Below, piece by piece: positions 1-64,000 of a stretch of 64,000 bases of DNA. A program made the position numbers and the translations under genes. The notes under the pieces were generated by a model. It was not told where the DNA came from and did not search any database. It saw only the letters and a list, made by a program, of their open reading frames with translations. The DNA lies in the NCBI GenBank assembly GCA_047601885.1, contig JASGIK010000003.1, forward strand, positions 1,326,062-1,390,061. The letters run 5' to 3'. Position 1 is the first letter of the stretch. Each line of letters begins with the position of its first letter. The stretch comes from Solirubrobacterales bacterium. Its GTDB lineage: Bacteria > Actinomycetota > Thermoleophilia > Solirubrobacterales > 70-9.

Positions 1-1176
1 ATCGACGCCATCCGCACCGCGAGCGGACGCGGCAAGCCCGGCGGGGCGCTGTCGGGGGTGCACCCGGCGGACCTGCTGGCGACCGTGCTGAGCTCCCTGG
101 TCGAGCGTACCGGGGTCGACCCCGCCGAGATCGAGGACGTGATCACCGGCTGCGTCGGCCAGGCGGGCGACCAGGCGATGAACATCGGCCGCACCGCGGC
201 GCTCTCGGCCGGCTACCCCGAGTCGGTGCCGGCGACGACGATCGACCGCCAGTGCGGCTCCAGCCAGCAGGCCGCCCACTTCGCCGCCCAGGGCGTGATC
301 GCCGGCGCCTACGACGTCGTCGTCGCCTGCGGGGTCGAGTCGATGAGCCGGGTGCCGATCGGCGAGCCGCAGATGGGCCGCGACCCGTTCGGCGAGCGGA
401 TGCACGCGCGCTACAGCGAAGGCCTCGTCAACCAGGGCGTCTCGGCCGAGCTGATCGCCCAGCGCTGGAACCTCGGCCGCGAGCAGCTCGACGAGTACTC
501 GGCACGCTCCCACGAGCTCGCCTCCCAGGCCGCCGCCGACGGCCTCTTCGACAACGAGGTCGTGCCGGTGACGGTCACGGGCGAGGACGGCGAGGAGCAC
601 GAGCACCGCGCCGACCAGACGGTCCGCGCCGGGACCACCGCCGAAGGCCTCGCCGGCCTCCGCGCCTCCTTCGAGACCGACCGGATGAAGGCGCGCTTCC
701 CGGAGATCGAATGGAAGATCACCCCGGGCAACTCGTCGCCGCTGACCGACGCCGCCTCGGCGATGCTGATCATGAGCGGCGAGCGCGCCAAGGCGCTCGG
801 CCTGCGCCCGCGGGCCCGCTTCCACTCCTTCGCCGTCGCCGGCGACGACCCGCTGCTGATGCTGACCGGGCCGATCCCGGCAACCCGGAAGGTGCTCGAG
901 CGCAGCGGCCTGTCGCTCGACGAGATCGACGCCTACGAGGTCAACGAGGCGTTCGCGCCGGTGCCGCTCGCCTGGGCGAGCGAGTTCGACGCCGACCGCG
1001 AGAAGCTGAACCCGCGCGGCGGCGCGATCGCCCTCGGCCACGCCCTCGGCGCCTCCGGCACGCGGCTGATGACGACGATGCTGAACCACCTCGAGGCAGC
1101 CGACGGCCGCTACGGTCTGCAGACGATGTGCGAGGGAGGCGGCATGGCCAACGCGACGATCATCGAGCGCCTGTGA
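1..1176 (+). CDS. thiolase (acetyl-CoA C-acyltransferase family), 5' end cut by window edge
   Basis: Frame open from nt 1. Thiolase signatures DRQCGSSQQA (nucleophile Cys), NEAFA, GGAIALGHALGASG, CEGGGMANA. Confidence 0.9.
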   Translation: MDAIRTASGRGKPGGALSGVHPADLLATVLSSLVERTGVDPAEIEDVITGCVGQAGDQAMNIGRTAALSAGYPESVPATTIDRQCGSSQQAAHFAAQGVIAGAYDVVVACGVESMSRVPIGEPQMGRDPFGERMHARYSEGLVNQGVSAELIAQRWNLGREQLDEYSARSHELASQAAADGLFDNEVVPVTVTGEDGEEHEHRADQTVRAGTTAEGLAGLRASFETDRMKARFPEIEWKITPGNSSPLTDAASAMLIMSGERAKALGLRPRARFHSFAVAGDDPLLMLTGPIPATRKVLERSGLSLDEIDAYEVNEAFAPVPLAWASEFDADREKLNPRGGAIALGHALGASGTRLMTTMLNHLEAADGRYGLQTMCEGGGMANATIIERL

Positions 1177-2006
1177 ACGCCGACGGCCTGCAGGGCAAGG
1201 TGGCGATCATCACCGGCGCCGCGCGGGGCCAGGGCCGCGCGCACGCGGTCGCCCTCGCGCGCTCCGGGGCGAAGGTGATCGCGACCGACATCTGCGCCCA
1301 GATCGACACCGTGCCCTACCCGCTGGGCACCGAGGAGGAGCTGGCGGAGACCGGCCGCCTGGTCGAGGAGGCGGGCGGCGAGTGCCTGACCGCGGTCGCC
1401 GACGTGCGCAGTCGGGCCGAGCTCGTCGCCGCGGTCGAGGCCGGGATGTCCCGCTTCGGCCGGCTCGACATCGCGATCGCCAACGCCGGCATCGCGCAGG
1501 GCATGCGCGACCCCGAGCCGACGACGATCGACGAACAGTGGGCCGACTACATCGACGTCAACCTGACCGGCGCCTGGAACCTGGTCAAGGCCGTCCAGGA
1601 GCCGCTGGTCGAGGGCGGCCGCGGCGGCTCGATCATCATCGTCAGCTCGACCTCGGGACTGAAAGGGATGTCGCGCGGCGACGCGCGGGCGGACGCCTAC
1701 ACGGCGGCCAAACACGGCCTGGTCGGCGTGATGCGTGGCTACGCGATCGAGCTCGGCCCGGCCGGGATCCGCGTCAACACGGTCCACCCCACGGCGATCG
1801 ACACGGTGATGTCGACCAACCCGTCGATGGGCCGCTGGGTCGAGGCCAACCTCGACCGCGTCGCGGGCGGCTTCGGCGACGCGATGCACAAGGGCCGCAT
1901 CCCGATCGAGGACATCGTCAACGCGGTGTTGTTCCTCGCCTCGGACCTCTCGGCCTCGGTGACCGGCGTGGCGCTGCCGGTCGACGCCGGCTTCACGATC
2001 GTCTAG
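1173..2006 (+). CDS. short-chain dehydrogenase/reductase (carveol-dehydrogenase-like SDR subgroup)
   Basis: GTG at 1173 overlaps the thiolase stop (GTGA). Rossmann motif ITGAARGQG, catalytic YTAAKHG, and the insertion ATDICAQIDTVPYPLGT typical of this subgroup. Confidence 0.85.
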   Translation: MNADGLQGKVAIITGAARGQGRAHAVALARSGAKVIATDICAQIDTVPYPLGTEEELAETGRLVEEAGGECLTAVADVRSRAELVAAVEAGMSRFGRLDIAIANAGIAQGMRDPEPTTIDEQWADYIDVNLTGAWNLVKAVQEPLVEGGRGGSIIIVSSTSGLKGMSRGDARADAYTAAKHGLVGVMRGYAIELGPAGIRVNTVHPTAIDTVMSTNPSMGRWVEANLDRVAGGFGDAMHKGRIPIEDIVNAVLFLASDLSASVTGVALPVDAGFTIV

Positions 2007-2016
2007 GAGGCCCGCC

Positions 2017-3498
2017 GTGAACATCTCGATGCTGCTCGACATGGCCGCCGCCGGATTCGGCGACCGGCTCGCCGTCGGCCCCCGGGCCGAGGCGCGCACC
2101 TACGCGGAGCTGCGGGAGGAGGCGCAGCGCGTCGCCGCCCGGCTCCGGGCCGACGCCGGCGTGCGCCTCGTCCTCGCCGGCGTCAACAGCGCCGACCTGC
2201 CGGTGCTGCTCTTCGGCAGCGCCTACGCCGGGCGCCGCTTCAGCTCGGTCAACTACCGGCTGCCCGACGATCGCCTGCGCGCCGCGCTCGAGACCTGCGC
2301 GCCCGCGATCGTCGTCGCCGACGAGTCGACCGCGCCGCGGGTCGAGGGCGTGCCGGGGACCGAGCTGACCGACGCCGCGGCGATCGCGGCGCCGCTCGCC
2401 GCCGCCGCCGCCGCGGACGCCGGGGATGAGGACGAGGTCGCGATCACGCTGCTCACCAGCGGCACCAGCGGCGTGCCGAAGACGGTGCTGCTGCGCCACC
2501 ACAACCTCGTCTCCTACGTCATCGGGACGACCGAGCTGGGCGCCGCCGGCGCCGACGAGGCCGCCCTGGTGAGCGTGCCGCCGTACCACATCGCCGGCCT
2601 CGCCTCGGTGCTCTCCAACGTCTACATCGGCCGACGGATCGTCTACCTGGCCCAGTTCGACGCCGCCCGCTGGGTCGAGACCGCGGCCGCCGAGGGGATC
2701 ACCCACGCGATGGTCGTGCCGACGATGCTGGCGCGGATCCTCAACGCGATGGAGGCGACCGGGACCGACCTGCCCGACCTGCGGCTGCTCTCCTACGGCG
2801 GCGGCCGGATGCCGCTGCCGGTCGTGCGGCGGGCGCTCGCCCAGCTCCCCCACGTCGACTTCGTCAACGCCTACGGGTTGACCGAGACCAGCTCGACGAT
2901 CGCCCTGCTCGACCCCGCCGACCACCGCGCGGCGATCGCGAGCGACGACGAGGCGGTCGCCGCCCGCCTCGGCTCGGTCGGCCGCCCGCTGCCCGGGGTC
3001 GAGGTCGAGATCCGCGGCGCCGACGATGCCGTGCTGCCGGCCGGCAAGACGGGTGAGATCGTCGTCCGCGGCGAGCAGGTCTCGGGCGAATACGAGGGCC
3101 GCGACGTCAAGGACGCCGCCGGCTGGTTCCGCACCAACGACAACGGCCGGGTCGACGCCGAGGGCTACATATTCATCGAGGGCCGCGCCGACGACGTGAT
3201 CGTCCGCGGCGGCGAGAACCTCTCGCCGGGAGAGATCGAGGACACCCTGCTCCAGCACGAGGAGGTGCTCGAGGCGGCCGTCGTCGCGGTCGCCGACGAG
3301 GAGTGGGGCGAGAGCCCGGCGGCGGTCGTCGTCGTCCGCCCTGGCGCCGCCGTCGAGGCCGCCGACCTCCAGGCCTGGGTCCGCGAGCGCCTGCGCTCCT
3401 CCCGCACCCCGACCGTGGTCGAGTTCCGCGCCTCCCTCCCCTACAGCGACACCGGCAAGCTGCTGCGCCGCGAGCTGCGGGCCGAGCTGAACGCCTAG
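2017..3498 (+). CDS. AMP-dependent acyl-CoA synthetase/ligase
   Basis: LLTSGTSGVPKTV (AMP-binding motif I), NAYGLTETSS, GWFRTNDNGRVDAEGYIFIEGRADD. Confidence 0.85.
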   Translation: MNISMLLDMAAAGFGDRLAVGPRAEARTYAELREEAQRVAARLRADAGVRLVLAGVNSADLPVLLFGSAYAGRRFSSVNYRLPDDRLRAALETCAPAIVVADESTAPRVEGVPGTELTDAAAIAAPLAAAAAADAGDEDEVAITLLTSGTSGVPKTVLLRHHNLVSYVIGTTELGAAGADEAALVSVPPYHIAGLASVLSNVYIGRRIVYLAQFDAARWVETAAAEGITHAMVVPTMLARILNAMEATGTDLPDLRLLSYGGGRMPLPVVRRALAQLPHVDFVNAYGLTETSSTIALLDPADHRAAIASDDEAVAARLGSVGRPLPGVEVEIRGADDAVLPAGKTGEIVVRGEQVSGEYEGRDVKDAAGWFRTNDNGRVDAEGYIFIEGRADDVIVRGGENLSPGEIEDTLLQHEEVLEAAVVAVADEEWGESPAAVVVVRPGAAVEAADLQAWVRERLRSSRTPTVVEFRASLPYSDTGKLLRRELRAELNA

Positions 3499-3522
3499 GC
3501 CCGCAGTCGCGGCGCGGCTACC

Positions 3523-4690
3523 TCATTCCGTCGGGAAGCGGTCGGGCAGCCCTTCGTTGTAGGGAGGGATCGCGCCCGAGATGTCGGTGGTGTCCGGGAT
3601 GTCGAAATAGGCCAGCCGGTTGCCGGTGAACTCGCCGAAGATGATCTTGCCCGGCAGGGTGTTGTTCAGATCGCACGGCGAGGAGATCGGCGTCGGCGTT
3701 TCCAGGTAGTGGTATTCGCCGGTTTCGACGTTCAGCTGGCCGATCCGGTTGCCCGCGTCGAAGGTGCCCTCCATGATGTAGAGCTTGCCGTCGGAGCCGA
3801 AGCGGAGCTGGCCCGGGGAGGGCAGCGGATCGCCGAGGCCGAAGCTGATCGGCAGCGGGAACTCTTTGATTTCGCCGCTGATCGGTTCGAGCCGGCCGAT
3901 CTTCTGGCCGAGGGTCTCGCCGAAGTACAGGTACTTACCGTCCGGTGAGACGGTCAGCCCACCCGGCAGCGAGACCGGCGTCGGGATGCTGTACTCCGAC
4001 CAGGTGTGGGTGTCGGTGTGGAAGAGGGCGATCTTCGAGGTGACTCCCTCGGTGATCGCCACCGTTTCGTCCGGCCCGCGCTCCATCGCGATCGGCCCGG
4101 AGAGCGGCGTCGGGATCGGGTACTGCGCCCATTCGTGCGTCGTCAGGTCGAAGCTGCCGATCGCGTTCAGCCCGATCATCGTGAAGTAGAGCTTGCCGTC
4201 GGCGCCGAAGGTGTCGTCGAACGGCACCCCGAGCCCGTTGTTCACGAGCAGCGAGCCGGTGGTCGGCAGACCGACCTCGACGTCCGCCCAAGGGAACGGG
4301 TAGGTCGTGATTTCGTGCGTTTCGGGGTCGAGATCGCCGATCGCGTTCCCCCACCTCGACGAAGTAGATGTGGCCTTCGGGGCCGAGGTTCTGCCCGCCC
4401 GGTTGGGCGCCGAGCGTGGGCAGCGGCACCTCGGTGATTTTCCCGGTCGCCGGATCGACCTCGCCCATCGCATTGCCGGTGAACTGGTCGGTCCAGAGGT
4501 TGCCCTGGTGGTCGACGATCACCTCGCAGGGAAAGCTCGCCGGGATCGGGAACTTGCCGAACTCCTTGACCGGGCCGACGCCGGGGGCGCCGGAGGCTGC
4601 CGCGGCCGTGCTCGGTAGCGCCACCGCGAGAGCGGTCAACGCGGCCAGGAGCGTGAGGCCGACGGCATCCAGAAAGCGTGGCTTGCGCAC
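3523..4690 (-). pseudogene. secreted beta-propeller repeat protein (virginiamycin-B-lyase/NHL-like repeats), reading frame broken once
   Basis: The signal-peptide N-terminus (MRKPRFLDAVGLTLLAALTALAVALP...) is in one frame and continues to GHIYFVEV. The rest (GNAIGDLDPETHEITTY...) is in another frame. The break lies in a C5 run at 4348-4352; removing one base restores a continuous repeat protein. Confidence 0.6.
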
Positions 4691-4836
4691 TTGGTCCTCT
4701 CCTTGTTGAACCCATCTGTGTGGCCGCCGTCTTCCCCGACCGCGGCCCTCCGAATGGAGTCAAGGATACCAAGAAATTAAGTGATTATAATGATTTATTA
4801 AGTGGTAGGGATACCAACAAACCGCGTCGTCCGCGC

Positions 4837-5646
4837 TCAGCGGATGACCGGCTTCGGCCGCGCGTAGGTCGCCCGGTCGACTTCGGCGGTGCCGATCGGG
4901 TTACCGATCTGGGTATAGGCGAGCCCGCGCTCGAGCGCCGCCACGCGGCCGACGTCGAGCGACTCCCAGATCGCCCGCACCGTGCCCTGGATCGCCGCCG
5001 GCGGCTTCTCCGCCATCCGCGCGGCGAACCCCCGCGCGGTCTCCCGCAGCTGCTCGCGCGGGACGACCTCGTCGACCAGTCCGATCCGCTTCGCGTGCTC
5101 GGCCCCGACCCGCTCGTCGAGCCCGACCAGAGCGATCCGCAGGACCTCGCCGAGCGGCATCCGCCGGGTCATCCCGATCGGCTCGAGCGCCGCGGTCATC
5201 CCGTAGCTGACGTGCGGGTCGAAGAACTGCGCGTCGTCGGCGGCGACGATCAGGTCGGCCTCGTTCAGCCAGTAGAAGGCACCGCCGGCGGCCATCCCGT
5301 GGACCGCGCAGACGACCGGCTTCCAGACCTTGTTCAGCTTCGGCGAGAGGTAGGCGCCGGGGTCGACCTCGAACCACGGGTTGTCGGTCTCACTCGGGAT
5401 CGCGGTGACGTCGACGCCGGTGCAGAAGGCGCGGTCCCCCTCGGCCTGGAGGACGACCGCATGGATCCGGTCGTCGAGCCGCACCGCGGCCCAGATCGCG
5501 GCGAACTCCTCCAGCATCGTGGCGTTGAAGGAGTTGAGCTTGTCCGGGCGGTCGAGGCTGATCGTGAGAACCTTGTCGTCGCCGAGCTCGACCAGCAAGG
5601 TCTCGAATGGGCGGCCCTCGATCGGCGGCAGATGGTCGTTTTTCAA
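4837..5646 (-). CDS. enoyl-CoA hydratase/isomerase (crotonase family)
   Basis: DRAFCTGVDV and CAVHGMAAGGAF oxyanion-hole motifs; typical length of about 270 aa. Confidence 0.85.
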   Translation of the reverse strand: MKNDHLPPIEGRPFETLLVELGDDKVLTISLDRPDKLNSFNATMLEEFAAIWAAVRLDDRIHAVVLQAEGDRAFCTGVDVTAIPSETDNPWFEVDPGAYLSPKLNKVWKPVVCAVHGMAAGGAFYWLNEADLIVAADDAQFFDPHVSYGMTAALEPIGMTRRMPLGEVLRIALVGLDERVGAEHAKRIGLVDEVVPREQLRETARGFAARMAEKPPAAIQGTVRAIWESLDVGRVAALERGLAYTQIGNPIGTAEVDRATYARPKPVIR

Positions 5647-5715
5647 GGCGACGGTTCCTTTCTGGGATCGCGGAGGCGTCTGCCCTCAAACAATAGACAG
5701 CTATATGATTGAGAT

Positions 5716-6540
5716 ATGAACGACCTGGGGGCGAGCACCGTGGCCGGCGCCGACGTCGGCGACTGGAGCGCCGTCGCCCCGGTCACGGACCTCTTCTCGG
5801 TGCGCGACCGGGTCGCCTTGGTGACCGGCGCGACCGCCGGGTTGGGGCGCCGGATGGCGGCCGTCCTCCACGCCGCCGGAGCCAAGGTGGTGCTCGCCGG
5901 GCGCCGCGAGGATCGCCTCGCCGAGGTCGCCGCGGCGCTGCCCGGAAGCCTCACCGTCGCCACCGACGTCGCCGTCGACGACGACCTGGCCCGGCTCGCC
6001 GGGCGCGCGGTCGAGGAGCACGGCCGCGTCGACATCCTCGTCAACAACGCCGGCACCGCCTTCGCCGGGCGCGCCCAGGAAGAGACCCCCGAGCACATCG
6101 ACGCGACCCTGCGGGTCAACCTCACCGCGGCGCTCCGCCTCGCCCAGCTCGTCTACGAGCCGATGGTCGGCGTGGGCGGCGGCTCGATCGTCAACGTCGC
6201 CTCGATCGCCGGCTCGGTCGGCATCGGCGGCCGCCTGCCACAGGCGAGCTACGCCGCCTCGAAGGCCGGGCTGATGGGACTGACCCGGGAGCTGGCCGTC
6301 CAGTGGGCGCGCGACGGCATCCGCGTCAACGCGATCGTCCCCGGCTTCTTCGCCAGCGAGATGACCGACGGGCTGCTCGGCCACGAGAAGATCTCCGACT
6401 TCATCCTGGGAAACTCACCCCTGCGGCGGACCGGGGTGCCGGGCGATTTCGACGGCGCGCTGCTGCTCCTGGCGAGCGATGCCGGCTCTTTCATGACCGG
6501 CGAGACCCTGCACGTCGACGGTGGTTGGACCGCGCGATGA
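5716..6540 (+). CDS. short-chain dehydrogenase/reductase
   Basis: VTGATAGLGR, NNAG, catalytic YAASKAG. The ATG lies 6 nt downstream of a TATGAT box. Confidence 0.85.
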   Translation: MNDLGASTVAGADVGDWSAVAPVTDLFSVRDRVALVTGATAGLGRRMAAVLHAAGAKVVLAGRREDRLAEVAAALPGSLTVATDVAVDDDLARLAGRAVEEHGRVDILVNNAGTAFAGRAQEETPEHIDATLRVNLTAALRLAQLVYEPMVGVGGGSIVNVASIAGSVGIGGRLPQASYAASKAGLMGLTRELAVQWARDGIRVNAIVPGFFASEMTDGLLGHEKISDFILGNSPLRRTGVPGDFDGALLLLASDAGSFMTGETLHVDGGWTAR

Positions 6541-6647
6541 ACGCGCCAGGTCGGCCCCGTTCCGTCTCGGTGTCCGAGCACGGGTCTTGAATAGTTGACC
6601 GATGACTTACATTTAGATGATTAACAGGCGATAGGGACGAGGCAGAC

Positions 6648-7427
6648 ATGACCCCAGAAAACGGCAGGCAGACCAGGGAATTTCGGCCCCAGCGGGTGGC
6701 CGAGCTGGTCGCCGACGAGCTGCGCAGGCAGATCATCACCGGGGAGCTTTCGCATGAGCTGCCGCGCGAGGAGATCCTGCTCGAGCGCTACCAGGTCAGC
6801 CGTCCGAGCCTGCGCGAGGCGTTCCGGATCCTCGAGACCGAGGGCCTGATCCAGGTCCGCCGCGGCCGCGTCGGCGGCGCCGAGATCCGCCTGCCCAGCG
6901 TCGACGGAGCGGCCTACCAGCTCGGCCTCGTGCTGCAGAGCAAGAACGTCCACCTCTCCGACCTCGCCCAGGCCCGCCTGGTGATCGAGCCCGCCTGCGC
7001 CGAGATGGCGGCCAACACCGAGGACCCGGTGTCGATCGCGGCGGAGCTCGACCAGCTGATCACCGAGAACGAGGCGCTGCTGGAGACGCCCTCGCGCCAG
7101 TTCACCGAGTCGGCGCAGCGTTTCCACGAGGGCATCACGCGGCTCTGCGGCAACATGACGCTGTCCTTGCTCGCCGGTGCCCTGGAGACGGTCTGGAACA
7201 TCCACGAGCAGCACTGGGCCGAAGAGGCGACGACCGAGGGCAGCTACCCCGACGCCGCCCAACGCTCCGAAGTGATCAAAGCCCACAAGGCGATCGCCCG
7301 CCGGATCGGCAAAGGCGACGGCGCCGGGGCAAGCCGCGCGATGCGCTCCCACCTCGAAGTGTCCCAACCGTTCGTCGACCTGCGGGACGTCCCCCTGCGC
7401 GTCGTCGGCACCGGCCCCCGCGGCTAG
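6648..7427 (+). CDS. GntR/FadR-family transcriptional regulator (winged helix + FCD-type C-terminal domain)
   Basis: LPREEILLERYQVSRPSLREAFRILETEGLIQVRRGRVGG matches a GntR winged helix-turn-helix; the all-helical C-terminus is typical of the FadR subfamily. Confidence 0.85.
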   Translation: MTPENGRQTREFRPQRVAELVADELRRQIITGELSHELPREEILLERYQVSRPSLREAFRILETEGLIQVRRGRVGGAEIRLPSVDGAAYQLGLVLQSKNVHLSDLAQARLVIEPACAEMAANTEDPVSIAAELDQLITENEALLETPSRQFTESAQRFHEGITRLCGNMTLSLLAGALETVWNIHEQHWAEEATTEGSYPDAAQRSEVIKAHKAIARRIGKGDGAGASRAMRSHLEVSQPFVDLRDVPLRVVGTGPRG

Positions 7428-7483
7428 GCGTCGGTTCCGCGGCGCGGGTTCGCGGGCGCGGGACGGCGTGGTCCGCGGCCGCC

Positions 7484-7717
7484 GCGCAGGGAAGTCCACA
7501 CGGACGTGGGAGAGATGCCGGGGACGTCACGAACCCGTATGTGTCTCGTGACGGGATCGGGGCCCTCCCCGGATGAGTTCGCAGAAACCCGCGCTATGCG
7601 CGGTTAAGTGCGAACTCACCAGGGGGAGGCATGAGGAAGACGGGAGGAACCGTCAACTTCCCCCGCTCCTCGTCACCGATCCCCGGAGTTCGTGACGGAT
7701 CACGCACCTCTCCCCGA
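7484..7717. repeat. 234-nt structured intergenic repeat, copy A (second copy 52431-52664)
   Basis: Collinear alignment by eye with 52431-52664: same length and mostly identical. Contains nested hairpins, including the two-tier hairpin at 7574-7616. Confidence 0.8.
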
Positions 7718-7718
7718 C

Positions 7719-7774
7719 ACCCGGCCTTCTCGGTGGCGGCCACAGCCTGCCCGGGCCGCCACCGAGAAGGCCGG
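7719..7774 (-). terminator. long GC hairpin (22-bp arms, 12-nt loop) downstream of the minus-strand ACAD fusion gene
   Basis: cccggccttctcggtggcggcc / ggccgccaccgagaaggccggg arms. Same family as 52364-52417 and 63943-63994. Sits 48 nt past the stop at 7822. Confidence 0.55.
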
Positions 7775-7821
7775 GTCCCTTTCACCTCCGGGCGCCAGCC
7801 CGGGCCGGCCGCGACCCTCGC

Positions 7822-9972
7822 CTAACCCCGCGGTAGACCCAGGACGCGGCCGGCGATGATCGTGCGCTGCACCTGCTCGGTGCCGCCGTAGATACTCGCC
7901 GCGCGCGAGTGCATGTAGCCGTCGAGCCAGTCGGCGTCGGCCGGGGCCAGGGCCTCGGCCCCGGCGAGGTGGAGGGCGAGGTGATGGAGACCCTGCTCGG
8001 CCTTGATCATCAGCAGCTTGTCGACCGAGGACTCGGGCCCCGGCTCGTTGCCGGCGGCGCGCTGGGCGAGGCTCTGGGCGACGCGCACCCGCAGCACCTC
8101 GAGGTCGACGTAGGCGCGGGCGAGGTCGATCAACGTCGAGTCGCCGGCCCCGGTCGCCTGCGCCTCTTCCTCGAGGCCGCGCAGGAGGGCGGCGTGTTTG
8201 GCGGCATAGCCGTTGTCGGAGGGGCCGCGCTCGAGCGTCACCGTCGTCATCGCCAGCTTCCAACCGTCGCCCGGCCCGCCGAGCATCATCTCGTCGTCGA
8301 CGAAGACGTCATCGAAGAAGAGCTCGGAGAACTCGCTGTGGCCGGTCGACTGCACGATCGGGCGCGAGGTCAGGCCGGGGCTGTCCATCGGCACGACGAA
8401 AGCGGAGATCCCCCGGTGGGGCGGCGCCTCGCGGTCCGAGCGCGCCAGCAGCAGGCAGTGGGTCGCCCACTCGGCGCTGGTCGTCCAGGTCTTCTGCCCG
8501 TTGACCACCCAGCCGTCGCCGGAGCGCACCGCGGTGGAACGCAGCGAGGCGAGGTCGGAGCCCGCCTCGGGCTCCGAGAAGCCCTGGCACCAGCGGTCCT
8601 CGCCGCTGATCATCCGCGGGATCCAGCGCTTGCGCTGCTCCTCGTCGGCGAAGGCGAGGACGACGTGGCCGAGGTAGACCGAGTCGAGGATCGGCGGCGC
8701 GCCGGCGGCGCCCAGCTCCTCGCTGAGGATCCCCTCGAAGGCCGGCGACTGGCCGCCGCCGCCGTACTCGGCGGGCAACGAGAGGCCCGACCAACCGCCC
8801 TCGTAGAGCTTGCGCTGCCAGGCGATCTGGGCGGCCGCGCGGGCGTCGTCCTCGATCGGCAGCGACTCCGCGGGGGCGTTGGCGTCGAGCCACCGGCGCA
8901 GCCGGGCGCGGAAGGCGGCCGAATCGGCGTCCTCGGCGGTGCCGACCGAGATCCCCCGCCGGCGGTCGGCGGCGATCTGGGCGAGCTGGCGGCGCTCGTC
9001 GCCGAGCGCCGCCGCGTCGACGATCGCCCGCCGCTGGTAGGCATGGCAGCGGCTCTCCCAGGTGTTGCCCATCGCGCCGTGGACCTGGGCGGACAGCTCG
9101 GCGACGCCGAGCGCCGCGCCGGAGGCGTAGGCCTTGGCGATCCGCGCCGCCGCCAGCGCGTCGGCCGGGCGCGAGAGGTCGAGCAGCCGGGCGGCGCGGG
9201 CGGTCGCCGAGCGCGCCCCTTCGGCGCTCACATGGGCGTCGGCGATCGCATGCTGGAGCGCCTGGAAGGAGCCGATCGGCTTGCCGAACTGGTGGCGCTC
9301 CCTGGCGTGCTCGATCGCCAGCTCGAGCGAGCCGCTCATCAGGCCGACGAGGTCGGCGGCGAGCAGCGTCAAGGCGAAGGCGCGCCAGTACTCGACCCCC
9401 TCGCCGTCGATCACCGCGACCGCCTCGGCGGCCTCGGGGTCGACTGCGCGGGTGAGGCGGGTGAGGTCGGTGACGGGCAGGTCGCGGGCGGCGGCGAGAT
9501 CGAGCCGCACCACCGTCCCGGCGGCGCCGTCGAGGCGCAGGCCGAGCGCCTGCTCGGCGCCCGCGGCGTCGAAGGCGACGGCCGGCCGGCCGGGGCCGGG
9601 CAGCGCTCCGTCGCCGGCCGGATCGAGCGCCAGCGTCGCGAGGCCGCGATCGAGCGCCGCGGCGATCTCGGCGGCGCCCGCCTCGGAGCGCAGCAGGAGC
9701 TCGGCGGCGAGCACCGGGCCGACGCAGGGCAGCACCGCGGGGGCGGCGGCGAGCGCTTCGGCGACCAGCACCGTGTCGGCGACCGAGGCGGCCGAGCCGC
9801 CCGCCTCTTCAGGCAGCCGCATCGTGGTCAGGCCGAGCTCGGCGACGGTCTCCCAGCCCGCGGGCGCGGCGAGCTGCTCGGTGGCGAGATGCGGGTCGAC
9901 GCGGAAGTCGCCCGCGAGCTGCTTGACGGTTTCGTCGAGCAGTCGCTGCTCGTCGGTCAGTGCGGTGTTCAT
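7822..9972 (-). CDS. fused acyl-CoA dehydrogenase: N-terminal beta-like (FAD-site-poor) half + C-terminal alpha-like half
   Basis: ATG at 9972 overlaps the upstream stop (ATGA). The N half carries RERHQFGKPIGSFQ. The C half carries WCQGFSEPEAGSDLASL and GGTEQVQRTIIA. There is no stop or start codon at the junction near 8940-8960. Confidence 0.8.
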   Translation of the reverse strand: MNTALTDEQRLLDETVKQLAGDFRVDPHLATEQLAAPAGWETVAELGLTTMRLPEEAGGSAASVADTVLVAEALAAAPAVLPCVGPVLAAELLLRSEAGAAEIAAALDRGLATLALDPAGDGALPGPGRPAVAFDAAGAEQALGLRLDGAAGTVVRLDLAAARDLPVTDLTRLTRAVDPEAAEAVAVIDGEGVEYWRAFALTLLAADLVGLMSGSLELAIEHARERHQFGKPIGSFQALQHAIADAHVSAEGARSATARAARLLDLSRPADALAAARIAKAYASGAALGVAELSAQVHGAMGNTWESRCHAYQRRAIVDAAALGDERRQLAQIAADRRRGISVGTAEDADSAAFRARLRRWLDANAPAESLPIEDDARAAAQIAWQRKLYEGGWSGLSLPAEYGGGGQSPAFEGILSEELGAAGAPPILDSVYLGHVVLAFADEEQRKRWIPRMISGEDRWCQGFSEPEAGSDLASLRSTAVRSGDGWVVNGQKTWTTSAEWATHCLLLARSDREAPPHRGISAFVVPMDSPGLTSRPIVQSTGHSEFSELFFDDVFVDDEMMLGGPGDGWKLAMTTVTLERGPSDNGYAAKHAALLRGLEEEAQATGAGDSTLIDLARAYVDLEVLRVRVAQSLAQRAAGNEPGPESSVDKLLMIKAEQGLHHLALHLAGAEALAPADADWLDGYMHSRAASIYGGTEQVQRTIIAGRVLGLPRG

Positions 9973-10964
9973 CCGTTCACCTCGGCCTGCGGTCGTGCGA
10001 CGCCCTTGGGGGCGATCGAGAATAGGCCGTCGAAGCCGTGGGCCAGGATCTGGTCGCGGAGCAGCTTCGAGCTCGCGACGGTGCCGGCCGGCCGGCGCAG
10101 CAGCGGCTGCAGGTGGCGGTCGATGACGGTCACGTCGTGCTCCTCGCAGAGCCCGATCGCGCCGAAGACCTGATGCGTCTGCGCGAGGACGAGGTGCGCG
10201 GCTTCGAGCATCCCGAGCCGCAGCGCCAGCGTGTCGGCGGGGGTCGCGATGCCCTCGGTGAAGCGCCAGAGCGCGTCGCCGGCCAGCTCGACCAGGCCGT
10301 CGCGGGCGACGACGACCTCCGAGAGCCGCCACTGGATCGCGCCGAACTGGGCGATCGGCTGGCCGAACTGGACCCGCTCGCCGGCGTACTGGGCGGCGAG
10401 GTCCGTGGCGACCTCGAGCGCGCCGAGGACGTAGTAGGCGATGAGGACCGTGTGCGCGTCGAGCGCCCGCGCCAGAGTCGGGTCGGCGGCACCGGAGCCG
10501 TTGGCCTCGAGCGTCTGACAGGGGACGCCGAAGGGGTCGAGCGGCATCGAGCGGACGGCGCCGAGCGGCGCGACCCGGACGCTCGCGCGCGTCTCCAGGT
10601 CGACCGCCGCCGCCGACTCGAAGAGGTCGAGGTGCTCGAGCCGGGTCAGCGGTCCGGCCGCTGCGTAGACGGCGGGCGGGGAATCGGCGCCGAGCGGCGC
10701 GGCGAGCTGGGCGGCGACCGGCCAGGGAGCGACGACGGCGCCGGCGGCGCGGGCCGCGAGCGCCGCGGCCATCGCGTCGGCGGGGCTGCCGAGGACGTCG
10801 ATCTCGTGGAAGCCGAGCTGCTCGAGGGCCGGTCGCAGCTCGCTCTCGCGCAGGCTCGGGTCGGCCTCCGCCCGGCGGGTGAACTCGACCCCGCCGAGGC
10901 GGGCGAGCGAGGCGCCGACGGCCTCGCCGAAGTCGACCGCCTCGTCGGGCCAGCGCCGGTTCAC
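9969..10964 (-). CDS. acyl-CoA dehydrogenase-like beta subunit
   Basis: GTG at 10964 overlaps the upstream stop (GTGA). About 331 aa, with the ACAD C-terminal motif GERVQFGQPIAQFGAIQ but no recognisable N-terminal FAD/substrate motifs. Confidence 0.75.
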   Translation of the reverse strand: MNRRWPDEAVDFGEAVGASLARLGGVEFTRRAEADPSLRESELRPALEQLGFHEIDVLGSPADAMAAALAARAAGAVVAPWPVAAQLAAPLGADSPPAVYAAAGPLTRLEHLDLFESAAAVDLETRASVRVAPLGAVRSMPLDPFGVPCQTLEANGSGAADPTLARALDAHTVLIAYYVLGALEVATDLAAQYAGERVQFGQPIAQFGAIQWRLSEVVVARDGLVELAGDALWRFTEGIATPADTLALRLGMLEAAHLVLAQTHQVFGAIGLCEEHDVTVIDRHLQPLLRRPAGTVASSKLLRDQILAHGFDGLFSIAPKGVARPQAEVNG

Positions 10965-12124
10965 TGCTTCCTCCCGGCGGCGCCGGTCAGGTCGCGGGAG
11001 ATCAGCAGGCGCTGCACCTCGGTCGTCCCGGAGGCGATGCCGGAGGCGCGGGCGTAGCGCCAGGCGTCCTCGACGAAGCCGCCGAGCGGTGCCTCGGGAT
11101 CGTTGGAGAGGGCGTCCTCGCCGAGCACCTCGGCGGCCAGCTCGGCCAGCTCTTTGTCGAGCTCGGTCGAGGCGAGGCGGGCGACGGCGGGGTCGCCGCT
11201 GGTGATGGTGCCGTCGTCGAGCCGGCCGACGGTCCGATAGCTGAGCAGCCTGGCGACGCGGGTGCGGACGAGCCCACGGACGTGGCGCAGGCCGAGCTCC
11301 CCGTCGATCAGCTCCGGCTGGTCGGCCATGTGCTCCCAGAGCTCGCTCAGGAGGCGGTCGCTGCGGGCGTAGCGGGCGATGCCGACGCGCTCGAAGTCGA
11401 GCACCGCGCGGATGATCTCCCAGCCCTGGCCGGGGGCGCCGAGGATGTCGGCGTCGTGGGCGACGACGTCCTCGAAGAAGAGCTCGTGCAGGTGCCCGCT
11501 GCCCATGATCGAGTCGATCTGACGGACCTCGATCCCGGCCCGGTCCATCGGCACCAAGAAGATCGTGATCCCGGCCTGCTTGCGGCCCTCGGTGGACGTC
11601 CGGGTGGCGAGGAAGCAGGTGTCGGCGACCTCGGCGTAGGAGGTCCAGATCTTCTGCCCGTCGAGCCGCCAGGTGCCGTCGTCGGCGCGTTTCGCGGCGA
11701 GCGTCAGCGAGGCCAGGTCGGAGCCCGCGCCGGGCTCCGAGAAGCCCTGGCACCAGTGCGCCTCGCCGGCGGCGATCGAGGTCAGGAACTCCTCCTGCTG
11801 CGCCTCGGTGCCGAAGCGCATGATCGCCGGGCCGACCCAGTTGAGCCCCATGTACTGCGGGCCGCGGGGCTCGTAGTGTGCCCACATCTCCTCGCGCAGG
11901 ACCGCCTGCGACCAGACGTCGGCGTCGCTGCCGCCCCAGTGCTCGGGCCAGTTGATCGTCAGCAGCCCTTCCTCGCCGAGCTTGCGGCAGAAGCGGTCGG
12001 AGATCTCGTTGGTCACCGGGTCGTTGCCCAAGGCGCCGCGAAAGTCCTCCGGGATCTCCTGCGCGATCAGCGCGCGGAGGCGCTCGCGCAGCTCGACTGC
12101 GTGTTCTCCCAGGTCGTAGTCCAT
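10961..12124 (-). CDS. acyl-CoA dehydrogenase, alpha-type subunit
   Basis: MDYDLGEHAVELRERL start; HWCQGFSEPGAGSDLASL; GTTEVQRLLISR. The ATG at 12124 sits 7 nt after a -10-like box. The TTG at 12160 used by the ORF track coincides with the -35 hexamer. Confidence 0.85.
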   Translation of the reverse strand: MDYDLGEHAVELRERLRALIAQEIPEDFRGALGNDPVTNEISDRFCRKLGEEGLLTINWPEHWGGSDADVWSQAVLREEMWAHYEPRGPQYMGLNWVGPAIMRFGTEAQQEEFLTSIAAGEAHWCQGFSEPGAGSDLASLTLAAKRADDGTWRLDGQKIWTSYAEVADTCFLATRTSTEGRKQAGITIFLVPMDRAGIEVRQIDSIMGSGHLHELFFEDVVAHDADILGAPGQGWEIIRAVLDFERVGIARYARSDRLLSELWEHMADQPELIDGELGLRHVRGLVRTRVARLLSYRTVGRLDDGTITSGDPAVARLASTELDKELAELAAEVLGEDALSNDPEAPLGGFVEDAWRYARASGIASGTTEVQRLLISRDLTGAAGRKQ

Positions 12125-12131
12125 CGAGTTA

Positions 12132-12160
12132 TTTCTATTAGATGATTGTAATGATGTCAA
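12132..12160 (-). promoter_or_regulatory. sigma-70-like promoter of the ACAD operon, probably leaderless
   Basis: Minus strand reads TTGACA (12160-12155), 17-nt spacer, TAGAAA (12137-12132), then 7 nt to the ATG at 12124. The spacer contains the TCATTACAATCA operator-like motif. Confidence 0.45.
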
Positions 12161-12178
12161 GAAGGAGCGGACGCCCGA

Positions 12179-12940
12179 TCAACGCGGCGGAAGGCGGATC
12201 GCGCCGTCGAGCCGGATCGTCTCGCCGTTCAGGAATGGGTTGGCGAAGACGTGGCTCGCGAGGGCGCCGAACTCCTCCGGTTGGCCGAGCCGGCCGGGGT
12301 GCGGAGCCTGGCGGCCGAGCTCGAGCTTCTGCTCCTCCGGCATCTGCGCCATCAGCGGCGTGTCGAAGAGGCCCGGGGCGATCGTGACGACGCGGATGCC
12401 GAGGCTCGCCAGGTCACGGGCGATCGGCAGCGTCATGCCGACGATGCCGCCCTTGCTCGCCGAGTAGGCGGCCTGGCCGACCTGGCCGTCGAAGGCGGCC
12501 GCCGAAGCGGTGTTGATGACGACGCCGCGCTCCTCGCCGAGCGGCTCCAGCTCGGCCATCCGCGCGGCGGCGAGGCGCAGCACGTTGAAGCTGCCGATCA
12601 GGTTGATCTCGACGATCATCGCGAAGCGGTCCAGCGGGAAGGGGCCTTTGCGGCCGACGGTGCGGATCGCGTTGCCGGTGCCGGCGCAGTTGACGAGGCC
12701 GCGCAGCTCGCCGAGCTCGGAGGCGGCGTCGACGGCGGCCTGGACGCCGGCCTCGTCGCGGACGTCGGCGTCGGCGAAGGCGACGCGCTCGCCGAGGCGG
12801 TCGGCGACCTCGTCGCCGAGAGACGAGGGCAGGTCGAGCATCAGGACCGTGGCGCCGTCTTCGAGCAGCTTTTCGGTCGTCGCCAGGCCGAGGCCCGAGG
12901 CTCCTCCCGTGACGATGACGACCTTTCCAGAGATATCCAT
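12179..12940 (-). CDS. 3-hydroxyacyl-CoA dehydrogenase type II-like SDR
   Basis: VTGGASGLG and [12 protein letters not shown]; overall resemblance to HSD17B10/FadB2-type SDRs. Confidence 0.8.
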
Positions 12941-13012
12941 GCCGCTTCCTTCCGATTGGCAGCGCGCCCTCCCGGTGGCGCTGTCGAACGAACGTAAAAG
13001 CGGTTTATATCA

Positions 13013-14323
13013 TTAATCGGATTCTTGGACAGGTACCTGGAGGTGCCTCGGCGTCCCTTCCACGAAGGTGGCTACGGGGCGCCAGCGAGCGCTCGCGGCG
13101 GCCGCGGCGAGGGCGGCCGCGAGCGGCCGGTCGAGCAGGCAGAGGTCGGCGGCCGCGCCGGGCTCGACCCGCCGCGGCGGTCCGGCGGGATCGAGCGGCT
13201 CGCTGAGCAGCGAGGCGAGGACGGTGGCGGGCGCGACGCTCTCGGCGGCGCGCCTGGCAGCCGCCCGGATCGTGGCGCCGGGCTCGACGTCGCCGTAGGG
13301 CGCGTCGCTGCTGGCCGCGACGGCGATGCCCGCCTCCAGCAGGCCCGCGTAGCGCCAGAGGTCGGGGCGGCGCTCGGGCGGCGTCTCGCGCAGGAAGGCC
13401 TCGCGGTGGCGGGAGAAGATCGTCGGCTGGGTGACGACGGTGAGGCCGAGCGCGGCGATCCGCGTGGCGGCCGCGTCGTCGCAGACGGCGGCGTGCTCGA
13501 GGCGGTCGCCGGGCAGCGCCCCGACCGCGTCGAAGGCGGCGAGGCAGAGGGCGAGAGTCAGGTCGGTGACCGTGTGGATCGCCACCGGGCGACCCTCGTC
13601 GTGGCAGCGCTCGATCCTCGCCGCGAGCTCGCCGAGGTCCTGCTCGACGTGGTCGGCGAGGACGATCTTGCGCGGGCCGGCCCCGCGGTCGGAGAGCGAG
13701 AGCAGATGCTGAGGAAGCGCTTCTCCAAGTCGGCCGAGGTCGTCCTCGGTGAGGTCCGGCGAGGCGTCGGTGACGTGGGTGATGCCAAGGCGGAGCAGCT
13801 CGTCGCCGAGCGCCTGGAGGTCGACCCCTCCCCGCGCCCCGGCCCGCTCGAGCAGCCGGCCGAGGCGCTCGTCGCCGCGCCAGATCTGGCCGCTCTCGGC
13901 CTCCTCGGCGCCGAGCCCTTCGGCAAGCAGATCGACGGCCGCCGAGTTCAGCGTCCAGAGGGCGCCGCTGCGGTGCTGGACGCGCGCCGGGGAGTCAGGC
14001 CAGCAGCGGTCGAGGTCGGCGCGGCGCAGCTCTCGGCCGGCGCCGACGATGCGCAGCCAGCCGCCGTCCCCTTCGGGGGCGAGGCCGAGGTCGGGGGAGC
14101 CGCCGAGGTCGAACGAGGCTCGCGCGGCGGCGAGGGCGAAGGCGTGCAGGTGGTGGTCGGCGAGCCCCGGAAGGAGCGCGCCGCCCTCGGCGTCGAGGAG
14201 TCGCTCGCCGCCGCCTGGGAGATCGCGCCCGACCTCGACGACGGTGCCGCCACGGATTCGGCAGTCGACCTCGCGTCCGTCGATCTCGACCCGGCGCAGC
14301 AGCCAGGCATCAGTCGAGCTCAT
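13013..14323 (-). CDS. amidohydrolase-family metal-dependent hydrolase
   Basis: N-terminal beta-sandwich followed by PGLADHHLH (HxH metal motif); about 436 aa. Confidence 0.7.
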   Translation of the reverse strand: MSSTDAWLLRRVEIDGREVDCRIRGGTVVEVGRDLPGGGERLLDAEGGALLPGLADHHLHAFALAAARASFDLGGSPDLGLAPEGDGGWLRIVGAGRELRRADLDRCWPDSPARVQHRSGALWTLNSAAVDLLAEGLGAEEAESGQIWRGDERLGRLLERAGARGGVDLQALGDELLRLGITHVTDASPDLTEDDLGRLGEALPQHLLSLSDRGAGPRKIVLADHVEQDLGELAARIERCHDEGRPVAIHTVTDLTLALCLAAFDAVGALPGDRLEHAAVCDDAAATRIAALGLTVVTQPTIFSRHREAFLRETPPERRPDLWRYAGLLEAGIAVAASSDAPYGDVEPGATIRAAARRAAESVAPATVLASLLSEPLDPAGPPRRVEPGAAADLCLLDRPLAAALAAAAASARWRPVATFVEGTPRHLQVPVQESD

Positions 14324-15314
14324 CGACGAGGCCCCAGTCGAAAGCGGTCGCCGCGTCGATCGGCGCGCCGGAGACGGCGAGCCAGAGGGCGCGGCGGCGG
14401 CCGATCCGACGCGGCACGCTGGTCGTGCCGCCGGCGCCCGGGATCAATCCCATCGCGACCTCGGGCAGGCTGAAGCGCGCCTCGCGGTCGGCGATCACGC
14501 GGCCGGCGAAGGCGGGCAGCTCGACCCCGGCGCCGAACGAGTGGCCGTGGACGCGGACCGTGACACGGTCGCGCAGCGCGTCGATCGCGGCGCCGACGCT
14601 CGCCTGCAGGCGGACGAGGTGGGATGCGGCGGGGTCGCCGGCGGTGCCGAACTCGGCCAGCTCGCCGCCGGAGGAGAAGCTCGGGCCGGCGGCCTCGATC
14701 AGCACCCGCAGCGCCGGGTCCCAGCGGGCGAGGTCGAGCGCCTCGAGCAGCTCGTCGCGGAGGCGGGCGTCGAGGGCGTTGCGGCGGGCGGCGCGGTCGA
14801 GGGTGACGCGCAGGAGGTCGCCGTCGCGAACGATGCGGAGGCGCGGCTCCGGGCTCGCGGGCGGCGCGGCGGGGCCGCGGTGGGCGAGCCAGCGCCCGAA
14901 CTCCTCGCTCGCCAGCAGGGTCGAGTAAAGCGCCGACTCGGCGATCAGGCCGGCGCGGACGTCGGCGTAGAGCTCGGCGCGGAGGAGCTCGGCGAGGGCC
15001 ACCGCGGCGCGCGGGGACGCGGCGGCGCGCGCCGCGAACTCGGTCGCGGCGACGGTCGGGGCGGGATGCGCGACGGCTCCCGGAAGGTCGCCGTCGCGGG
15101 CGATGACGACGTCGGCGGCGGTGAGCAGATCGGCGCTCGGCGCCTCGTCCTCGACCGCGACGACGAGGATCGCGCGGAGCGCCGACGCGGTCCGCGGAGG
15201 CGCGCTCGGGAAGCTGTGCGGACCGACGACGAGGACCGGGTGGCGGGGCACGCCGCGGCGGTCGAGCTCCGCGCCGAGCTCGAGTGGCGCCGCGGCGGTC
15301 GACGGCTCGGGCAT
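14310..15314 (-). CDS. enoyl-CoA hydratase/isomerase-family protein with roughly 150-aa N-terminal extension
   Basis: The C-terminal half has ARRNALD, FSSGGEL, VHGHSFGAGVEL and EVAMGLIPGAGGT. Start uncertain (15314 ATG or 15341). Confidence 0.7.
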   Translation of the reverse strand: MPEPSTAAAPLELGAELDRRGVPRHPVLVVGPHSFPSAPPRTASALRAILVVAVEDEAPSADLLTAADVVIARDGDLPGAVAHPAPTVAATEFAARAAASPRAAVALAELLRAELYADVRAGLIAESALYSTLLASEEFGRWLAHRGPAAPPASPEPRLRIVRDGDLLRVTLDRAARRNALDARLRDELLEALDLARWDPALRVLIEAAGPSFSSGGELAEFGTAGDPAASHLVRLQASVGAAIDALRDRVTVRVHGHSFGAGVELPAFAGRVIADREARFSLPEVAMGLIPGAGGTTSVPRRIGRRRALWLAVSGAPIDAATAFDWGLVDELD

Positions 15315-15330
15315 GTTTTGATGGTCGCAG

Positions 15331-16617
15331 ATGAACGCCAAGCCACTGGCAGGACGGCGGGTCGCCGCGGGGGCCTGGCCGGCCGCCGAGACGGCCGCCG
15401 AGCTGCTGGCCGCGCTCGGCGCCGAGCCGACGGCGGCGGCGGCCGAAGCCCCGGTCGAACCTTCGTCCTCTGGTCACCCGCAGGGTGACCAAGGGCAGAG
15501 GGTCGGGCTGCGGCTGGGCGAGAAGGTCGTCGCGGCGGCGCCGAGCTTCGCCGCCGAGGACTGGTCGGCGAGCGGCGTCGACGAGCTGACCGGGCGGCCC
15601 GGGGGCCCGCCGCTGGCCCCGGTGGGAGCGCCCGCGACCCTGGCCCGCGGCCTCGGCCTGGCGATCGGGGCGCTCGGCGGGCCCGCGGTCGACGGCGCCG
15701 AGCTGCTCGGCATGCGCGTCGGCTCGATCCCGCTCGCTCGTGGCGGCGCGCGTTCGGCCGGCGGCGCGGCGCGCCTGCTCGCGACCGCCGACGGCTGGGT
15801 CGCCTTCAGCCTCCCTCGCGCGAGCGACGAGGAGCTCGTCCCGGCACTGATCGGCGCCGCGGTCGAGGGCGGCGACCCCTGGCCCGCCCTCGCCGCCTGG
15901 GCCGCCGGGCAGCGGGCCGCCGACCTGGTCGGGCGCGCCGCCCTCCTCGGCCTGGCCGTCGCCGCGCTCGGCGAGCGGGTCACGGCCGGCGCGTCCTGGG
16001 ACCTCCGCCCCGTCCCCGCCGATCCGCCCGCGCGGGAGGCTCGCGATCCGACCCGGACGACGGCCCCCCTCGTCGTCAACCTGGGGGCGCTGTGGGCGGC
16101 GCCGCTCTGCGCTCAACTGCTTCATCGGGCCGGTCGGCGCGTCGTCGACGTCGAGGCGACGAACCGACCCGACGCCACCCCGCCGGGCCTGCGGCGGCCG
16201 CTGCGGGAGGGCCACGCGACGATCCGGAGCGACCTCGCGACGGACGCGGGCCGCGACCGCCTGGCCGCCCTCCTGGCGGAAGCCGACGTCGTCATCGAGG
16301 CAAGCCGTCCCCGCGCCCTCCGCCAGCTCGGCCTCGACGCCGAACGGGTGATGGCCGACCGCAGGCCGCGGGTCTGGATCCGCATCACCGGCCACGGCCC
16401 GGGGTCCGAACGCATCGCCTTCGGCGACGACGCCGCGGTGGCCGGCGGCCTGGTCGCGCGCGACGAGAGCGGCCCGGTCTTCGCCGGCGATGCCCTCGCC
16501 GACCCGCTGAGCGGCATGACCGCGGCGATGCTGGCGCTTGCCTGCGGACGGGCCGGCGGTGCCTGGCTGGTCGACGTCCCGATGGCCGCGGTGGCGGCGA
16601 GAGGAGCAGCAGGATGA
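15331..16617 (+). CDS. family III CoA-transferase-like protein with non-canonical motif order
   Basis: VVNLGALWAAPLCAQLLHRAGRRVVDVE, ADVVIEASRPRALRQLGL and ITGHGPG motifs lie in the C-terminal half. A small-domain-like segment (ATADGWVAFSL...) lies before them. Confidence 0.6.
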   Translation: MNAKPLAGRRVAAGAWPAAETAAELLAALGAEPTAAAAEAPVEPSSSGHPQGDQGQRVGLRLGEKVVAAAPSFAAEDWSASGVDELTGRPGGPPLAPVGAPATLARGLGLAIGALGGPAVDGAELLGMRVGSIPLARGGARSAGGAARLLATADGWVAFSLPRASDEELVPALIGAAVEGGDPWPALAAWAAGQRAADLVGRAALLGLAVAALGERVTAGASWDLRPVPADPPAREARDPTRTTAPLVVNLGALWAAPLCAQLLHRAGRRVVDVEATNRPDATPPGLRRPLREGHATIRSDLATDAGRDRLAALLAEADVVIEASRPRALRQLGLDAERVMADRRPRVWIRITGHGPGSERIAFGDDAAVAGGLVARDESGPVFAGDALADPLSGMTAAMLALACGRAGGAWLVDVPMAAVAARGAAG

Positions 16618-17249
16618 GCGAGCGGCGCTGGCCGTTGGGAGTGTGCGAGCTGGCGTGGAAGGGGCTCTCGGTCGAGGGGTGCGCGGAGCGGGCCGCGGCG
16701 GCGGGCTTCGACCACATCGACGTGACGCGCGGCGGTTTCGACGAGGCCACGATGGCGCTCCCGATCGGCGCCGTCCTGACCCCGAAGCCGGGCAGCGGCT
16801 GGGCCTGGCCCGCGCCGCTCCCGACCGCCGACCCGGGCCGCGAGATCGACCGCCTCAAGGCCGTCGACGTTCCCCGGATCGAGCCCTGGGCAGGGTGCCT
16901 GTGGAGCAGCGACGAGGCGATCGAAGACCTCCGCGAGCAGGTCCCCGACCTCCGTCTGGTGGTCGACACCGGCCATGTCGCCCAGTGGGGCGGCGACCCC
17001 CTCCGCTTCCTCGACATCGCCGACAACGTCCAGCTCCGCCAGGCCCGGAAGGGCGTCGGCCAGCTCCCCCCGGAAGACGGCGAAGTCGACTTCGAAGCCC
17101 TCCTCGCCCGCCTCGACGAGCTCGACTACCAGGGCAACCTCACGATCGAGTACTTCGACCTCCCCCAGTTCGGCTGGCCCCATCCCGATCCGGTCGCCGC
17201 CTGCATCGACCTGGCTGCCTTCGTCGACCCACTCCTGACGCGCCGCTAA
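16614..17249 (+). CDS. sugar-phosphate isomerase/epimerase-like TIM-barrel protein
   Basis: ATG at 16614 overlaps the upstream stop (ATGA). GFDHIDV, VVDTGH and LTIEYF are typical of the xylose-isomerase-like TIM-barrel family. Confidence 0.65.
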   Translation: MSERRWPLGVCELAWKGLSVEGCAERAAAAGFDHIDVTRGGFDEATMALPIGAVLTPKPGSGWAWPAPLPTADPGREIDRLKAVDVPRIEPWAGCLWSSDEAIEDLREQVPDLRLVVDTGHVAQWGGDPLRFLDIADNVQLRQARKGVGQLPPEDGEVDFEALLARLDELDYQGNLTIEYFDLPQFGWPHPDPVAACIDLAAFVDPLLTRR

Positions 17250-17402
17250 AGGCACCTGCGACAGTGCGCTCAGCGGGCGTCGCACCGAAGAGCAGGCTCG
17301 TCGGGGCGACGGCCGAGAGGAAACCCTGCCCGAGCCAGCATCGCGCCGACCGCGGCGAAGTGCTGGTCGATCAGCCAGGCCCAGCCTGATAAGCCGCGTA
17401 GC

Positions 17403-17509
17403 GAGGAATGCGCCCGACCAGATTCGAACTGGCGACCTTCGGCTGAAAGAACGAAGGGCGTTGGCTTGGGAGGCCGAGATCCGGACGTGATGTGACCTAG
17501 ATGAGACAC
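17403..17509. repeat. att-like junction copy 1: displaced 3' half of the tRNA-like gene plus arm sequence
   Basis: Identical to the tRNA 3' half over 42 nt, then degenerate. The arm ...agggcgttggc...gatgtgac..gatgagacac recurs at 22070-22171. Confidence 0.75.
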
Positions 17510-17709
17510 AAGCTGATCATGCTCGGGGGCGACAGCACCCTCGGTCGCATCATCGACGCCCAAACTCGGAGCGACGGGTCGTCGCCCTCGATCAGTGGTT
17601 TCGGCGGAACCGACAGCTGAGCCCCGATCCCACTCAGCTTGACCTAACGACGCGACTCGGACAGCATGCCTGACCGGTTCATGCAATCGTGCCGTTTCAG
17701 GGGGAATTA

Positions 17710-20493
17710 GTGGCTCTACTTGACCTGAGTGATCGCAATGCAGTTCTGGAAGCGATCGCGGAGTACGACCAACTGGGTGCGGAAGTGTTCCTAGCCAAAT
17801 ACGGCTTCGGGTCTTCGCGGACCTACTTCCTGATCCACAACGGTCGCTCCTACGACATCAAGGGCCTGCTGGCCGCAGCCCACGGCTACCAGTTTCCCGA
17901 GCTAGGGCCGCTTGTCGCCGACAAGAATTTCACCAGTGGACTCGACACGACGGTCTCGAAGGCCAAGGAACTGGGTTTCGAAGTCGAGGGCGACCGATCC
18001 AAGGACGAAGGTCCCACGTGGCTCTTTCAAGCCAATCCCAGGTACTACGACATCACCGACGCGGTCCACTCCCTCCGCGAGATGAACTGGACCGTTGCCC
18101 AGGGAAAGAACCAGATCTCAGCCGGGAACCGGCTCTATATCTGGCGATCAGGCCCGGACGGCGGGGTGATCGCCGAGGGCCACATCCTCACCGACCCCGA
18201 AATGCTCCCCGACCAGGAGGGCGCCGAGTTCATTCGCGATACGACCAAGTTCGGTGGCGAGGCACTCCGGGTCCGGTTGAGCATCGACCACGTCCTCGAT
18301 CCGCCGATCCTCAGAACGGATCTTCTTGAGCACCCCCGGCTGAAAGATCTCGGCGTCATCCGATTTGCCAACGCCACGAATTACAAGTTGAAGCCAGACG
18401 AGGACGCGGCTCTACAGGAGCTGATCGAAGTCTCCGAGATGCCGCTCCTGCAACGAAGGGTCACGGAATGGCTGTCCGAGTCCGGATACCCGGACGAGCG
18501 AGACGAGGACTCCGAGAGCGCCGCTCGGCGGGAGTTCCTTGCCGCGGCGATGTCGCAGGAGAATCTCGATGCAGTAATCGAAGATCCCTCGGAGTTCGAG
18601 AAGATCGCGTTCTCCCAGTTTGCTCACAAGTTCTACGGTGACGCTGGCAATCAAAGCACGGTCAACGCCTACCTCAGGGATGGCGGATTGGAGGCGCGGG
18701 TACGCCTTGCCCGGGCCATGCGGCATCTCCTCTACGGGGAAGGAAGCGAGGTCGAACGTCTTAACGACGTCCTCGAGGATCCCGCCTGGAAGGTTCCTGG
18801 ATTCAGTGAGGTGCTCGCCACGAAAGCTCTGTCGGTGATGTCTCCCGAATTCTGGATCCCGATGTTCCGGATGGACGGCGAAATGGGAAAGCTCCGCGTC
18901 GCAGGTTCTCGCGAGCTCGACATCACCATCCCCCAAGATTTCATGCAGAAGTCCTATGGAGAGCGGATTCGATGGACCAACGATGTCCTCCGCGACAAGG
19001 TCGAGCCTCTGCTGCCGAACGACTCCTGGGGCCAGATGATCTTCCTGTACTGGCTGCGAGAACGGAATGATGTCCTGTCCACCCAGCGGACGGTCTGGTG
19101 GGTGAACCAGAGGGCCCACTACCGCGAGGAAAGAGACGGCGGTTATCTCTGGGCCCCACTTGCAGATCGGAACGGCCGACCGATGCGACATTGGGACAGT
19201 CTGCGACAGGCGAACCCGGGGGAGCTGGTGCTGAACTACGCCAACGGTCGGATCCGTGGCGTGGCAACGGTAGAAGAGACGGCAATCGAGGAGGGCCGCC
19301 CGAAAGAGCTCGCGGACGTATGGGAAGACGACGGCCTCATGGTCAGAGTCAGCTACACCGAGCTATCGGAGTCGATCTCGCTCGACGATATCCCGGTCGA
19401 CTGGCGGCTTGAGCAAGGGCCCCCTTTCGACCGCAAAGGTGCTGTGCAGCAAAAGGGATACTTCTTCGAGCTAACGCCGACTTTCGTCGACCGCCTAGCC
19501 GAACGATTCCCGCAGTTGGGACTTAAAGAAGTGCCTGAACCTTCCGCGAAAGGCGAAAGCTACATCGAGCCACCGCTCGACGAAATCGCGGCATCAGTCC
19601 GATCCGCCGGTATGGAGATCGCCGACGACACCGTCAGGCGTTACCACCTCGGGCTTAAGACGAGAGGCTTCGTGATCCTCTCAGGGGTCAGCGGCACCGG
19701 CAAGACCTGGCTTTCCCGCCTCTACGCCCAGGCCGTCAGGGCAACCGCCCTTGTGGTCCCCGTAGCCCCGAATTGGACGACGAACGAGGATCTGCTCGGC
19801 TTCCAGAACCCGCTCACCAACACCTTCCAGTCAACCGAGTTCACTCGCTTTTTGAAACGGGCCGCGGCGGAGTGGGAGGAATCGACCAAAGAGAAACGTC
19901 AAGCCCAGCCTTACCACCTCATCCTCGACGAGATGAACCTGGCTCACGTCGAGTACTACTTCGCCAAGTTTCTCTCAGCGATGGAGATTCGCGCGACTGA
20001 CGGAGTCGGTGAAATCGAGCTGGCCCCCGGCACCGAGGTGCTGCTGCCACCGAACCTCTCCTTCATCGGGACTGTCAATGTCGACGAGACGACGAGAGGC
20101 TTCGCGGACAAGGTCTACGATCGGGCACAGCTGCTCGAGCTCGAGGTTACCCGGGAGGCGCTGGAGGCACACCTTGGGAAGAAGGTCTTCGCCGAAGTCC
20201 TCCTGACCGTCTGGGAGGCGGTGCGCGAAGTCGCACCGTTCGCGTTCCGGGTCGCCGACGAGATCAGCGTTTACATTGATGAGGCGGCAAAACTCGAGGT
20301 GAGTTGGGAGACGGCCTTCGACGAGCAGCTGCTCCAGAAGGTCTTGCCAAAGGTCAAGGGCGCTGATATGCGAATCGGACCGGCACTCCAGCTATTACTG
20401 GAGATCGCCGACGACAGATTCCCGATGACGGCGCGCAAGGCTGGAGCGATGCGCGCTGACTTCATCCAGCATGGATTCACCTCCTATTTCTAG
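17710..20493 (+). CDS. McrB-like AAA+ GTPase with multiple N-terminal reader domains (ScoMcrA-head-like, EVE, second PUA-like barrel)
   Basis: Head-like segment: AIAEYDQLGAEVFLAKYGFGSSRTYFLIHNGRSYDIKG. EVE-like: WLFQANPRYYDI...NRLYIWRSGPDGGVIAEG. Second barrel: WWVNQRAHYREERDGGYLWAP. McrB motifs: GVSGTGKTW, LILDEMNLA, GTVNVDETT. GTG at 17710 follows GGGGA; an alternative GTG is at 17689. Confidence 0.8.
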   Translation: MALLDLSDRNAVLEAIAEYDQLGAEVFLAKYGFGSSRTYFLIHNGRSYDIKGLLAAAHGYQFPELGPLVADKNFTSGLDTTVSKAKELGFEVEGDRSKDEGPTWLFQANPRYYDITDAVHSLREMNWTVAQGKNQISAGNRLYIWRSGPDGGVIAEGHILTDPEMLPDQEGAEFIRDTTKFGGEALRVRLSIDHVLDPPILRTDLLEHPRLKDLGVIRFANATNYKLKPDEDAALQELIEVSEMPLLQRRVTEWLSESGYPDERDEDSESAARREFLAAAMSQENLDAVIEDPSEFEKIAFSQFAHKFYGDAGNQSTVNAYLRDGGLEARVRLARAMRHLLYGEGSEVERLNDVLEDPAWKVPGFSEVLATKALSVMSPEFWIPMFRMDGEMGKLRVAGSRELDITIPQDFMQKSYGERIRWTNDVLRDKVEPLLPNDSWGQMIFLYWLRERNDVLSTQRTVWWVNQRAHYREERDGGYLWAPLADRNGRPMRHWDSLRQANPGELVLNYANGRIRGVATVEETAIEEGRPKELADVWEDDGLMVRVSYTELSESISLDDIPVDWRLEQGPPFDRKGAVQQKGYFFELTPTFVDRLAERFPQLGLKEVPEPSAKGESYIEPPLDEIAASVRSAGMEIADDTVRRYHLGLKTRGFVILSGVSGTGKTWLSRLYAQAVRATALVVPVAPNWTTNEDLLGFQNPLTNTFQSTEFTRFLKRAAAEWEESTKEKRQAQPYHLILDEMNLAHVEYYFAKFLSAMEIRATDGVGEIELAPGTEVLLPPNLSFIGTVNVDETTRGFADKVYDRAQLLELEVTREALEAHLGKKVFAEVLLTVWEAVREVAPFAFRVADEISVYIDEAAKLEVSWETAFDEQLLQKVLPKVKGADMRIGPALQLLLEIADDRFPMTARKAGAMRADFIQHGFTSYF

Positions 20494-22057
20494 ACTCGGG
20501 TTCCGGTCCGAGTCGGGAGCCGCCGACCCTGGTCCGAGCGAGTGGCGCGGAGGTCGGATCGTCATCGACGCCGTCAACGGTTCGCTGCCTCGAGCCAGGC
20601 TGACGCGCAACGGTAACGACCTCGACCTCGCCGAGCGCGTCACCGACGGTTCGGTCCGGCTTGTCGCCGACTGGCCCCTCTCCGGACCAGGGCGGTATCA
20701 CCTTCGCTTCGAAGTCGACAATGTCCTGGTCGAGGAGACGACCTGGACGGTAAGCTCGGCGAAGCTTTCCCGGGACGCCTTCCGGCACCTGATGGACGAC
20801 CTGGAGAACCAGCTGCCGGTGACCATCGCCCTCGCGCTAAAGAAGCTTGGCGCTGCCGTGGGAATCGAGCTGACGCCACCAAGCGGAGTCAACTCAGTCG
20901 CCGAAGAGTTGGCCAGATTGCGTCGTACGATCGCGAAAACGGAGTATGGCCCAGGCTTGGCAGCCATCCTCAGGGAGATTGCCAATGACCCCCATGAAGT
21001 CTTGATGGACCGAGAGATGTGGGTCCCGGCGACTCAGGCCAGAAGGGTGACGCCGGCCGGTCTCGCCCGTGCGGCCCAGGACGAATCCAATCAGAGCGCA
21101 GACGGCATCCCGAAGCGGCTTCCCGATGCGCGCGTCCAAGCGTCGGTCGATGTCTACGAGAACCGTCTTCTGAAGTCCTTTGCCGACGAGGTCCATCAGC
21201 GCCTGCACCGTCTGAGGTCATTTCTGGAGACGCGCAACGAGCCCGAGCTCAAGTCCGAGGTGGAGCGACTCGGGAAAGACATTCGCTCGGCGCGCAGACA
21301 GGCCGCCTTCCTCGATTCGGTGGGAACCCTCGACCAGGTTCCCACCAGAGTGACGATGGTGTTGATAAAGAAACCTCCCTACCGCAATCTTCTCGAGTCG
21401 GTGCTCGAGTTTCGCCGTCGCAACACGGTCAGGCTGGACGATTCCGCCCTCGAGACGCCATTGGAGCAGCTGCCAGACCTCTACGAGAAGTGGGCCACGC
21501 TGGTTGCCATCAGCGCCGTCCTGGAGCTAAGCGAGGAGCTCGGCTATGAGGTCACTCGTCACCGGCTGTTCCGGCAACGCGCAATGGGTCCGTGGATCGA
21601 GGTCTTGCCGGATGGAGACACCGCTGTCGAGTTGCGCAACCTCGACCTCGACCGGACCGTATCGGTGATCCCTCAAAGGTCCTACTCGCGCGTGGGGTCT
21701 CCATTGCGCACCATCAGCTTCAGGCAGATCCCAGACCTGGCAATCGAGGTAAGGAAACCGAAAGGCAAGTGCGAGGTGTACCTGCTCGACGCAAAGTACA
21801 AGCTCGACGGCGAGGCGGCGGAGTCCGGCGTTCCGGACGGGAAACCGTTAAAGGCAGACATCGACAAGATGCACGCCTACCGAGACGCAATCCGCGACGT
21901 CGACGGCGAGAGAGTCGTCCACCTGGCAGCAATTCTCTATCCGGGTGAGTCGCGGTTCTTCGACAGCGGACTCGCCGCCCTTTCCGCCCTGCCCGGCGCC
22001 GACCAGATCTTGTGCACCCAGATCAAGGACCTACTAAGGCCCGCGCTTGCGGACTGA
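20471..22057 (+). CDS. McrC-like partner: DUF2357-type region + PD-(D/E)XK nuclease
   Basis: Overlaps the mcrB-like gene by 23 nt. SVDVYENRLLK; nuclease core IPDLAIEV...VYLLDAKYK...DIDKMHAYRDAI. Confidence 0.75.
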   Translation: MDSPPISRLGFRSESGAADPGPSEWRGGRIVIDAVNGSLPRARLTRNGNDLDLAERVTDGSVRLVADWPLSGPGRYHLRFEVDNVLVEETTWTVSSAKLSRDAFRHLMDDLENQLPVTIALALKKLGAAVGIELTPPSGVNSVAEELARLRRTIAKTEYGPGLAAILREIANDPHEVLMDREMWVPATQARRVTPAGLARAAQDESNQSADGIPKRLPDARVQASVDVYENRLLKSFADEVHQRLHRLRSFLETRNEPELKSEVERLGKDIRSARRQAAFLDSVGTLDQVPTRVTMVLIKKPPYRNLLESVLEFRRRNTVRLDDSALETPLEQLPDLYEKWATLVAISAVLELSEELGYEVTRHRLFRQRAMGPWIEVLPDGDTAVELRNLDLDRTVSVIPQRSYSRVGSPLRTISFRQIPDLAIEVRKPKGKCEVYLLDAKYKLDGEAAESGVPDGKPLKADIDKMHAYRDAIRDVDGERVVHLAAILYPGESRFFDSGLAALSALPGADQILCTQIKDLLRPALAD

Positions 22058-22069
22058 GCGGAGCTTGCA

Positions 22070-22171
22070 GGTGCACCGAGCCGGATTCGGGCGTCACCCG
22101 CGGCTTGAAAGGACGGAGGGCGTTGGCCCTGGAAGCGGATTTTCGGAGGAGATGTGACTGGGATGAGACAC
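22070..22171. repeat. att-like junction copy 2 (degenerate), separating island modules A and B
   Basis: ggcttgaaaggacggagggcgttggccctggaagcggattttcggaggagatgtgactgggatgagacac aligns with 17441-17509. The preceding 30 nt are a degenerate tRNA T-arm/acceptor copy. Confidence 0.55.
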
Positions 22172-22181
22172 GCAGTGCGCC

Positions 22182-22961
22182 TTAGGCGGCTGCGCTGGCG
22201 GTCGCGCCAGTGATTGCCCGAGCGTGGACCAACGCTTTTCGCAGATCATCGAGAGAGGGTCGCTCCCGAATCGAGCAGTGAAGGTCGGCTCCGAGCTGCA
22301 CCTTGCCCAACTGCTCCAGCTGTCCCGCCAACTCGTCGCGCGCCAGGGGGAAAACGTCGCTCGACAAGAGCACCCATCGGGCGACGAGAGAAAGTGCTCC
22401 CCTCGTCTGCTCGAGGGCCGCGCCGTAATCGCCGCTCGCGGCGATCTGCTCCGCGAAGCCCAATGCGTTACGGGCCTGCCGGAGCTTCCGGTCGGGATCG
22501 GGCCAAAGGTCCTGCTCGGCGATATACATCGCGGCCTCGCGGAGGACGCCGGAGTCGAACAGCACGCAGCCGTACCAGACCGACCAGTGGGCGAAGTCGT
22601 CCCCCTTCCGCAGCTTCGCCCAGAAACGATCGACGTCGTCGGCGTATAGGTCGATGTCCGCGGGCAGGTCCGTCACGCGCAACGAGGTCGCACCGATCAC
22701 GTGATAGTCGACATCGCTCACCCTGGTTCGCCGCCCACGCGCGGTCGAGCCGGAGAGGACCATGGCCGCGGCGCCAGCGTCCCGTGCTCGCACCATCGCC
22801 GCCTCGGTGATCGCCGCGAGTTCCGCCGACTGGTTGGAGGCGGCGCGCTGTCGGTCGAACCGCAGCCTCTCCGCCCAGGCGTCAGGGTCCGCGGGCGCAA
22901 GCCGCGCGAGCGCCCCTCTCTGGGGAGTCAGTTGCTGCCAGGTCCTCGTCATCGTCGTCAT
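22182..22961 (-). CDS. nucleotidyltransferase (MNT-type) with C-terminal helical HEPN-like region
   Basis: LSGSTARGRRTRVSDVDYHV matches the GSxxxG...DxD nucleotidyltransferase motif. ATGA overlap with the upstream HEPN-like gene. Confidence 0.7.
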   Translation of the reverse strand: MTTMTRTWQQLTPQRGALARLAPADPDAWAERLRFDRQRAASNQSAELAAITEAAMVRARDAGAAAMVLSGSTARGRRTRVSDVDYHVIGATSLRVTDLPADIDLYADDVDRFWAKLRKGDDFAHWSVWYGCVLFDSGVLREAAMYIAEQDLWPDPDRKLRQARNALGFAEQIAASGDYGAALEQTRGALSLVARWVLLSSDVFPLARDELAGQLEQLGKVQLGADLHCSIRERPSLDDLRKALVHARAITGATASAAA

Positions 22962-23329
22962 TCGGATTCAGCCTCGGCCATTCGGACCGCAGTTTCAACC
23001 TCTCTGATCACATCATCGATGGAGAGCTCGCCAAGGTCGGGATCCTCACCCTCGTAGAACATCGCCTTGCGCTCCTCATTGAGGAGCTGATGCAGCTCGG
23101 AGAGGTCTTTCGGCAGCACTCCCTTGCCGAGTAGCTCCGTCGCCGCATCCCGCCGCCGCCAATGCTTTTCGCCGATGGTGATCCCGTGCTTCTCCGCCAG
23201 CGCGTCGATCGCGGCCTCAAGACTCGCGAAACTCCACTGCACCGCGTCCCGCAAATCGCCTGCAGCGGCCTCTTCCTGAGCCTTGCTCAGATGCTCCCGC
23301 GCTACCTCCACCTTGGGTTTGGAGGTCAT
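22958..23329 (-). CDS. small HEPN-like four-helix protein
   Basis: 123 aa. Helical pattern AREHLSKAQEEAAAGDLRDAVQWSFASLEAAIDALAEKHG...LNEERKAMFYEG resembles the HEPN (kanamycin-nucleotidyltransferase C-terminal type) family. No clear Rx4-6H RNase motif. Confidence 0.5.
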   Translation of the reverse strand: MTSKPKVEVAREHLSKAQEEAAAGDLRDAVQWSFASLEAAIDALAEKHGITIGEKHWRRRDAATELLGKGVLPKDLSELHQLLNEERKAMFYEGEDPDLGELSIDDVIREVETAVRMAEAESE

Positions 23330-23492
23330 GCGGTCATGCTACGTCGCGCAGCGGATCCGCCTCCGAATCCAACGATGAAGCATGCCTGGGCCCTCATGTC
23401 GTGGTCCTCCGCGGGGAGCACGACTTCGAACTAACCCCGAGCGTCTTCAGAAGTTTTCCAACCGCCGGATTGGCTGCGATCCTGACGGGGAA

Positions 23493-24650
23493 ATGGTGAG
23501 CGGCGTGATCGAAAGCAGCGAGGGCCCCGCAGTCTTCGACCAAACGCGGGACCGGTTGGATGCCGACTTCTTACGCGCCACCGAAGCACCCACCCCAGCG
23601 GTCGGCGCCGACTTCGAGATCGTCGATCTCTTCTCCGGCTGCGGCGGGTTGACGATCGGCGCGATCGAGGGGGCTTCGCGAGCCGGGAGGAAGGCGGGCC
23701 TCGCCGTTGCGATCGACAGTGATGAGGTCCCGCTGTCCGTACTAAGGGCCTCTCTTGGGGTTCCCGAGCGCTCCGTAGTAGCCGCCGACCTCTCCGACGC
23801 ATTGGGGTCAGTAGGGGCGGCATCCACCTCCGGCGAGCAGGAGCTCTTCGCCGGGATCGCCTGCAACTCGCTGTTACTGGCCGGCCCGCCGTGCCAGGGT
23901 CACTCTGCGCTAAACAATCACACCCGCCACGACGATCCGCGAAACGATCTCTATCTCGCAGTCGGACGTGCGGCCCGGATCCTGAAGCCACGCGTCGCGA
24001 TCGTTGAGAACGTGCAGGGGGTCGGCGCCGACCGGCGCTCCTCGGTTGCCCGCTGCACCTCGGTGCTTGAGGAGCTCGGCTATAAGGTCACCCAACGGAA
24101 GATCGACCTCTCGACCATCGGCGTCCCGCAGCGACGGATCAGGCACGTGCTGGTCGCAACCCGCGAATCCGCCCTCCAGTGGGCCCTTCCCTCGACTGCG
24201 GTCCGCGATGTGCGCTGGGCGATCGAGGACCTGGCCGCGATCTCGGGCCAGTCATCGTTTGACACACCCTCCACTCCCTCGCCAGTCAATCGTGAACGAA
24301 TGAAATGGCTGCTCAAAAACGACGCCTACGACCTCCCTAATGAACGGCGACCCGTCTGCCACCGCTCTGACCACTCGTACCGCTCAATGTACGGGCGGCT
24401 GCGCTGGGATAGACCCGCGCAGACGATCACCAGCGGCTTCGGATCGATGGGCCAAGGTCGCTATGTTCATCCGTCGCGGGCCCGAACCCTAACCCCCCAT
24501 GAGGCCGCGAGACTCCAATTCCTCCCGGACTTCATGGACTTCTCCGGGGTCGAGCGACGCGGTGCGCTTGCCCAGATGATCGGCAATGCCGCGCCGCCGC
24601 TGCTAACGGCCGTGCTGGTTGAGATGCTGATCGACCAGCACCTTCTGTAA
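23493..24650 (+). CDS. DNA (cytosine-5)-methyltransferase
   Basis: Motif I DLFSGCGGLT, motif IV GPPCQGHS, motif VI ENVQG, motif VIII QRRIRHVLV, motif X IGNAAPPLL. ATG at 23493 follows GGGGAA. Confidence 0.9.
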   Translation: MVSGVIESSEGPAVFDQTRDRLDADFLRATEAPTPAVGADFEIVDLFSGCGGLTIGAIEGASRAGRKAGLAVAIDSDEVPLSVLRASLGVPERSVVAADLSDALGSVGAASTSGEQELFAGIACNSLLLAGPPCQGHSALNNHTRHDDPRNDLYLAVGRAARILKPRVAIVENVQGVGADRRSSVARCTSVLEELGYKVTQRKIDLSTIGVPQRRIRHVLVATRESALQWALPSTAVRDVRWAIEDLAAISGQSSFDTPSTPSPVNRERMKWLLKNDAYDLPNERRPVCHRSDHSYRSMYGRLRWDRPAQTITSGFGSMGQGRYVHPSRARTLTPHEAARLQFLPDFMDFSGVERRGALAQMIGNAAPPLLTAVLVEMLIDQHLL

Positions 24651-24697
24651 TCGGCGACCTGGCTGACGACGAAGTCCGCGTTCCCAGGCCAAAAAGC

Positions 24698-26620
24698 TCA
24701 AGCACCGACGGTCTGACGTAGCGGGCCCACCTGTCTTTTGACCTCTCGCAGCGTGTGATATCGGTCGGCCATGAAGGCTGCGGTGAGTGCAACCGGCGAG
24801 AGGGCATCGTCGAAGTTGGTCGCCGTCCAAGTCGACCCATTCTCTAGCTGACGCAACCCGTTGACCGCCTCTACCATCTTCTGCTCAACCCACTCCTGAG
24901 CGAAGGTCTCGATCTTCTTGGCGACGTCGTCGTCGCCGTCGGGATTCGCCCACTCGTTGATCGTCGCGAGGATCGCCTGATAGCCGCGGAAGTCGCGGTT
25001 CAGCAGGAGGATTCCGGCGGTGGCCCCGTCCTCGCCAGCGAGGGCAGCGGCGCGATCGTGGAGACCCTTTCCTTCTCCCTGGACGAGCGCGAAGGAGTCG
25101 GCCTCGGACTCACTCACCCATTGCGGTGAGATCTGGAGCAGAGAGAAGACCTCACTGGCCGCCTCGGCATCAGCGCCCTCGACCTGGGTGAGAACAGCTC
25201 CGATCCCACGCGTGGAACTGCTGTTGCGACGCCGGCCAGGACCGACACGCTTCTCGATCATCGATCCGTTGTTAGCCCCGGGACCAGCGACCGAAGGCCC
25301 GCTGGCGATGAGTTTCCCCTCACTGTCGCGTTTGAAGCGACGTGGTCGAAGGAGCTGCATCACGTCCTTCAGTCGGTCGCGGATGCGCCGCGCACGATCC
25401 GGATCCTCCACCTCGAGACGCGCCTGCTCCTCGGCCATCGTTTCCTTGATCTTCTCCGGCATAGCCTCGCGGAACTGCTCGGACCAAGTGAGCCACGCAT
25501 CCGACTCGAACACCGGGGTGCCACCGACCAGGACATGCGCACGAGCGAAGTCGGAGGCAATCGTCGTGCCAAGCGGCTCGACCACGAAGCCGATCCGGTT
25601 CTTGCCGAAGAGGACACCCATGCGGGCGAAGTAAGGGTTCGCCTGATTCGAAATTCGCCAATCGTGGAGCTCATTCTGGAAAAGAACGGCGACACTGCCG
25701 CCGCTCGCCGTCCGCGTTGACACATCGGTGCCAGGACCGCTCGGCAGAACCCACCAATGGATTCGCGCGGCCGGTATGTCCGCCGAGGGTTCGCCGGCTA
25801 CCTCAAGCGAGTCGTGGTAGTCCTCGCCTTGCCGGCTGGCGGCGTCGTCCCAGATCGCTGCAGTGCCACGGACCTTGGAGAGATTGAACGACTTGCCGCC
25901 TTCCTTGCGCTGGCGAGCGTCGGCCTCCTCCCGGCTTCGTGGCCAGTCGTCGGAGTCTCCGCTCGGCACCCGGACAAACGTCTCGACACCGTCCTCGGAG
26001 AGCCTGAAGAACCGCTGATGAAGGTACTTAAAGAGCCAGCCGCGCGCGCGGCCGCCGGGCAAGAAGGTGTCCTCCTCGTCATCGGTGCCGAGGAAGGTGA
26101 CCACCGTCCCAGAACCACGCTCGAGAATGAACTTCGGAAACAACTCCTCCTCGACGGGGACGACCTCCTCGCCGTTGGCTCCGAGCGGGATGAGGCCGTA
26201 CTCGTGACCGTTCCAGCCAACCTGGACCATGGTGCGCTCGCCGTTCTTGAGCGAGCGGATCAGAACCCCATTCTTGTGGCGGGTTGGACCCGCGATCTTC
26301 AGGCCCATCCCTTGGTTGCCGACGATCGACTGGTTCTGATTGGCGCCCTGCACTGCCAGGGTGGTCATGTAGCGGGTCAGCTCCGAGCGCGACATCCCGT
26401 CCCCGTCATCGGCGCAGGAGATGAACCACTTCCCCGTGCGCTCATGCATTGGCCAGTCGACGTCGAACTCGATCCTGCCGGTCGAACCCAAATCTTCTGC
26501 CGTTATTCGACGGCCAACAGCCTCTTCGGCGTTCTTATAAACCTCGCGCTGCTCCTGGTCGGGCAAGAGCTCCGAAGCGAGCTTGTCCGCGATGAAATCC
26601 GCGTTCTCGACGCGAAACAT
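24698..26620 (-). CDS. MORC-like GHKL (Bergerat-fold) ATPase with about 400-aa uncharacterised C-terminal region
   Basis: N-box YKNAEEAV, G1 box CADDGDGMS, G2 box GNQGMGLKIAG, then GSGTVVTF. AAGGAG lies 8 nt upstream of the ATG at 26620. Confidence 0.75.
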   Translation of the reverse strand: MFRVENADFIADKLASELLPDQEQREVYKNAEEAVGRRITAEDLGSTGRIEFDVDWPMHERTGKWFISCADDGDGMSRSELTRYMTTLAVQGANQNQSIVGNQGMGLKIAGPTRHKNGVLIRSLKNGERTMVQVGWNGHEYGLIPLGANGEEVVPVEEELFPKFILERGSGTVVTFLGTDDEEDTFLPGGRARGWLFKYLHQRFFRLSEDGVETFVRVPSGDSDDWPRSREEADARQRKEGGKSFNLSKVRGTAAIWDDAASRQGEDYHDSLEVAGEPSADIPAARIHWWVLPSGPGTDVSTRTASGGSVAVLFQNELHDWRISNQANPYFARMGVLFGKNRIGFVVEPLGTTIASDFARAHVLVGGTPVFESDAWLTWSEQFREAMPEKIKETMAEEQARLEVEDPDRARRIRDRLKDVMQLLRPRRFKRDSEGKLIASGPSVAGPGANNGSMIEKRVGPGRRRNSSSTRGIGAVLTQVEGADAEAASEVFSLLQISPQWVSESEADSFALVQGEGKGLHDRAAALAGEDGATAGILLLNRDFRGYQAILATINEWANPDGDDDVAKKIETFAQEWVEQKMVEAVNGLRQLENGSTWTATNFDDALSPVALTAAFMADRYHTLREVKRQVGPLRQTVGA

Positions 26621-26864
26621 ATAGGCATCTCCTTTGTGTGCGGCCGCGATGGCCGGTGACATCGGTGTTCCGCTTCGGGATTCGGGAGGAGGACTGACGT
26701 CGTGCTCCTTTATCCGTCGACTTACTGGAACTCTATTGCATGGACCTGAGGTCCCGGCACCCTTTCTCGATGCTTTTTGGGTAGACCGTCACGCCTCTCG
26801 TCACCATTTCAGGCTTGTTCGTAACAGTCGAGGGACGAATATGCCCTCATGGCTAGTCCCCGCA

Positions 26865-27958
26865 TTAGCCAATGGAGGCTCGAATTTGCTCGGCTCCGAC
26901 GTCAAGTGCGTGCACATATCGTGCCAACATCGTCTCGACTCTGTGACCGGCAATCTTGGCCAGATCGGCGTCATTGACGCCGGCGGCGCGAAGGTTGCTC
27001 ACGTAGGAGTGGCGGCACTCGTGTGGGGGCGGATGTCCAGGCCGGAGGCCTCCTGGGTCGGCTTCCAGACGTCGCGGTAGAAGGTCCGCTCCCGCCACAT
27101 GCGGCCGCGCGGCGTCGTGAAGATCAGCTCGCTGTCGGGGCCGTTGAGGTTGATCTGCGCTTCGAGCATCCAGGCGAGCGTGGCGGGAACAGGGACGACG
27201 CGGCCGGTATCCTCCTCGCCATGGTCGGTCTTGGTGCCCTCGAGGATCTGGCCCTCGTGCGCAGTGCGGCGGACCTGGAGGGTCTGGCCGTCGAAGTCCT
27301 CCAGTCGTAGAGGCAGCACCTCGCCCAATCTCAAACCGGTGTCGGTGAAGGTCCGCACCAGCGCCTCGTAGCGACCTGCCGCCTTCGCGAAGCGGTGCAT
27401 CTCCTCGAAGCTGAAGACGCGGATCGGGCGGCGCCGCTTCTGCGCCCTTGGATCGTTGGCGCGGATGCGGACGCCCTTGAACGGGTTGAGGTCGCAGACT
27501 TCGTCGGTGATCGCGTCCTCGGCCATCGCCGAGAGCGAGCGGAGGATGCCGACGGCGCCGGTGGTTGCCCGACCTTCGGTCCTCAGCATGTGGTCGACGA
27601 GCACCAGGGCGTGGCACCGGCGCAACTCGCGCATCGGCCAGTCCTTCAGCGGGATGCCCTCGACCTCTACGTCGGTCAGACGACTGATCCGATGCTCGTT
27701 AGTTGCGTTGGTCCGTTCCGATCGTGGGTGGCGCTCGGTCCAGGTGTTGAAATAGTCGCCGACGGTGTCCGGCCGATCGGAGAGTCCGCAGGCCTCGTCG
27801 ATGGCACGCTGAGCGTCTGCCTTACGGAGAAAGGTCCCTTTGCCGCGGTTCCAGGTCGGCTTGGCGACATGGCGCTTCCCGTCCCGGCCCGCGTGGCGCG
27901 CGATCCAGACGGTCTGGCCCGATGGATTGCGGCGTTTGGTCGGCGACTCGCGCCTCAT
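26865..27958 (-). pseudogene. tyrosine recombinase/integrase, frameshifted just before the catalytic RH...Y box
   Basis: Frame A ends ...SGLDIRPHTSAATPT*. Frame B continues PHECRHSYVSNLRAAGVNDADLAKIAGHRVETMLARYVH. The shift is at cacac (27018-27029). The first catalytic Arg context, TGLRLGEV, is present. Confidence 0.8.
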
Positions 27959-28149
27959 ACCGTCTCGTCCCGGTGCCTCGCGAGGAAGTCCTCGACGTCG
28001 GCGGGGTCGATGCGACGGGCAGCGCCTAGCTTGTAGCTGGGAAGCTCGCCGCGGCGGATCCAGTTGCGGATCGTCCGATCCGAAACGGCGAGGTAGGTGG
28101 CGAGGCTGCGCTCGGTGAAGAAAGCGAGCAGGGTGAATTTCCGTTCCAT
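27955..28149 (-). CDS. excisionase/MerR-like helix-turn-helix DNA-binding protein
   Basis: 64 aa. LAVSDRTIRNWIRRGELPSYKLGAARRIDPADVEDFL. ATGA overlap with the integrase start. Confidence 0.7.
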   Translation of the reverse strand: MERKFTLLAFFTERSLATYLAVSDRTIRNWIRRGELPSYKLGAARRIDPADVEDFLARHRDETV

Positions 28150-29056
28150 GCCCCTGTTGTCAATCGAGAGGGCGAAATGGCTCGGATTGATTTCAGATCG
28201 GCCGAAACTAGCGGTAACGAGACCGAAGGTCAGACCTCTCCCGGCCCCTCCTAACGGCGGCCTGCACACGGCGAAGCCGTGCCAGAATCGGCCGCCCGGA
28301 GGGGCGGTCGGAGCGGTGCAGATGGCCCTTCGTACCTTGACAACCTTCCCAACCGACAAGGGGCGGCCCAGGCACGGAACCGGAGGGTTCGTAGTTTGTC
28401 GGGTGTCGAGGTCAGTGGTGAGGAGAGGCCGGTGGTGGGGCGCCTGCGGCTGTCTCGTGAGTGGGGTCTCCGGTGAAGGGATGGTGCTGGCGAGGAGTGC
28501 CCATCGGTGATGACGGGTCGGGTGACGAGTCCGTCGGGAGAGTGGGCGAGGTGGTCGGGCAGGATGTCGACGGCGGGAGGTGATCGCGATTCGTTCCAGC
28601 CCGCATCGGTCGCCTCCGACGTCTGCGCCGTCGTCGGACTGCAAGCTAAGGGCCGCGAGAGCAAATGGCTTCCCGCAGACCTCCTCGGTCTCCGGCCTCA
28701 CATGAGGCTTGGGGGCGGTCGTGGCGCCCTTGGCTGTGGCGGCGACGTGCGGTTCCCCGCCGCCGGTCCCGAGCCAGCGGATCACAGAGGGAGCCGCCGG
28801 CCTGCCAAAGCCGACCTCGTCGCCGATTCTCGGGTCCGTCGGCGTTCCCGACTCGCGATGAGATACCCAATTCATTTCCTCCGAAGAGCGTCCGCGCACA
28901 CCATCGAGACCCGGCCCGATGAGACCAAGATGTGGCCACCATCTCCCGGAACGCCCCGGAACCGGCCGGAAACCGACGGAACGCTCCTCCCGGTCGACTA
29001 CCGAAGGTTTGGCTCTGCAATGGGCCATCCCCGGCACCGCCCGGAACTACGAGGAA

Positions 29057-29152
29057 TGCGCCCGACCAGATTCGAACTGGCGACCTTCGGCTTGAAAGAC
29101 CGACGCTCTTTGGGCCCCCGGAGGGACCCGTTGACCACTGAGCTACGGGCGC
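29057..29152 (-). tRNA. tRNA-like gene, anticodon loop CTTTCAA (UUC, Glu by anticodon), with about 20-nt hairpin insertion in the D-loop
   Basis: Hand fold: acceptor GCGCCCG/CGGGCGC, D-stem GCTC/GAGC, anticodon stem TCGGT/GCCGA, T-arm GCCAG-TTCGAAT-CTGGT, discriminator A. The D-loop holds an extra GGGTCCC-TCCG-GGGGCCC hairpin, giving 96 nt total. Confidence 0.55.
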
Positions 29153-29245
29153 TCGACGCGGAACGATAGCTGCGCAGGGGGGTTTGAGCGTTGCGGGGGT
29201 CGGGAGTGCGACGGGGCGGGGATTGTTGAGCGGTACGGTTGGGAA

Positions 29246-29968
29246 ATGAGCGTGGCCATCGAGGGCAGCGGAAAGGGGCGGACCGCCGATCCCTGGCGGG
29301 ATACGGAGGTGATCGACGCGCGGGCTCCGCGGTTCAACCAGACCGTGGTCGGGATCTTCGCGCTGGCCGGGGCGCTGCTCGGGTGGCCGGTGCTCTGGGC
29401 GCTGATGGCGGTGCAGCTGGCGCTGGGGCTGACGATGGGTCGCCGGTGGTGCCTGTCGTGCCGGATCTATTACGAATTCATCCAGCCGCGGATCGGCGAG
29501 GGGCCGCTGGAGGACTCGCGGCCGCCGCGGCTCGCCAACGTGATGGGGATGGCGTTTCTCGGGGCCGCCGCGGTGGCCTGGTGGGCCGGGCTCTCGACGG
29601 TGGGGACCGTTCTCGGCGCGATGGTCGCGGCCCTGGCGCTGCTCGCCGCCCTCACCAACTTCTGCACCGGCTGCGAGATCTACAAGCTCTCCGCCCGCCT
29701 GCGCGGCATCTCCCCCCGCCACCACGACCGGATCGACACCGACGACCTCCCCACGACCACCGGAGAGAAGGTCTTCGTCGAGTTCACCCACCCGCTCTGC
29801 TCGGAGTGCCAGGAGTGGGAGCGGCGGCTCGACGGCGAACCCGAGCCGCTGGTCAAGCTCGACGTGCGCGAACGCCCCGACCTCGCCCGCAAGTACGGCA
29901 TCGCCGTCGTCCCCACGGTCCTCGCGGTGGCCGCCGACGGCGAGGTGCTCGAGCGCCTGGCGCCATGA
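29246..29968 (+). CDS. membrane DUF4395-like domain fused to thioredoxin-like domain
   Basis: Several hydrophobic helices with CLSC and CTGC pairs, then C-terminal FTHPLCSECQ...VVPTVL, a thioredoxin-fold pattern. Confidence 0.6.
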   Translation: MSVAIEGSGKGRTADPWRDTEVIDARAPRFNQTVVGIFALAGALLGWPVLWALMAVQLALGLTMGRRWCLSCRIYYEFIQPRIGEGPLEDSRPPRLANVMGMAFLGAAAVAWWAGLSTVGTVLGAMVAALALLAALTNFCTGCEIYKLSARLRGISPRHHDRIDTDDLPTTTGEKVFVEFTHPLCSECQEWERRLDGEPEPLVKLDVRERPDLARKYGIAVVPTVLAVAADGEVLERLAP

Positions 29969-30010
29969 GCGTCGCCGGGCCGACGGCGCCCGCCCCATAG
30001 GCTCCCGCCC

Positions 30011-30763
30011 ATGGACCTCGGCATCGACGGACGCGTCGCCCTCGTCATGGGCGCCTCCAAGGGACTCGGCAAGGGCATCGCCGCCGGGCTCGCCCGCGAG
30101 GGGGCCAAGGTGGCGATCGCCAGCCGCAGCCGCGAGCGGCTCGACGCCACGGTCGAAGAGCTCGACGGGCACGTCACCCCCTTCGTCGCCGACGCCGGTG
30201 ACCTCGACCGGCTCGCCGACCTCCCCGGCGAGGTCGCGGCCGAACTCGGCCCGATCGACATCCTCGTCGCCAACACCGGCGGGCCGCCGCCGGGCGGACC
30301 GCTCGACAACCCGATCGAGGAGTGGGAGGCGGCCTACCGCTCGCTGGTGCTCGGGGTGCGGGTCCTGGTCGAAGGCGTCCTCCCCGGCATGAGGGAGCGC
30401 GGCTGGGGACGGATCGTCAACGTCGGCTCCAACTCGACCGTCGAGCCGGTCCCCACCCTCGCCATCTCCAACTCGGTCCGCCAGGCCGCGGTCGGCTTCC
30501 TGAAGACGCTGTCGCGGGAGGTCGCCGCCGACGGGATCACGATCAACACGATCGTCACCGGCAAATTCGCCACCGACCGGCTCGCCGCCAACGAGGGCTC
30601 GATGGAGAACGCGGAACGCAGCGCCCGCGAAACGGTGCCCGCCGGCCGCCTCGGCACCCCGGAGGAGTTCGGCGACCTCGTCGCCTTCCTCGCCTCCGAC
30701 CGCGCCGCCTACATCACCGGCACGACGATCCCCATAGATGGCGGACTATTGAGATCGATCTGA
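30011..30763 (+). CDS. short-chain dehydrogenase/reductase
   Basis: VMGASKGLGKG Rossmann motif; about 250 aa; SDR layout. Confidence 0.8.
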   Translation: MDLGIDGRVALVMGASKGLGKGIAAGLAREGAKVAIASRSRERLDATVEELDGHVTPFVADAGDLDRLADLPGEVAAELGPIDILVANTGGPPPGGPLDNPIEEWEAAYRSLVLGVRVLVEGVLPGMRERGWGRIVNVGSNSTVEPVPTLAISNSVRQAAVGFLKTLSREVAADGITINTIVTGKFATDRLAANEGSMENAERSARETVPAGRLGTPEEFGDLVAFLASDRAAYITGTTIPIDGGLLRSI

Positions 30764-30849
30764 GGCCGTAGAACCAAGCGATGGCGTGCCGGCGGCGGAG
30801 CGGCAGTGCTTTTGCACGACGCGGAGCCGACGGTGCGGCAGCGCGCCGG

Positions 30850-32415
30850 TTATACGGCCTCAGACCGCTCGCGCATCGCCGGGTAGATGATCACGTCGCG
30901 GAGGGTCTTCGCCCCGGTCATGATCATCAGCAGGCGGTCGATCCCGAGGCCGACGCCGCTCGCCGGCGGCATCCCGTATTCCAGCGCCCGCACGAACTCG
31001 AGGTCGGTCGGGTGCGGATCCTCCTCCGCCCCGCTCTCCTGGCGTTCGCGCTGGCCGACGAACCGTTCGCGCTGTTCGACCGGGTCGTTGATGTCGGTCC
31101 CGCCGCCGAGGATCTCGAGCCCGGCGACGATCCCGTCGAACGCCTCGCACACCTTCGGGTCGGCGGGGTGCTTCTTGACCAGCGGCCAGATGTCGATCGG
31201 CAGCACGGTGATGAAGGTCGGCTGGATCAGCTTCGGCTCGACCACCTTGCCCTGCAGGGTGTCGACCAGGCCGGCCCAGTCGTCGTCGGGGCCGGCGTCC
31301 TCGCCGACCACCTCGGCCAGCTCGTCGCGGCTCGCCGCGTAGATGTCGACGCCGGTCTCCTTGAGGATCTCGTCGCGCAGCACGACCCGCGGCCAGGGCG
31401 CCTTGAAGTCGATCTCGACCCCGTCGCGCTCGACCACGGTCGTCCCCATCACCTTCTCGACCACGGTCGAGACGAGGTTCTCCTGGAACTCCATCACGCC
31501 GATCCAGTCGGCCCCGCCGACGAACATCTCGAGCATCGTGAACTCGGGGTTGTGGTTCGGCGACATCCCCTCGTTGCGGAAGAACTTGCCGAACTCGTAG
31601 ACGTCCTCGAAGCCGCCGACGATCGCCCGCTTCAGGTAGAGCTCGGTCGCCGTCCGCAGGAAGAGGTCGCGATCGAGCGCGTTGTGGTGGGTGACGAACG
31701 GCCGCGCCGCGGCGCCGCCGGTGAGCCGCTGCAGGATCGGCGTTTCCAACTCGACCCAGCCGTGCTCGTGCATGTAGTCGCGGATCGCGAAGGTCAGCTC
31801 GGAGCGCTTCTTGAAGATCTCCCGTGACGATTCGTTGGCGATCAGGTCCAGCTCCCGTTGCCGGTAGCGCACCTCCGGGTCTTTGATCCCGTGGAAGAGG
31901 TCGGGCGGGTCCTTCAGCGCCGGTGCCAGCAGCGTGCAGGTGTCGACGCTGACCGCGAGCTCGCCCCGTTTGGTCACGTAGAGGACGCCCTCGACGCCGA
32001 CGATGTCGGCCAGGTCGAGCGCTTCGATCCGCTCGAAGGCCTCCTCGCCGAGCTTGTCGCGGCGGGCGAACGCCTGGACCTGGCCGCTGACGTCGCGGAT
32101 GTCGAAGAAGACGACTTTGCCGTGGCCGCGCTTGCCGGTCACCCGGCCCATCACCCGGTAGCGGAACTCCGGGTGCTCGCCCTCCTCCAGCGCCGCCGGA
32201 TCGTGCGCGGCGAGGATGTCGGCGGCGTGGTCGCGCGGCAGGAAGCTGTGCGGGTAAGGGTTGATCCCTTCCTCGCGCAGCCGCTCCACCTTGGCGCGGC
32301 GCTTCGCCTCGCTCGCGCCGGAGGTGTCGGCGGAGCGGTCGCCGGCGGCGACCCGCTCCTCGTTCGTCGCGCCGGCCTCGTCGGCCGCCGGTCCGCCCGC
32401 AAGCTCGTCCGTCAC
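30850..32415 (-). CDS. lysS: lysine--tRNA ligase (class II)
   Basis: OB-fold N-terminal domain; RYRQRELDL, GGAAARPF, FRNEGMSPNHNPEFTMLE, GLGIDRLLM. GTG at 32415 overlaps the prmC stop. Confidence 0.92.
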   Translation of the reverse strand: MTDELAGGPAADEAGATNEERVAAGDRSADTSGASEAKRRAKVERLREEGINPYPHSFLPRDHAADILAAHDPAALEEGEHPEFRYRVMGRVTGKRGHGKVVFFDIRDVSGQVQAFARRDKLGEEAFERIEALDLADIVGVEGVLYVTKRGELAVSVDTCTLLAPALKDPPDLFHGIKDPEVRYRQRELDLIANESSREIFKKRSELTFAIRDYMHEHGWVELETPILQRLTGGAAARPFVTHHNALDRDLFLRTATELYLKRAIVGGFEDVYEFGKFFRNEGMSPNHNPEFTMLEMFVGGADWIGVMEFQENLVSTVVEKVMGTTVVERDGVEIDFKAPWPRVVLRDEILKETGVDIYAASRDELAEVVGEDAGPDDDWAGLVDTLQGKVVEPKLIQPTFITVLPIDIWPLVKKHPADPKVCEAFDGIVAGLEILGGGTDINDPVEQRERFVGQRERQESGAEEDPHPTDLEFVRALEYGMPPASGVGLGIDRLLMIMTGAKTLRDVIIYPAMRERSEAV

Positions 32416-33248
32416 GGCGCCAGGCCGACGCTGACCCGCTCGTTGCCCTCGTAGTCGCGCAGCGTTTCCGCCTCGTCCAGCAGTTCCTGCATCGCCGGGC
32501 CGTGATGGGTGTCGTGCTCGAGGGCCATCCGCGTGCCCGACGGCGTTTCCGCGATCAGCCCGCGGATCACGCCGAGGCCGTCCGGGCCGCAGTCGGCGGT
32601 GATCGCGATCAGCGGCTCGGCGTGGATCTCCGGCGTGCGCTGGTCGATCGTCTCGTCGCTGATGTACGGCAGGTTGGCGATCACCAGGTCGACGTCGCCG
32701 AGGTCGTCAGGCAGGCCGCGGGCGACCCGCACGTCGAGGTCGAGCCCCAGCCGCTCGGCGTTCTCACGCGCGGCTTCGACCGCTTCCTCGGAGAGGTCCG
32801 AGGCGGTGATGACGAGGTCCGGCCGCTCCGACATCAGCGCCAGCGCGATCGCGCCGGAGCCGGTGCCGACCTCGTGGACGCGGGCGCCCTGCGGCAGCTG
32901 CGCCCCCACCTCGACCAGCAGCTCGGTCTCCTTGCGCGGCCACAGCACGCGCCCGTCGACGGCGATCTCCAGGTCGCGGAACGGCGCCTTGCCGAGCACG
33001 TAGGCGAGCGGCTGGCGTTCCACGCGCAGCTTCACCTTCGCCTCGATGTCGGCGGCGGCCTCGGCGGAGACGGCGACGTCGTCGCCGAGCTCCTCGGGTT
33101 TCACACCGAGCACGTCCGCGATGATCGCTTCAGCGTCCTCGCGCGAGGTATCGATCCCCGCCGCGGCGAGGCGCTCCGCCGCATCGTCGACCAGCGCGCT
33201 CACGACGCGCGCCGAAGGGTCCTGCTGCTCAGTGTCTACGGGCGACAT
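32412..33248 (-). CDS. prmC: release-factor glutamine N5-methyltransferase (PrmC/HemK family)
   Basis: VHEVGTGSGAIAL SAM motif; catalytic tetrapeptide present as NLPY instead of NPPY. Start uncertain (33248 or 33281). Confidence 0.75.
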   Translation of the reverse strand: MSPVDTEQQDPSARVVSALVDDAAERLAAAGIDTSREDAEAIIADVLGVKPEELGDDVAVSAEAAADIEAKVKLRVERQPLAYVLGKAPFRDLEIAVDGRVLWPRKETELLVEVGAQLPQGARVHEVGTGSGAIALALMSERPDLVITASDLSEEAVEAARENAERLGLDLDVRVARGLPDDLGDVDLVIANLPYISDETIDQRTPEIHAEPLIAITADCGPDGLGVIRGLIAETPSGTRMALEHDTHHGPAMQELLDEAETLRDYEGNERVSVGLAP

Positions 33249-33431
33249 TCCGCCATTTCCTCTCGTGGTTGACCGCTCCAAAACTCTTGCGTATGCCTCA
33301 ATGGTACCGGGATTCCGCTCAAACAGCGGGTTTCCGCCTCAGACGGCCGGCTGCAGGGCATCTCGAGACTCGTTCGCCGTCGGCGGGCCGATGCCTCCGC
33401 GGCGGTCAACGAGGATAGCGAGATGCAATTC

Positions 33432-33471
33432 GGGGGAGCCCTCCCCCGTCAATGCGGGGGAACCGTCCCCC
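33432..33471 (-). terminator. two tandem GGGGGA-N4-TCCCCC hairpins just downstream of argF
   Basis: gggggagccctccccc (33432-33447) and gggggaaccgtccccc (33456-33471), beginning 7 nt past the argF stop. Confidence 0.5.
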
Positions 33472-33477
33472 GTCCTG

Positions 33478-34371
33478 TCACCCCAGCAACAGCTCGAGCA
33501 GCGCCTTCTGCGCGTGGACTCGGTTCTCGGCCTGGTCGAAGACGACCGACTGCGGCCCGTAGAGGACCTCGGCGGTGATCTCGTCGCCGGGGTGGGCGGG
33601 GAGGTCGTGCATGACGATCGCGGTGTCCTTGGCGGCGGCGAGCAGGTCGGCGTCGAGGCGGAACGGCGCCAGATCGCGGCGGCGGCGCTCCTCGTCCGCG
33701 TCGCCCATGCTGACCCAGACGTCGGTGTAGAGGACGTCGGCACCGTCCGCCGCGGCGCGCGGGTCGTTGGTCAGCTTCACCCCGTGGGTCTCCTCCAACT
33801 GGTAGTCGGCGGGGGCGGCGACGACGACTTCGACCCCGGCCAGCTCCCCGGCGATCGCCAGCGAGCGGGCGACGTTGTTGCCGTCGCCGACGTAGGCGAG
33901 GCGAAGGCCGGAGAGGTCGCCGAAGCGCTCCTTCAGGGTCAGCAGGTCGGCGATCGCCTGGCAGGGGTGGTGGAGCGGGGTCAGCGAGTTCACCACCGGG
34001 ACGGTGGCGACGGAGGCGAGCTCGACCACCCGCTGGTGGGAAGAGGAGCGGATCACGACCGCGTCGACCATGCGCGAGAGGACGTTGGCCGTGTCGCTGA
34101 TCGACTCGCCGCGCGAGAGCTGCATTTCGTCGCCGCGCAGGACCACCGGGTGGCCGCCGAGCTCGTACACGCCGACGTCGAAGGAGATCCGGGTGCGGGT
34201 CGAGGGGAACTCGAAGACGAGGGCGACGCTCTTGCCGGCGAGCGACCGGGCACCGAGGCGGCCGCCGTCGCGACTCGGGTCGCGCCCCGCTTTGAGGTCG
34301 ACGGCGCGATCGAGCAGTCGCTCCAGCTCGAACGCGCCCAACTCTTCGCCGGTGAGGAAGTCTCGCTTCAA
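33478..34371 (-). CDS. argF: ornithine carbamoyltransferase-like transcarbamylase
   Basis: STRTR, HPCQ and DVWVSMG motifs. The HCLP motif reads HDLP. Confidence 0.8.
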   Translation of the reverse strand: MKRDFLTGEELGAFELERLLDRAVDLKAGRDPSRDGGRLGARSLAGKSVALVFEFPSTRTRISFDVGVYELGGHPVVLRGDEMQLSRGESISDTANVLSRMVDAVVIRSSSHQRVVELASVATVPVVNSLTPLHHPCQAIADLLTLKERFGDLSGLRLAYVGDGNNVARSLAIAGELAGVEVVVAAPADYQLEETHGVKLTNDPRAAADGADVLYTDVWVSMGDADEERRRRDLAPFRLDADLLAAAKDTAIVMHDLPAHPGDEITAEVLYGPQSVVFDQAENRVHAQKALLELLLG

Positions 34372-34424
34372 GGCGCCGATACTACGGGCATGCCGCCCGC
34401 CGCCACCCTCCCGGGAGATCGCCG

Positions 34425-35267
34425 ATGGAGCTGACGGTCCTCTGCTGGAACCTCTTCCACGGTCGCGACTTCCCCCCCGATCTCGAGCTGCGCAGCCTGC
34501 GCTCGCGCTTCTTCCGGATCGACGAGTCGAACGAGACCCACGTCCAGGTCAACCGCGACCTGACCGCGGAGTTCGCGGCGCTGCTCGCCTCGGCGGCCTG
34601 GGACGTGGCGATGCTGCAGGAGTGCCCGCCGCGCTTCGCCGGGCCGCTGGCGCGGGCCGCCGGCGCCGAGTACCACCGGGTCTTCACCTCGCGCAACGAG
34701 CTCGGCTTCTGGCGGGCGCTGCTGGCGCGGCAGAACCCGGACCTGATCGCCAGCGGCGAGGGCGGCTCGAACACGACCCTGGTGCGGGTGCCGGGGAAGC
34801 TCGGCGGGATCGCCGAGCGGCGCGAGCTGGCGATCCACGAGGGCGAGCCGGAGCGCCGCGCGATGGCCTTCACCCGCACCGCCTCCGGCGTCTGCGTCGC
34901 CAACCTGCACGCGACCAACGACCGACCACCGCTGGCGGTCGAGGACGTGCTGCGGGCCGCCCGGGCGGCGAGCGACTGGGCCGGGGACGCACCGCTGATC
35001 TTCGGTGGCGACCTCAACCTGCGCCCGGCCCAGGACCCGGAGCTCTTCGCCCGGCTCGCCGAGGAGTTCGGCCTGGCGTCCCCGGTGACCGGGCCGAAGG
35101 CGATCGACCACGTGCTGGCGCGCGGCCTCGAGGTCGTCGCGGCGCCGGCGCAATGGCCGGCGGAGAAGCGCGAGCTGCCGCTCGACGGCAAGGCCCTGCG
35201 GCTCTCCGACCACGCGCCGGTCGAGGCCCGCTTCGCCAGAGAGGACCCGCCGGTGCTCGCAAATTGA
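34425..35267 (+). CDS. endonuclease/exonuclease/phosphatase (EEP) family protein
   Basis: WNLFHG, LQEC, GGDLNLRP, IDHVL, SDHAPVEA. Confidence 0.8.
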   Translation: MELTVLCWNLFHGRDFPPDLELRSLRSRFFRIDESNETHVQVNRDLTAEFAALLASAAWDVAMLQECPPRFAGPLARAAGAEYHRVFTSRNELGFWRALLARQNPDLIASGEGGSNTTLVRVPGKLGGIAERRELAIHEGEPERRAMAFTRTASGVCVANLHATNDRPPLAVEDVLRAARAASDWAGDAPLIFGGDLNLRPAQDPELFARLAEEFGLASPVTGPKAIDHVLARGLEVVAAPAQWPAEKRELPLDGKALRLSDHAPVEARFAREDPPVLAN

Positions 35268-35327
35268 GATATTCGACGCGTGGGTAGCAGTCGAACTCGG
35301 CAACGGTGACGAACTTAGGGGGCCTTG

Positions 35328-35744
35328 ATGGCTGACGAGAAAGACGCCAAACCGGCAGCGGCGAAAAAAGCGAAACCGAAAAAAGCGGCGAAAAAACCTA
35401 CTGCCAAAAAAGCGAAAGCGAAAAAAGCGACCGGCAAAAAATCGGCATCCGAAGCGGGCGACAAAGCGGCCAAAAAAGGGACGGCGGCGAAAAAACGCGC
35501 CCCGCGGGCACCCAGCCTCGACATCGGCATCGCCCAGCTGCGCGAGTCGCTCGAGCACAGCGTCACGCTCAGCCGCGAGCGGATCCAGGAGGTCGTCGAC
35601 GATGCGGTGAAGCGCGGCCGGATGACCCACGGCGACGCCGAGAAGATGATCGGCGAGCTGCTCAAACGCGGTCGCAAACAGACCGACGCGCTGCTCTCCG
35701 AGCTGGAGAAACTGGTCCGCCAGGCGCGCAGGAAACTGCCTTAG
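35328..35744 (+). CDS. Lys/Ala-rich (histone-H1-like tail) protein with phasin-like (COG3937-type) helical C-terminus
   Basis: N-terminal AAKKAKPKKAAKKPTAKKAKAKK; C-terminal RERIQEVVDDAVKRGRMTHGDAEKMIGELLKRGRKQTD. ATG at 35328 follows GGGGG. Confidence 0.55.
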   Translation: MADEKDAKPAAAKKAKPKKAAKKPTAKKAKAKKATGKKSASEAGDKAAKKGTAAKKRAPRAPSLDIGIAQLRESLEHSVTLSRERIQEVVDDAVKRGRMTHGDAEKMIGELLKRGRKQTDALLSELEKLVRQARRKLP

Positions 35745-37192
35745 TGGAGAGCGCGACCAGCACTGACGCGGCGCCGAGGAAGGCGCCGCGCCGCGGCGAG
35801 CGGCTCGAGGTGGAGATCGATTCGCTCGCCTTCGGCGGGCGCGGGGTCGCCCGCGCCGACGGCTTCGTCGTCTTCGTCGCCGGCGGGCTGCCGGGCGACC
35901 GCGTGCTCGCCGAGGTGACGAAAGGCAAGAAGCGCTTCGCCGAGGCGCGCGCCGTCGAGCTGCTGCGGCCGGGCGCCGACCGGCTCGAGGACCGCTGCGT
36001 CCACGGCGGCGAGCCCTGCCCCGGGGCGCCCTGGCAGGGGCTCGCCTACGCGCGCCAGCTGGCCGAGAAGCAGGCCCAGGTCGAGGACGCGCTGCGGCGG
36101 ATCGGCGGGCTCGACGACTTCGAGATGGAGCCGATCGTCCCCGCCGTCGAAGAGTGGCGCTACCGCAACAAGCTCGAGTACTCGTTCGGGACCGGCGGTG
36201 TCGGCACCGCCGACGAAGGCGTCGCGCTCGGCTTCCACGCCCGCGGCCGCTGGGACCTGATCGTCAACGTCGACGACTGCAAGCTGGCCTCGGAACCGGG
36301 CAACGCGGCCCGCAACGGGGTGCGCGAATGGGCGCGGATGGAGGACATCGCCGCCTACGACGGCGCCGCGCGGCGCGGCGTGCTGCGCAACCTCGTCGTC
36401 CGCGAGGGGCGGCGGACCGGCCAGATCCAGACCCGCCTGGTGACCACCGCGACGCGCTTCCCGCGGCCGCCGGTCGACCTCCACACGACGATCGAGGGCG
36501 ACAGCGGCGGCACCGACGGGCCGACCGGGGCGCTCGGCGAAGAGCGCCTGCACGAGGAGCTCTGCGGGCTCAAGTTCGAGATGTCCCACGGCGCCTTCTT
36601 TCAGACCAACACCGAGCAGGCCGAGCGCCTCTACGAGGTGGCGGAGGAATTCGCCGGCCTCTCCGGACGCGAGCGCGTCTTCGACCTCTTCTGCGGCATC
36701 GGCACGATCGGGTTGACGATGGCGCGCTCGGCAGGCGAGGTCTGGGGACTGGAGATCGTCCCCGAGGCGATCGCCGACGCCGAGCGCAACGCGCGCCGCA
36801 ACAAGATCGAGAACGCCAAGTTCGTCGCCGCCAACGCGCGCACCGGGATGCGGCCGCTGCTCGAGGAGGCGGGCAGGCCGGACGTCGTCGTCGTCGATCC
36901 GCCGCGGGCGGGGCTCTCGCAGAAAATCGTCCGCCGGCTGATCGAGTGCGAGGCGCAGAAGATCGTCTACGTCTCCTGCAACCCGACGACGCTGGCGCCG
37001 AACGCGGCCCAGCTCGAGGAGGCCGGCTATAAGCTGCGCCGCGTGCGGCCGGTCGACATGTTCCCCCAGACCCCCCACATCGAGTGCGTGGCGCTGTTGG
37101 AGAAGGTCGGGCCGAGCGCGCCGAGTGCGTCCGGGGCGGCCTACGGGGTCGCGGCCGCCGAGGGCAGCGCGGCGGCGGAGAGCGGCGCCTGA
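35744..37192 (+). CDS. TRAM-domain 23S rRNA (uracil-C5)-methyltransferase, RlmD/RumA family
   Basis: TRAM-like N-terminus (GERLEVEIDSLAFGGRGVAR); FFQTN; VVVDPPRAGL; YVSCNPTTLAPN. Confidence 0.85.
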   Translation: MESATSTDAAPRKAPRRGERLEVEIDSLAFGGRGVARADGFVVFVAGGLPGDRVLAEVTKGKKRFAEARAVELLRPGADRLEDRCVHGGEPCPGAPWQGLAYARQLAEKQAQVEDALRRIGGLDDFEMEPIVPAVEEWRYRNKLEYSFGTGGVGTADEGVALGFHARGRWDLIVNVDDCKLASEPGNAARNGVREWARMEDIAAYDGAARRGVLRNLVVREGRRTGQIQTRLVTTATRFPRPPVDLHTTIEGDSGGTDGPTGALGEERLHEELCGLKFEMSHGAFFQTNTEQAERLYEVAEEFAGLSGRERVFDLFCGIGTIGLTMARSAGEVWGLEIVPEAIADAERNARRNKIENAKFVAANARTGMRPLLEEAGRPDVVVVDPPRAGLSQKIVRRLIECEAQKIVYVSCNPTTLAPNAAQLEEAGYKLRRVRPVDMFPQTPHIECVALLEKVGPSAPSASGAAYGVAAAEGSAAAESGA

Positions 37193-37974
37193 TGGGCCGC
37201 GCGTTCGGAGTCACCGGCGGCCTCGACCCGGAGGTCTGCGTCCCGCTCGCCGAGCGCGTCGCCGAGCTCGGCTACGACTCGATCTGGTCCAACGACCATC
37301 CCGGCGCCAAAGGCCTGGAGACGCTGGCCGCGTTCGCCAAGGGAGCGCCGACGCTCGACCTCGGGGTCGGCGTGATTGCCCTCGACCGCCAGCCGGCCGA
37401 GGTGATCGCCGCCGACATCGACCGCCTCGGGCTCGACCCGGGCAAGCTCTGGCTCGGCGTCGGCGCCGGCTTCTCGAAGCAGCCCTACACGGCGATGCGC
37501 GAGGCGCTGCCGGGACTGCGCGAGAAGCTCCCCGGGGTGAAACTGGTCCTCGCCGCGATGGGCCCGCGCATGTGCCGCCTCGCCGGCTCCGCCTACGACG
37601 GCGCCTTCTTCAACTGGATGACCCCCGACTTCGCCGCCGGCAAACGCGAGCTGGTCGAGGCCGGCGCCGCCGACTCCCGCCGCGAGACGCCCCCCGTCAT
37701 GGGTTACGTCCGCACCGCCGTCGGCCCCGACGCCGCCGAGCGCCTGGCCAAGGAGGAATCCTTCTACCGCAACCTCCACAAGGGCTACATCGACCACTTC
37801 GCCCGCCTCGGTGCCCCCGAGGGCACCGTCGGCATCGCCGCCCCCGACGCGGTGGCCACCCAGGCCGCCCTCGCCGAGTACAAGGCCTACGACACGATCG
37901 TCGTCCGCGCCCTCGCCAGCGCCACGGTCGACGCGATGACGGCAGTAGCCACCGCCGCCGCCCCTTCTGCCTGA
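37192..37974 (+). CDS. luciferase-like (LLM class, probably F420-dependent) oxidoreductase
   Basis: ATGA overlap with the upstream gene. LGYDSIWSNDH and the overall LLM pattern. Confidence 0.65.
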   Translation: MGRAFGVTGGLDPEVCVPLAERVAELGYDSIWSNDHPGAKGLETLAAFAKGAPTLDLGVGVIALDRQPAEVIAADIDRLGLDPGKLWLGVGAGFSKQPYTAMREALPGLREKLPGVKLVLAAMGPRMCRLAGSAYDGAFFNWMTPDFAAGKRELVEAGAADSRRETPPVMGYVRTAVGPDAAERLAKEESFYRNLHKGYIDHFARLGAPEGTVGIAAPDAVATQAALAEYKAYDTIVVRALASATVDAMTAVATAAAPSA

Positions 37975-37990
37975 CCGCAGCGCCGAGCGC

Positions 37991-38029
37991 GTTCGCACTT
38001 TCCCGCGCCTGGCGCGGCTTTCTGCGAAC
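37991..38029. repeat. two-tier hairpin repeat (REP-like), copy
   Basis: gttcgca...ccgcgcc/ggcgcgg...tgcgaac. Same architecture as 7574-7616, 45597-45635 and 52521-52563. Confidence 0.7.
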
Positions 38030-38223
38030 TCACCGACCGCTCCCTAGTACGGCGGCCGCCGGACTAGGGGGCGGCGGGCCGCAGACGTGCGTGCGGGGGC
38101 GCGAGCGGGCAAGCAGCGGGGCGAACGCCGACGAACGAATAGCCCAGCTATTCGCGAGGAGGTGGGTGCCGCGATGCGCAGGCCGAGCGCGTCATCCGCG
38201 CGTGCGGATGCAACCGCCGCCCC

Positions 38224-38886
38224 CTAGTACGGCGGCAAGTCCTCGTACCACTTGCCGAGCATGCGGAATGCTCGCCAGAAGCGCTGCTTGGCGCCCTCTT
38301 CGTCGAGGCTTTCGTCGATGTCGGGGACGTAGAGGGCGTCGATGGTGGGGGTGAAGGCCTGGATCTCGCCCTCGCGCTGCTCGATCGGGCGGGAGAGGGG
38401 CACCTGGAGGCCGTTGAGGATCCGCAGGCTCGGCTCGCCCATCACGACGACGATCTTCGGCTGCACGATCGCGATCTCCTCGACCAGGCGGGCGACGCAC
38501 TCCTGCGGCGCCAGGTCGGGCTCGGCCACCGGGCACTTGACGCAGAGCGTGCCGTAGACGACGAGCGGATCGATCCCCAGCCGTTTGAAGGATTTCATCA
38601 GCGCGTTGCCGGAGCGGCCGTAGAAGGCGACCCCCTCCTCGATCTCCGAGGAGAGCGGCGAGTGCTTGAGCATGAAGACGTCGGCCTGCGGGTGGCCGCT
38701 GCCGAGCACCGGCATCAGCTTGCCTCGCGGGCAGTAGGGGCAATCGAGGATTTCGCGGCTCATCTGGTTGAGCTCGCGGATCGCCCTCTCTAGATACTTC
38801 TCGCGGATCTCGTCGTCGGTGGAATGCATCTGTCCCGGCTTCTTTGACGAGGTCGACACGGCTCCTTCGCGACGCGAGGCGTGCAT
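38224..38886 (-). CDS. uracil-DNA glycosylase superfamily protein (family uncertain)
   Basis: GSGHPQADVFMLKHSP...FYGRSGNALMK resembles UDG motif A, but GE(A/G)PG is replaced by KHSPL. The ATG at 38886 overlaps the upstream stop (TGATG); an alternative ATG is at 38829. Confidence 0.6.
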   Translation of the reverse strand: MHASRREGAVSTSSKKPGQMHSTDDEIREKYLERAIRELNQMSREILDCPYCPRGKLMPVLGSGHPQADVFMLKHSPLSSEIEEGVAFYGRSGNALMKSFKRLGIDPLVVYGTLCVKCPVAEPDLAPQECVARLVEEIAIVQPKIVVVMGEPSLRILNGLQVPLSRPIEQREGEIQAFTPTIDALYVPDIDESLDEEGAKQRFWRAFRMLGKWYEDLPPY

Positions 38887-40190
38887 CAGCTCTTGCCGGC
38901 CGATCGGCGCCCGGTCGCGGGCCGCCGCGGGCGCCCCCCACGCGCCGGTTTCGCGTTGCTGACGCGCTTTTTCGGCGCCTTCGGCCGGCCGGTCGTCTGC
39001 AGGAACTTCAGCGTCTGGACGTAGACCAGGTTCTTGTGTTTGCGGGTGATATCGGCGTCCCGCATCGCCTCGAGAAACTCGGCCGGCCCGTCGAAGTCGT
39101 GGATCCGCTGCCGCACGCTGCCCAGTCCCTGGGCCACGTGGGAGTCGGAACCGGCCGCCGGGACGATCCGGTACTTGCCCGCGAAGCGCACCGCCTCCTC
39201 GTTGAAGGCGGTCAGCATCACCCGCGGGTTGAAGACCTCCAGCAGGTCGACCTCCTCGACGATGTCGAGCAGGTGCTCGTAGTCGGGTACCGAGTGGAAG
39301 CGGTCGAACGGGTGCGGCACGTAGACGATCCCGCCCTGCTCGCGGATCGCCGCGATCGTCTCCGCCATCGACAGCCCCTTGGGGATCTTCTCCTCGAGGA
39401 AGAGGCCGATCACCTCGCCCTGCTCGGCGGTCATCATCTCCTCGCCGACGATCACCTTGAGGTCGTCCATCCCGGCCGCGATCTCCGCCGCCTCGAGCGC
39501 CCCGGACACCTCGTTGTGGTCGGTGATCGCGATCGCCCCCAGGCCCCGGTCGCGCGCCGTCTGCAGCAGCACCTCGACCGGCGTGGCGCAGTCCTTGGAG
39601 TGGTCGGTGTGCATGTGCAGGTCGACCTCGATCAGCGGCCGCCCCGCCAGCTTCGCCCGCAACGCCGGGTTCCCGGTCGGGTCGTGGCGACGGCCAAGGA
39701 TTCGCCGGTAGATCGCTTCGAAGGAGTCGGCGACCGCCGCCCAGTCGCGCCCCTCGCCCGCCGGCTCGACCAGCTCGTAGCTCGCCGGGAAGTAGCGCTC
39801 CAAGAGCTTCCCGGTCGCCTCGCTGGTGACGGTGCGCGCATCTATGCGGCCGAAGAAGACCTCGACCAGCGGCCGCGCCACCTGGGTCGAGAGCACCCGC
39901 TCCTGCGGCGCGTGGAAGGTGGCGACGTTGAGCGAGAGCGAGTGCCGCAGGGCCGCCGCCGAGACGCTCGGCGCGAACGGCTCGTGCACGTGGACGATGT
40001 CGTAGGGACGGGCGACGAGCGGCCGCTTGACCGGCTCGCCGCTGCCGATCCGCACCACCCGGTGGCCGCGCCGCGCCAGCTCCTCGCTCAGCGCCGCGAC
40101 GAACTGGTTGACCGGTTTGCGGGTCGTCCGCCGGTGCGGCGAGACCTGGGCGATCGTCAGTGGCTCGGGCGAAGGCACGTCTGGTGCCAA
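38886..40190 (-). CDS. fusion of a GT4-type glycosyltransferase N-terminal domain with a PHP-family metal-dependent phosphoesterase
   Basis: N-terminal domain: LSEELARRGHRV...DIVHVHEP...VATFHAP (GT4 N-domain pattern, no GT C-domain). PHP domain: VDLHMHTDHS, ITDHN, VGEE, YVPHPFD, AAGSDSH. Lys/Arg-rich tail. Start uncertain (TTG 40190 or GTG 40178). Confidence 0.65.
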   Translation of the reverse strand: MAPDVPSPEPLTIAQVSPHRRTTRKPVNQFVAALSEELARRGHRVVRIGSGEPVKRPLVARPYDIVHVHEPFAPSVSAAALRHSLSLNVATFHAPQERVLSTQVARPLVEVFFGRIDARTVTSEATGKLLERYFPASYELVEPAGEGRDWAAVADSFEAIYRRILGRRHDPTGNPALRAKLAGRPLIEVDLHMHTDHSKDCATPVEVLLQTARDRGLGAIAITDHNEVSGALEAAEIAAGMDDLKVIVGEEMMTAEQGEVIGLFLEEKIPKGLSMAETIAAIREQGGIVYVPHPFDRFHSVPDYEHLLDIVEEVDLLEVFNPRVMLTAFNEEAVRFAGKYRIVPAAGSDSHVAQGLGSVRQRIHDFDGPAEFLEAMRDADITRKHKNLVYVQTLKFLQTTGRPKAPKKRVSNAKPARGGRPRRPATGRRSAGKS

Positions 40191-40196
40191 ACAATA

Positions 40197-40218
40197 GGAG
40201 CCCGCCGAAGCGGGCTCC
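40197..40218 (-). terminator. 9-bp GC stem with TTCG tetraloop between ino1 and the downstream gene
   Basis: Minus strand reads ggagcccgc-ttcg-gcgggctcc, 24 nt past the ino1 stop and 7 nt before the next start. Confidence 0.45.
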
Positions 40219-40241
40219 TATGAGGCTCCTCTGACCGAGAG

Positions 40242-41375
40242 CTAGTTCTGCTGGGCGGCGGCCGAGTCGCGGGCGCCGCGGGCGTTGACCTCGATGAATT
40301 CCTCGGTCAGTTCCCGCGCTTCGTCGTCGGGACGCTGCGAGTGCGGGCTCTTCATCAGGTAGCTGGACGGGCCGTCGAGCTGGCCCGAGATGCCGTTGTT
40401 GAGGGCGAGCTTGATCAGCCGCACCGCGTCGATCACGACGCCGGCCGAGTTCGGCGAATCCCAGACCTCGAGCTTCAGCTCGGCGGTCAGCGGCACGTCG
40501 CCGAAGGCTTTGCCCTCGAGCCGGATGTGCGCCCACTTGCGGTCGGTCAGCCACGGCACGTAGTCGGACGGGCCGACGTGGACGTTCTCGTCGGGCAGCT
40601 CGTGGCCCATGATCGAGGTGACCGCGTTGGTCTTCGAGATCTTCTTCGAGTCGAGCCGCTCGCGCTCGAGCATGTTGTAGAAGTCCATGTTGCCGCCGAC
40701 GTTCAGCTGCGAGGTCCGCTCGAGGCGCACGCCGCGGTCGTGGAAGAGGCGGGCGAGCTGGCGGTGGACGATCGTCGCGCCGACCTGGCTCTTGATGTCG
40801 TCGCCGATGATCGGCAGACCGGCCTCCTCGAACTGCTTGTCCCAGTAGTCCTCGCGGGCGATGAACACCGGCAGGCAGTTGACGACGCCGACGCCGGCTT
40901 TGAGGGCCTGTTCGACGTACCACTTGGTCGCCTCCTCGGAGCCGACCGGCAGGTAGCAGACGAGCACGTCCGCCTTGGCGTCCTTGAGCACCTTGACCAC
41001 GTCGACGGTTTCCCCCGGCGCTTTGGTGATCTTCTCTTTCAGGTACTTGCCGAGCCCGTCGTGGGTCATCCCGCGCTGGACGGTGACGCCGATGTGCGGC
41101 ACCTCGGCGAACTTGATCGTGTCGTTCTGGCCCGACCACATCGCCTCGGAGAGGTCCTTGCCGACCTTCTCCTGGTCGATGTCGAAGGCGGCGACGAACT
41201 CGACGTCGCGGACGTGGTAGCCGCCCAGGTCGACGTGCATCAGCCCGGGGACTTCCTCGCTCGGGTCGGCGTCCTTGTAGTAGTGGACGCCCTGGATGAA
41301 GGAGTTGGCGCAGTTGCCGACCCCGACGATCGCTACGCGGACCTTGCTCTCGCCGCTGCCGTTGTTCTCACTCAT
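40242..41375 (-). CDS. ino1: myo-inositol-1-phosphate synthase
   Basis: [19 protein letters not shown] and the actinobacterial Ino1 pattern throughout. AGGAGGA lies upstream of the ATG at 41375. Confidence 0.9.
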
Positions 41376-41439
41376 AAGTCTTTCGGTTCCTCCTGCTGGA
41401 TCGCGCTGAGTGGGAAAGGACACCCGGCGCCTTTACTGG

Positions 41440-42135
41440 TTACAGGGCCTCCGCGCCGCCCTCGTCGCGGGCGACCGCCTCGGCGTCCATCCGGGTGAGT
41501 TCGTTGCGCACGTGCCAGACGCGCTGGAAGACGGTGAAGATCGTCAGCGCGGCGATCACGTAGATGGCCGGGGCGAGGAGTTCGAAGTCCCCGATCCCGG
41601 CTCCCTTCGCGAAGATCAGGCCGATCGAAAGTAGCACCACGCGCACCGGGCGGGTGGCCAATCCGACCTTGCACTCGACCCCCAGAGCCTCGGCGCGGGC
41701 CCGCGTGTAGGAGACCATCAGCGAGCCGAGCACGGCGACCACGCACATCGCGGCGGCGAAGTCTTCCCCGCGCGTGGCGAAGTAGCCGGCGACGGCGGCG
41801 ATCACGATCCCCTCCTCGATCCGGTCCAGGGTCGAGTCGAGGAAGGCGCCGAAGAGCGTCCCCTTGCCCGACATCCGCGAGTAGCGGCCGTCGAGCGTGT
41901 CCATCACCGAGCCGAGGATGAAGGCGATCCCGGCGAGGAAGAAGAGCCGCTGGGTGACGAGGAAGGCGGCGACGAGGTTGCCGAAGAGCCCCATCAGCGA
42001 GATCGCGTTCGGCGTCAGCCGCGACTCGATCAGGCGGTCGCGGGCGTACGCGCGCAGCTCCTGGCTGTTGCGGGGCGGGGCGGGGCGGCCGTTGCGGCGG
42101 CCGCCGGGTGCCCTGGGGGGCGCCGTCGATGCCAT
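41440..42135 (-). CDS. CDP-alcohol phosphatidyltransferase (phosphatidylinositol-phosphate synthase-like)
   Basis: DTLDGRYSRMSGKGTLFGAFLDSTLDRIEE matches the DGx2ARx8Gx3Dx3D signature; multiple TM helices; adjacent to ino1. Confidence 0.8.
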   Translation of the reverse strand: MASTAPPRAPGGRRNGRPAPPRNSQELRAYARDRLIESRLTPNAISLMGLFGNLVAAFLVTQRLFFLAGIAFILGSVMDTLDGRYSRMSGKGTLFGAFLDSTLDRIEEGIVIAAVAGYFATRGEDFAAAMCVVAVLGSLMVSYTRARAEALGVECKVGLATRPVRVVLLSIGLIFAKGAGIGDFELLAPAIYVIAALTIFTVFQRVWHVRNELTRMDAEAVARDEGGAEAL

Positions 42136-42216
42136 CTGTACATGAGGCTAGAGGTTCCCGGGGCGGCCCGCCAGGAGCGGGTCGCGGGGCGCCCGCCGGC
42201 GCGGGCGCCGATTCCT

Positions 42217-43011
42217 CTAGGCCTCGACCTCCCGCGGCCCGGCGTGGCGCGAGGGCTGCGTGCGCCAGCCCCAGGCCTCCGGTTTCCAGCGCGCCAGCGC
42301 GCCTTTGGCGATCGCGAAGGCGGAGATCGCGACCAGCCAGCCGAGCGCCCAGTCCACCCAGTAGTGGTTGGCGGTGACGATCACGACCCAGGCGATGACG
42401 ATCGGCCAGCAGGCCCAGAGCGCTTTCGCCCACCAGTGGCGGCAGACCGCGAAGCCGCTGCCGCCGATCATCAGCGCGAAGGCGCAGTGCATGCTCGGCA
42501 CGGCCGCGTAGGGGTTGATGAAGACCTTGGCGATCGAGGAGTCGCTGTTGACGGCTGCGTATCTGGTCACCGTGTCGGTAAAGCCGTCCTGGGGGAAGAG
42601 CCGCGGCGGCGCCGTCGGGAAGCCGACGTAGCCGATCAGCGCCAGGCACATCGCGACGACGAACATGTTGCGGACGAAGTAATAAGCGTCGTTGTGAAAG
42701 AGGTAGAGCCAGAAGAGGAAGACGATCGCGACCGAGAACTGGGCGTTCAGATAGAGGTAGTTGGCGATTTCGATCAGCCAGTGGGCGGGGAGGAAGAACT
42801 TCTGCAGGCTCGGCTCGAAGAGGGTGTGGGTGGAGCGCTCGAAGGAGATGACCTGGGCGCCATGGTGCATGGCGACTGCTTTGCTTCCGTCGGCGAGGCC
42901 GCGGCCGAGCTCGTAGATGACGTCGACCAGGACAAGGATCCCGATCTGCCGCCCGAGGTCCCCCCATCCCTTGGGAAGCCAGTCACCGATTGCGGACAGG
43001 ACACGCGACAT
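42217..43011 (-). CDS. PAP2_C / inositol-phosphorylceramide-synthase-like membrane protein
   Basis: Polytopic membrane protein with PSMHCAFA and ANHYWVD motifs (PAP2 C2/C3-like). Start at 43011 or 43035. Confidence 0.6.
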   Translation of the reverse strand: MSRVLSAIGDWLPKGWGDLGRQIGILVLVDVIYELGRGLADGSKAVAMHHGAQVISFERSTHTLFEPSLQKFFLPAHWLIEIANYLYLNAQFSVAIVFLFWLYLFHNDAYYFVRNMFVVAMCLALIGYVGFPTAPPRLFPQDGFTDTVTRYAAVNSDSSIAKVFINPYAAVPSMHCAFALMIGGSGFAVCRHWWAKALWACWPIVIAWVVIVTANHYWVDWALGWLVAISAFAIAKGALARWKPEAWGWRTQPSRHAGPREVEA

Positions 43012-43053
43012 GAAACCTCGATTGTAATCCTGCATTAAGCAGGCAGCCTGAAG

Positions 43054-43770
43054 ATGTCTCCGACCTCCCCCAAGAAGCGCGAAAACAAACCCTGGCGGCG
43101 CCCCGCCAGGCGGCGGGTGCTGGCCATCCGCGATCGCCTGCGGGAGATGTACGGAATCCCCGTCAACGAGCCGAACCGGGCGCCGATCGACGAGCTGGTG
43201 CTGACGATCCTCTCCCAGCACACCAACGATCGCAACAGCCACCGCGCCTTCGGCCTGCTGCGGGAGCGCTTCCCGACCTGGGACGAGGTGCGCGACGCGC
43301 CGGTGGCCGAGCTCGAGGAGGCGATCCGGCCGGGCGGCCTGGCCCAGCAGAAGGCGCCGCGGATCCAGGCGATCCTGCGCCGGCTGGGCGAGGAGCCGAA
43401 CCTGGACTGGACCGAGACGGCGCCGATCGAGGAGTCGCGCGAGTACCTGCTCTCGCTGCCCGGGGTGGGGCGCAAAACGGCGGCCTGCGTGCTGCTCTTC
43501 AGCTGGGGACTGCCCGACATCCCGGTCGACGTCCACATCCACCGGGTGGGCGGCCGGCTCGGCCTCTTCCCGGCGAAAGCCTCGCTCGAGCGCGCCCACG
43601 ACGAGATGCTGGCGATCGTGCCGCCCGCGGACGCCTACGAGTTCCACCTCAACCTGATCCGCCACGGACGCACGCTCTGCCGCCCTAAACCGCGCTGCGG
43701 CGAGTGCGAGCTGCGGCGGATGTGCCCCTGGTACAAGGACCTTGACCGGGCCGAGGCCGCCTCTGGGTGA
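43054..43770 (+). CDS. nth: endonuclease III-family HhH-GPD DNA glycosylase
   Basis: ILSQHTND, helix-hairpin-helix LPGVGRKTAACVL, VDVHIHRV, and the four-Cys cluster CRPKPRCGECELRRMC. Confidence 0.85.
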   Translation: MSPTSPKKRENKPWRRPARRRVLAIRDRLREMYGIPVNEPNRAPIDELVLTILSQHTNDRNSHRAFGLLRERFPTWDEVRDAPVAELEEAIRPGGLAQQKAPRIQAILRRLGEEPNLDWTETAPIEESREYLLSLPGVGRKTAACVLLFSWGLPDIPVDVHIHRVGGRLGLFPAKASLERAHDEMLAIVPPADAYEFHLNLIRHGRTLCRPKPRCGECELRRMCPWYKDLDRAEAASG

Positions 43771-43800
43771 GCCGCGAAGTAGTATCCGCGCCGCCTCTCC

Positions 43801-44208
43801 ATGAAGAAGAGCACTTTCATCACTTTCGGCCTCCTGGTCTTCGTCCTCGCGGTGGTCATCCCGTGGTTGGCCTTCCGCGGCAGCGGCGATGCCAACACCG
43901 GCCACGAGAAGGTCGCGGCGCACCTGAAAACGGGCCAGACCCTGTTCGAAACGAACTGCGGCACCTGCCACACGCTCTACGCGGCGGGCACCGACGGCAA
44001 CTACGGCCCGGACCTCGACGAGCTGCTGGCCACCAGCGGCCAGGCGGAAACGCCGGAAGAGATCAAGTCGATCAAGGAACGGGTCCTGAACGCCGAGAAG
44101 GAAGGCGTCGACTCGCAGACCCCGGGCCGCATGCCCCCGGCGATCCTCAATCCCGCCCAGCAGGAAGAAGTCGCCGAATTCGTCGCCGCCACCGCCGGCG
44201 CCGGCTGA
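43801..44208 (+). CDS. membrane-anchored class I c-type cytochrome
   Basis: N-terminal TM helix; haem motif CGTCH; distal GRMPP (Met ligand region). Confidence 0.8.
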   Translation: MKKSTFITFGLLVFVLAVVIPWLAFRGSGDANTGHEKVAAHLKTGQTLFETNCGTCHTLYAAGTDGNYGPDLDELLATSGQAETPEEIKSIKERVLNAEKEGVDSQTPGRMPPAILNPAQQEEVAEFVAATAGAG

Positions 44209-44328
44209 TCCGGCTTCGCTCCTAGGGAGCGCGATCCGGACGACTTGAAGGTGCAACGGGAGACGCGCGTCTCCGATCGAAGGCGCGCGTCTCCCTCACC
44301 GACCTCCCGACCCCGATCGGCCGGATCG

Positions 44329-45513
44329 CTAGGGGTAGATCTTCAGGGTGCTGAAGAGGCCGGCGTGGTCCGAGTCCCAGAAGCCGTTCTGGGGGGACCG
44401 GCCGGTGACCGAGCTGTTGACCAGCTTCACCTGCTTCGGGTCGCGGGTCATGATGTGATCGACCTTGTGGTCGAACTGCGAGGCGGAGCCGCCGTCGCCG
44501 ACCGGCAGCAGCGCCGTGTTGAGGCAGCAGCCGAGCGGTTCGTAGGTGCTGCGTTCGCGCATCCCGGCCTTGACCAGCGTTTCATAGGCCTGGCCGTCGC
44601 CGGGCTGCACCGCGGTCTTCGTGTCGGAGTTCAGGTCGCCGACCAGGATCACCGGCAGCTTGCTCGTCGCCGGGCCGTTCGCCGCCACCAGTTCGGCCGC
44701 CTGCTGGGCGCGGATGCTGGGCACGACCGTCTGCGGGTCGAACGATTCGAGATGGGTGTCGACGAAGCGGAACGGGGTCGAGCCGTCGACCGAGACGTCG
44801 ATCGCCGCCCAGCCGCGCGTCACGGTCACCGTGGCGCCCGAGATTTCCTCGGAATAGAGGCTCTTGTAGTGGCCCTTCATCGTCTTCGTGACCTTCACGT
44901 CGGACCCGACCTTGGCCAGGATCACGTCGCGCATCGTCAGCCGGCCGTTGATCTCGGCATTGGCGATCAGCGCGTTCGGCCCGTCGCCGGCGACGCCGTT
45001 TTCGTCGGCGGGCGCTTCGAAGTCGAACTCCGGCTCGACCACCGCCGCGCGGTAGCGCTTCTTGCCCTTGTTCAGCTGCGCCAGCAGTTCCTTCAGGTAG
45101 TCGTAGCGGACCGTTTCGGCGTGCGGCTTGGTGCCGCCGAGCAGCGCTTCCAGGCTGGGCGGGCCGGTCCGCCACTCGGCCACCTCCTGCAGCCCGACCA
45201 GGTCCGGTTCCTTGCTGCGGATCTCCTTCGCCAGGCCCTTGGCCCGGACCGGGAAGTCGTTGGCGGTGACCTGGCGGAGGATCTCGCCGGTCGCCTCGGT
45301 GAACGCGCTCACCCCCTTGGCTTCGATCGCCGGCGTCAGGTCGGCGCCGAGATAGATGTTGCGGGTCATCACCTTGACCTCGGTCGGCTTCGACTTGCTC
45401 GCCTGCGGCTTCGCCGCGGCGCCGAACGGGGCGATCAGCAGCGTCGACCCGAGCAGCGCCAGGCCGAGCAGCACCGGCGCGACGAGGCGCGGGCGCGGAT
45501 GGGCGTGGATCAA
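44329..45513 (-). CDS. secreted endonuclease/exonuclease/phosphatase (EEP) family protein
   Basis: Signal peptide; VMTRNIYLG, DLVGLQEV, VGDLNSD, SDHAGLF. TTG start with GGAGGAG 5 nt upstream. Confidence 0.8.
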   Translation of the reverse strand: MIHAHPRPRLVAPVLLGLALLGSTLLIAPFGAAAKPQASKSKPTEVKVMTRNIYLGADLTPAIEAKGVSAFTEATGEILRQVTANDFPVRAKGLAKEIRSKEPDLVGLQEVAEWRTGPPSLEALLGGTKPHAETVRYDYLKELLAQLNKGKKRYRAAVVEPEFDFEAPADENGVAGDGPNALIANAEINGRLTMRDVILAKVGSDVKVTKTMKGHYKSLYSEEISGATVTVTRGWAAIDVSVDGSTPFRFVDTHLESFDPQTVVPSIRAQQAAELVAANGPATSKLPVILVGDLNSDTKTAVQPGDGQAYETLVKAGMRERSTYEPLGCCLNTALLPVGDGGSASQFDHKVDHIMTRDPKQVKLVNSSVTGRSPQNGFWDSDHAGLFSTLKIYP

Positions 45514-45596
45514 GACATCTCCTCCAATTGTCGATGGCCCTGCCGGACCAATTTGCGAGGCCCTCCCGCCTCGTTGCCCACTTCCAACCTACTCGC

Positions 45597-45635
45597 GTTC
45601 GCACTTTCCCGCGCTATTCGCGGTCAAGTGCGAAC
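45597..45635. repeat. two-tier hairpin repeat (REP-like), copy upstream of the dnaK promoter
   Basis: gttcgcact-ttc-ccgcg-ctatt-cgcgg-tca-agtgcgaac. Confidence 0.7.
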
Positions 45636-45650
45636 TCACCGGGTGGGGGC

Positions 45651-45679
45651 TTGAGACCTCGCGAGAAATCTGCCATACT
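45651..45679 (+). promoter_or_regulatory. candidate sigma-70-type dnaK promoter
   Basis: TTGAGA (45651-45656), 17-nt spacer, CATACT (45674-45679). Overlapped by the inverted repeat AGAAATCT-N15-AGATTTCT (45664-45694). Confidence 0.45.
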
Positions 45680-45733
45680 GCCACTTAGATTTCTTAGGCT
45701 TAGACAACGAAACCCCTGGAGGGAGCAGCAAAA

Positions 45734-47629
<1,896 letters not shown>

Positions 47630-48253
47630 ATGACCGAGCGGCCCGAGTACTCGCCCGGCATGCCCGGACGCGAAGCGGAGGACATGCCGGTTGATGCGAG
47701 CCAGTCCTCACCCGATCCCGATCGCAATCTGACTCCTTCGGGAGCGGGTGAGGACCGAGGTGCCGCGGACGGAGGTGCGGTCGAGCAAGACCTGGCCGCC
47801 CTCCTGACCGAGGCCGAGGCCAAACGGGACGAGTACCTCGAACTGGCCCGCCGGGCGCAGGCCGACTTCGAGAACTACCGCAAGCGGATGGCGGCGGAGG
47901 TCCAGGCCGCGGCGCTGCGGGGGAAGGTCGAGGTGGCGCGGGGCGTCGTCGGAGTGCTCGACGACCTCGAGCGCGCCCTGGAGGCCGCCGGGCTCGACCC
48001 GGAGGGCGACTCCGAGGACGCGCTCGCCCACGGCGTGCTGCTCGTCTTCCGCAACCTGCGGGAGACGCTCGGCCGCAGCGGGGTCGAGGTCGTCGACCCG
48101 CAGGGCGAGAAGTTCGACCCGAACTTCGCCGAAGCGCTCTCGACCGTCCAGGTCGAGGGCACCGAGGCGGGCGTCGTGGTCCAGGTGATGCAGAAGGGCT
48201 ACCGGTTCGAGGGGCAGCTGATCCGCCCCGCGATGGTCGTGGTGGCCGCTTAA
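47630..48253 (+). CDS. grpE: nucleotide exchange factor GrpE
   Basis: Position after dnaK; [12 protein letters not shown] and the C-terminal beta domain pattern. Confidence 0.9.
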
Positions 48254-48272
48254 GGAAGAGAAGACGAGAGAA

Positions 48273-49400
48273 GTGGCAGACGAGCTCTACAAGACCCTCG
48301 GCGTCAAGAAGGACGCGAGCGAGGACGAGATCAAGAAGGCGTACCGGAAACTGGCGCGCCAGTACCACCCTGACCGCAACCCCGGCGACAAAGAGGCCGA
48401 GGAAAAGTTCAAGGAGATCTCGGCCGCGCACGACGTCCTCGGCGATCCCGAGAAACGCAAGGAGTACGACGCGGGCCCGGCCTTCGGCGGCTTCGGCGGC
48501 GGCCAAGGTGGCCCGTTCGGCGGCGGCAACCCCTTCGGCGGGGGCGGCGGCGCCCAGCAGGGCAGCTTCGGCGCCGACCTCGGCGACATCTTCTCCGGCA
48601 TCTTCAACCGCGGCGGCGGCCGCGCCCAGAGTCGGCAGGTGCGCGGTCGCGACCTCGAGACCGAGGTCCACCTCAACTTCGACCAGGCGATCGACGGGAC
48701 CCAGATCAGCGTCACCGTGCCGAAGCAGGAACGCTGCGAGACCTGCCACGGCTCCGGCGCCGCTCCGGGCACCTCGCCGATCACCTGCCCGCGCTGCGAA
48801 GGCCGCGGCATCGATCCGCAGAACCAGGGCTTCTTCTCGATCTCCCAGCCCTGCCCCCAGTGCGGCGGCAGCGGCGAGATCATCGAGACCCCCTGCCCCA
48901 CCTGCGGCGGCTCCGGCACCACCCAGCAGAGCAAGCGCTACAAGGTCAACGTCCCGGCCGGGGTCAAGGACGGCACCCGGATCCGGCTCGCCGGCAAAGG
49001 CGAGGCGGGGCCGCGCGGCGGCCCGAACGGCGACCTCTACGTGACCACGAAGGTGACCGCGTCGCCGGTCTTCCGCCGGCTCGACGACGGCAACCTCGAG
49101 GTGACGGTGCCGATCTCGATCCCCGAGGCGGTGCGCGGCGGCACGATCGAGGTGCCGGTCCTGCACGGCACGAAGAAGATCAAGATCGCGCCGGGGACCA
49201 AGCACGGGGCGATCCAGCGCCTGCGCGGCGAGGGCGCCCCGAAGGGCAAAGGCAAGGGCAACGGCGACATCCGCTACCGGCTCGAGATCGAGGTCCCGAA
49301 AGACTTGGACGAGGAGCAGCGCAAGGCCATCGACGAGCTGGCCACGGCGCTGAACGGGCACGACCCGCGGGCCGAGCTGCTGCGCAAGGCGGGTGCCTGA
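48273..49400 (+). CDS. dnaJ: chaperone DnaJ (type I)
   Basis: J domain with HPD, G/F-rich linker, four CxxCxGxG zinc-finger repeats. Confidence 0.95.
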
Positions 49401-49723
49401 TGGCCACCTACCGCCGCCACGAAGTGAAGGCGACCTTCGACGACGAGCAGGGGGTCTTCATGATCTCGGTCGCCGCCGAACTCGCCGAGATGCACCCGCA
49501 GACGCTGCGGATGTACGAGACGCGCGGGCTGATCGCGCCGAAGCGATCGCCGAAAAACACCCGCCTCTACAGCCGCCGCGACGTCGAACGGCTGCGCCGC
49601 ATCCAGGAAATGACCGCGCAGGGGCTGAACCTGGTCGGCGTCGAGACGGTGCTGGCGCTGGAAGAGCAGGTGCAGAAGCTGAAAGAGAGAGTGAGAGAGC
49701 TGGAAGGTCGGAAAGAGGTCTAG
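49400..49723 (+). CDS. hspR: MerR-family heat-shock repressor HspR
   Basis: [48 protein letters not shown]; position after dnaJ; ATGA overlap. Confidence 0.85.
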
Positions 49724-52315
<2,592 letters not shown>

Positions 52316-52363
52316 CGTCCACGGCCGCGTGCTTCGCGGCCGCCGCGGCCGTCCGAGGTGCGT

Positions 52364-52417
52364 CCCGGGCGTCTCGTGGCGGCCCGGGCAGGCTGTGGCC
52401 GCCACGAGACGCCCGGG
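52364..52417 (+). terminator. long GC hairpin (21-bp arms, 12-nt loop) downstream of clpB
   Basis: cccgggcgtctcgtggcggcc / ggccgccacgagacgcccggg with loop cgggcaggctgt. Confidence 0.55.
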
Positions 52418-52430
52418 ACGTGAGGGTCCC

Positions 52431-52664
52431 CGCAGGAAAGGTCACACGGACGTGAGGGAGATGTCGGGCACGTCACCCTTCCTCATGCTCCCGTGACGGG
52501 TTCGGAGGCCGGCCGAAGGTGAGTTCGCACTTTCGCTCGCTATGCGAGCAGAACTGCGAACGCACCAGGGGGAGGCATGGGGAAGACGGGAGGAAGCGTC
52601 GACTTCCCCCGCTCCTCGTCACGGATCCCGGGAGTTCGTGACGGATCACGCACCTCTCCCCGAC
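52431..52664. repeat. 234-nt structured intergenic repeat, copy B
   Basis: Collinear with 7484-7717; contains the two-tier hairpin at 52521-52563. Confidence 0.8.
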
Positions 52665-52793
52665 CCCAGTTCTGCCGTAACAGATACGTAAAAGTGCTGA
52701 GAGTCCGCGGGTTGGGGCTCTCACACTTAAAAAACCCCGCTCTGATGCCGAAACTTCTACTCGGACGTGCGCTTACACTCATTGAAGAAGAAG

Positions 52794-53849
52794 ATGGAGG
52801 AGCGCGATCAGCAGCGGCAGGCGATCGACGCGAGTCCCGGGGCATCCGGACGCCCGCGGGCCGGCGTCGGCAGGGCTCGTGACGGCCTCGAGCGGGGTCG
52901 GCTCCTCGTCGAGGACGCCGCCTGGTTCCTGCGCGAGAAGGTCCTCTGGCCGGCGCGTGACGGGGTCGACGAGGCGGGCGAGCGCGTCCACGACGGCTTC
53001 GTCGGGCTGGGGACGCGCGGGCGGATCGGCGTCTTCGGCGGCGGCGCGGTGGCGCTGGGCGCGATCGTCGCCGCGATCGCGATCGGCACCGGCGGCTCCG
53101 GGTCGGGCGGCGGGACGACCGAGGCGCTGATCGTCCGCAAGGCCGCGGTGACGAAGGCGGCCGTCGCCCCGACCGCGAAGCCGAAGAAGAAGGCCTCCTC
53201 GAAGCCGAGCGGCCCGACCCTGCACGGCGCCGCGCCCGACTTCTCCGCCGCCAAGGACGTGAAGGCCGGCGTCGGCCCCGGCAAGGCGGTCGGCGAAGAA
53301 CCGGCCTCGGGCTCGAGCGACGACGAAGCTCCGGCCGCGCGCGGCTCCTCCGCCGGTGCCGGCGACGCGCCCGCCTCGAGCGCGAAGATCGGCTCGACCC
53401 CGCAGGCGAGCGCCTCCGCCCAGACCCAGGAGGAAACGCTCTCCAAGAAGTCCTCCGGCGTCGGCCTCGCGGAAAACGAAACGAACGGCGAAGGCGACTC
53501 CGCGGTCAGCGGCCCGGCCGCGCCGAAAGCCGCCAAGCAGACCGCCCGCCGCTTCGCCGAAGCCTTCGTCCTCTACGAGGTCGGCGGCGTCGAAGGCAAG
53601 GTCCGCCGCGCCTTCCACCACACCTCGACCAAACAGCTCTCGCGCGCCCTCCTGCGTCGGCCGCCGCGCCAGCCCGCCGACGTCAAGGTGCCGCAGGCGA
53701 AGGTCGTCAACGTCGTCGCGAGCCCCTCCCATGACGGCGTCTACCCGGTCAGCGTCTCCCTGCTGCGGGTCGGCGTGACCAGCGAGCTGCGCCTGCAGCT
53801 CGAACAGGGTGCCGACGGCAGATGGCAAGTCACCGACGTCCTCGGCTGA
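52794..53849 (+). CDS. hypothetical membrane-anchored protein with long low-complexity linker
   Basis: One TM helix (IGVFGGGAVALGAIVAAIAIG), an Ala/Ser/Lys-rich linker, and a C-terminal globular segment of about 110 aa. Start uncertain (ATG 52794 or GTG 52767). Confidence 0.45.
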   Translation: MEERDQQRQAIDASPGASGRPRAGVGRARDGLERGRLLVEDAAWFLREKVLWPARDGVDEAGERVHDGFVGLGTRGRIGVFGGGAVALGAIVAAIAIGTGGSGSGGGTTEALIVRKAAVTKAAVAPTAKPKKKASSKPSGPTLHGAAPDFSAAKDVKAGVGPGKAVGEEPASGSSDDEAPAARGSSAGAGDAPASSAKIGSTPQASASAQTQEETLSKKSSGVGLAENETNGEGDSAVSGPAAPKAAKQTARRFAEAFVLYEVGGVEGKVRRAFHHTSTKQLSRALLRRPPRQPADVKVPQAKVVNVVASPSHDGVYPVSVSLLRVGVTSELRLQLEQGADGRWQVTDVLG

Positions 53850-55564
53850 TGCCCGCCCACCCGCGCAAGCTCCGCGCCGCGGCCGCGGCCACCGTCATCA
53901 CCGCCGCCCTCGCCCTGCCGATCGGCGTCGCCGCGGCGGCGGAAAACGGCAAGGCGGTCGAAGGCGAAGCGCTGGCGCCGGCGACGGAAAGCGCGGGCGC
54001 GGCGAAGGAAGCCGGGTCGGCGACGGGCGAAAGCTCCGGCGTCACCGAAAACTCGCCGCTGACCCCGGAAGCGGTCCGCCACCCGAAGCTCCCGGCGGCG
54101 ACCGGCGGCACCGAAGCCGAAGAACCGAGCGAAGCCGAAGAAGAACTGGAAAGCGCGGAATCCGAACAGGAAGCCGACGAAGCGGCCGAAAAGATCGCCG
54201 AAGAAAGCGGCGACAAGGCGGCGCCGACCCTCCAGATCCCTTCCCTCAGCGCCTCCGCCTGCGCGGCCAGCGCCGTCCCCAAGCAGCTGATCCCGATCTA
54301 CCAGGCCGCCTCGGCCAGGTACGGGCTCGGCTCCCAGGGCGCCGCGATCCTGGCCGGCATCAACGCGGTGGAGACGAACTTCGGCACCAACCTCGGTCCC
54401 TCCTCGGCGGGCGCCGAGGGCTGGATGCAGTTCATGCCCTCGACCTGGGCCGAATGGGGCGTCGACGCCAACGGCGACGGGGTCGCCGACCCGGACAACC
54501 CCGAAGACGCGATCTACGCCGCCGCCCGTTACCTCGCCGCCGCCGGCATGCCCGCCGACACCTACGGCGCAATCTACGCCTACAACCACGCCGACTGGTA
54601 CGTCTCCGAGGTCCTTGCCGACGCCGGCTGCTACGCCACCGAAGTCGGCGACACCTCCTTCACCGCCGCCGGCCTCACGCCGCAGATCGAAGTGCTGAGG
54701 TGCGAAGCGGCGCCGGGCTGGAAAAAGCAGATCCCGGCCGAATACCTGGAAGCCTTCGAGGCCGCCGCGGCCCGTTACGAACTGGGCAAGCGCGGGGTCT
54801 GGGCGCTGGCCGCGATCGCCCGCCTCGAGTCCAACTTCGGCAAGGGGATGACCAAGAAGGAGCTCGAGGAAACCGGCCCGCTCGGGCTCGAAGCGAGCGA
54901 GTGGAAGGACTACCGCGTCGACGGCGACGACGACGGCCACATCGAACACGCCGACATCTTCGACTCGGCGATGACCCTGGCGCGCGAGATCTGGTCGAAG
55001 GGCTCGCTCGAAGCCGGCGTCTTCGCCCACAACCAGGCCGAGTGGTACGTCGAGGAGGTCATGCAGGAGGCCGAAGAAATCGAAGGCGGCTGCAAGACCC
55101 ACTACGTCGACTGGCGCGTCGCCCCGCTGGCCGCCGAAACGACGGTCAGCGGCGCCGAAGCGGTGATCCAGCCGAACGGCCTCGCCGCCGCGCCGGCGAG
55201 CGCCCCCGCCGCGGTGAAGGCCGCGATCGCCGCCGCCAACTCGATCGCCACCACCCCTTATGTATGGGGCGGCGGCCACGCCAGCTTCTACTCCTACGGC
55301 TACGACTGCTCCGGCGCGGTCAGCTTCGCCCTCTACGGCGCCGGGCTGCTCGACACGCCGCTCACCTCAGGCTCGCTGGAGAGCTACGGCGAACCCGGCC
55401 CGGGCAAGTGGATCACGATCTACGCCAACGCCGAACACACCTACATGGTGATCGCCGGCCTGCGCTGGGACACCGTCGGCGACGCCGAAGGCACCGGCCC
55501 GCGCTGGCACGCCGAACCCCCCTACCCGGAAGGGTTCGTGGTCCGGCACCCCGCCGGGTACTGA
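53849..55564 (+). CDS. secreted cell-wall hydrolase: two lytic-transglycosylase-like domains + C-terminal NlpC/P60 peptidase
   Basis: Signal peptide. AVETNFG...GWMQFMPSTW and a second ARLESNFG copy. C-terminal YVWGGGH...GYDCSGAVSF. ATGA overlap with the upstream gene. Confidence 0.8.
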   Translation: MPAHPRKLRAAAAATVITAALALPIGVAAAAENGKAVEGEALAPATESAGAAKEAGSATGESSGVTENSPLTPEAVRHPKLPAATGGTEAEEPSEAEEELESAESEQEADEAAEKIAEESGDKAAPTLQIPSLSASACAASAVPKQLIPIYQAASARYGLGSQGAAILAGINAVETNFGTNLGPSSAGAEGWMQFMPSTWAEWGVDANGDGVADPDNPEDAIYAAARYLAAAGMPADTYGAIYAYNHADWYVSEVLADAGCYATEVGDTSFTAAGLTPQIEVLRCEAAPGWKKQIPAEYLEAFEAAAARYELGKRGVWALAAIARLESNFGKGMTKKELEETGPLGLEASEWKDYRVDGDDDGHIEHADIFDSAMTLAREIWSKGSLEAGVFAHNQAEWYVEEVMQEAEEIEGGCKTHYVDWRVAPLAAETTVSGAEAVIQPNGLAAAPASAPAAVKAAIAAANSIATTPYVWGGGHASFYSYGYDCSGAVSFALYGAGLLDTPLTSGSLESYGEPGPGKWITIYANAEHTYMVIAGLRWDTVGDAEGTGPRWHAEPPYPEGFVVRHPAGY

Positions 55565-55638
55565 GCGCCGCGCCGGCCGGGTACCGGCACCTTCGGCAAG
55601 GCCCTCGACGGGGGGTTAGGATTGAGCGGGAGGAAACG

Positions 55639-55920
55639 ATGACGACTTACCTGATGCTGACCAACTTGACCGCCGAGGGGCTGCGCACCCTGAAGAACAA
55701 CCCCGGCCGGGTGACCGAGGTGAACAAAGAGGTCGAACAGATGGGCGGCAGCGTCGTCGCCCAGTACGCGACGCTCGGCGACTACGACTTCGTCACCGTG
55801 ATCGAGGCGCCCGACGAGAAGACGATGGCGAAAATCTCGGTCGAGCTCGGCTCGCGCGGAACGATGACCAGCAGGACGCTCACCGCGATGTCGGCGAGCG
55901 AGCTCTCGGACTCCATTTGA
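55639..55920 (+). CDS. GYD-domain protein
   Basis: 93 aa; [17 protein letters not shown] pattern; GGGAGGAAA upstream. Confidence 0.65.
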
Positions 55921-57197
55921 GGGCGCTCGTCGTCGGCAGCGGCGGTCGCGAGCACGCGATCGTGCGGGCGTTGGCGCGCTCCGCCGCGGCGCCGGAGATC
56001 CTCTGCGCGCCCGGCAACGCCGGGATCGCCGCCGACGCCGAGGTCTTCCCCGACGTCGGCGCCGAAGACGTCGGCGCGATCGTCGACCTGGCGACCGGGC
56101 GCGGCGTCGACCTGGCGGTGATCGGCCCCGAGGCGGCGCTGGTGCTCGGCGTCGTCGACGCGCTCGAGGCGGCCGGGATCCCCGCCTTCGGCCCGACCAG
56201 GGCGGCGGCCGAGCTGGAGGGGTCGAAGGCCTTCGCCAAGGAGCTGATGAGGGAGGCCGGGGTGCCGACCGCGGCCCACGTCCTGCTGCGCACCCACGAG
56301 GAGGCGGTCGCGGCGCTGGCGCAGACCGCGTACCCGACCGTGCTGAAGGCCGACGGCCTCGCCGCGGGCAAGGGCGTGATCCTCCCCGCCGACGAGGCCG
56401 AGGCGCGGGCGGCGCTCGACGTCTACTTCACCGAGCGCCGCTTCGGCGCCACCGCGGTGGTGATGGAGGAGTTCCTCGAAGGCGAAGAGCTCTCGCTGCT
56501 GGCGCTCTGCGACGGCGAGAACGTGGTCCCCCTCTCCCCCGCCCAGGACTACAAGCGGATCTTCGACGACGACGAGGGGCCGAACACCGGCGGCATGGGC
56601 AGCTACTCGCCGGTGCCGGGCTTCGGCGCGGTCGAGGTCGAGGAGATCGTCGAGCGCGTCCACCGGCCGGTGATCGCGGCGATGGCCGCCCGCGGCACGC
56701 CCTTCCACGGCGTCCTCTACGCCGGGCTGATGATCAGCGCCGACGGCCCCAAGGTGATCGAGTTCAACGCCCGCTTCGGCGACCCCGAGACGCAGGCGGT
56801 GCTGCCGCGGCTGCGCTCCGACGTCGTCGACCTCTTCCGCGCCGCGCGCGAGCCCGGCGGCCTCGCCGGGATGAGCGCCGAGTTCGACGACGACTGGGCG
56901 GTGACCGTGGTGCTCGCCTCGGCGGGCTACCCGGAGGGCTCCTCCAAGGGCGACGTGATCCGCGGCCTGGCCGAGGCGGCGGCGCTCGCCGAGATCACCC
57001 ACGCGGGCACCGCCGCGGCCGACGGCGAGATCGTCACCGCCGGCGGTCGCGTCCTCAACGTCACCGGGCTCGGCCCCGACCCCGCCGCGGCCCGCGATCG
57101 CGCCTACGAGGCGGCGAGCCGGATCTCCTTCGACGGGATGCAGGTCCGTCGCGACATCGCCGCCCGCGCCGTCGCCCGAGTCGAGCCGCGCGCATGA
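55917..57197 (+). CDS. purD: phosphoribosylamine--glycine ligase
   Basis: [13 protein letters not shown]-grasp layout, [13 protein letters not shown] start overlapping the upstream stop. Confidence 0.9.
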
Positions 57198-57661
57198 GCG
57201 ACCTTGCCGCGAACCCCCAGGTCGAGGCCGAGCTGGAGCAGATCGAGGAGGGGTTCGACGCTTCCGGCGCCCTGGTCGGGATCCTCATCGACTCGGAGGA
57301 GGACATGGAGAAGATGGCGCCGGCGGAGAAGTACCTCTCCAAGCAGGGCATCAAGTCCGAAGTGCAGGTGACGAGCGCCCACCGCGAGCCGGAGAAGGTG
57401 CGCGAGTTCTGCGCGGGCGCGCGGGCGCGCGGACTGAAGGTGATCATCGCCGGCGCCCGCATGAGCGCCGCGCTGCCCGGCGTCGCCGCGGCCCACACCG
57501 ACCTGCCGGTGATCGGCGTGCCGCTTCGCGGCGAGAGCCTCGGCGGCCTCGACGCGCTGCTCTCGGCGGTGCAGATGCCGCCGGGGGTCCCGGTCGCCTG
57601 CGTCGCCGTCGACGGCGCCGAGAACGCCGGCGTGCTGGCAGCGCGGATAATCAACGCATGA
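57194..57661 (+). CDS. purE: PurE-like (N5-CAIR mutase family) protein with divergent active-site loops
   Basis: SAHREPEK and PVIGVP are conserved. GSxSD reads DSEED, and the GGAAHLPG loop reads RMSAALPG. Confidence 0.7.
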
Positions 57662-58944
57662 TCGCTCGTTACACGCGGCCGGAGATCGGCGCGGTCTGGA
57701 CCCAGCAGGCGAAGCTGGAGACCTGGCTCGAGGTCGAGCTGGCGGCGACCGAGGCCTGGGCGGCCGAGGGCGTCGTCCCGGCCGAGGTGGCGGCGAGCGC
57801 CCGCGAGCGGGCCGCCTTCACGGTCGAGGCGGTCGACGAGCGGGAGAAGATCACCGACCACGACGTGGCCGCCTTCGTCGACGTCGTCGCCGCCTCGGTC
57901 GGGCCGGAGGGCGCCCGCTGGATCCACTACGGCCTGACCTCCTCCGACGTGCTCGACACGGCGCTGGCGCTGCAGCTGAAGCGGGCCGGCGCGATCCTCG
58001 TCGCGGGCGCCAAGGAGTACCGCGACGCGCTGGTCGCGCGGGCGCTGGAGGAGCGCGAGACGCTCTGCGTCGGCCGCACCCACGGCGTCCACGCCGAGCC
58101 GACCACCTTCGGCCTGCGCCTGGCGGGCTTCGCCTTCGAGGCCGACCGCAACCTGCGCCGGCTCGAAGAGGCCTTCGCCGAACTGGCCTACGGCAAGCTC
58201 TCCGGCGCGGTCGGCACCTATGCCTCGGTGCCGCCGACGGTCGAGGCGCGGGTGATGGAGAAGCTCGGGCTGGCGATCGAGCCGGTCGCCACCCAGGTGA
58301 TCCCGCGCGACCGCCACGCCGAGCTGACCGCGACGATCGCCCTCGCCGGAGCCGGCCTCGAGCGCTTCGCCACCGAGGTGCGCAACCTGCAGAAAACCGA
58401 GGTGCGCGAGGTCGAGGAGCCGTTCCGGGCGGGCCAGAAGGGCTCCTCGGCGATGCCCCACAAGCGCAACCCGATCCGCACCGAGCGGATCACCGGGCTC
58501 GCCCGCGTGCTGCGCGGCTACGCCCAGACCGGCTTCGAGGACGTCGCCCTCTGGCACGAGCGCGACATCTCCCACTCCGGCGCCGAGCGGGTGATCCTGC
58601 CCGACTCGACGATCGTGCTCGACTACATGCAGGGCCTGGCGACCGGCGTGGCCGCCGGCATGACCCTGCACCGCGAGCGGATGCTGGCCAACCTCAACAT
58701 CACCCACGGCGCCCTCTTCAGCCAGCGCGCCCTGACCGCCTTGGTCGAGTCCGGGATGACCCGCGACGACGCCTACCGGGTGGTCCAGGAGAACGCCCAG
58801 AAGGCCTGGGACACCGGCACCGAATTCCGCGACCTGATCGGCACGGCCGCGCCGCAGCTCGACCTCGACGAGGTCTTCGACTACGGCGCCTACCTGACGC
58901 ACGTGCCGGAGATCTTCGAGCGCCTCGAAGATCTCCAGGTCTAG
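57658..58944 (+). CDS. purB: adenylosuccinate lyase
   Basis: GKLSGAVGT, GSSAMPHKRNP signature. Confidence 0.92.
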   Translation: MIARYTRPEIGAVWTQQAKLETWLEVELAATEAWAAEGVVPAEVAASARERAAFTVEAVDEREKITDHDVAAFVDVVAASVGPEGARWIHYGLTSSDVLDTALALQLKRAGAILVAGAKEYRDALVARALEERETLCVGRTHGVHAEPTTFGLRLAGFAFEADRNLRRLEEAFAELAYGKLSGAVGTYASVPPTVEARVMEKLGLAIEPVATQVIPRDRHAELTATIALAGAGLERFATEVRNLQKTEVREVEEPFRAGQKGSSAMPHKRNPIRTERITGLARVLRGYAQTGFEDVALWHERDISHSGAERVILPDSTIVLDYMQGLATGVAAGMTLHRERMLANLNITHGALFSQRALTALVESGMTRDDAYRVVQENAQKAWDTGTEFRDLIGTAAPQLDLDEVFDYGAYLTHVPEIFERLEDLQV

Positions 58945-59251
58945 CCGGCGCCTGCTGCGAGCCCCCTGGGAGGAACCTGGGTCAGCCAATCAGGCGACCT
59001 CCGAATACGCGACGGTCTTGTTGCGATTTTCGTGAGATCCGGCGCTGGGGATCCTTGGCCGGAGGGCCATTGAGCCGGCGAATTAGGGATGCATTGCGCT
59101 CTCTTCTGTACACATGGCCAAATGGGTTGGATCCCAAGTTGGACGCCGGGCCTTATCCGCGACGTTAAACCCGACCTAAATTCCGCCGCCTTGCGGGCCG
59201 CTCCCCGGCGGCCATTTCTCTGTCCAACCGGATTACCTCGGGAGAAACCTC

Positions 59252-62200
59252 TTGATCCCCTCATCCCTGTCAAGGAAGCTGCTGCCGCTGCTGGGGGCCT
59301 TGTGCCTGCTCGGCGTGGTGGTGCTCGCCTCGACCGCGAGCGGCGCGTCGACGGCGCTCACCTACGAAGAACTGCCCGACCCGCTCGAAGACGGCTCGTA
59401 CACCGTCAAGCGGGTCGACCCGATCAAGCTCGGGACCTACAGCTACGACGAACCGAGCACGACCGGCGGTGCGGCGACCGGTTCCAACGAACCCCTGACC
59501 AACGCCCAGATCCGCGGCGTCCTCTACCAACCGGAAGGCTATTCCGGCAAGTCGCCGTTGATCGTCTTCGTCCACGGCAACCACTCCAGCTGCGACGTCA
59601 GCGGGACCAGCCCCAACTGCACGACCTACAAGCGCAACGACGAGGGCTACGCCTACATGGGCGAAAACCTCGCCAGCTGGGGCTACACCGTGTTCTCGGT
59701 CGACCAGGACCAGCTGATGCTGCGACAGGACTCCTACGGCAAGGGCATGCACGCCCGTCGCCTGCTGATCATGGCGGCGCTGACCAAGCTCAAGGAAGCG
59801 AGCGAAGTCGTCGTCCCGGAAACCGAAAACTCCAACGTCGGCGAACTGCTGACCGGCAAGCTGGACATGACCCGGATCGGGCTGATGGGGCACTCGCGCG
59901 GCGGCGACGCCGTCTCCAGCTTCGTCACCTACGACCAGACCCTGCCGGTCGGGGAACGCTTCCCGCTGCGCGCCGTGGTCTCGATCGCGCCGGTCGACTA
60001 CGAACGGCACGCTCCCTACGGCGTTCCGTACATGACCGTGTTCGGCAGCTGCGACGGTGACGTCTCCAACCTCCAGGGCGCCCGTCTCTACGAACGCAGC
60101 CAGTACGAGAGCGACGATCCGTACCCGCGGTTCCAGGTGGTGCAGGTGGGCGGCAACCATGACGCCTACAACACGGTCTGGCAGGCGGACGGCGACGACG
60201 CCGAACAGAAGGACGCCGCCTGCGGTCCGGACGCCAAAGGCGGGAAGGGCCAGACCCCGAGCAGCAGCAACGGCGAAGTCGAAAACGTCCTCGGCACCCA
60301 CAACACCGAAGACCCGTTCAACATCCGGCTCTCCGGCGAAGCGGGCCAGTACTTCGAGGCCACCGAAGGTGAAAAGCCGTACCGCTGGGGCAACACCGAA
60401 AAGCTCAACCCGCTGGTCAACACCCGGATCTCCGGGGAAGCGTCCCGGATGGGCGACCAGGAGAAGATGGGGCTGGCCACGGTGGCCGCGTTCTTCCGCC
60501 GCTACGTCGGCGGCGAGGGCGCGTTCGAACCGTATCTGACGGGTGAACTGGCGGCCGAAGAAGAGCCGTCGATCCCGCAGTCGGCCTGCCCGACCAGCGA
60601 AGCCGGGGAACGGATCCCCTGCATCGACCGCGTCGCCGACAGCTACACGGCGGCACCGGAAGAACGACTGGACGTGCTCCGTCCCGACACCGAACACCCG
60701 ACCACCGTCGACGCCCTCGGGACGAAGATCGAAGCCAGCGGCTTCAGCAACCCGTACCAGGAAAGCGGCGGCGTCCAGCCGGTGCCGACCGAAACCGCGA
60801 ACGGGATCACCTGGTGTGACCCCGACCCGGAGCAGGCCGAACCCACTCGACTGGGCGAAGGGACCTACCCGACCGCGGCCAAGTGGTGCCCGCAGCCGGC
60901 CAAGGAAACGCTCGGCGGCCAGGGCACGTACACGCCCGAATCGTCGGATACGGAATCGGCCGCGGCCGCGCCTCGCGAACAGGCCCCGGTCAACGGCTCC
61001 TACGGCCGCCAGCTCTCCCTCGCCTGGGAAGAAGAAGCGGACCTGGGAATCTCCATCCCCGCCGCCGACGAGGACGTCAGCGGCTACAAGGCGCTGTACA
61101 TGGCGACCGCCGTCAACTTCTTCGACACGCGGAATCCCTCGCGTGGCACGGAAGGCCGGTGGAACCCTGAGTACGCCCCGCAGAACTTCACCATCGCGGT
61201 GACCGATGCGGAAGGCAACGAAGCAACCGTCGAAGCGGACGATGCCCGCTACGGGACGGCCACACAGCAGACCCTCGGGTCGACCTCCGACCGGGTCCAC
61301 GTCCTCCTCAAAGATCTGCGGGTTCCGCTCGCCGACTTCGAAGAACAGGGCGTGAACCTGACCGAGCTGCGCAAGCTCGAACTTCGCTTCGGCGAAGAAG
61401 GCATGCCGGAAAGCGGGTCGATCCAGCTGGCCGACGTCCGCTTCCAGCAGCCGGTCTCCGGCTATTCGGACGTCCTCCTCGACTCGACCGAACCGAACGC
61501 CGGTCCTGGCGAAGGGGAACCGACGAGCGGCCCCAACCCGGTCGAAGAAATGGAAGAAGGCGTCTACAAGCGCGCCGACGGCTCCTACGAAATCCCCAAC
61601 GTGACCAAGGTCGCCGGGGCCAACGTGTGGACCGTCGACGACGACCAGGCGCAGTGCCCGAACGCGCAGTTCACCACGATCCAGGAAGCGGTGGAATACG
61701 CCAACGCCTGGGACACGATCGTGGTCTGCCCCGGTGTCTACGAAGAATCGTCGACCCCGGTGAACAGCACGATGAACCCCGTCGCCGAAGGCGCCGTCAA
61801 CGGCCTGACGATCAAAAAGCCGTTGAAGATCATCGGTGCCGGCGCCGAAGAGGTGACGATCAAGCCGTCGTCCTCGCTGACGACGCTGGCGGGCTCGACC
61901 GCCCGACTGCGTGACGGTGGCGGCAACGTCATCACCGTGTCGCGCCAGTCGCTCGGCTCGAGCGAATACGACGAGGAGTACGTCGACATCTCCGGCGTGA
62001 CGATCGAATCCGGATCGACCGAAGCCGAAGCGGGCGTCGCCTTCTTCAACGCCTCGGGCCGGATCGCCGACAGCGTCGTCTCCGGCGGCAGCTGGGGCGT
62101 GGTCGAGACCAACTCGATGCTCGCCGCCGGCGAAGGCACGCCGGAACGGCAGGTCACGATCGAAGACAGCAAGATCTCGGGCTACGGCTCGGGTGGCGTG

Positions 62201-63508
62201 CTGTTCGACGCATCGAAGGGCGGCGTCGACGGTGCCGCCGGCAACACCGAACGGTCTGGCGAGAACCAGGTCGGCTACATCAAGGGCTCGACGATCGAAG
62301 GCTCCGGCGGCACCGCCTCCGAAGCTCAGACGGGAGTCGCGTACCGATCCGGCGCCCACGGTGAAATCACCGACAGCGCGATCCTCGACAACCAAGGGAC
62401 CACCGGCACCTCCTACGGCATCCTCGCCGCGGACGCCGGTTCCCTCTCGGTGGAAGAAAGCGAGATCGCCGGCAACGGCGGCAGCGGCTATGGCCTCTAC
62501 AACGGCAACGCCGACGCCACCGAAGTCAGCACCGGTGAAGCGATCGCCGCCGAAGGCGACTACTGGGGCACCGGTGGCACGCCGATCGAAGGCGAAACCG
62601 TCCTCGGTCCGCCGGACGAAGAGGGCTACGCCGGTCCCGCCGACGTGACCCCGGTCGCCTCGTCGGCCCCGGTGATCCCGTCGGTGCCCTCGCTGATGCC
62701 GGACGCGGCTCCGGTCGGTGAGATCGTCAACCCGGCCGGCGGTGAATACGCCGAAGTCGGGGTGGCGACGGAACCGGTGGTGCTCGCCGAAGACGACTAC
62801 GGAGTGAGCTCCGTGTCGCTGGAGGTGGATGGCGTCGCGGTCGAAACGATCGAAGAAGCGCCGTACACGTTCTCCTGGACGCCGACCCGGGCCCAGAAGG
62901 GAACGACCGTTCAGATCGAAGCGACGATCACCGACAGCGCCGGTCAGGTCACGACCAGCGACGTCAGCGTCCCTGTCGTCGCCGCAAAGCAGGCGGTGCG
63001 CGAAGCCAGGGAAGAAAGAGAAGCCCGGGAACGGGTCGAAGCCGAAGCCGAAGAAGCCATCGCGGCCGCCGAGAAGGAACTGGCGGAAGCGAAGGCGGCG
63101 GCGGAAGCGGCGGCGACCGAATCCAAGGCAGCCCAGGAAAAGGCCGCCGCCGAACTGAAGGCGGCCGAAGAAAAGGTCGAGCAGGCCGAAAAGGAACTCG
63201 AGGAAGCCAAGAAGGCGGCCGTGAGCACCTCGGTCGGCAAGGTGGTCAAGAACACCAAGAAGGGCACGGCGCGCCTCGGCGTCACCGTCTCCGGACCGGG
63301 TTCCCTGGTCGTCAGCGGCCCGGGCATCGTCAAGGTGTCCGGCCACCCGACCAGCTCGGGTGAAGTCCAGGTATTGATCAAGGCCAAGGGCAAGGCACTG
63401 AAGACCCTCAAGAAGAAGGGCAAGGTGTCGGTGAAGGTGACCATCACCTTCACCGCCGAAGGCACGAAGAGCACCAAGACCACCACGGTGGTGTTGGTCA
63501 AGAAGTAG
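59252..63508 (+). CDS. 1418-aa secreted multidomain protein: alpha/beta-hydrolase, beta-helix-like region, Ig-like domain, coiled coil, Lys-rich beta C-terminus
   Basis: Signal peptide. VFVHGNHS and GLMGHSRGGDA (GxSxG). The central region has repetitive G/S/T-rich beta-helix-like segments. A/E/K heptad-rich stretch (AEKELAEAKAAAEAAA...). TTG start after GGGAGAAA. Confidence 0.7.
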   Translation: MIPSSLSRKLLPLLGALCLLGVVVLASTASGASTALTYEELPDPLEDGSYTVKRVDPIKLGTYSYDEPSTTGGAATGSNEPLTNAQIRGVLYQPEGYSGKSPLIVFVHGNHSSCDVSGTSPNCTTYKRNDEGYAYMGENLASWGYTVFSVDQDQLMLRQDSYGKGMHARRLLIMAALTKLKEASEVVVPETENSNVGELLTGKLDMTRIGLMGHSRGGDAVSSFVTYDQTLPVGERFPLRAVVSIAPVDYERHAPYGVPYMTVFGSCDGDVSNLQGARLYERSQYESDDPYPRFQVVQVGGNHDAYNTVWQADGDDAEQKDAACGPDAKGGKGQTPSSSNGEVENVLGTHNTEDPFNIRLSGEAGQYFEATEGEKPYRWGNTEKLNPLVNTRISGEASRMGDQEKMGLATVAAFFRRYVGGEGAFEPYLTGELAAEEEPSIPQSACPTSEAGERIPCIDRVADSYTAAPEERLDVLRPDTEHPTTVDALGTKIEASGFSNPYQESGGVQPVPTETANGITWCDPDPEQAEPTRLGEGTYPTAAKWCPQPAKETLGGQGTYTPESSDTESAAAAPREQAPVNGSYGRQLSLAWEEEADLGISIPAADEDVSGYKALYMATAVNFFDTRNPSRGTEGRWNPEYAPQNFTIAVTDAEGNEATVEADDARYGTATQQTLGSTSDRVHVLLKDLRVPLADFEEQGVNLTELRKLELRFGEEGMPESGSIQLADVRFQQPVSGYSDVLLDSTEPNAGPGEGEPTSGPNPVEEMEEGVYKRADGSYEIPNVTKVAGANVWTVDDDQAQCPNAQFTTIQEAVEYANAWDTIVVCPGVYEESSTPVNSTMNPVAEGAVNGLTIKKPLKIIGAGAEEVTIKPSSSLTTLAGSTARLRDGGGNVITVSRQSLGSSEYDEEYVDISGVTIESGSTEAEAGVAFFNASGRIADSVVSGGSWGVVETNSMLAAGEGTPERQVTIEDSKISGYGSGGVLFDASKGGVDGAAGNTERSGENQVGYIKGSTIEGSGGTASEAQTGVAYRSGAHGEITDSAILDNQGTTGTSYGILAADAGSLSVEESEIAGNGGSGYGLYNGNADATEVSTGEAIAAEGDYWGTGGTPIEGETVLGPPDEEGYAGPADVTPVASSAPVIPSVPSLMPDAAPVGEIVNPAGGEYAEVGVATEPVVLAEDDYGVSSVSLEVDGVAVETIEEAPYTFSWTPTRAQKGTTVQIEATITDSAGQVTTSDVSVPVVAAKQAVREAREEREARERVEAEAEEAIAAAEKELAEAKAAAEAAATESKAAQEKAAAELKAAEEKVEQAEKELEEAKKAAVSTSVGKVVKNTKKGTARLGVTVSGPGSLVVSGPGIVKVSGHPTSSGEVQVLIKAKGKALKTLKKKGKVSVKVTITFTAEGTKSTKTTTVVLVKK

Positions 63509-63553
63509 GCACCGCCCCCGACCCCGGCTCAGGCCGGGGTCGGGGGCTTCCTT

Positions 63554-63871
63554 TTGGGATACGCTGGCCCGGTGATCCTCTACACCTGTGGCCAGAAGAC
63601 CGTCGGCCCCGGCTTCGCCCATCCGTGCGCGAAAGCCGGCCACGCGCTCGACGCGGCGGGCTACGAGTACGAGGTCAAGACCGTCGGCGGCTACCGACTC
63701 GCGATCTGGACCTGGGGCAGCCGCAAGGCAGACCGCGCCGAGGTGCACGAGCTCTCCGGCACCGACGAGGTGCCGATCCTCGTCCTCGACGACGGCGAGG
63801 TCGTCTCCGGCTCCGGCACCATCGCCAAGTGGGCGAAGGAGCACCCGGCGAGCCGCGCCAAGTCTGCGTAG
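63554..63871 (+). CDS. glutaredoxin/GST-N-like small thioredoxin-fold protein
   Basis: ILYTCGQK...HPCAKA...VPILVLDDGEVVSGSGTI pattern. Start is TTG 63554 or GTG 63572. Confidence 0.5.
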   Translation: MGYAGPVILYTCGQKTVGPGFAHPCAKAGHALDAAGYEYEVKTVGGYRLAIWTWGSRKADRAEVHELSGTDEVPILVLDDGEVVSGSGTIAKWAKEHPASRAKSA

Positions 63872-63942
63872 GCGGTCGAGCCGGCGTCGGGGCTGGCGGG
63901 GGAGCTGGCGCCCGGGGCTGCGCAAGGGACGGATAAGGGACG

Positions 63943-63994
63943 CGGCCTTCTCGGTGGCGGCCCGGGCAGGCTGTGGCCGCCACCGAGAAGGCCG
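63943..63994 (+). terminator. long GC hairpin (20-bp arms, 12-nt loop), third member of the terminator-hairpin family
   Basis: cggccttctcggtggcggcc / ggccgccaccgagaaggccg with loop cgggcaggctgt, 72 nt past the stop at 63871. Confidence 0.55.
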
Positions 63995-64000
63995 AGTCTC

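Follow-up and report, generated by a model that had tools for sequence, protein, structure and literature searches.

The methyltransferase and ATPase genes studied here lie on a mobile, tRNA-integrated island in the window, the whole 64,000-nucleotide stretch of DNA that was analysed. The island is bounded by a perfect 43-nt direct repeat with att copies at 17402–17444 and 29050–29092. The distal copy, 17402–17444, coincides with a change in GC from ~0.78 to ~0.62, and the other sits at the 3′ end of a tRNA gene on the minus strand (29057–29152; ARAGORN call, Rfam tRNA 64.5 bits), the two together occupying 29050–29152. A degenerate third att/tRNA-like copy (22096–22171) was found through two repeat families, D1, with 77% identity to 17444–17509, and D2, with 68% and 71% for the copies at 17434–17467 and 29083–29116. 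This third copy parts the methyltransferase/ATPase segment from a segment containing an McrB-like gene (17689–20493, plus strand; EVE and AAA_5 in Pfam, mREase_IV and PDC-M26A in PADLOC) and an McrC-like nuclease gene (20471–22057, plus strand; DUF2357 and PDDEXK_7). With its AAA_5 NTPase, N-terminal DNA-reader domain and DUF2357/PD-(D/E)xK partner, 17689–22057 is a type IV restriction pair of the McrBC type. It shares the att-bounded island but is outside the methyltransferase/ATPase module and is absent from all related ATPase loci examined. The original prediction held that the island carries no restriction endonuclease, Vsr, helicase, Z1 or AIPR partner; the McrBC-like pair contradicts the first item and the others stand, as Pfam finds no helicase, Z1 or AIPR domain among the island proteins and tblastn (E ≤ 0.01) no Vsr anywhere in the 64-kb window.

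The methyltransferase/ATPase segment contains four further genes, all on the minus strand. A nucleotidyltransferase-like gene (22182–22961), recognized by a GS...DVD motif in its translation and giving no significant Pfam match, is paired with a HEPN-domain gene (22958–23329; weak Pfam HEPN/PaREP1 matches). The latter is divergent from the methyltransferase gene and occupies the slot where most relatives have Vsr. Neither is a conserved partner: the HEPN gene is absent from all 40 related loci, and the nucleotidyltransferase-like gene from the related loci as well. Directly upstream of the ATPase gene is a tyrosine recombinase (integrase) gene (26865–27958), apparently frameshifted near 27020–27040, where the Phage_integrase profile passes from ORF 26999–27958 (profile positions 19–131) to ORF 26865–27617 (positions 125–169). 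It is followed by an excisionase-type HTH_17 gene (27955–28149; PF12728, E 3.7e-12, at the C-terminal end of ORF 27955–29037), with a probable product of 64 aa starting at MERKF. None of the HEPN, nucleotidyltransferase, McrBC-like and integrase genes occurs at the related genomic loci with enough flank (n = 36). The integrase-then-ATPase order recurs in L048/L049, elements whose named companions include ParE-toxin and type IV restriction genes.

Counted from the ATG at 23493, the C5 cytosine DNA methyltransferase (23493–24650, plus strand) has 385 aa. Its longest ORF opens at 23382, but homologues align from about residue 18–23 of the 23493 form. The protein matches Pfam DNA_methylase PF00145 with an E-value of 6.5e-33 over profile positions 1–320 of 324, and its translation contains motifs I (FSGCGG), IV (GPPCQ, with PCQ), VI (ENV), VIII (QRRIR, of the form QxRxR) and X (GNAAPP, of the form GNAxPP). 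It is thus a complete Dcm-type enzyme, as originally proposed. Its best PADLOC model is DruM2|DruM (PDLC00033, 318 bits); Druantia type II was rejected, the methylase alone matching and DruE/F/G being missing among the island proteins and conserved neighbours. The gene converges with that of the ATPase, and the two stop codons are separated by 47 nt (24651–24697), in agreement with the distance first reported. A terminator scan found no terminator-like hairpin in this gap. Related loci have a similar gap or overlapping 3′ ends.

The ATPase, here called GHKL-640 (24698–26620, minus strand), is 640 aa long. We place its start at 26620 rather than at the ATG at 26662 because homologues all begin MFRVENADF. 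The protein has more than 375 homologues over its full length (about 640 aa), 66–100% identical among the matches listed, so the methyltransferase and ATPase ORFs are not chance products. The four Bergerat boxes noted earlier (KNAEEA, DDGDGM, GNQGMGLK and GSGT) are present, and their key residues are conserved in 52–60 of 60 homologues. They provide motif I (E26/N30), motif II (D71-x-G73-x-G75), motif III (G104-x-G106 with K108) and motif IV (G171-T172), which place the protein in the GHKL (Bergerat-fold) superfamily. PF13589 HATPase_c_3 (E 7e-8) is the sole Pfam match.

An AlphaFold2 model of GHKL-640 (mean pLDDT 77) resolves residues 200–640, previously without an assigned fold. The Bergerat-fold ATP-binding domain (res. 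1–200; 26021–26620) is defined by PF13589 and by Foldseek matches to Hsp90, GyrB, MORC and SMCHD1; the N-terminal profile also aligns weakly to GRP94/TRAP1 in a PDB profile search. It is followed by a second α/β domain (res. ~205–370; 25511–26008; pLDDT 85–95), which we read from the model as an S5-fold transducer. Over 420–490 columns, Foldseek aligns the two domains with the GHKL and transducer modules of TRAP1, ParE/GyrB 43 kDa, SMCHD1, MORC2/3 and Topo VI-B (E 7.5e-10 to 1e-6; TM normalized to target ≤0.54), which puts GHKL-640 in the GHKL plus S5 transducer class. The transducer region contains an invariant G339-K340-x-R342, in which K340 is a candidate phosphate-sensing lysine. Three long helices (res. 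374–424; 25349–25501; DSSP on the model) form an arm after the transducer and lead into a predicted disordered Arg/Gly/Pro-rich linker (res. 425–495; 25136–25348; pLDDT < 50 over 424–432 and 435–494). Within this linker the short motif RGIGAVL(T/S)Q is conserved; G472, G474 and L477 are invariant in alignment A1, and G472 and L477 also in A2.

The chain ends in a family-specific domain of three strands and a five-helix bundle (res. 498–640; 24701–25129), predicted with confidence when modelled alone (pLDDT 90, pTM 0.85). We presume from the model that it serves dimerization or partner binding. A profile search for this domain across 1.84 billion proteins returned 346 clusters at E ≤ 1e-3; among the 150 matches listed, it sits C-terminal in every near-full-length one (~530–700 aa), and the shorter matches are taken to be fragments. 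Against the PDB, its best Foldseek hit has an E-value of 0.95, with nothing at or below 0.001. Foldseek reveals no nuclease fold in the full model or in this domain, in line with the original prediction of a protein without a recognizable nuclease. GHKL-640 matches no NCBIfam model and no PADLOC model of any system, carries no methyl-DNA reader domain in Pfam and is essentially absent from viral contigs.

We surveyed related loci for genes that accompany the ATPase. The ATPase has a C5 methyltransferase within 5 kb at 32 of the 36 assessable loci (related genomic loci with enough flank), spanning at least five phyla, and beside it at all six further metagenomic places; the adjoining methyltransferase orthologues are 44–73% identical. 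The pair is therefore a genuine conserved one, as had been supposed. Vsr (PF03852, E 1e-15 to 6e-18) is also present at about 27 of 30 related loci, which thus carry a Dcm–Vsr very-short-patch repair unit missing from the window, and no gene besides these three is conserved. Because most related loci carry methyltransferase and Vsr with the ATPase, the ancestral unit had three genes, and the minimal two-gene module first proposed gives way to a three-gene one of which the window is an exception that lost Vsr. On gene content, the window genes are best read as a reduced, Vsr-less copy of a horizontally mobile methyltransferase–Vsr–ATPase cassette, the mobility having been part of the earlier proposal too. 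Gene orders include methyltransferase–Vsr–ATPase on one strand (L008 and L033). The ATPase and methyltransferase are both intact with no Vsr nearby in the window, L012 and L034/L035, and the ATPase is therefore not strictly dependent on a linked Vsr. At loci without the methyltransferase, the ATPase reading frame is disrupted in three of four; L026 has an intact ATPase and no methyltransferase within 10 kb, L028 probably likewise, and such solitary copies suggest that GHKL-640 is not toxic by itself. The hosts are mostly Actinomycetota and also include Acidobacteriota, Chloroflexota and Planctomycetota. The expected co-occurrence with methyltransferases was found. The flanking genes are mostly housekeeping, so a general defence-island enrichment was not. 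A GmrSD_N gene lies near the cassette at L051.

The ATPase is the most conserved member of the cassette, with a mean pairwise identity of 63%, compared with 55% for Vsr and 45% for the methyltransferase. Methyltransferases from two subfamilies with ~23% mutual identity partner ATPases that share 65–72% identity with the window copy, from which we conclude that the ATPase is not sequence-specific. Identities of methyltransferase and Vsr co-vary (r 0.61); the ATPase co-varies weakly with either partner (0.30 and 0.23), and its partial correlation with Vsr, 0.06, reveals no specific co-variation.

GHKL ATPases linked to Dcm and Vsr were described as 'paraMORCs' by comparative genomics in 2008 in a purely computational study by Iyer, Abhiman and Aravind that predicted a restriction role (PMC2292703). 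The window pair appears to be a member of this known paraMORC–Dcm–Vsr kind. The original prediction did not recognize the system as characterized; our search of the literature turned up no experimental work on GHKL-640, and the kind itself has been on record since 2008. GHKL-640 may belong to paraMORC1, whose published description it fits in several features: helicase-free linkage to a cytosine methylase and a Vsr-superfamily endonuclease, occasional proximity to a second, different GHKL protein, and a patchy, laterally transferred distribution. That the three-gene cassette dominates and that the ATPase pairs non-specifically is shown by the present analysis, beyond the 2008 account. ParaMORC2 and paraMORC5 were rejected, GHKL-640 lacking both the S5 ExxxH motif of the former and the C-terminal HxH motif of the latter, as was paraMORC3, whose C-terminal restriction-endonuclease fold (E-D-ExK) has no counterpart in the C-terminal domain of GHKL-640. 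The MORC-like label was dropped: the GhXhhpXXRhl motif of MORC proper is absent from the window protein and the L034 homologue by regular expression, also relaxed, no MORC-specific Pfam domain matches, and the architecture is closer to that of MutL.

In the model, the layout of GHKL-640 resembles that of E. coli MutL, with GHKL and S5 transducer domains, a long flexible linker, a separate C-terminal domain and no nuclease of its own. As with MutL in very-short-patch repair, the proposed partner is a Vsr cognate to a Dcm-type methyltransferase. Unlike MutL, GHKL-640 is encoded on a mobile cassette rather than as a housekeeping gene and has no MutS-like partner, and the window copy is Vsr-less. 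The likeness is architectural alone; membership in MutL was rejected, since DNA_mis_repair, MutL_C and NCBIfam MutL models do not match and the C-terminal fold is unmatched. Among fold-search matches to the N-terminal and middle domains, Hsp90/HtpG/TRAP1 proteins rank best (E 7.5e-10), and they are also the best of the weak sequence matches. Hsp90/HtpG was also rejected (13–15% identity, TM 0.33–0.37 to query and ≤0.54 to target, no PF00183 match), and unlike these proteins GHKL-640 has a different C-terminal domain and a gene on a mobile island beside a methyltransferase. The C-terminal region thus matches neither housekeeping family. The cassette is like type II m5C restriction-modification with Vsr in its three-slot layout, small mobile unit and often convergent genes, but its 'R' slot holds a nuclease-less, highly conserved ATPase common to methyltransferase subfamilies. 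Classical type II restriction-modification was rejected on the same grounds, together with the missing PADLOC REase match. The Mza system is grouped with GHKL-nuclease defence proteins. Shedu type I-D/paraMORC3, exemplified by VcSduA, likewise has a GHKL ATPase, one whose middle domain is clamp-like and which works in an anti-phage context; VcSduA has a C-terminal PD-(D/E)xK (DUF4263) nuclease and acts alone (PMC12137116), whereas GHKL-640 is nuclease-less and tied to a methyltransferase.

Our leading explanation, to which we assign a probability of roughly 0.4, is that GHKL-640 acts as a MutL-like ATP-gated clamp serving the methyltransferase–Vsr unit. The methyltransferase would mark its own sites, and the ATP-binding domain and transducer would dimerize on ATP, closing the clamp as in relatives, with the C-terminal domain probably holding the dimer together. 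Loaded on DNA, the clamp could activate the cassette's small nuclease, the cognate Vsr, which nicks at T:G mismatches, or act as its matchmaker; the main output would be efficient nicking at mismatches arising from 5-methylcytosine deamination. [quoted passage not shown] Further support comes from L007, where a GHKL protein other than GHKL-640 carries a fused Vsr-like domain, tying GHKL ATPases to Vsr-fold nucleases in the methyltransferase–ATPase cassette. The linkage to methyltransferase and Vsr, the architecture, the intact ATP-binding residues and the non-specific pairing also favour such a clamp. Against it stand the Vsr-less intact copies, the ATPase–Vsr partial correlation of 0.06, the horizontal spread, for which a repair-helper role alone does not account, and the lack of a sequence-level match to MutL families in Pfam, NCBIfam and PDB searches. 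Moreover, dcm-vsr pairs of the E. coli type function without a dedicated ATPase. To our knowledge, Actinomycetota generally lack MutL; Acidobacteriota, Chloroflexota and Planctomycetota normally encode it, and the presence of the cassette in such phyla also counts against the proposal. In the window, where the Vsr gene is missing and the HEPN/nucleotidyltransferase pair takes its place, the cassette is reduced to methyltransferase and clamp, and it would either lean on a Vsr encoded elsewhere or be functionally incomplete.

A restriction-like defence role for the window pair is somewhat less likely, and not better supported, than a Vsr/repair-coupled one. The methyltransferase would protect host DNA, and the ATPase in the 'R' slot would act on unmethylated incoming DNA, recruiting a nuclease (Vsr, a second GHKL nuclease or a host enzyme) or blocking the DNA uncut. 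The near-obligate linkage of the ATPase to a methyltransferase, stricter than that to Vsr, fits this role, as do the retention of ATPase with methyltransferase where Vsr is missing, the disrupted ATPase frames at methyltransferase-less loci and the convergent tail-to-tail layout typical of restriction-modification pairs. The same holds for the transfer across phyla, the GmrSD_N gene at L051 and the integrase-bearing elements of the window and L048/49, with their HEPN/nucleotidyltransferase or ParE-toxin and type IV restriction genes. GHKL ATPases work in the validated Shedu-type VcSduA system (PMC12137116), some loci add a GHKL protein resembling a restriction enzyme, and by evolutionary logic methyltransferase and Vsr would need a third gene that gives methylation a purpose. 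However, GHKL-640 has no nuclease fold and no nuclease partner in the window segment, and an ATPase common to different methyltransferase subfamilies cannot itself supply matching specificity. A restriction component would not usually be so strongly conserved, and the intact solitary copy at L026, the mostly housekeeping flanks, the missing PADLOC match and the near absence from viral contigs also speak against defence.

We regard as improbable a MORC-like, nuclease-free function in which the clamp senses methylation state and compacts or silences DNA, or regulates the methyltransferase, without cleavage. The fold-level likeness to MORC2/3 and SMCHD1 ATPase modules, the basic disordered linker, the absent nuclease and the persistence in the window beside only the methyltransferase would suit it, but the MORC signature and a methyl-DNA reader domain are absent, the strong Vsr linkage is left unexplained and no precedent in bacteria is known. 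It is also quite unlikely that the window copy is the remnant of a larger ATP-dependent restriction enzyme, in which GHKL-640 would normally partner, possibly as a heterodimer, a second GHKL protein with a PD-(D/E)xK-like or Vsr-like nuclease, since lost. Such a protein, matching PADLOC REase_II models (1e-92 to 1e-98) and containing a D...ELK motif, shares the cassette at L007, L021, L024, L031 and L043/44, and published neighbourhoods combine two GHKL families with methylases (PMC2292703). Yet it occurs at ~6 of some 45 loci, most complete cassettes having three genes without it, and the window encodes an intact ATPase that keeps every conserved motif.

The C5 methyltransferase gene (23493–24650, + strand) and the gene for the 640-residue GHKL ATPase, GHKL-640 (24698–26620, − strand), converge in the window with stop codons 47 nt apart. 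PF00145 matches the methyltransferase end to end, with every catalytic motif present, and PF13589 matches the ATPase, which carries four Bergerat boxes; ORFs and Pfam matches thus agree with the original prediction of a complete methyltransferase beside a four-box ATPase. A bidirectional terminator sought in the 47-nt gap was not found. GHKL-640 is 100% identical to an annotated protein of a Solirubrobacterales metagenome-assembled genome.

GHKL-640 belongs to a tight family of more than 375 homologues, of which the 120 listed share 66–100% identity along the entire protein, almost all with lengths of 633–659 residues; a more remote clade is ~42% identical. Scanning a single genome for each species yielded 40 related loci, mostly from Actinomycetota, with others from Chloroflexota, Acidobacteriota, Planctomycetota, and one deltaproteobacterium. 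A C5 methyltransferase lies ≤5 kb from the ATPase in 32 of the 36 loci with enough flank, usually convergent and separated by some tens of bases, and PF00145 adjoins the ATPase in all six further places in metagenome assemblies. Of the 30 loci with both a methyltransferase and sufficient flank, ~27 also encode a Vsr endonuclease (PF03852, E = 1e-15 to 6e-18), and all-against-all clustering of neighboring ORFs found no conserved partner besides Vsr, so the conserved unit comprises three genes. The pairing and the lack of a recognizable nuclease in the ATPase, both part of the original prediction of a candidate defense system, stand; the two-gene composition does not. Vsr is encoded downstream of the methyltransferase, as in a dcm-vsr-type operon, in loci L011, L018, L020, L021, and L027, and divergently from it in L001–L006, L014, L016, L022, L024, L025, L029, and L040. 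The order methyltransferase–Vsr–ATPase on one strand is found in L008 and L033, and Vsr appears to be fused to the methyltransferase in L043/44. The called genes (L043 7892–9421, − strand; L044 3069–4850, − strand), whose products match DNA_methylase and Vsr, are convergent with the ATPase gene and share ~70 nt with it at the 3′ ends.

The window copy is an incomplete variant: Vsr was not found anywhere in the 64 kb, and a HEPN gene occupies the position that Vsr holds in the closest relatives. Other Vsr-less cases are L012 and L034/35. Four loci (L026, L028, L030, and L039) have no methyltransferase within 10 kb. The reading frame of the ATPase is split in L028, L030, and L039, but the apparent frameshifts in L028–L031 may be assembly errors and an intact 651-residue N. 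ungokensis ATPase (P0136) exists, which makes any link between a pseudogene ATPase and an absent methyltransferase weak. The L026 copy (10001–11929) is an intact solitary ATPase gene between efp and a prolidase/aroQ/aroB/aroC cluster, and that of L028 (10001–11925) is likewise solitary, each lacking methyltransferase and Vsr within 10 kb.

We modeled the ATPase with AlphaFold2 from a 60-sequence alignment (mean pLDDT 77; well-ordered parts 85–95). The model consists of a GHKL domain (res. 1–200), a second α/β domain (res. 205–370), three long helices (res. 374–424), a disordered linker rich in Arg, Gly, and Pro (res. 425–495), and a compact C-terminal domain (res. 498–640). A Foldseek search of the PDB aligned 420–490 columns to the two-domain ATPase modules of TRAP1/Hsp90, ParE/GyrB 43 kDa, SMCHD1, MORC2/3, and Topo VI-B (E = 7.5e-10 to 1e-6), which identifies residues 205–370 as an S5 transducer. 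Modeled alone, the C-terminal domain reaches a pLDDT of 90 and a pTM of 0.85; a profile searched against 1.84 billion proteins placed it, among the 150 matches listed, at the C-terminal end of every near-full-length one (~530–700 residues), and the shorter matches look like fragments. Residues 200–641, for which no fold had been assignable, now resolve into a transducer, an arm, a flexible linker, and a new helical C-terminal domain, none of them a nuclease. A nuclease hidden in residues 200–640 was rejected, as the full-length model matches GHKL and transducer modules only and the C-terminal domain has no PDB fold match (best E = 0.95); a metal-binding MutL-type endonuclease motif is not visible in the ATPase.

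At the sequence level, PADLOC and NCBIfam searches with the ATPase gave no match, a PDB profile search returned only marginal matches to the Hsp90 N-terminal domain (E ~0.1), and no match to the MutL or Hsp90 families was found. The layout is nonetheless that of MutL, with ATPase and transducer, a long flexible linker, and a separate C-terminal domain. ATP-binding residues are conserved except in the 42%-identity clade (P0121–P0131; ATPase genes of L033–L035), which lacks the adenine-binding aspartate: GNGDGM replaces DNGDGM, and the rest of the protein is conserved. In L034/35, the ATPase of this clade forms a Vsr-less operon with a methyltransferase and an unassigned 315-residue protein. Within the otherwise variable linker, a conserved RGIGAVL(T/S)Q segment (window 25184–25210; res. 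~471–479), in which G472 and L477 do not vary among 60 sequences, might be a peptide onto which a partner docks.

Pairing of the ATPase with its partners is unspecific. ATPases 65–72% identical to the window copy pair with two methyltransferase subfamilies that are ~23% identical to each other, one of the window type (best PADLOC model DruM2) and one of the L034/L013 type (best model PDLC03324). Across 28 complete cassettes, pairwise identities correlate between methyltransferase and Vsr (r = 0.61) and less between ATPase and methyltransferase (r = 0.30) or ATPase and Vsr (r = 0.23); a mirror-tree test for a specific ATPase–Vsr interaction gave no signal (partial r = 0.06, pairwise values being uncorrected for phylogeny). 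Mean identity is highest for the ATPase (63%), followed by Vsr (55%) and the methyltransferase (45%). With its two-subfamily pairing, weak co-variation, and high conservation, the ATPase thus behaves as a generic module swapped between cognate methyltransferase–Vsr units. No sequence-specific restriction endonuclease could show such exchange.

GHKL–transducer modules dimerize on ATP binding and work as gates or clamps, and MutS and MutL are missing from most Actinomycetota. In E. coli, the MutL N-terminal domain binds Vsr in a nucleotide-dependent manner, and MutL with MutS and ATP hydrolysis stimulates Vsr (PMC2715241). Vsr-like nucleases can damage DNA once the cognate methyltransferase is removed (PMC12907096). 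Our leading reading, with a probability of about 0.4, casts GHKL-640 as an ATP-gated clamp of MutL-like type, free of any nuclease and independent of sequence, that serves the methyltransferase–Vsr unit and would most probably activate or coordinate nicking by Vsr. A somewhat less probable alternative is that the ATPase takes the 'R' position in a cassette of methyltransferase, R, and Vsr, restricting unmethylated DNA through a recruited nuclease or without cutting. Linkage of the ATPase to the methyltransferase is indeed stricter than its linkage to Vsr, the ATPase persists without Vsr not only in the window but also in L012, L034, and L035, and the spread of the cassette calls for a third gene to explain it.

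Other readings appear unlikely. The methyltransferase and a nuclease-free GHKL clamp might by themselves form a working methylation-gated barrier, loading on DNA that lacks the 5-methylcytosine of the cassette and blocking or silencing it uncut; Vsr would then be an optional extra for mutation control. The absence of a nuclease fold and the persistence of the methyltransferase–ATPase pair without Vsr in at least four lineages accord with such a barrier, which, if real, would give bacteria a functional equivalent of the eukaryotic MORC ATPases; we nevertheless consider it improbable. Slightly less credence still goes to the ATPase being a MORC-like reader or silencer, and the MORC signature motif is absent from it, as are the reported paraMORC2, 3, and 5 motifs. 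Just as improbable is an orphaned partner of a second GHKL nuclease. A second, different HATPase_c_3 protein of 556–813 residues does occur in L007 (11955–14396, − strand), L021 (11977–13947, − strand), L024 (7169–9013, − strand), L031, and L043/44 (L043 10056–11726, + strand), with PADLOC REase_II matches of 1e-92 to 1e-98 and a D...ELK motif close to the C-terminus; the L007 protein is a fusion with a Vsr/MTES_1575-like nuclease domain. The window has no such gene.

The kind of system is already known from computational prediction. In their 2008 survey, Iyer, Abhiman, and Aravind (PMC2292703) link prokaryotic MORC and paraMORC1–5 ATPases to cytosine methylases and to Vsr-superfamily and other nucleases, and predict that they work with the methylases and Vsr nucleases. 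Of these GHKL families, paraMORC1 is described as keeping its motifs intact, with an S5 domain followed by a C-terminal extension of its own kind, and as occurring with methylases and a second GHKL family and no helicases; the GHKL-640 family agrees with that description and is a candidate member. We found no experimental study of such ATPases or of such a cassette in the literature, apart from Shedu-type GHKL–nuclease fusions, which are experimentally validated defense proteins but, unlike GHKL-640, carry a nuclease (PMC12137116). Our analysis adds that the three-gene form dominates and that the window holds a Vsr-less variant of it; it also adds a domain plan that resembles MutL and ends in a novel C-terminal domain, and the non-specific pairing with different methyltransferase subfamilies. 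With three genes in ~3.5 kb and hundreds of near-full-length homologues, the cassette is a compact, very well conserved test case, for which the window copy, though not the best representative of the family, offers a useful natural variant without Vsr. It makes testable whether a bacterial GHKL clamp reads or exploits DNA methylation, and whether MutL-less bacteria such as Actinomycetota acquire a mutagenic methyltransferase along with a MutL-like helper of their own. The family is a good handle on the use that bacterial MORC-like ATPases make of DNA methylation.

In the window, whose GC content is 0.70–0.78, the cassette lies in a low-GC stretch (0.60–0.65, ~17.3–28 kb) that is an integrated element. 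A 43-nt perfect direct repeat (17402–17444 and 29050–29092), which duplicates the 3′ part of a tRNA gene (29057–29152, − strand; ARAGORN and Rfam), bounds the island. The tRNA gene is 96 nt long and scores 64.5 bits with Rfam, and its anticodon was not assignable by ARAGORN ('tRNA-???'). Near it lie an HTH_17 excisionase gene (27955–28149, − strand) and an apparently frameshifted tyrosine recombinase gene (26865–27958, − strand). The recombinase matches Pfam profile positions 19–131 in one ORF and 125–169 in another, with the break near 27020–27040, and is either a decayed integrase, leaving the island immobile, or an assembly error. A third, degenerate att/tRNA-like copy (22096–22171) splits the island into segment A (17.4–22.1 kb), encoding an EVE and AAA_5 McrB-like protein and a DUF2357 and PDDEXK_7 McrC-like nuclease, and segment B (22.1–29.1 kb), with NTase-like, HEPN, methyltransferase, ATPase, integrase, and excisionase genes. 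The boundary repeats and the mid-island copy suggest tandem accretion of two elements at a single tRNA, one McrBC-like and the other with the methyltransferase, ATPase, integrase, and excisionase genes.

The McrBC-like pair contradicts the earlier statement that the island has no restriction endonuclease, the one nuclease missed in an otherwise real observation; the reported lack of Vsr, helicase, Z1, and AIPR partners holds for the window. None of the McrB-like, McrC-like, HEPN, NTase, and integrase genes recurs among the 40 related loci. The HEPN/NTase pair was accordingly rejected as a system component, as was the McrBC-like pair as an LlaJI-style restriction arm. The latter also lies beyond the degenerate att copy, and the EVE domain of its McrB-like protein points to modification-dependent restriction, which counts against such an arm. 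Type IV restriction genes do neighbor the cassette in the window (EVE-McrBC-like, 17689–22057, + strand) and in L048/L049 (GmrSD_N, 9844–11619) and L051 (GmrSD_N, 9273–10337); a modified-base reader beside a cytosine methylase in several independent places raises a compatibility question.

Metabolic and housekeeping genes make up most of the 114 nearest flanking genes, taken from 35 of the 40 genomic loci; three are integrases and two Fic/DOC genes. Defense-island enrichment was accordingly rejected: the cassette is usually a small insertion and not regularly part of a defense island. In the window and L048/49, an integrase gene immediately precedes it. A plasmid collection held one remote match (28% identity, Caballeronia), with no methyltransferase found nearby, which is uninformative. 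Viral contigs gave three weak N-terminal matches (23–24% identity); by this search, the family is not phage-borne and is essentially absent from viral contigs.

Some cassettes contain extra genes that are lacking in the window. The c5 family (~280–315 residues) occurs in L009 and L033–35 and, ~9 kb from the ATPase, in L030, and the c12 family (up to 362 residues) in L013, L015, and L032; neither has a Pfam or PADLOC match, and c5 also has no PDB sequence match. In L014, 4 kb from the cassette, lies a gene (15773–18247, − strand) for an 824-residue protein with an N-terminal HATPase_c_3 and a C-terminal HATPase_c domain, the architecture described for the HEF_HK 'two-component-like' family, for which a link to C5 methylases is known (PMC8011034). 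In L010, a ThsB-type TIR gene and a HIT-family gene (12015–13366) are inserted between the ATPase and methyltransferase genes.
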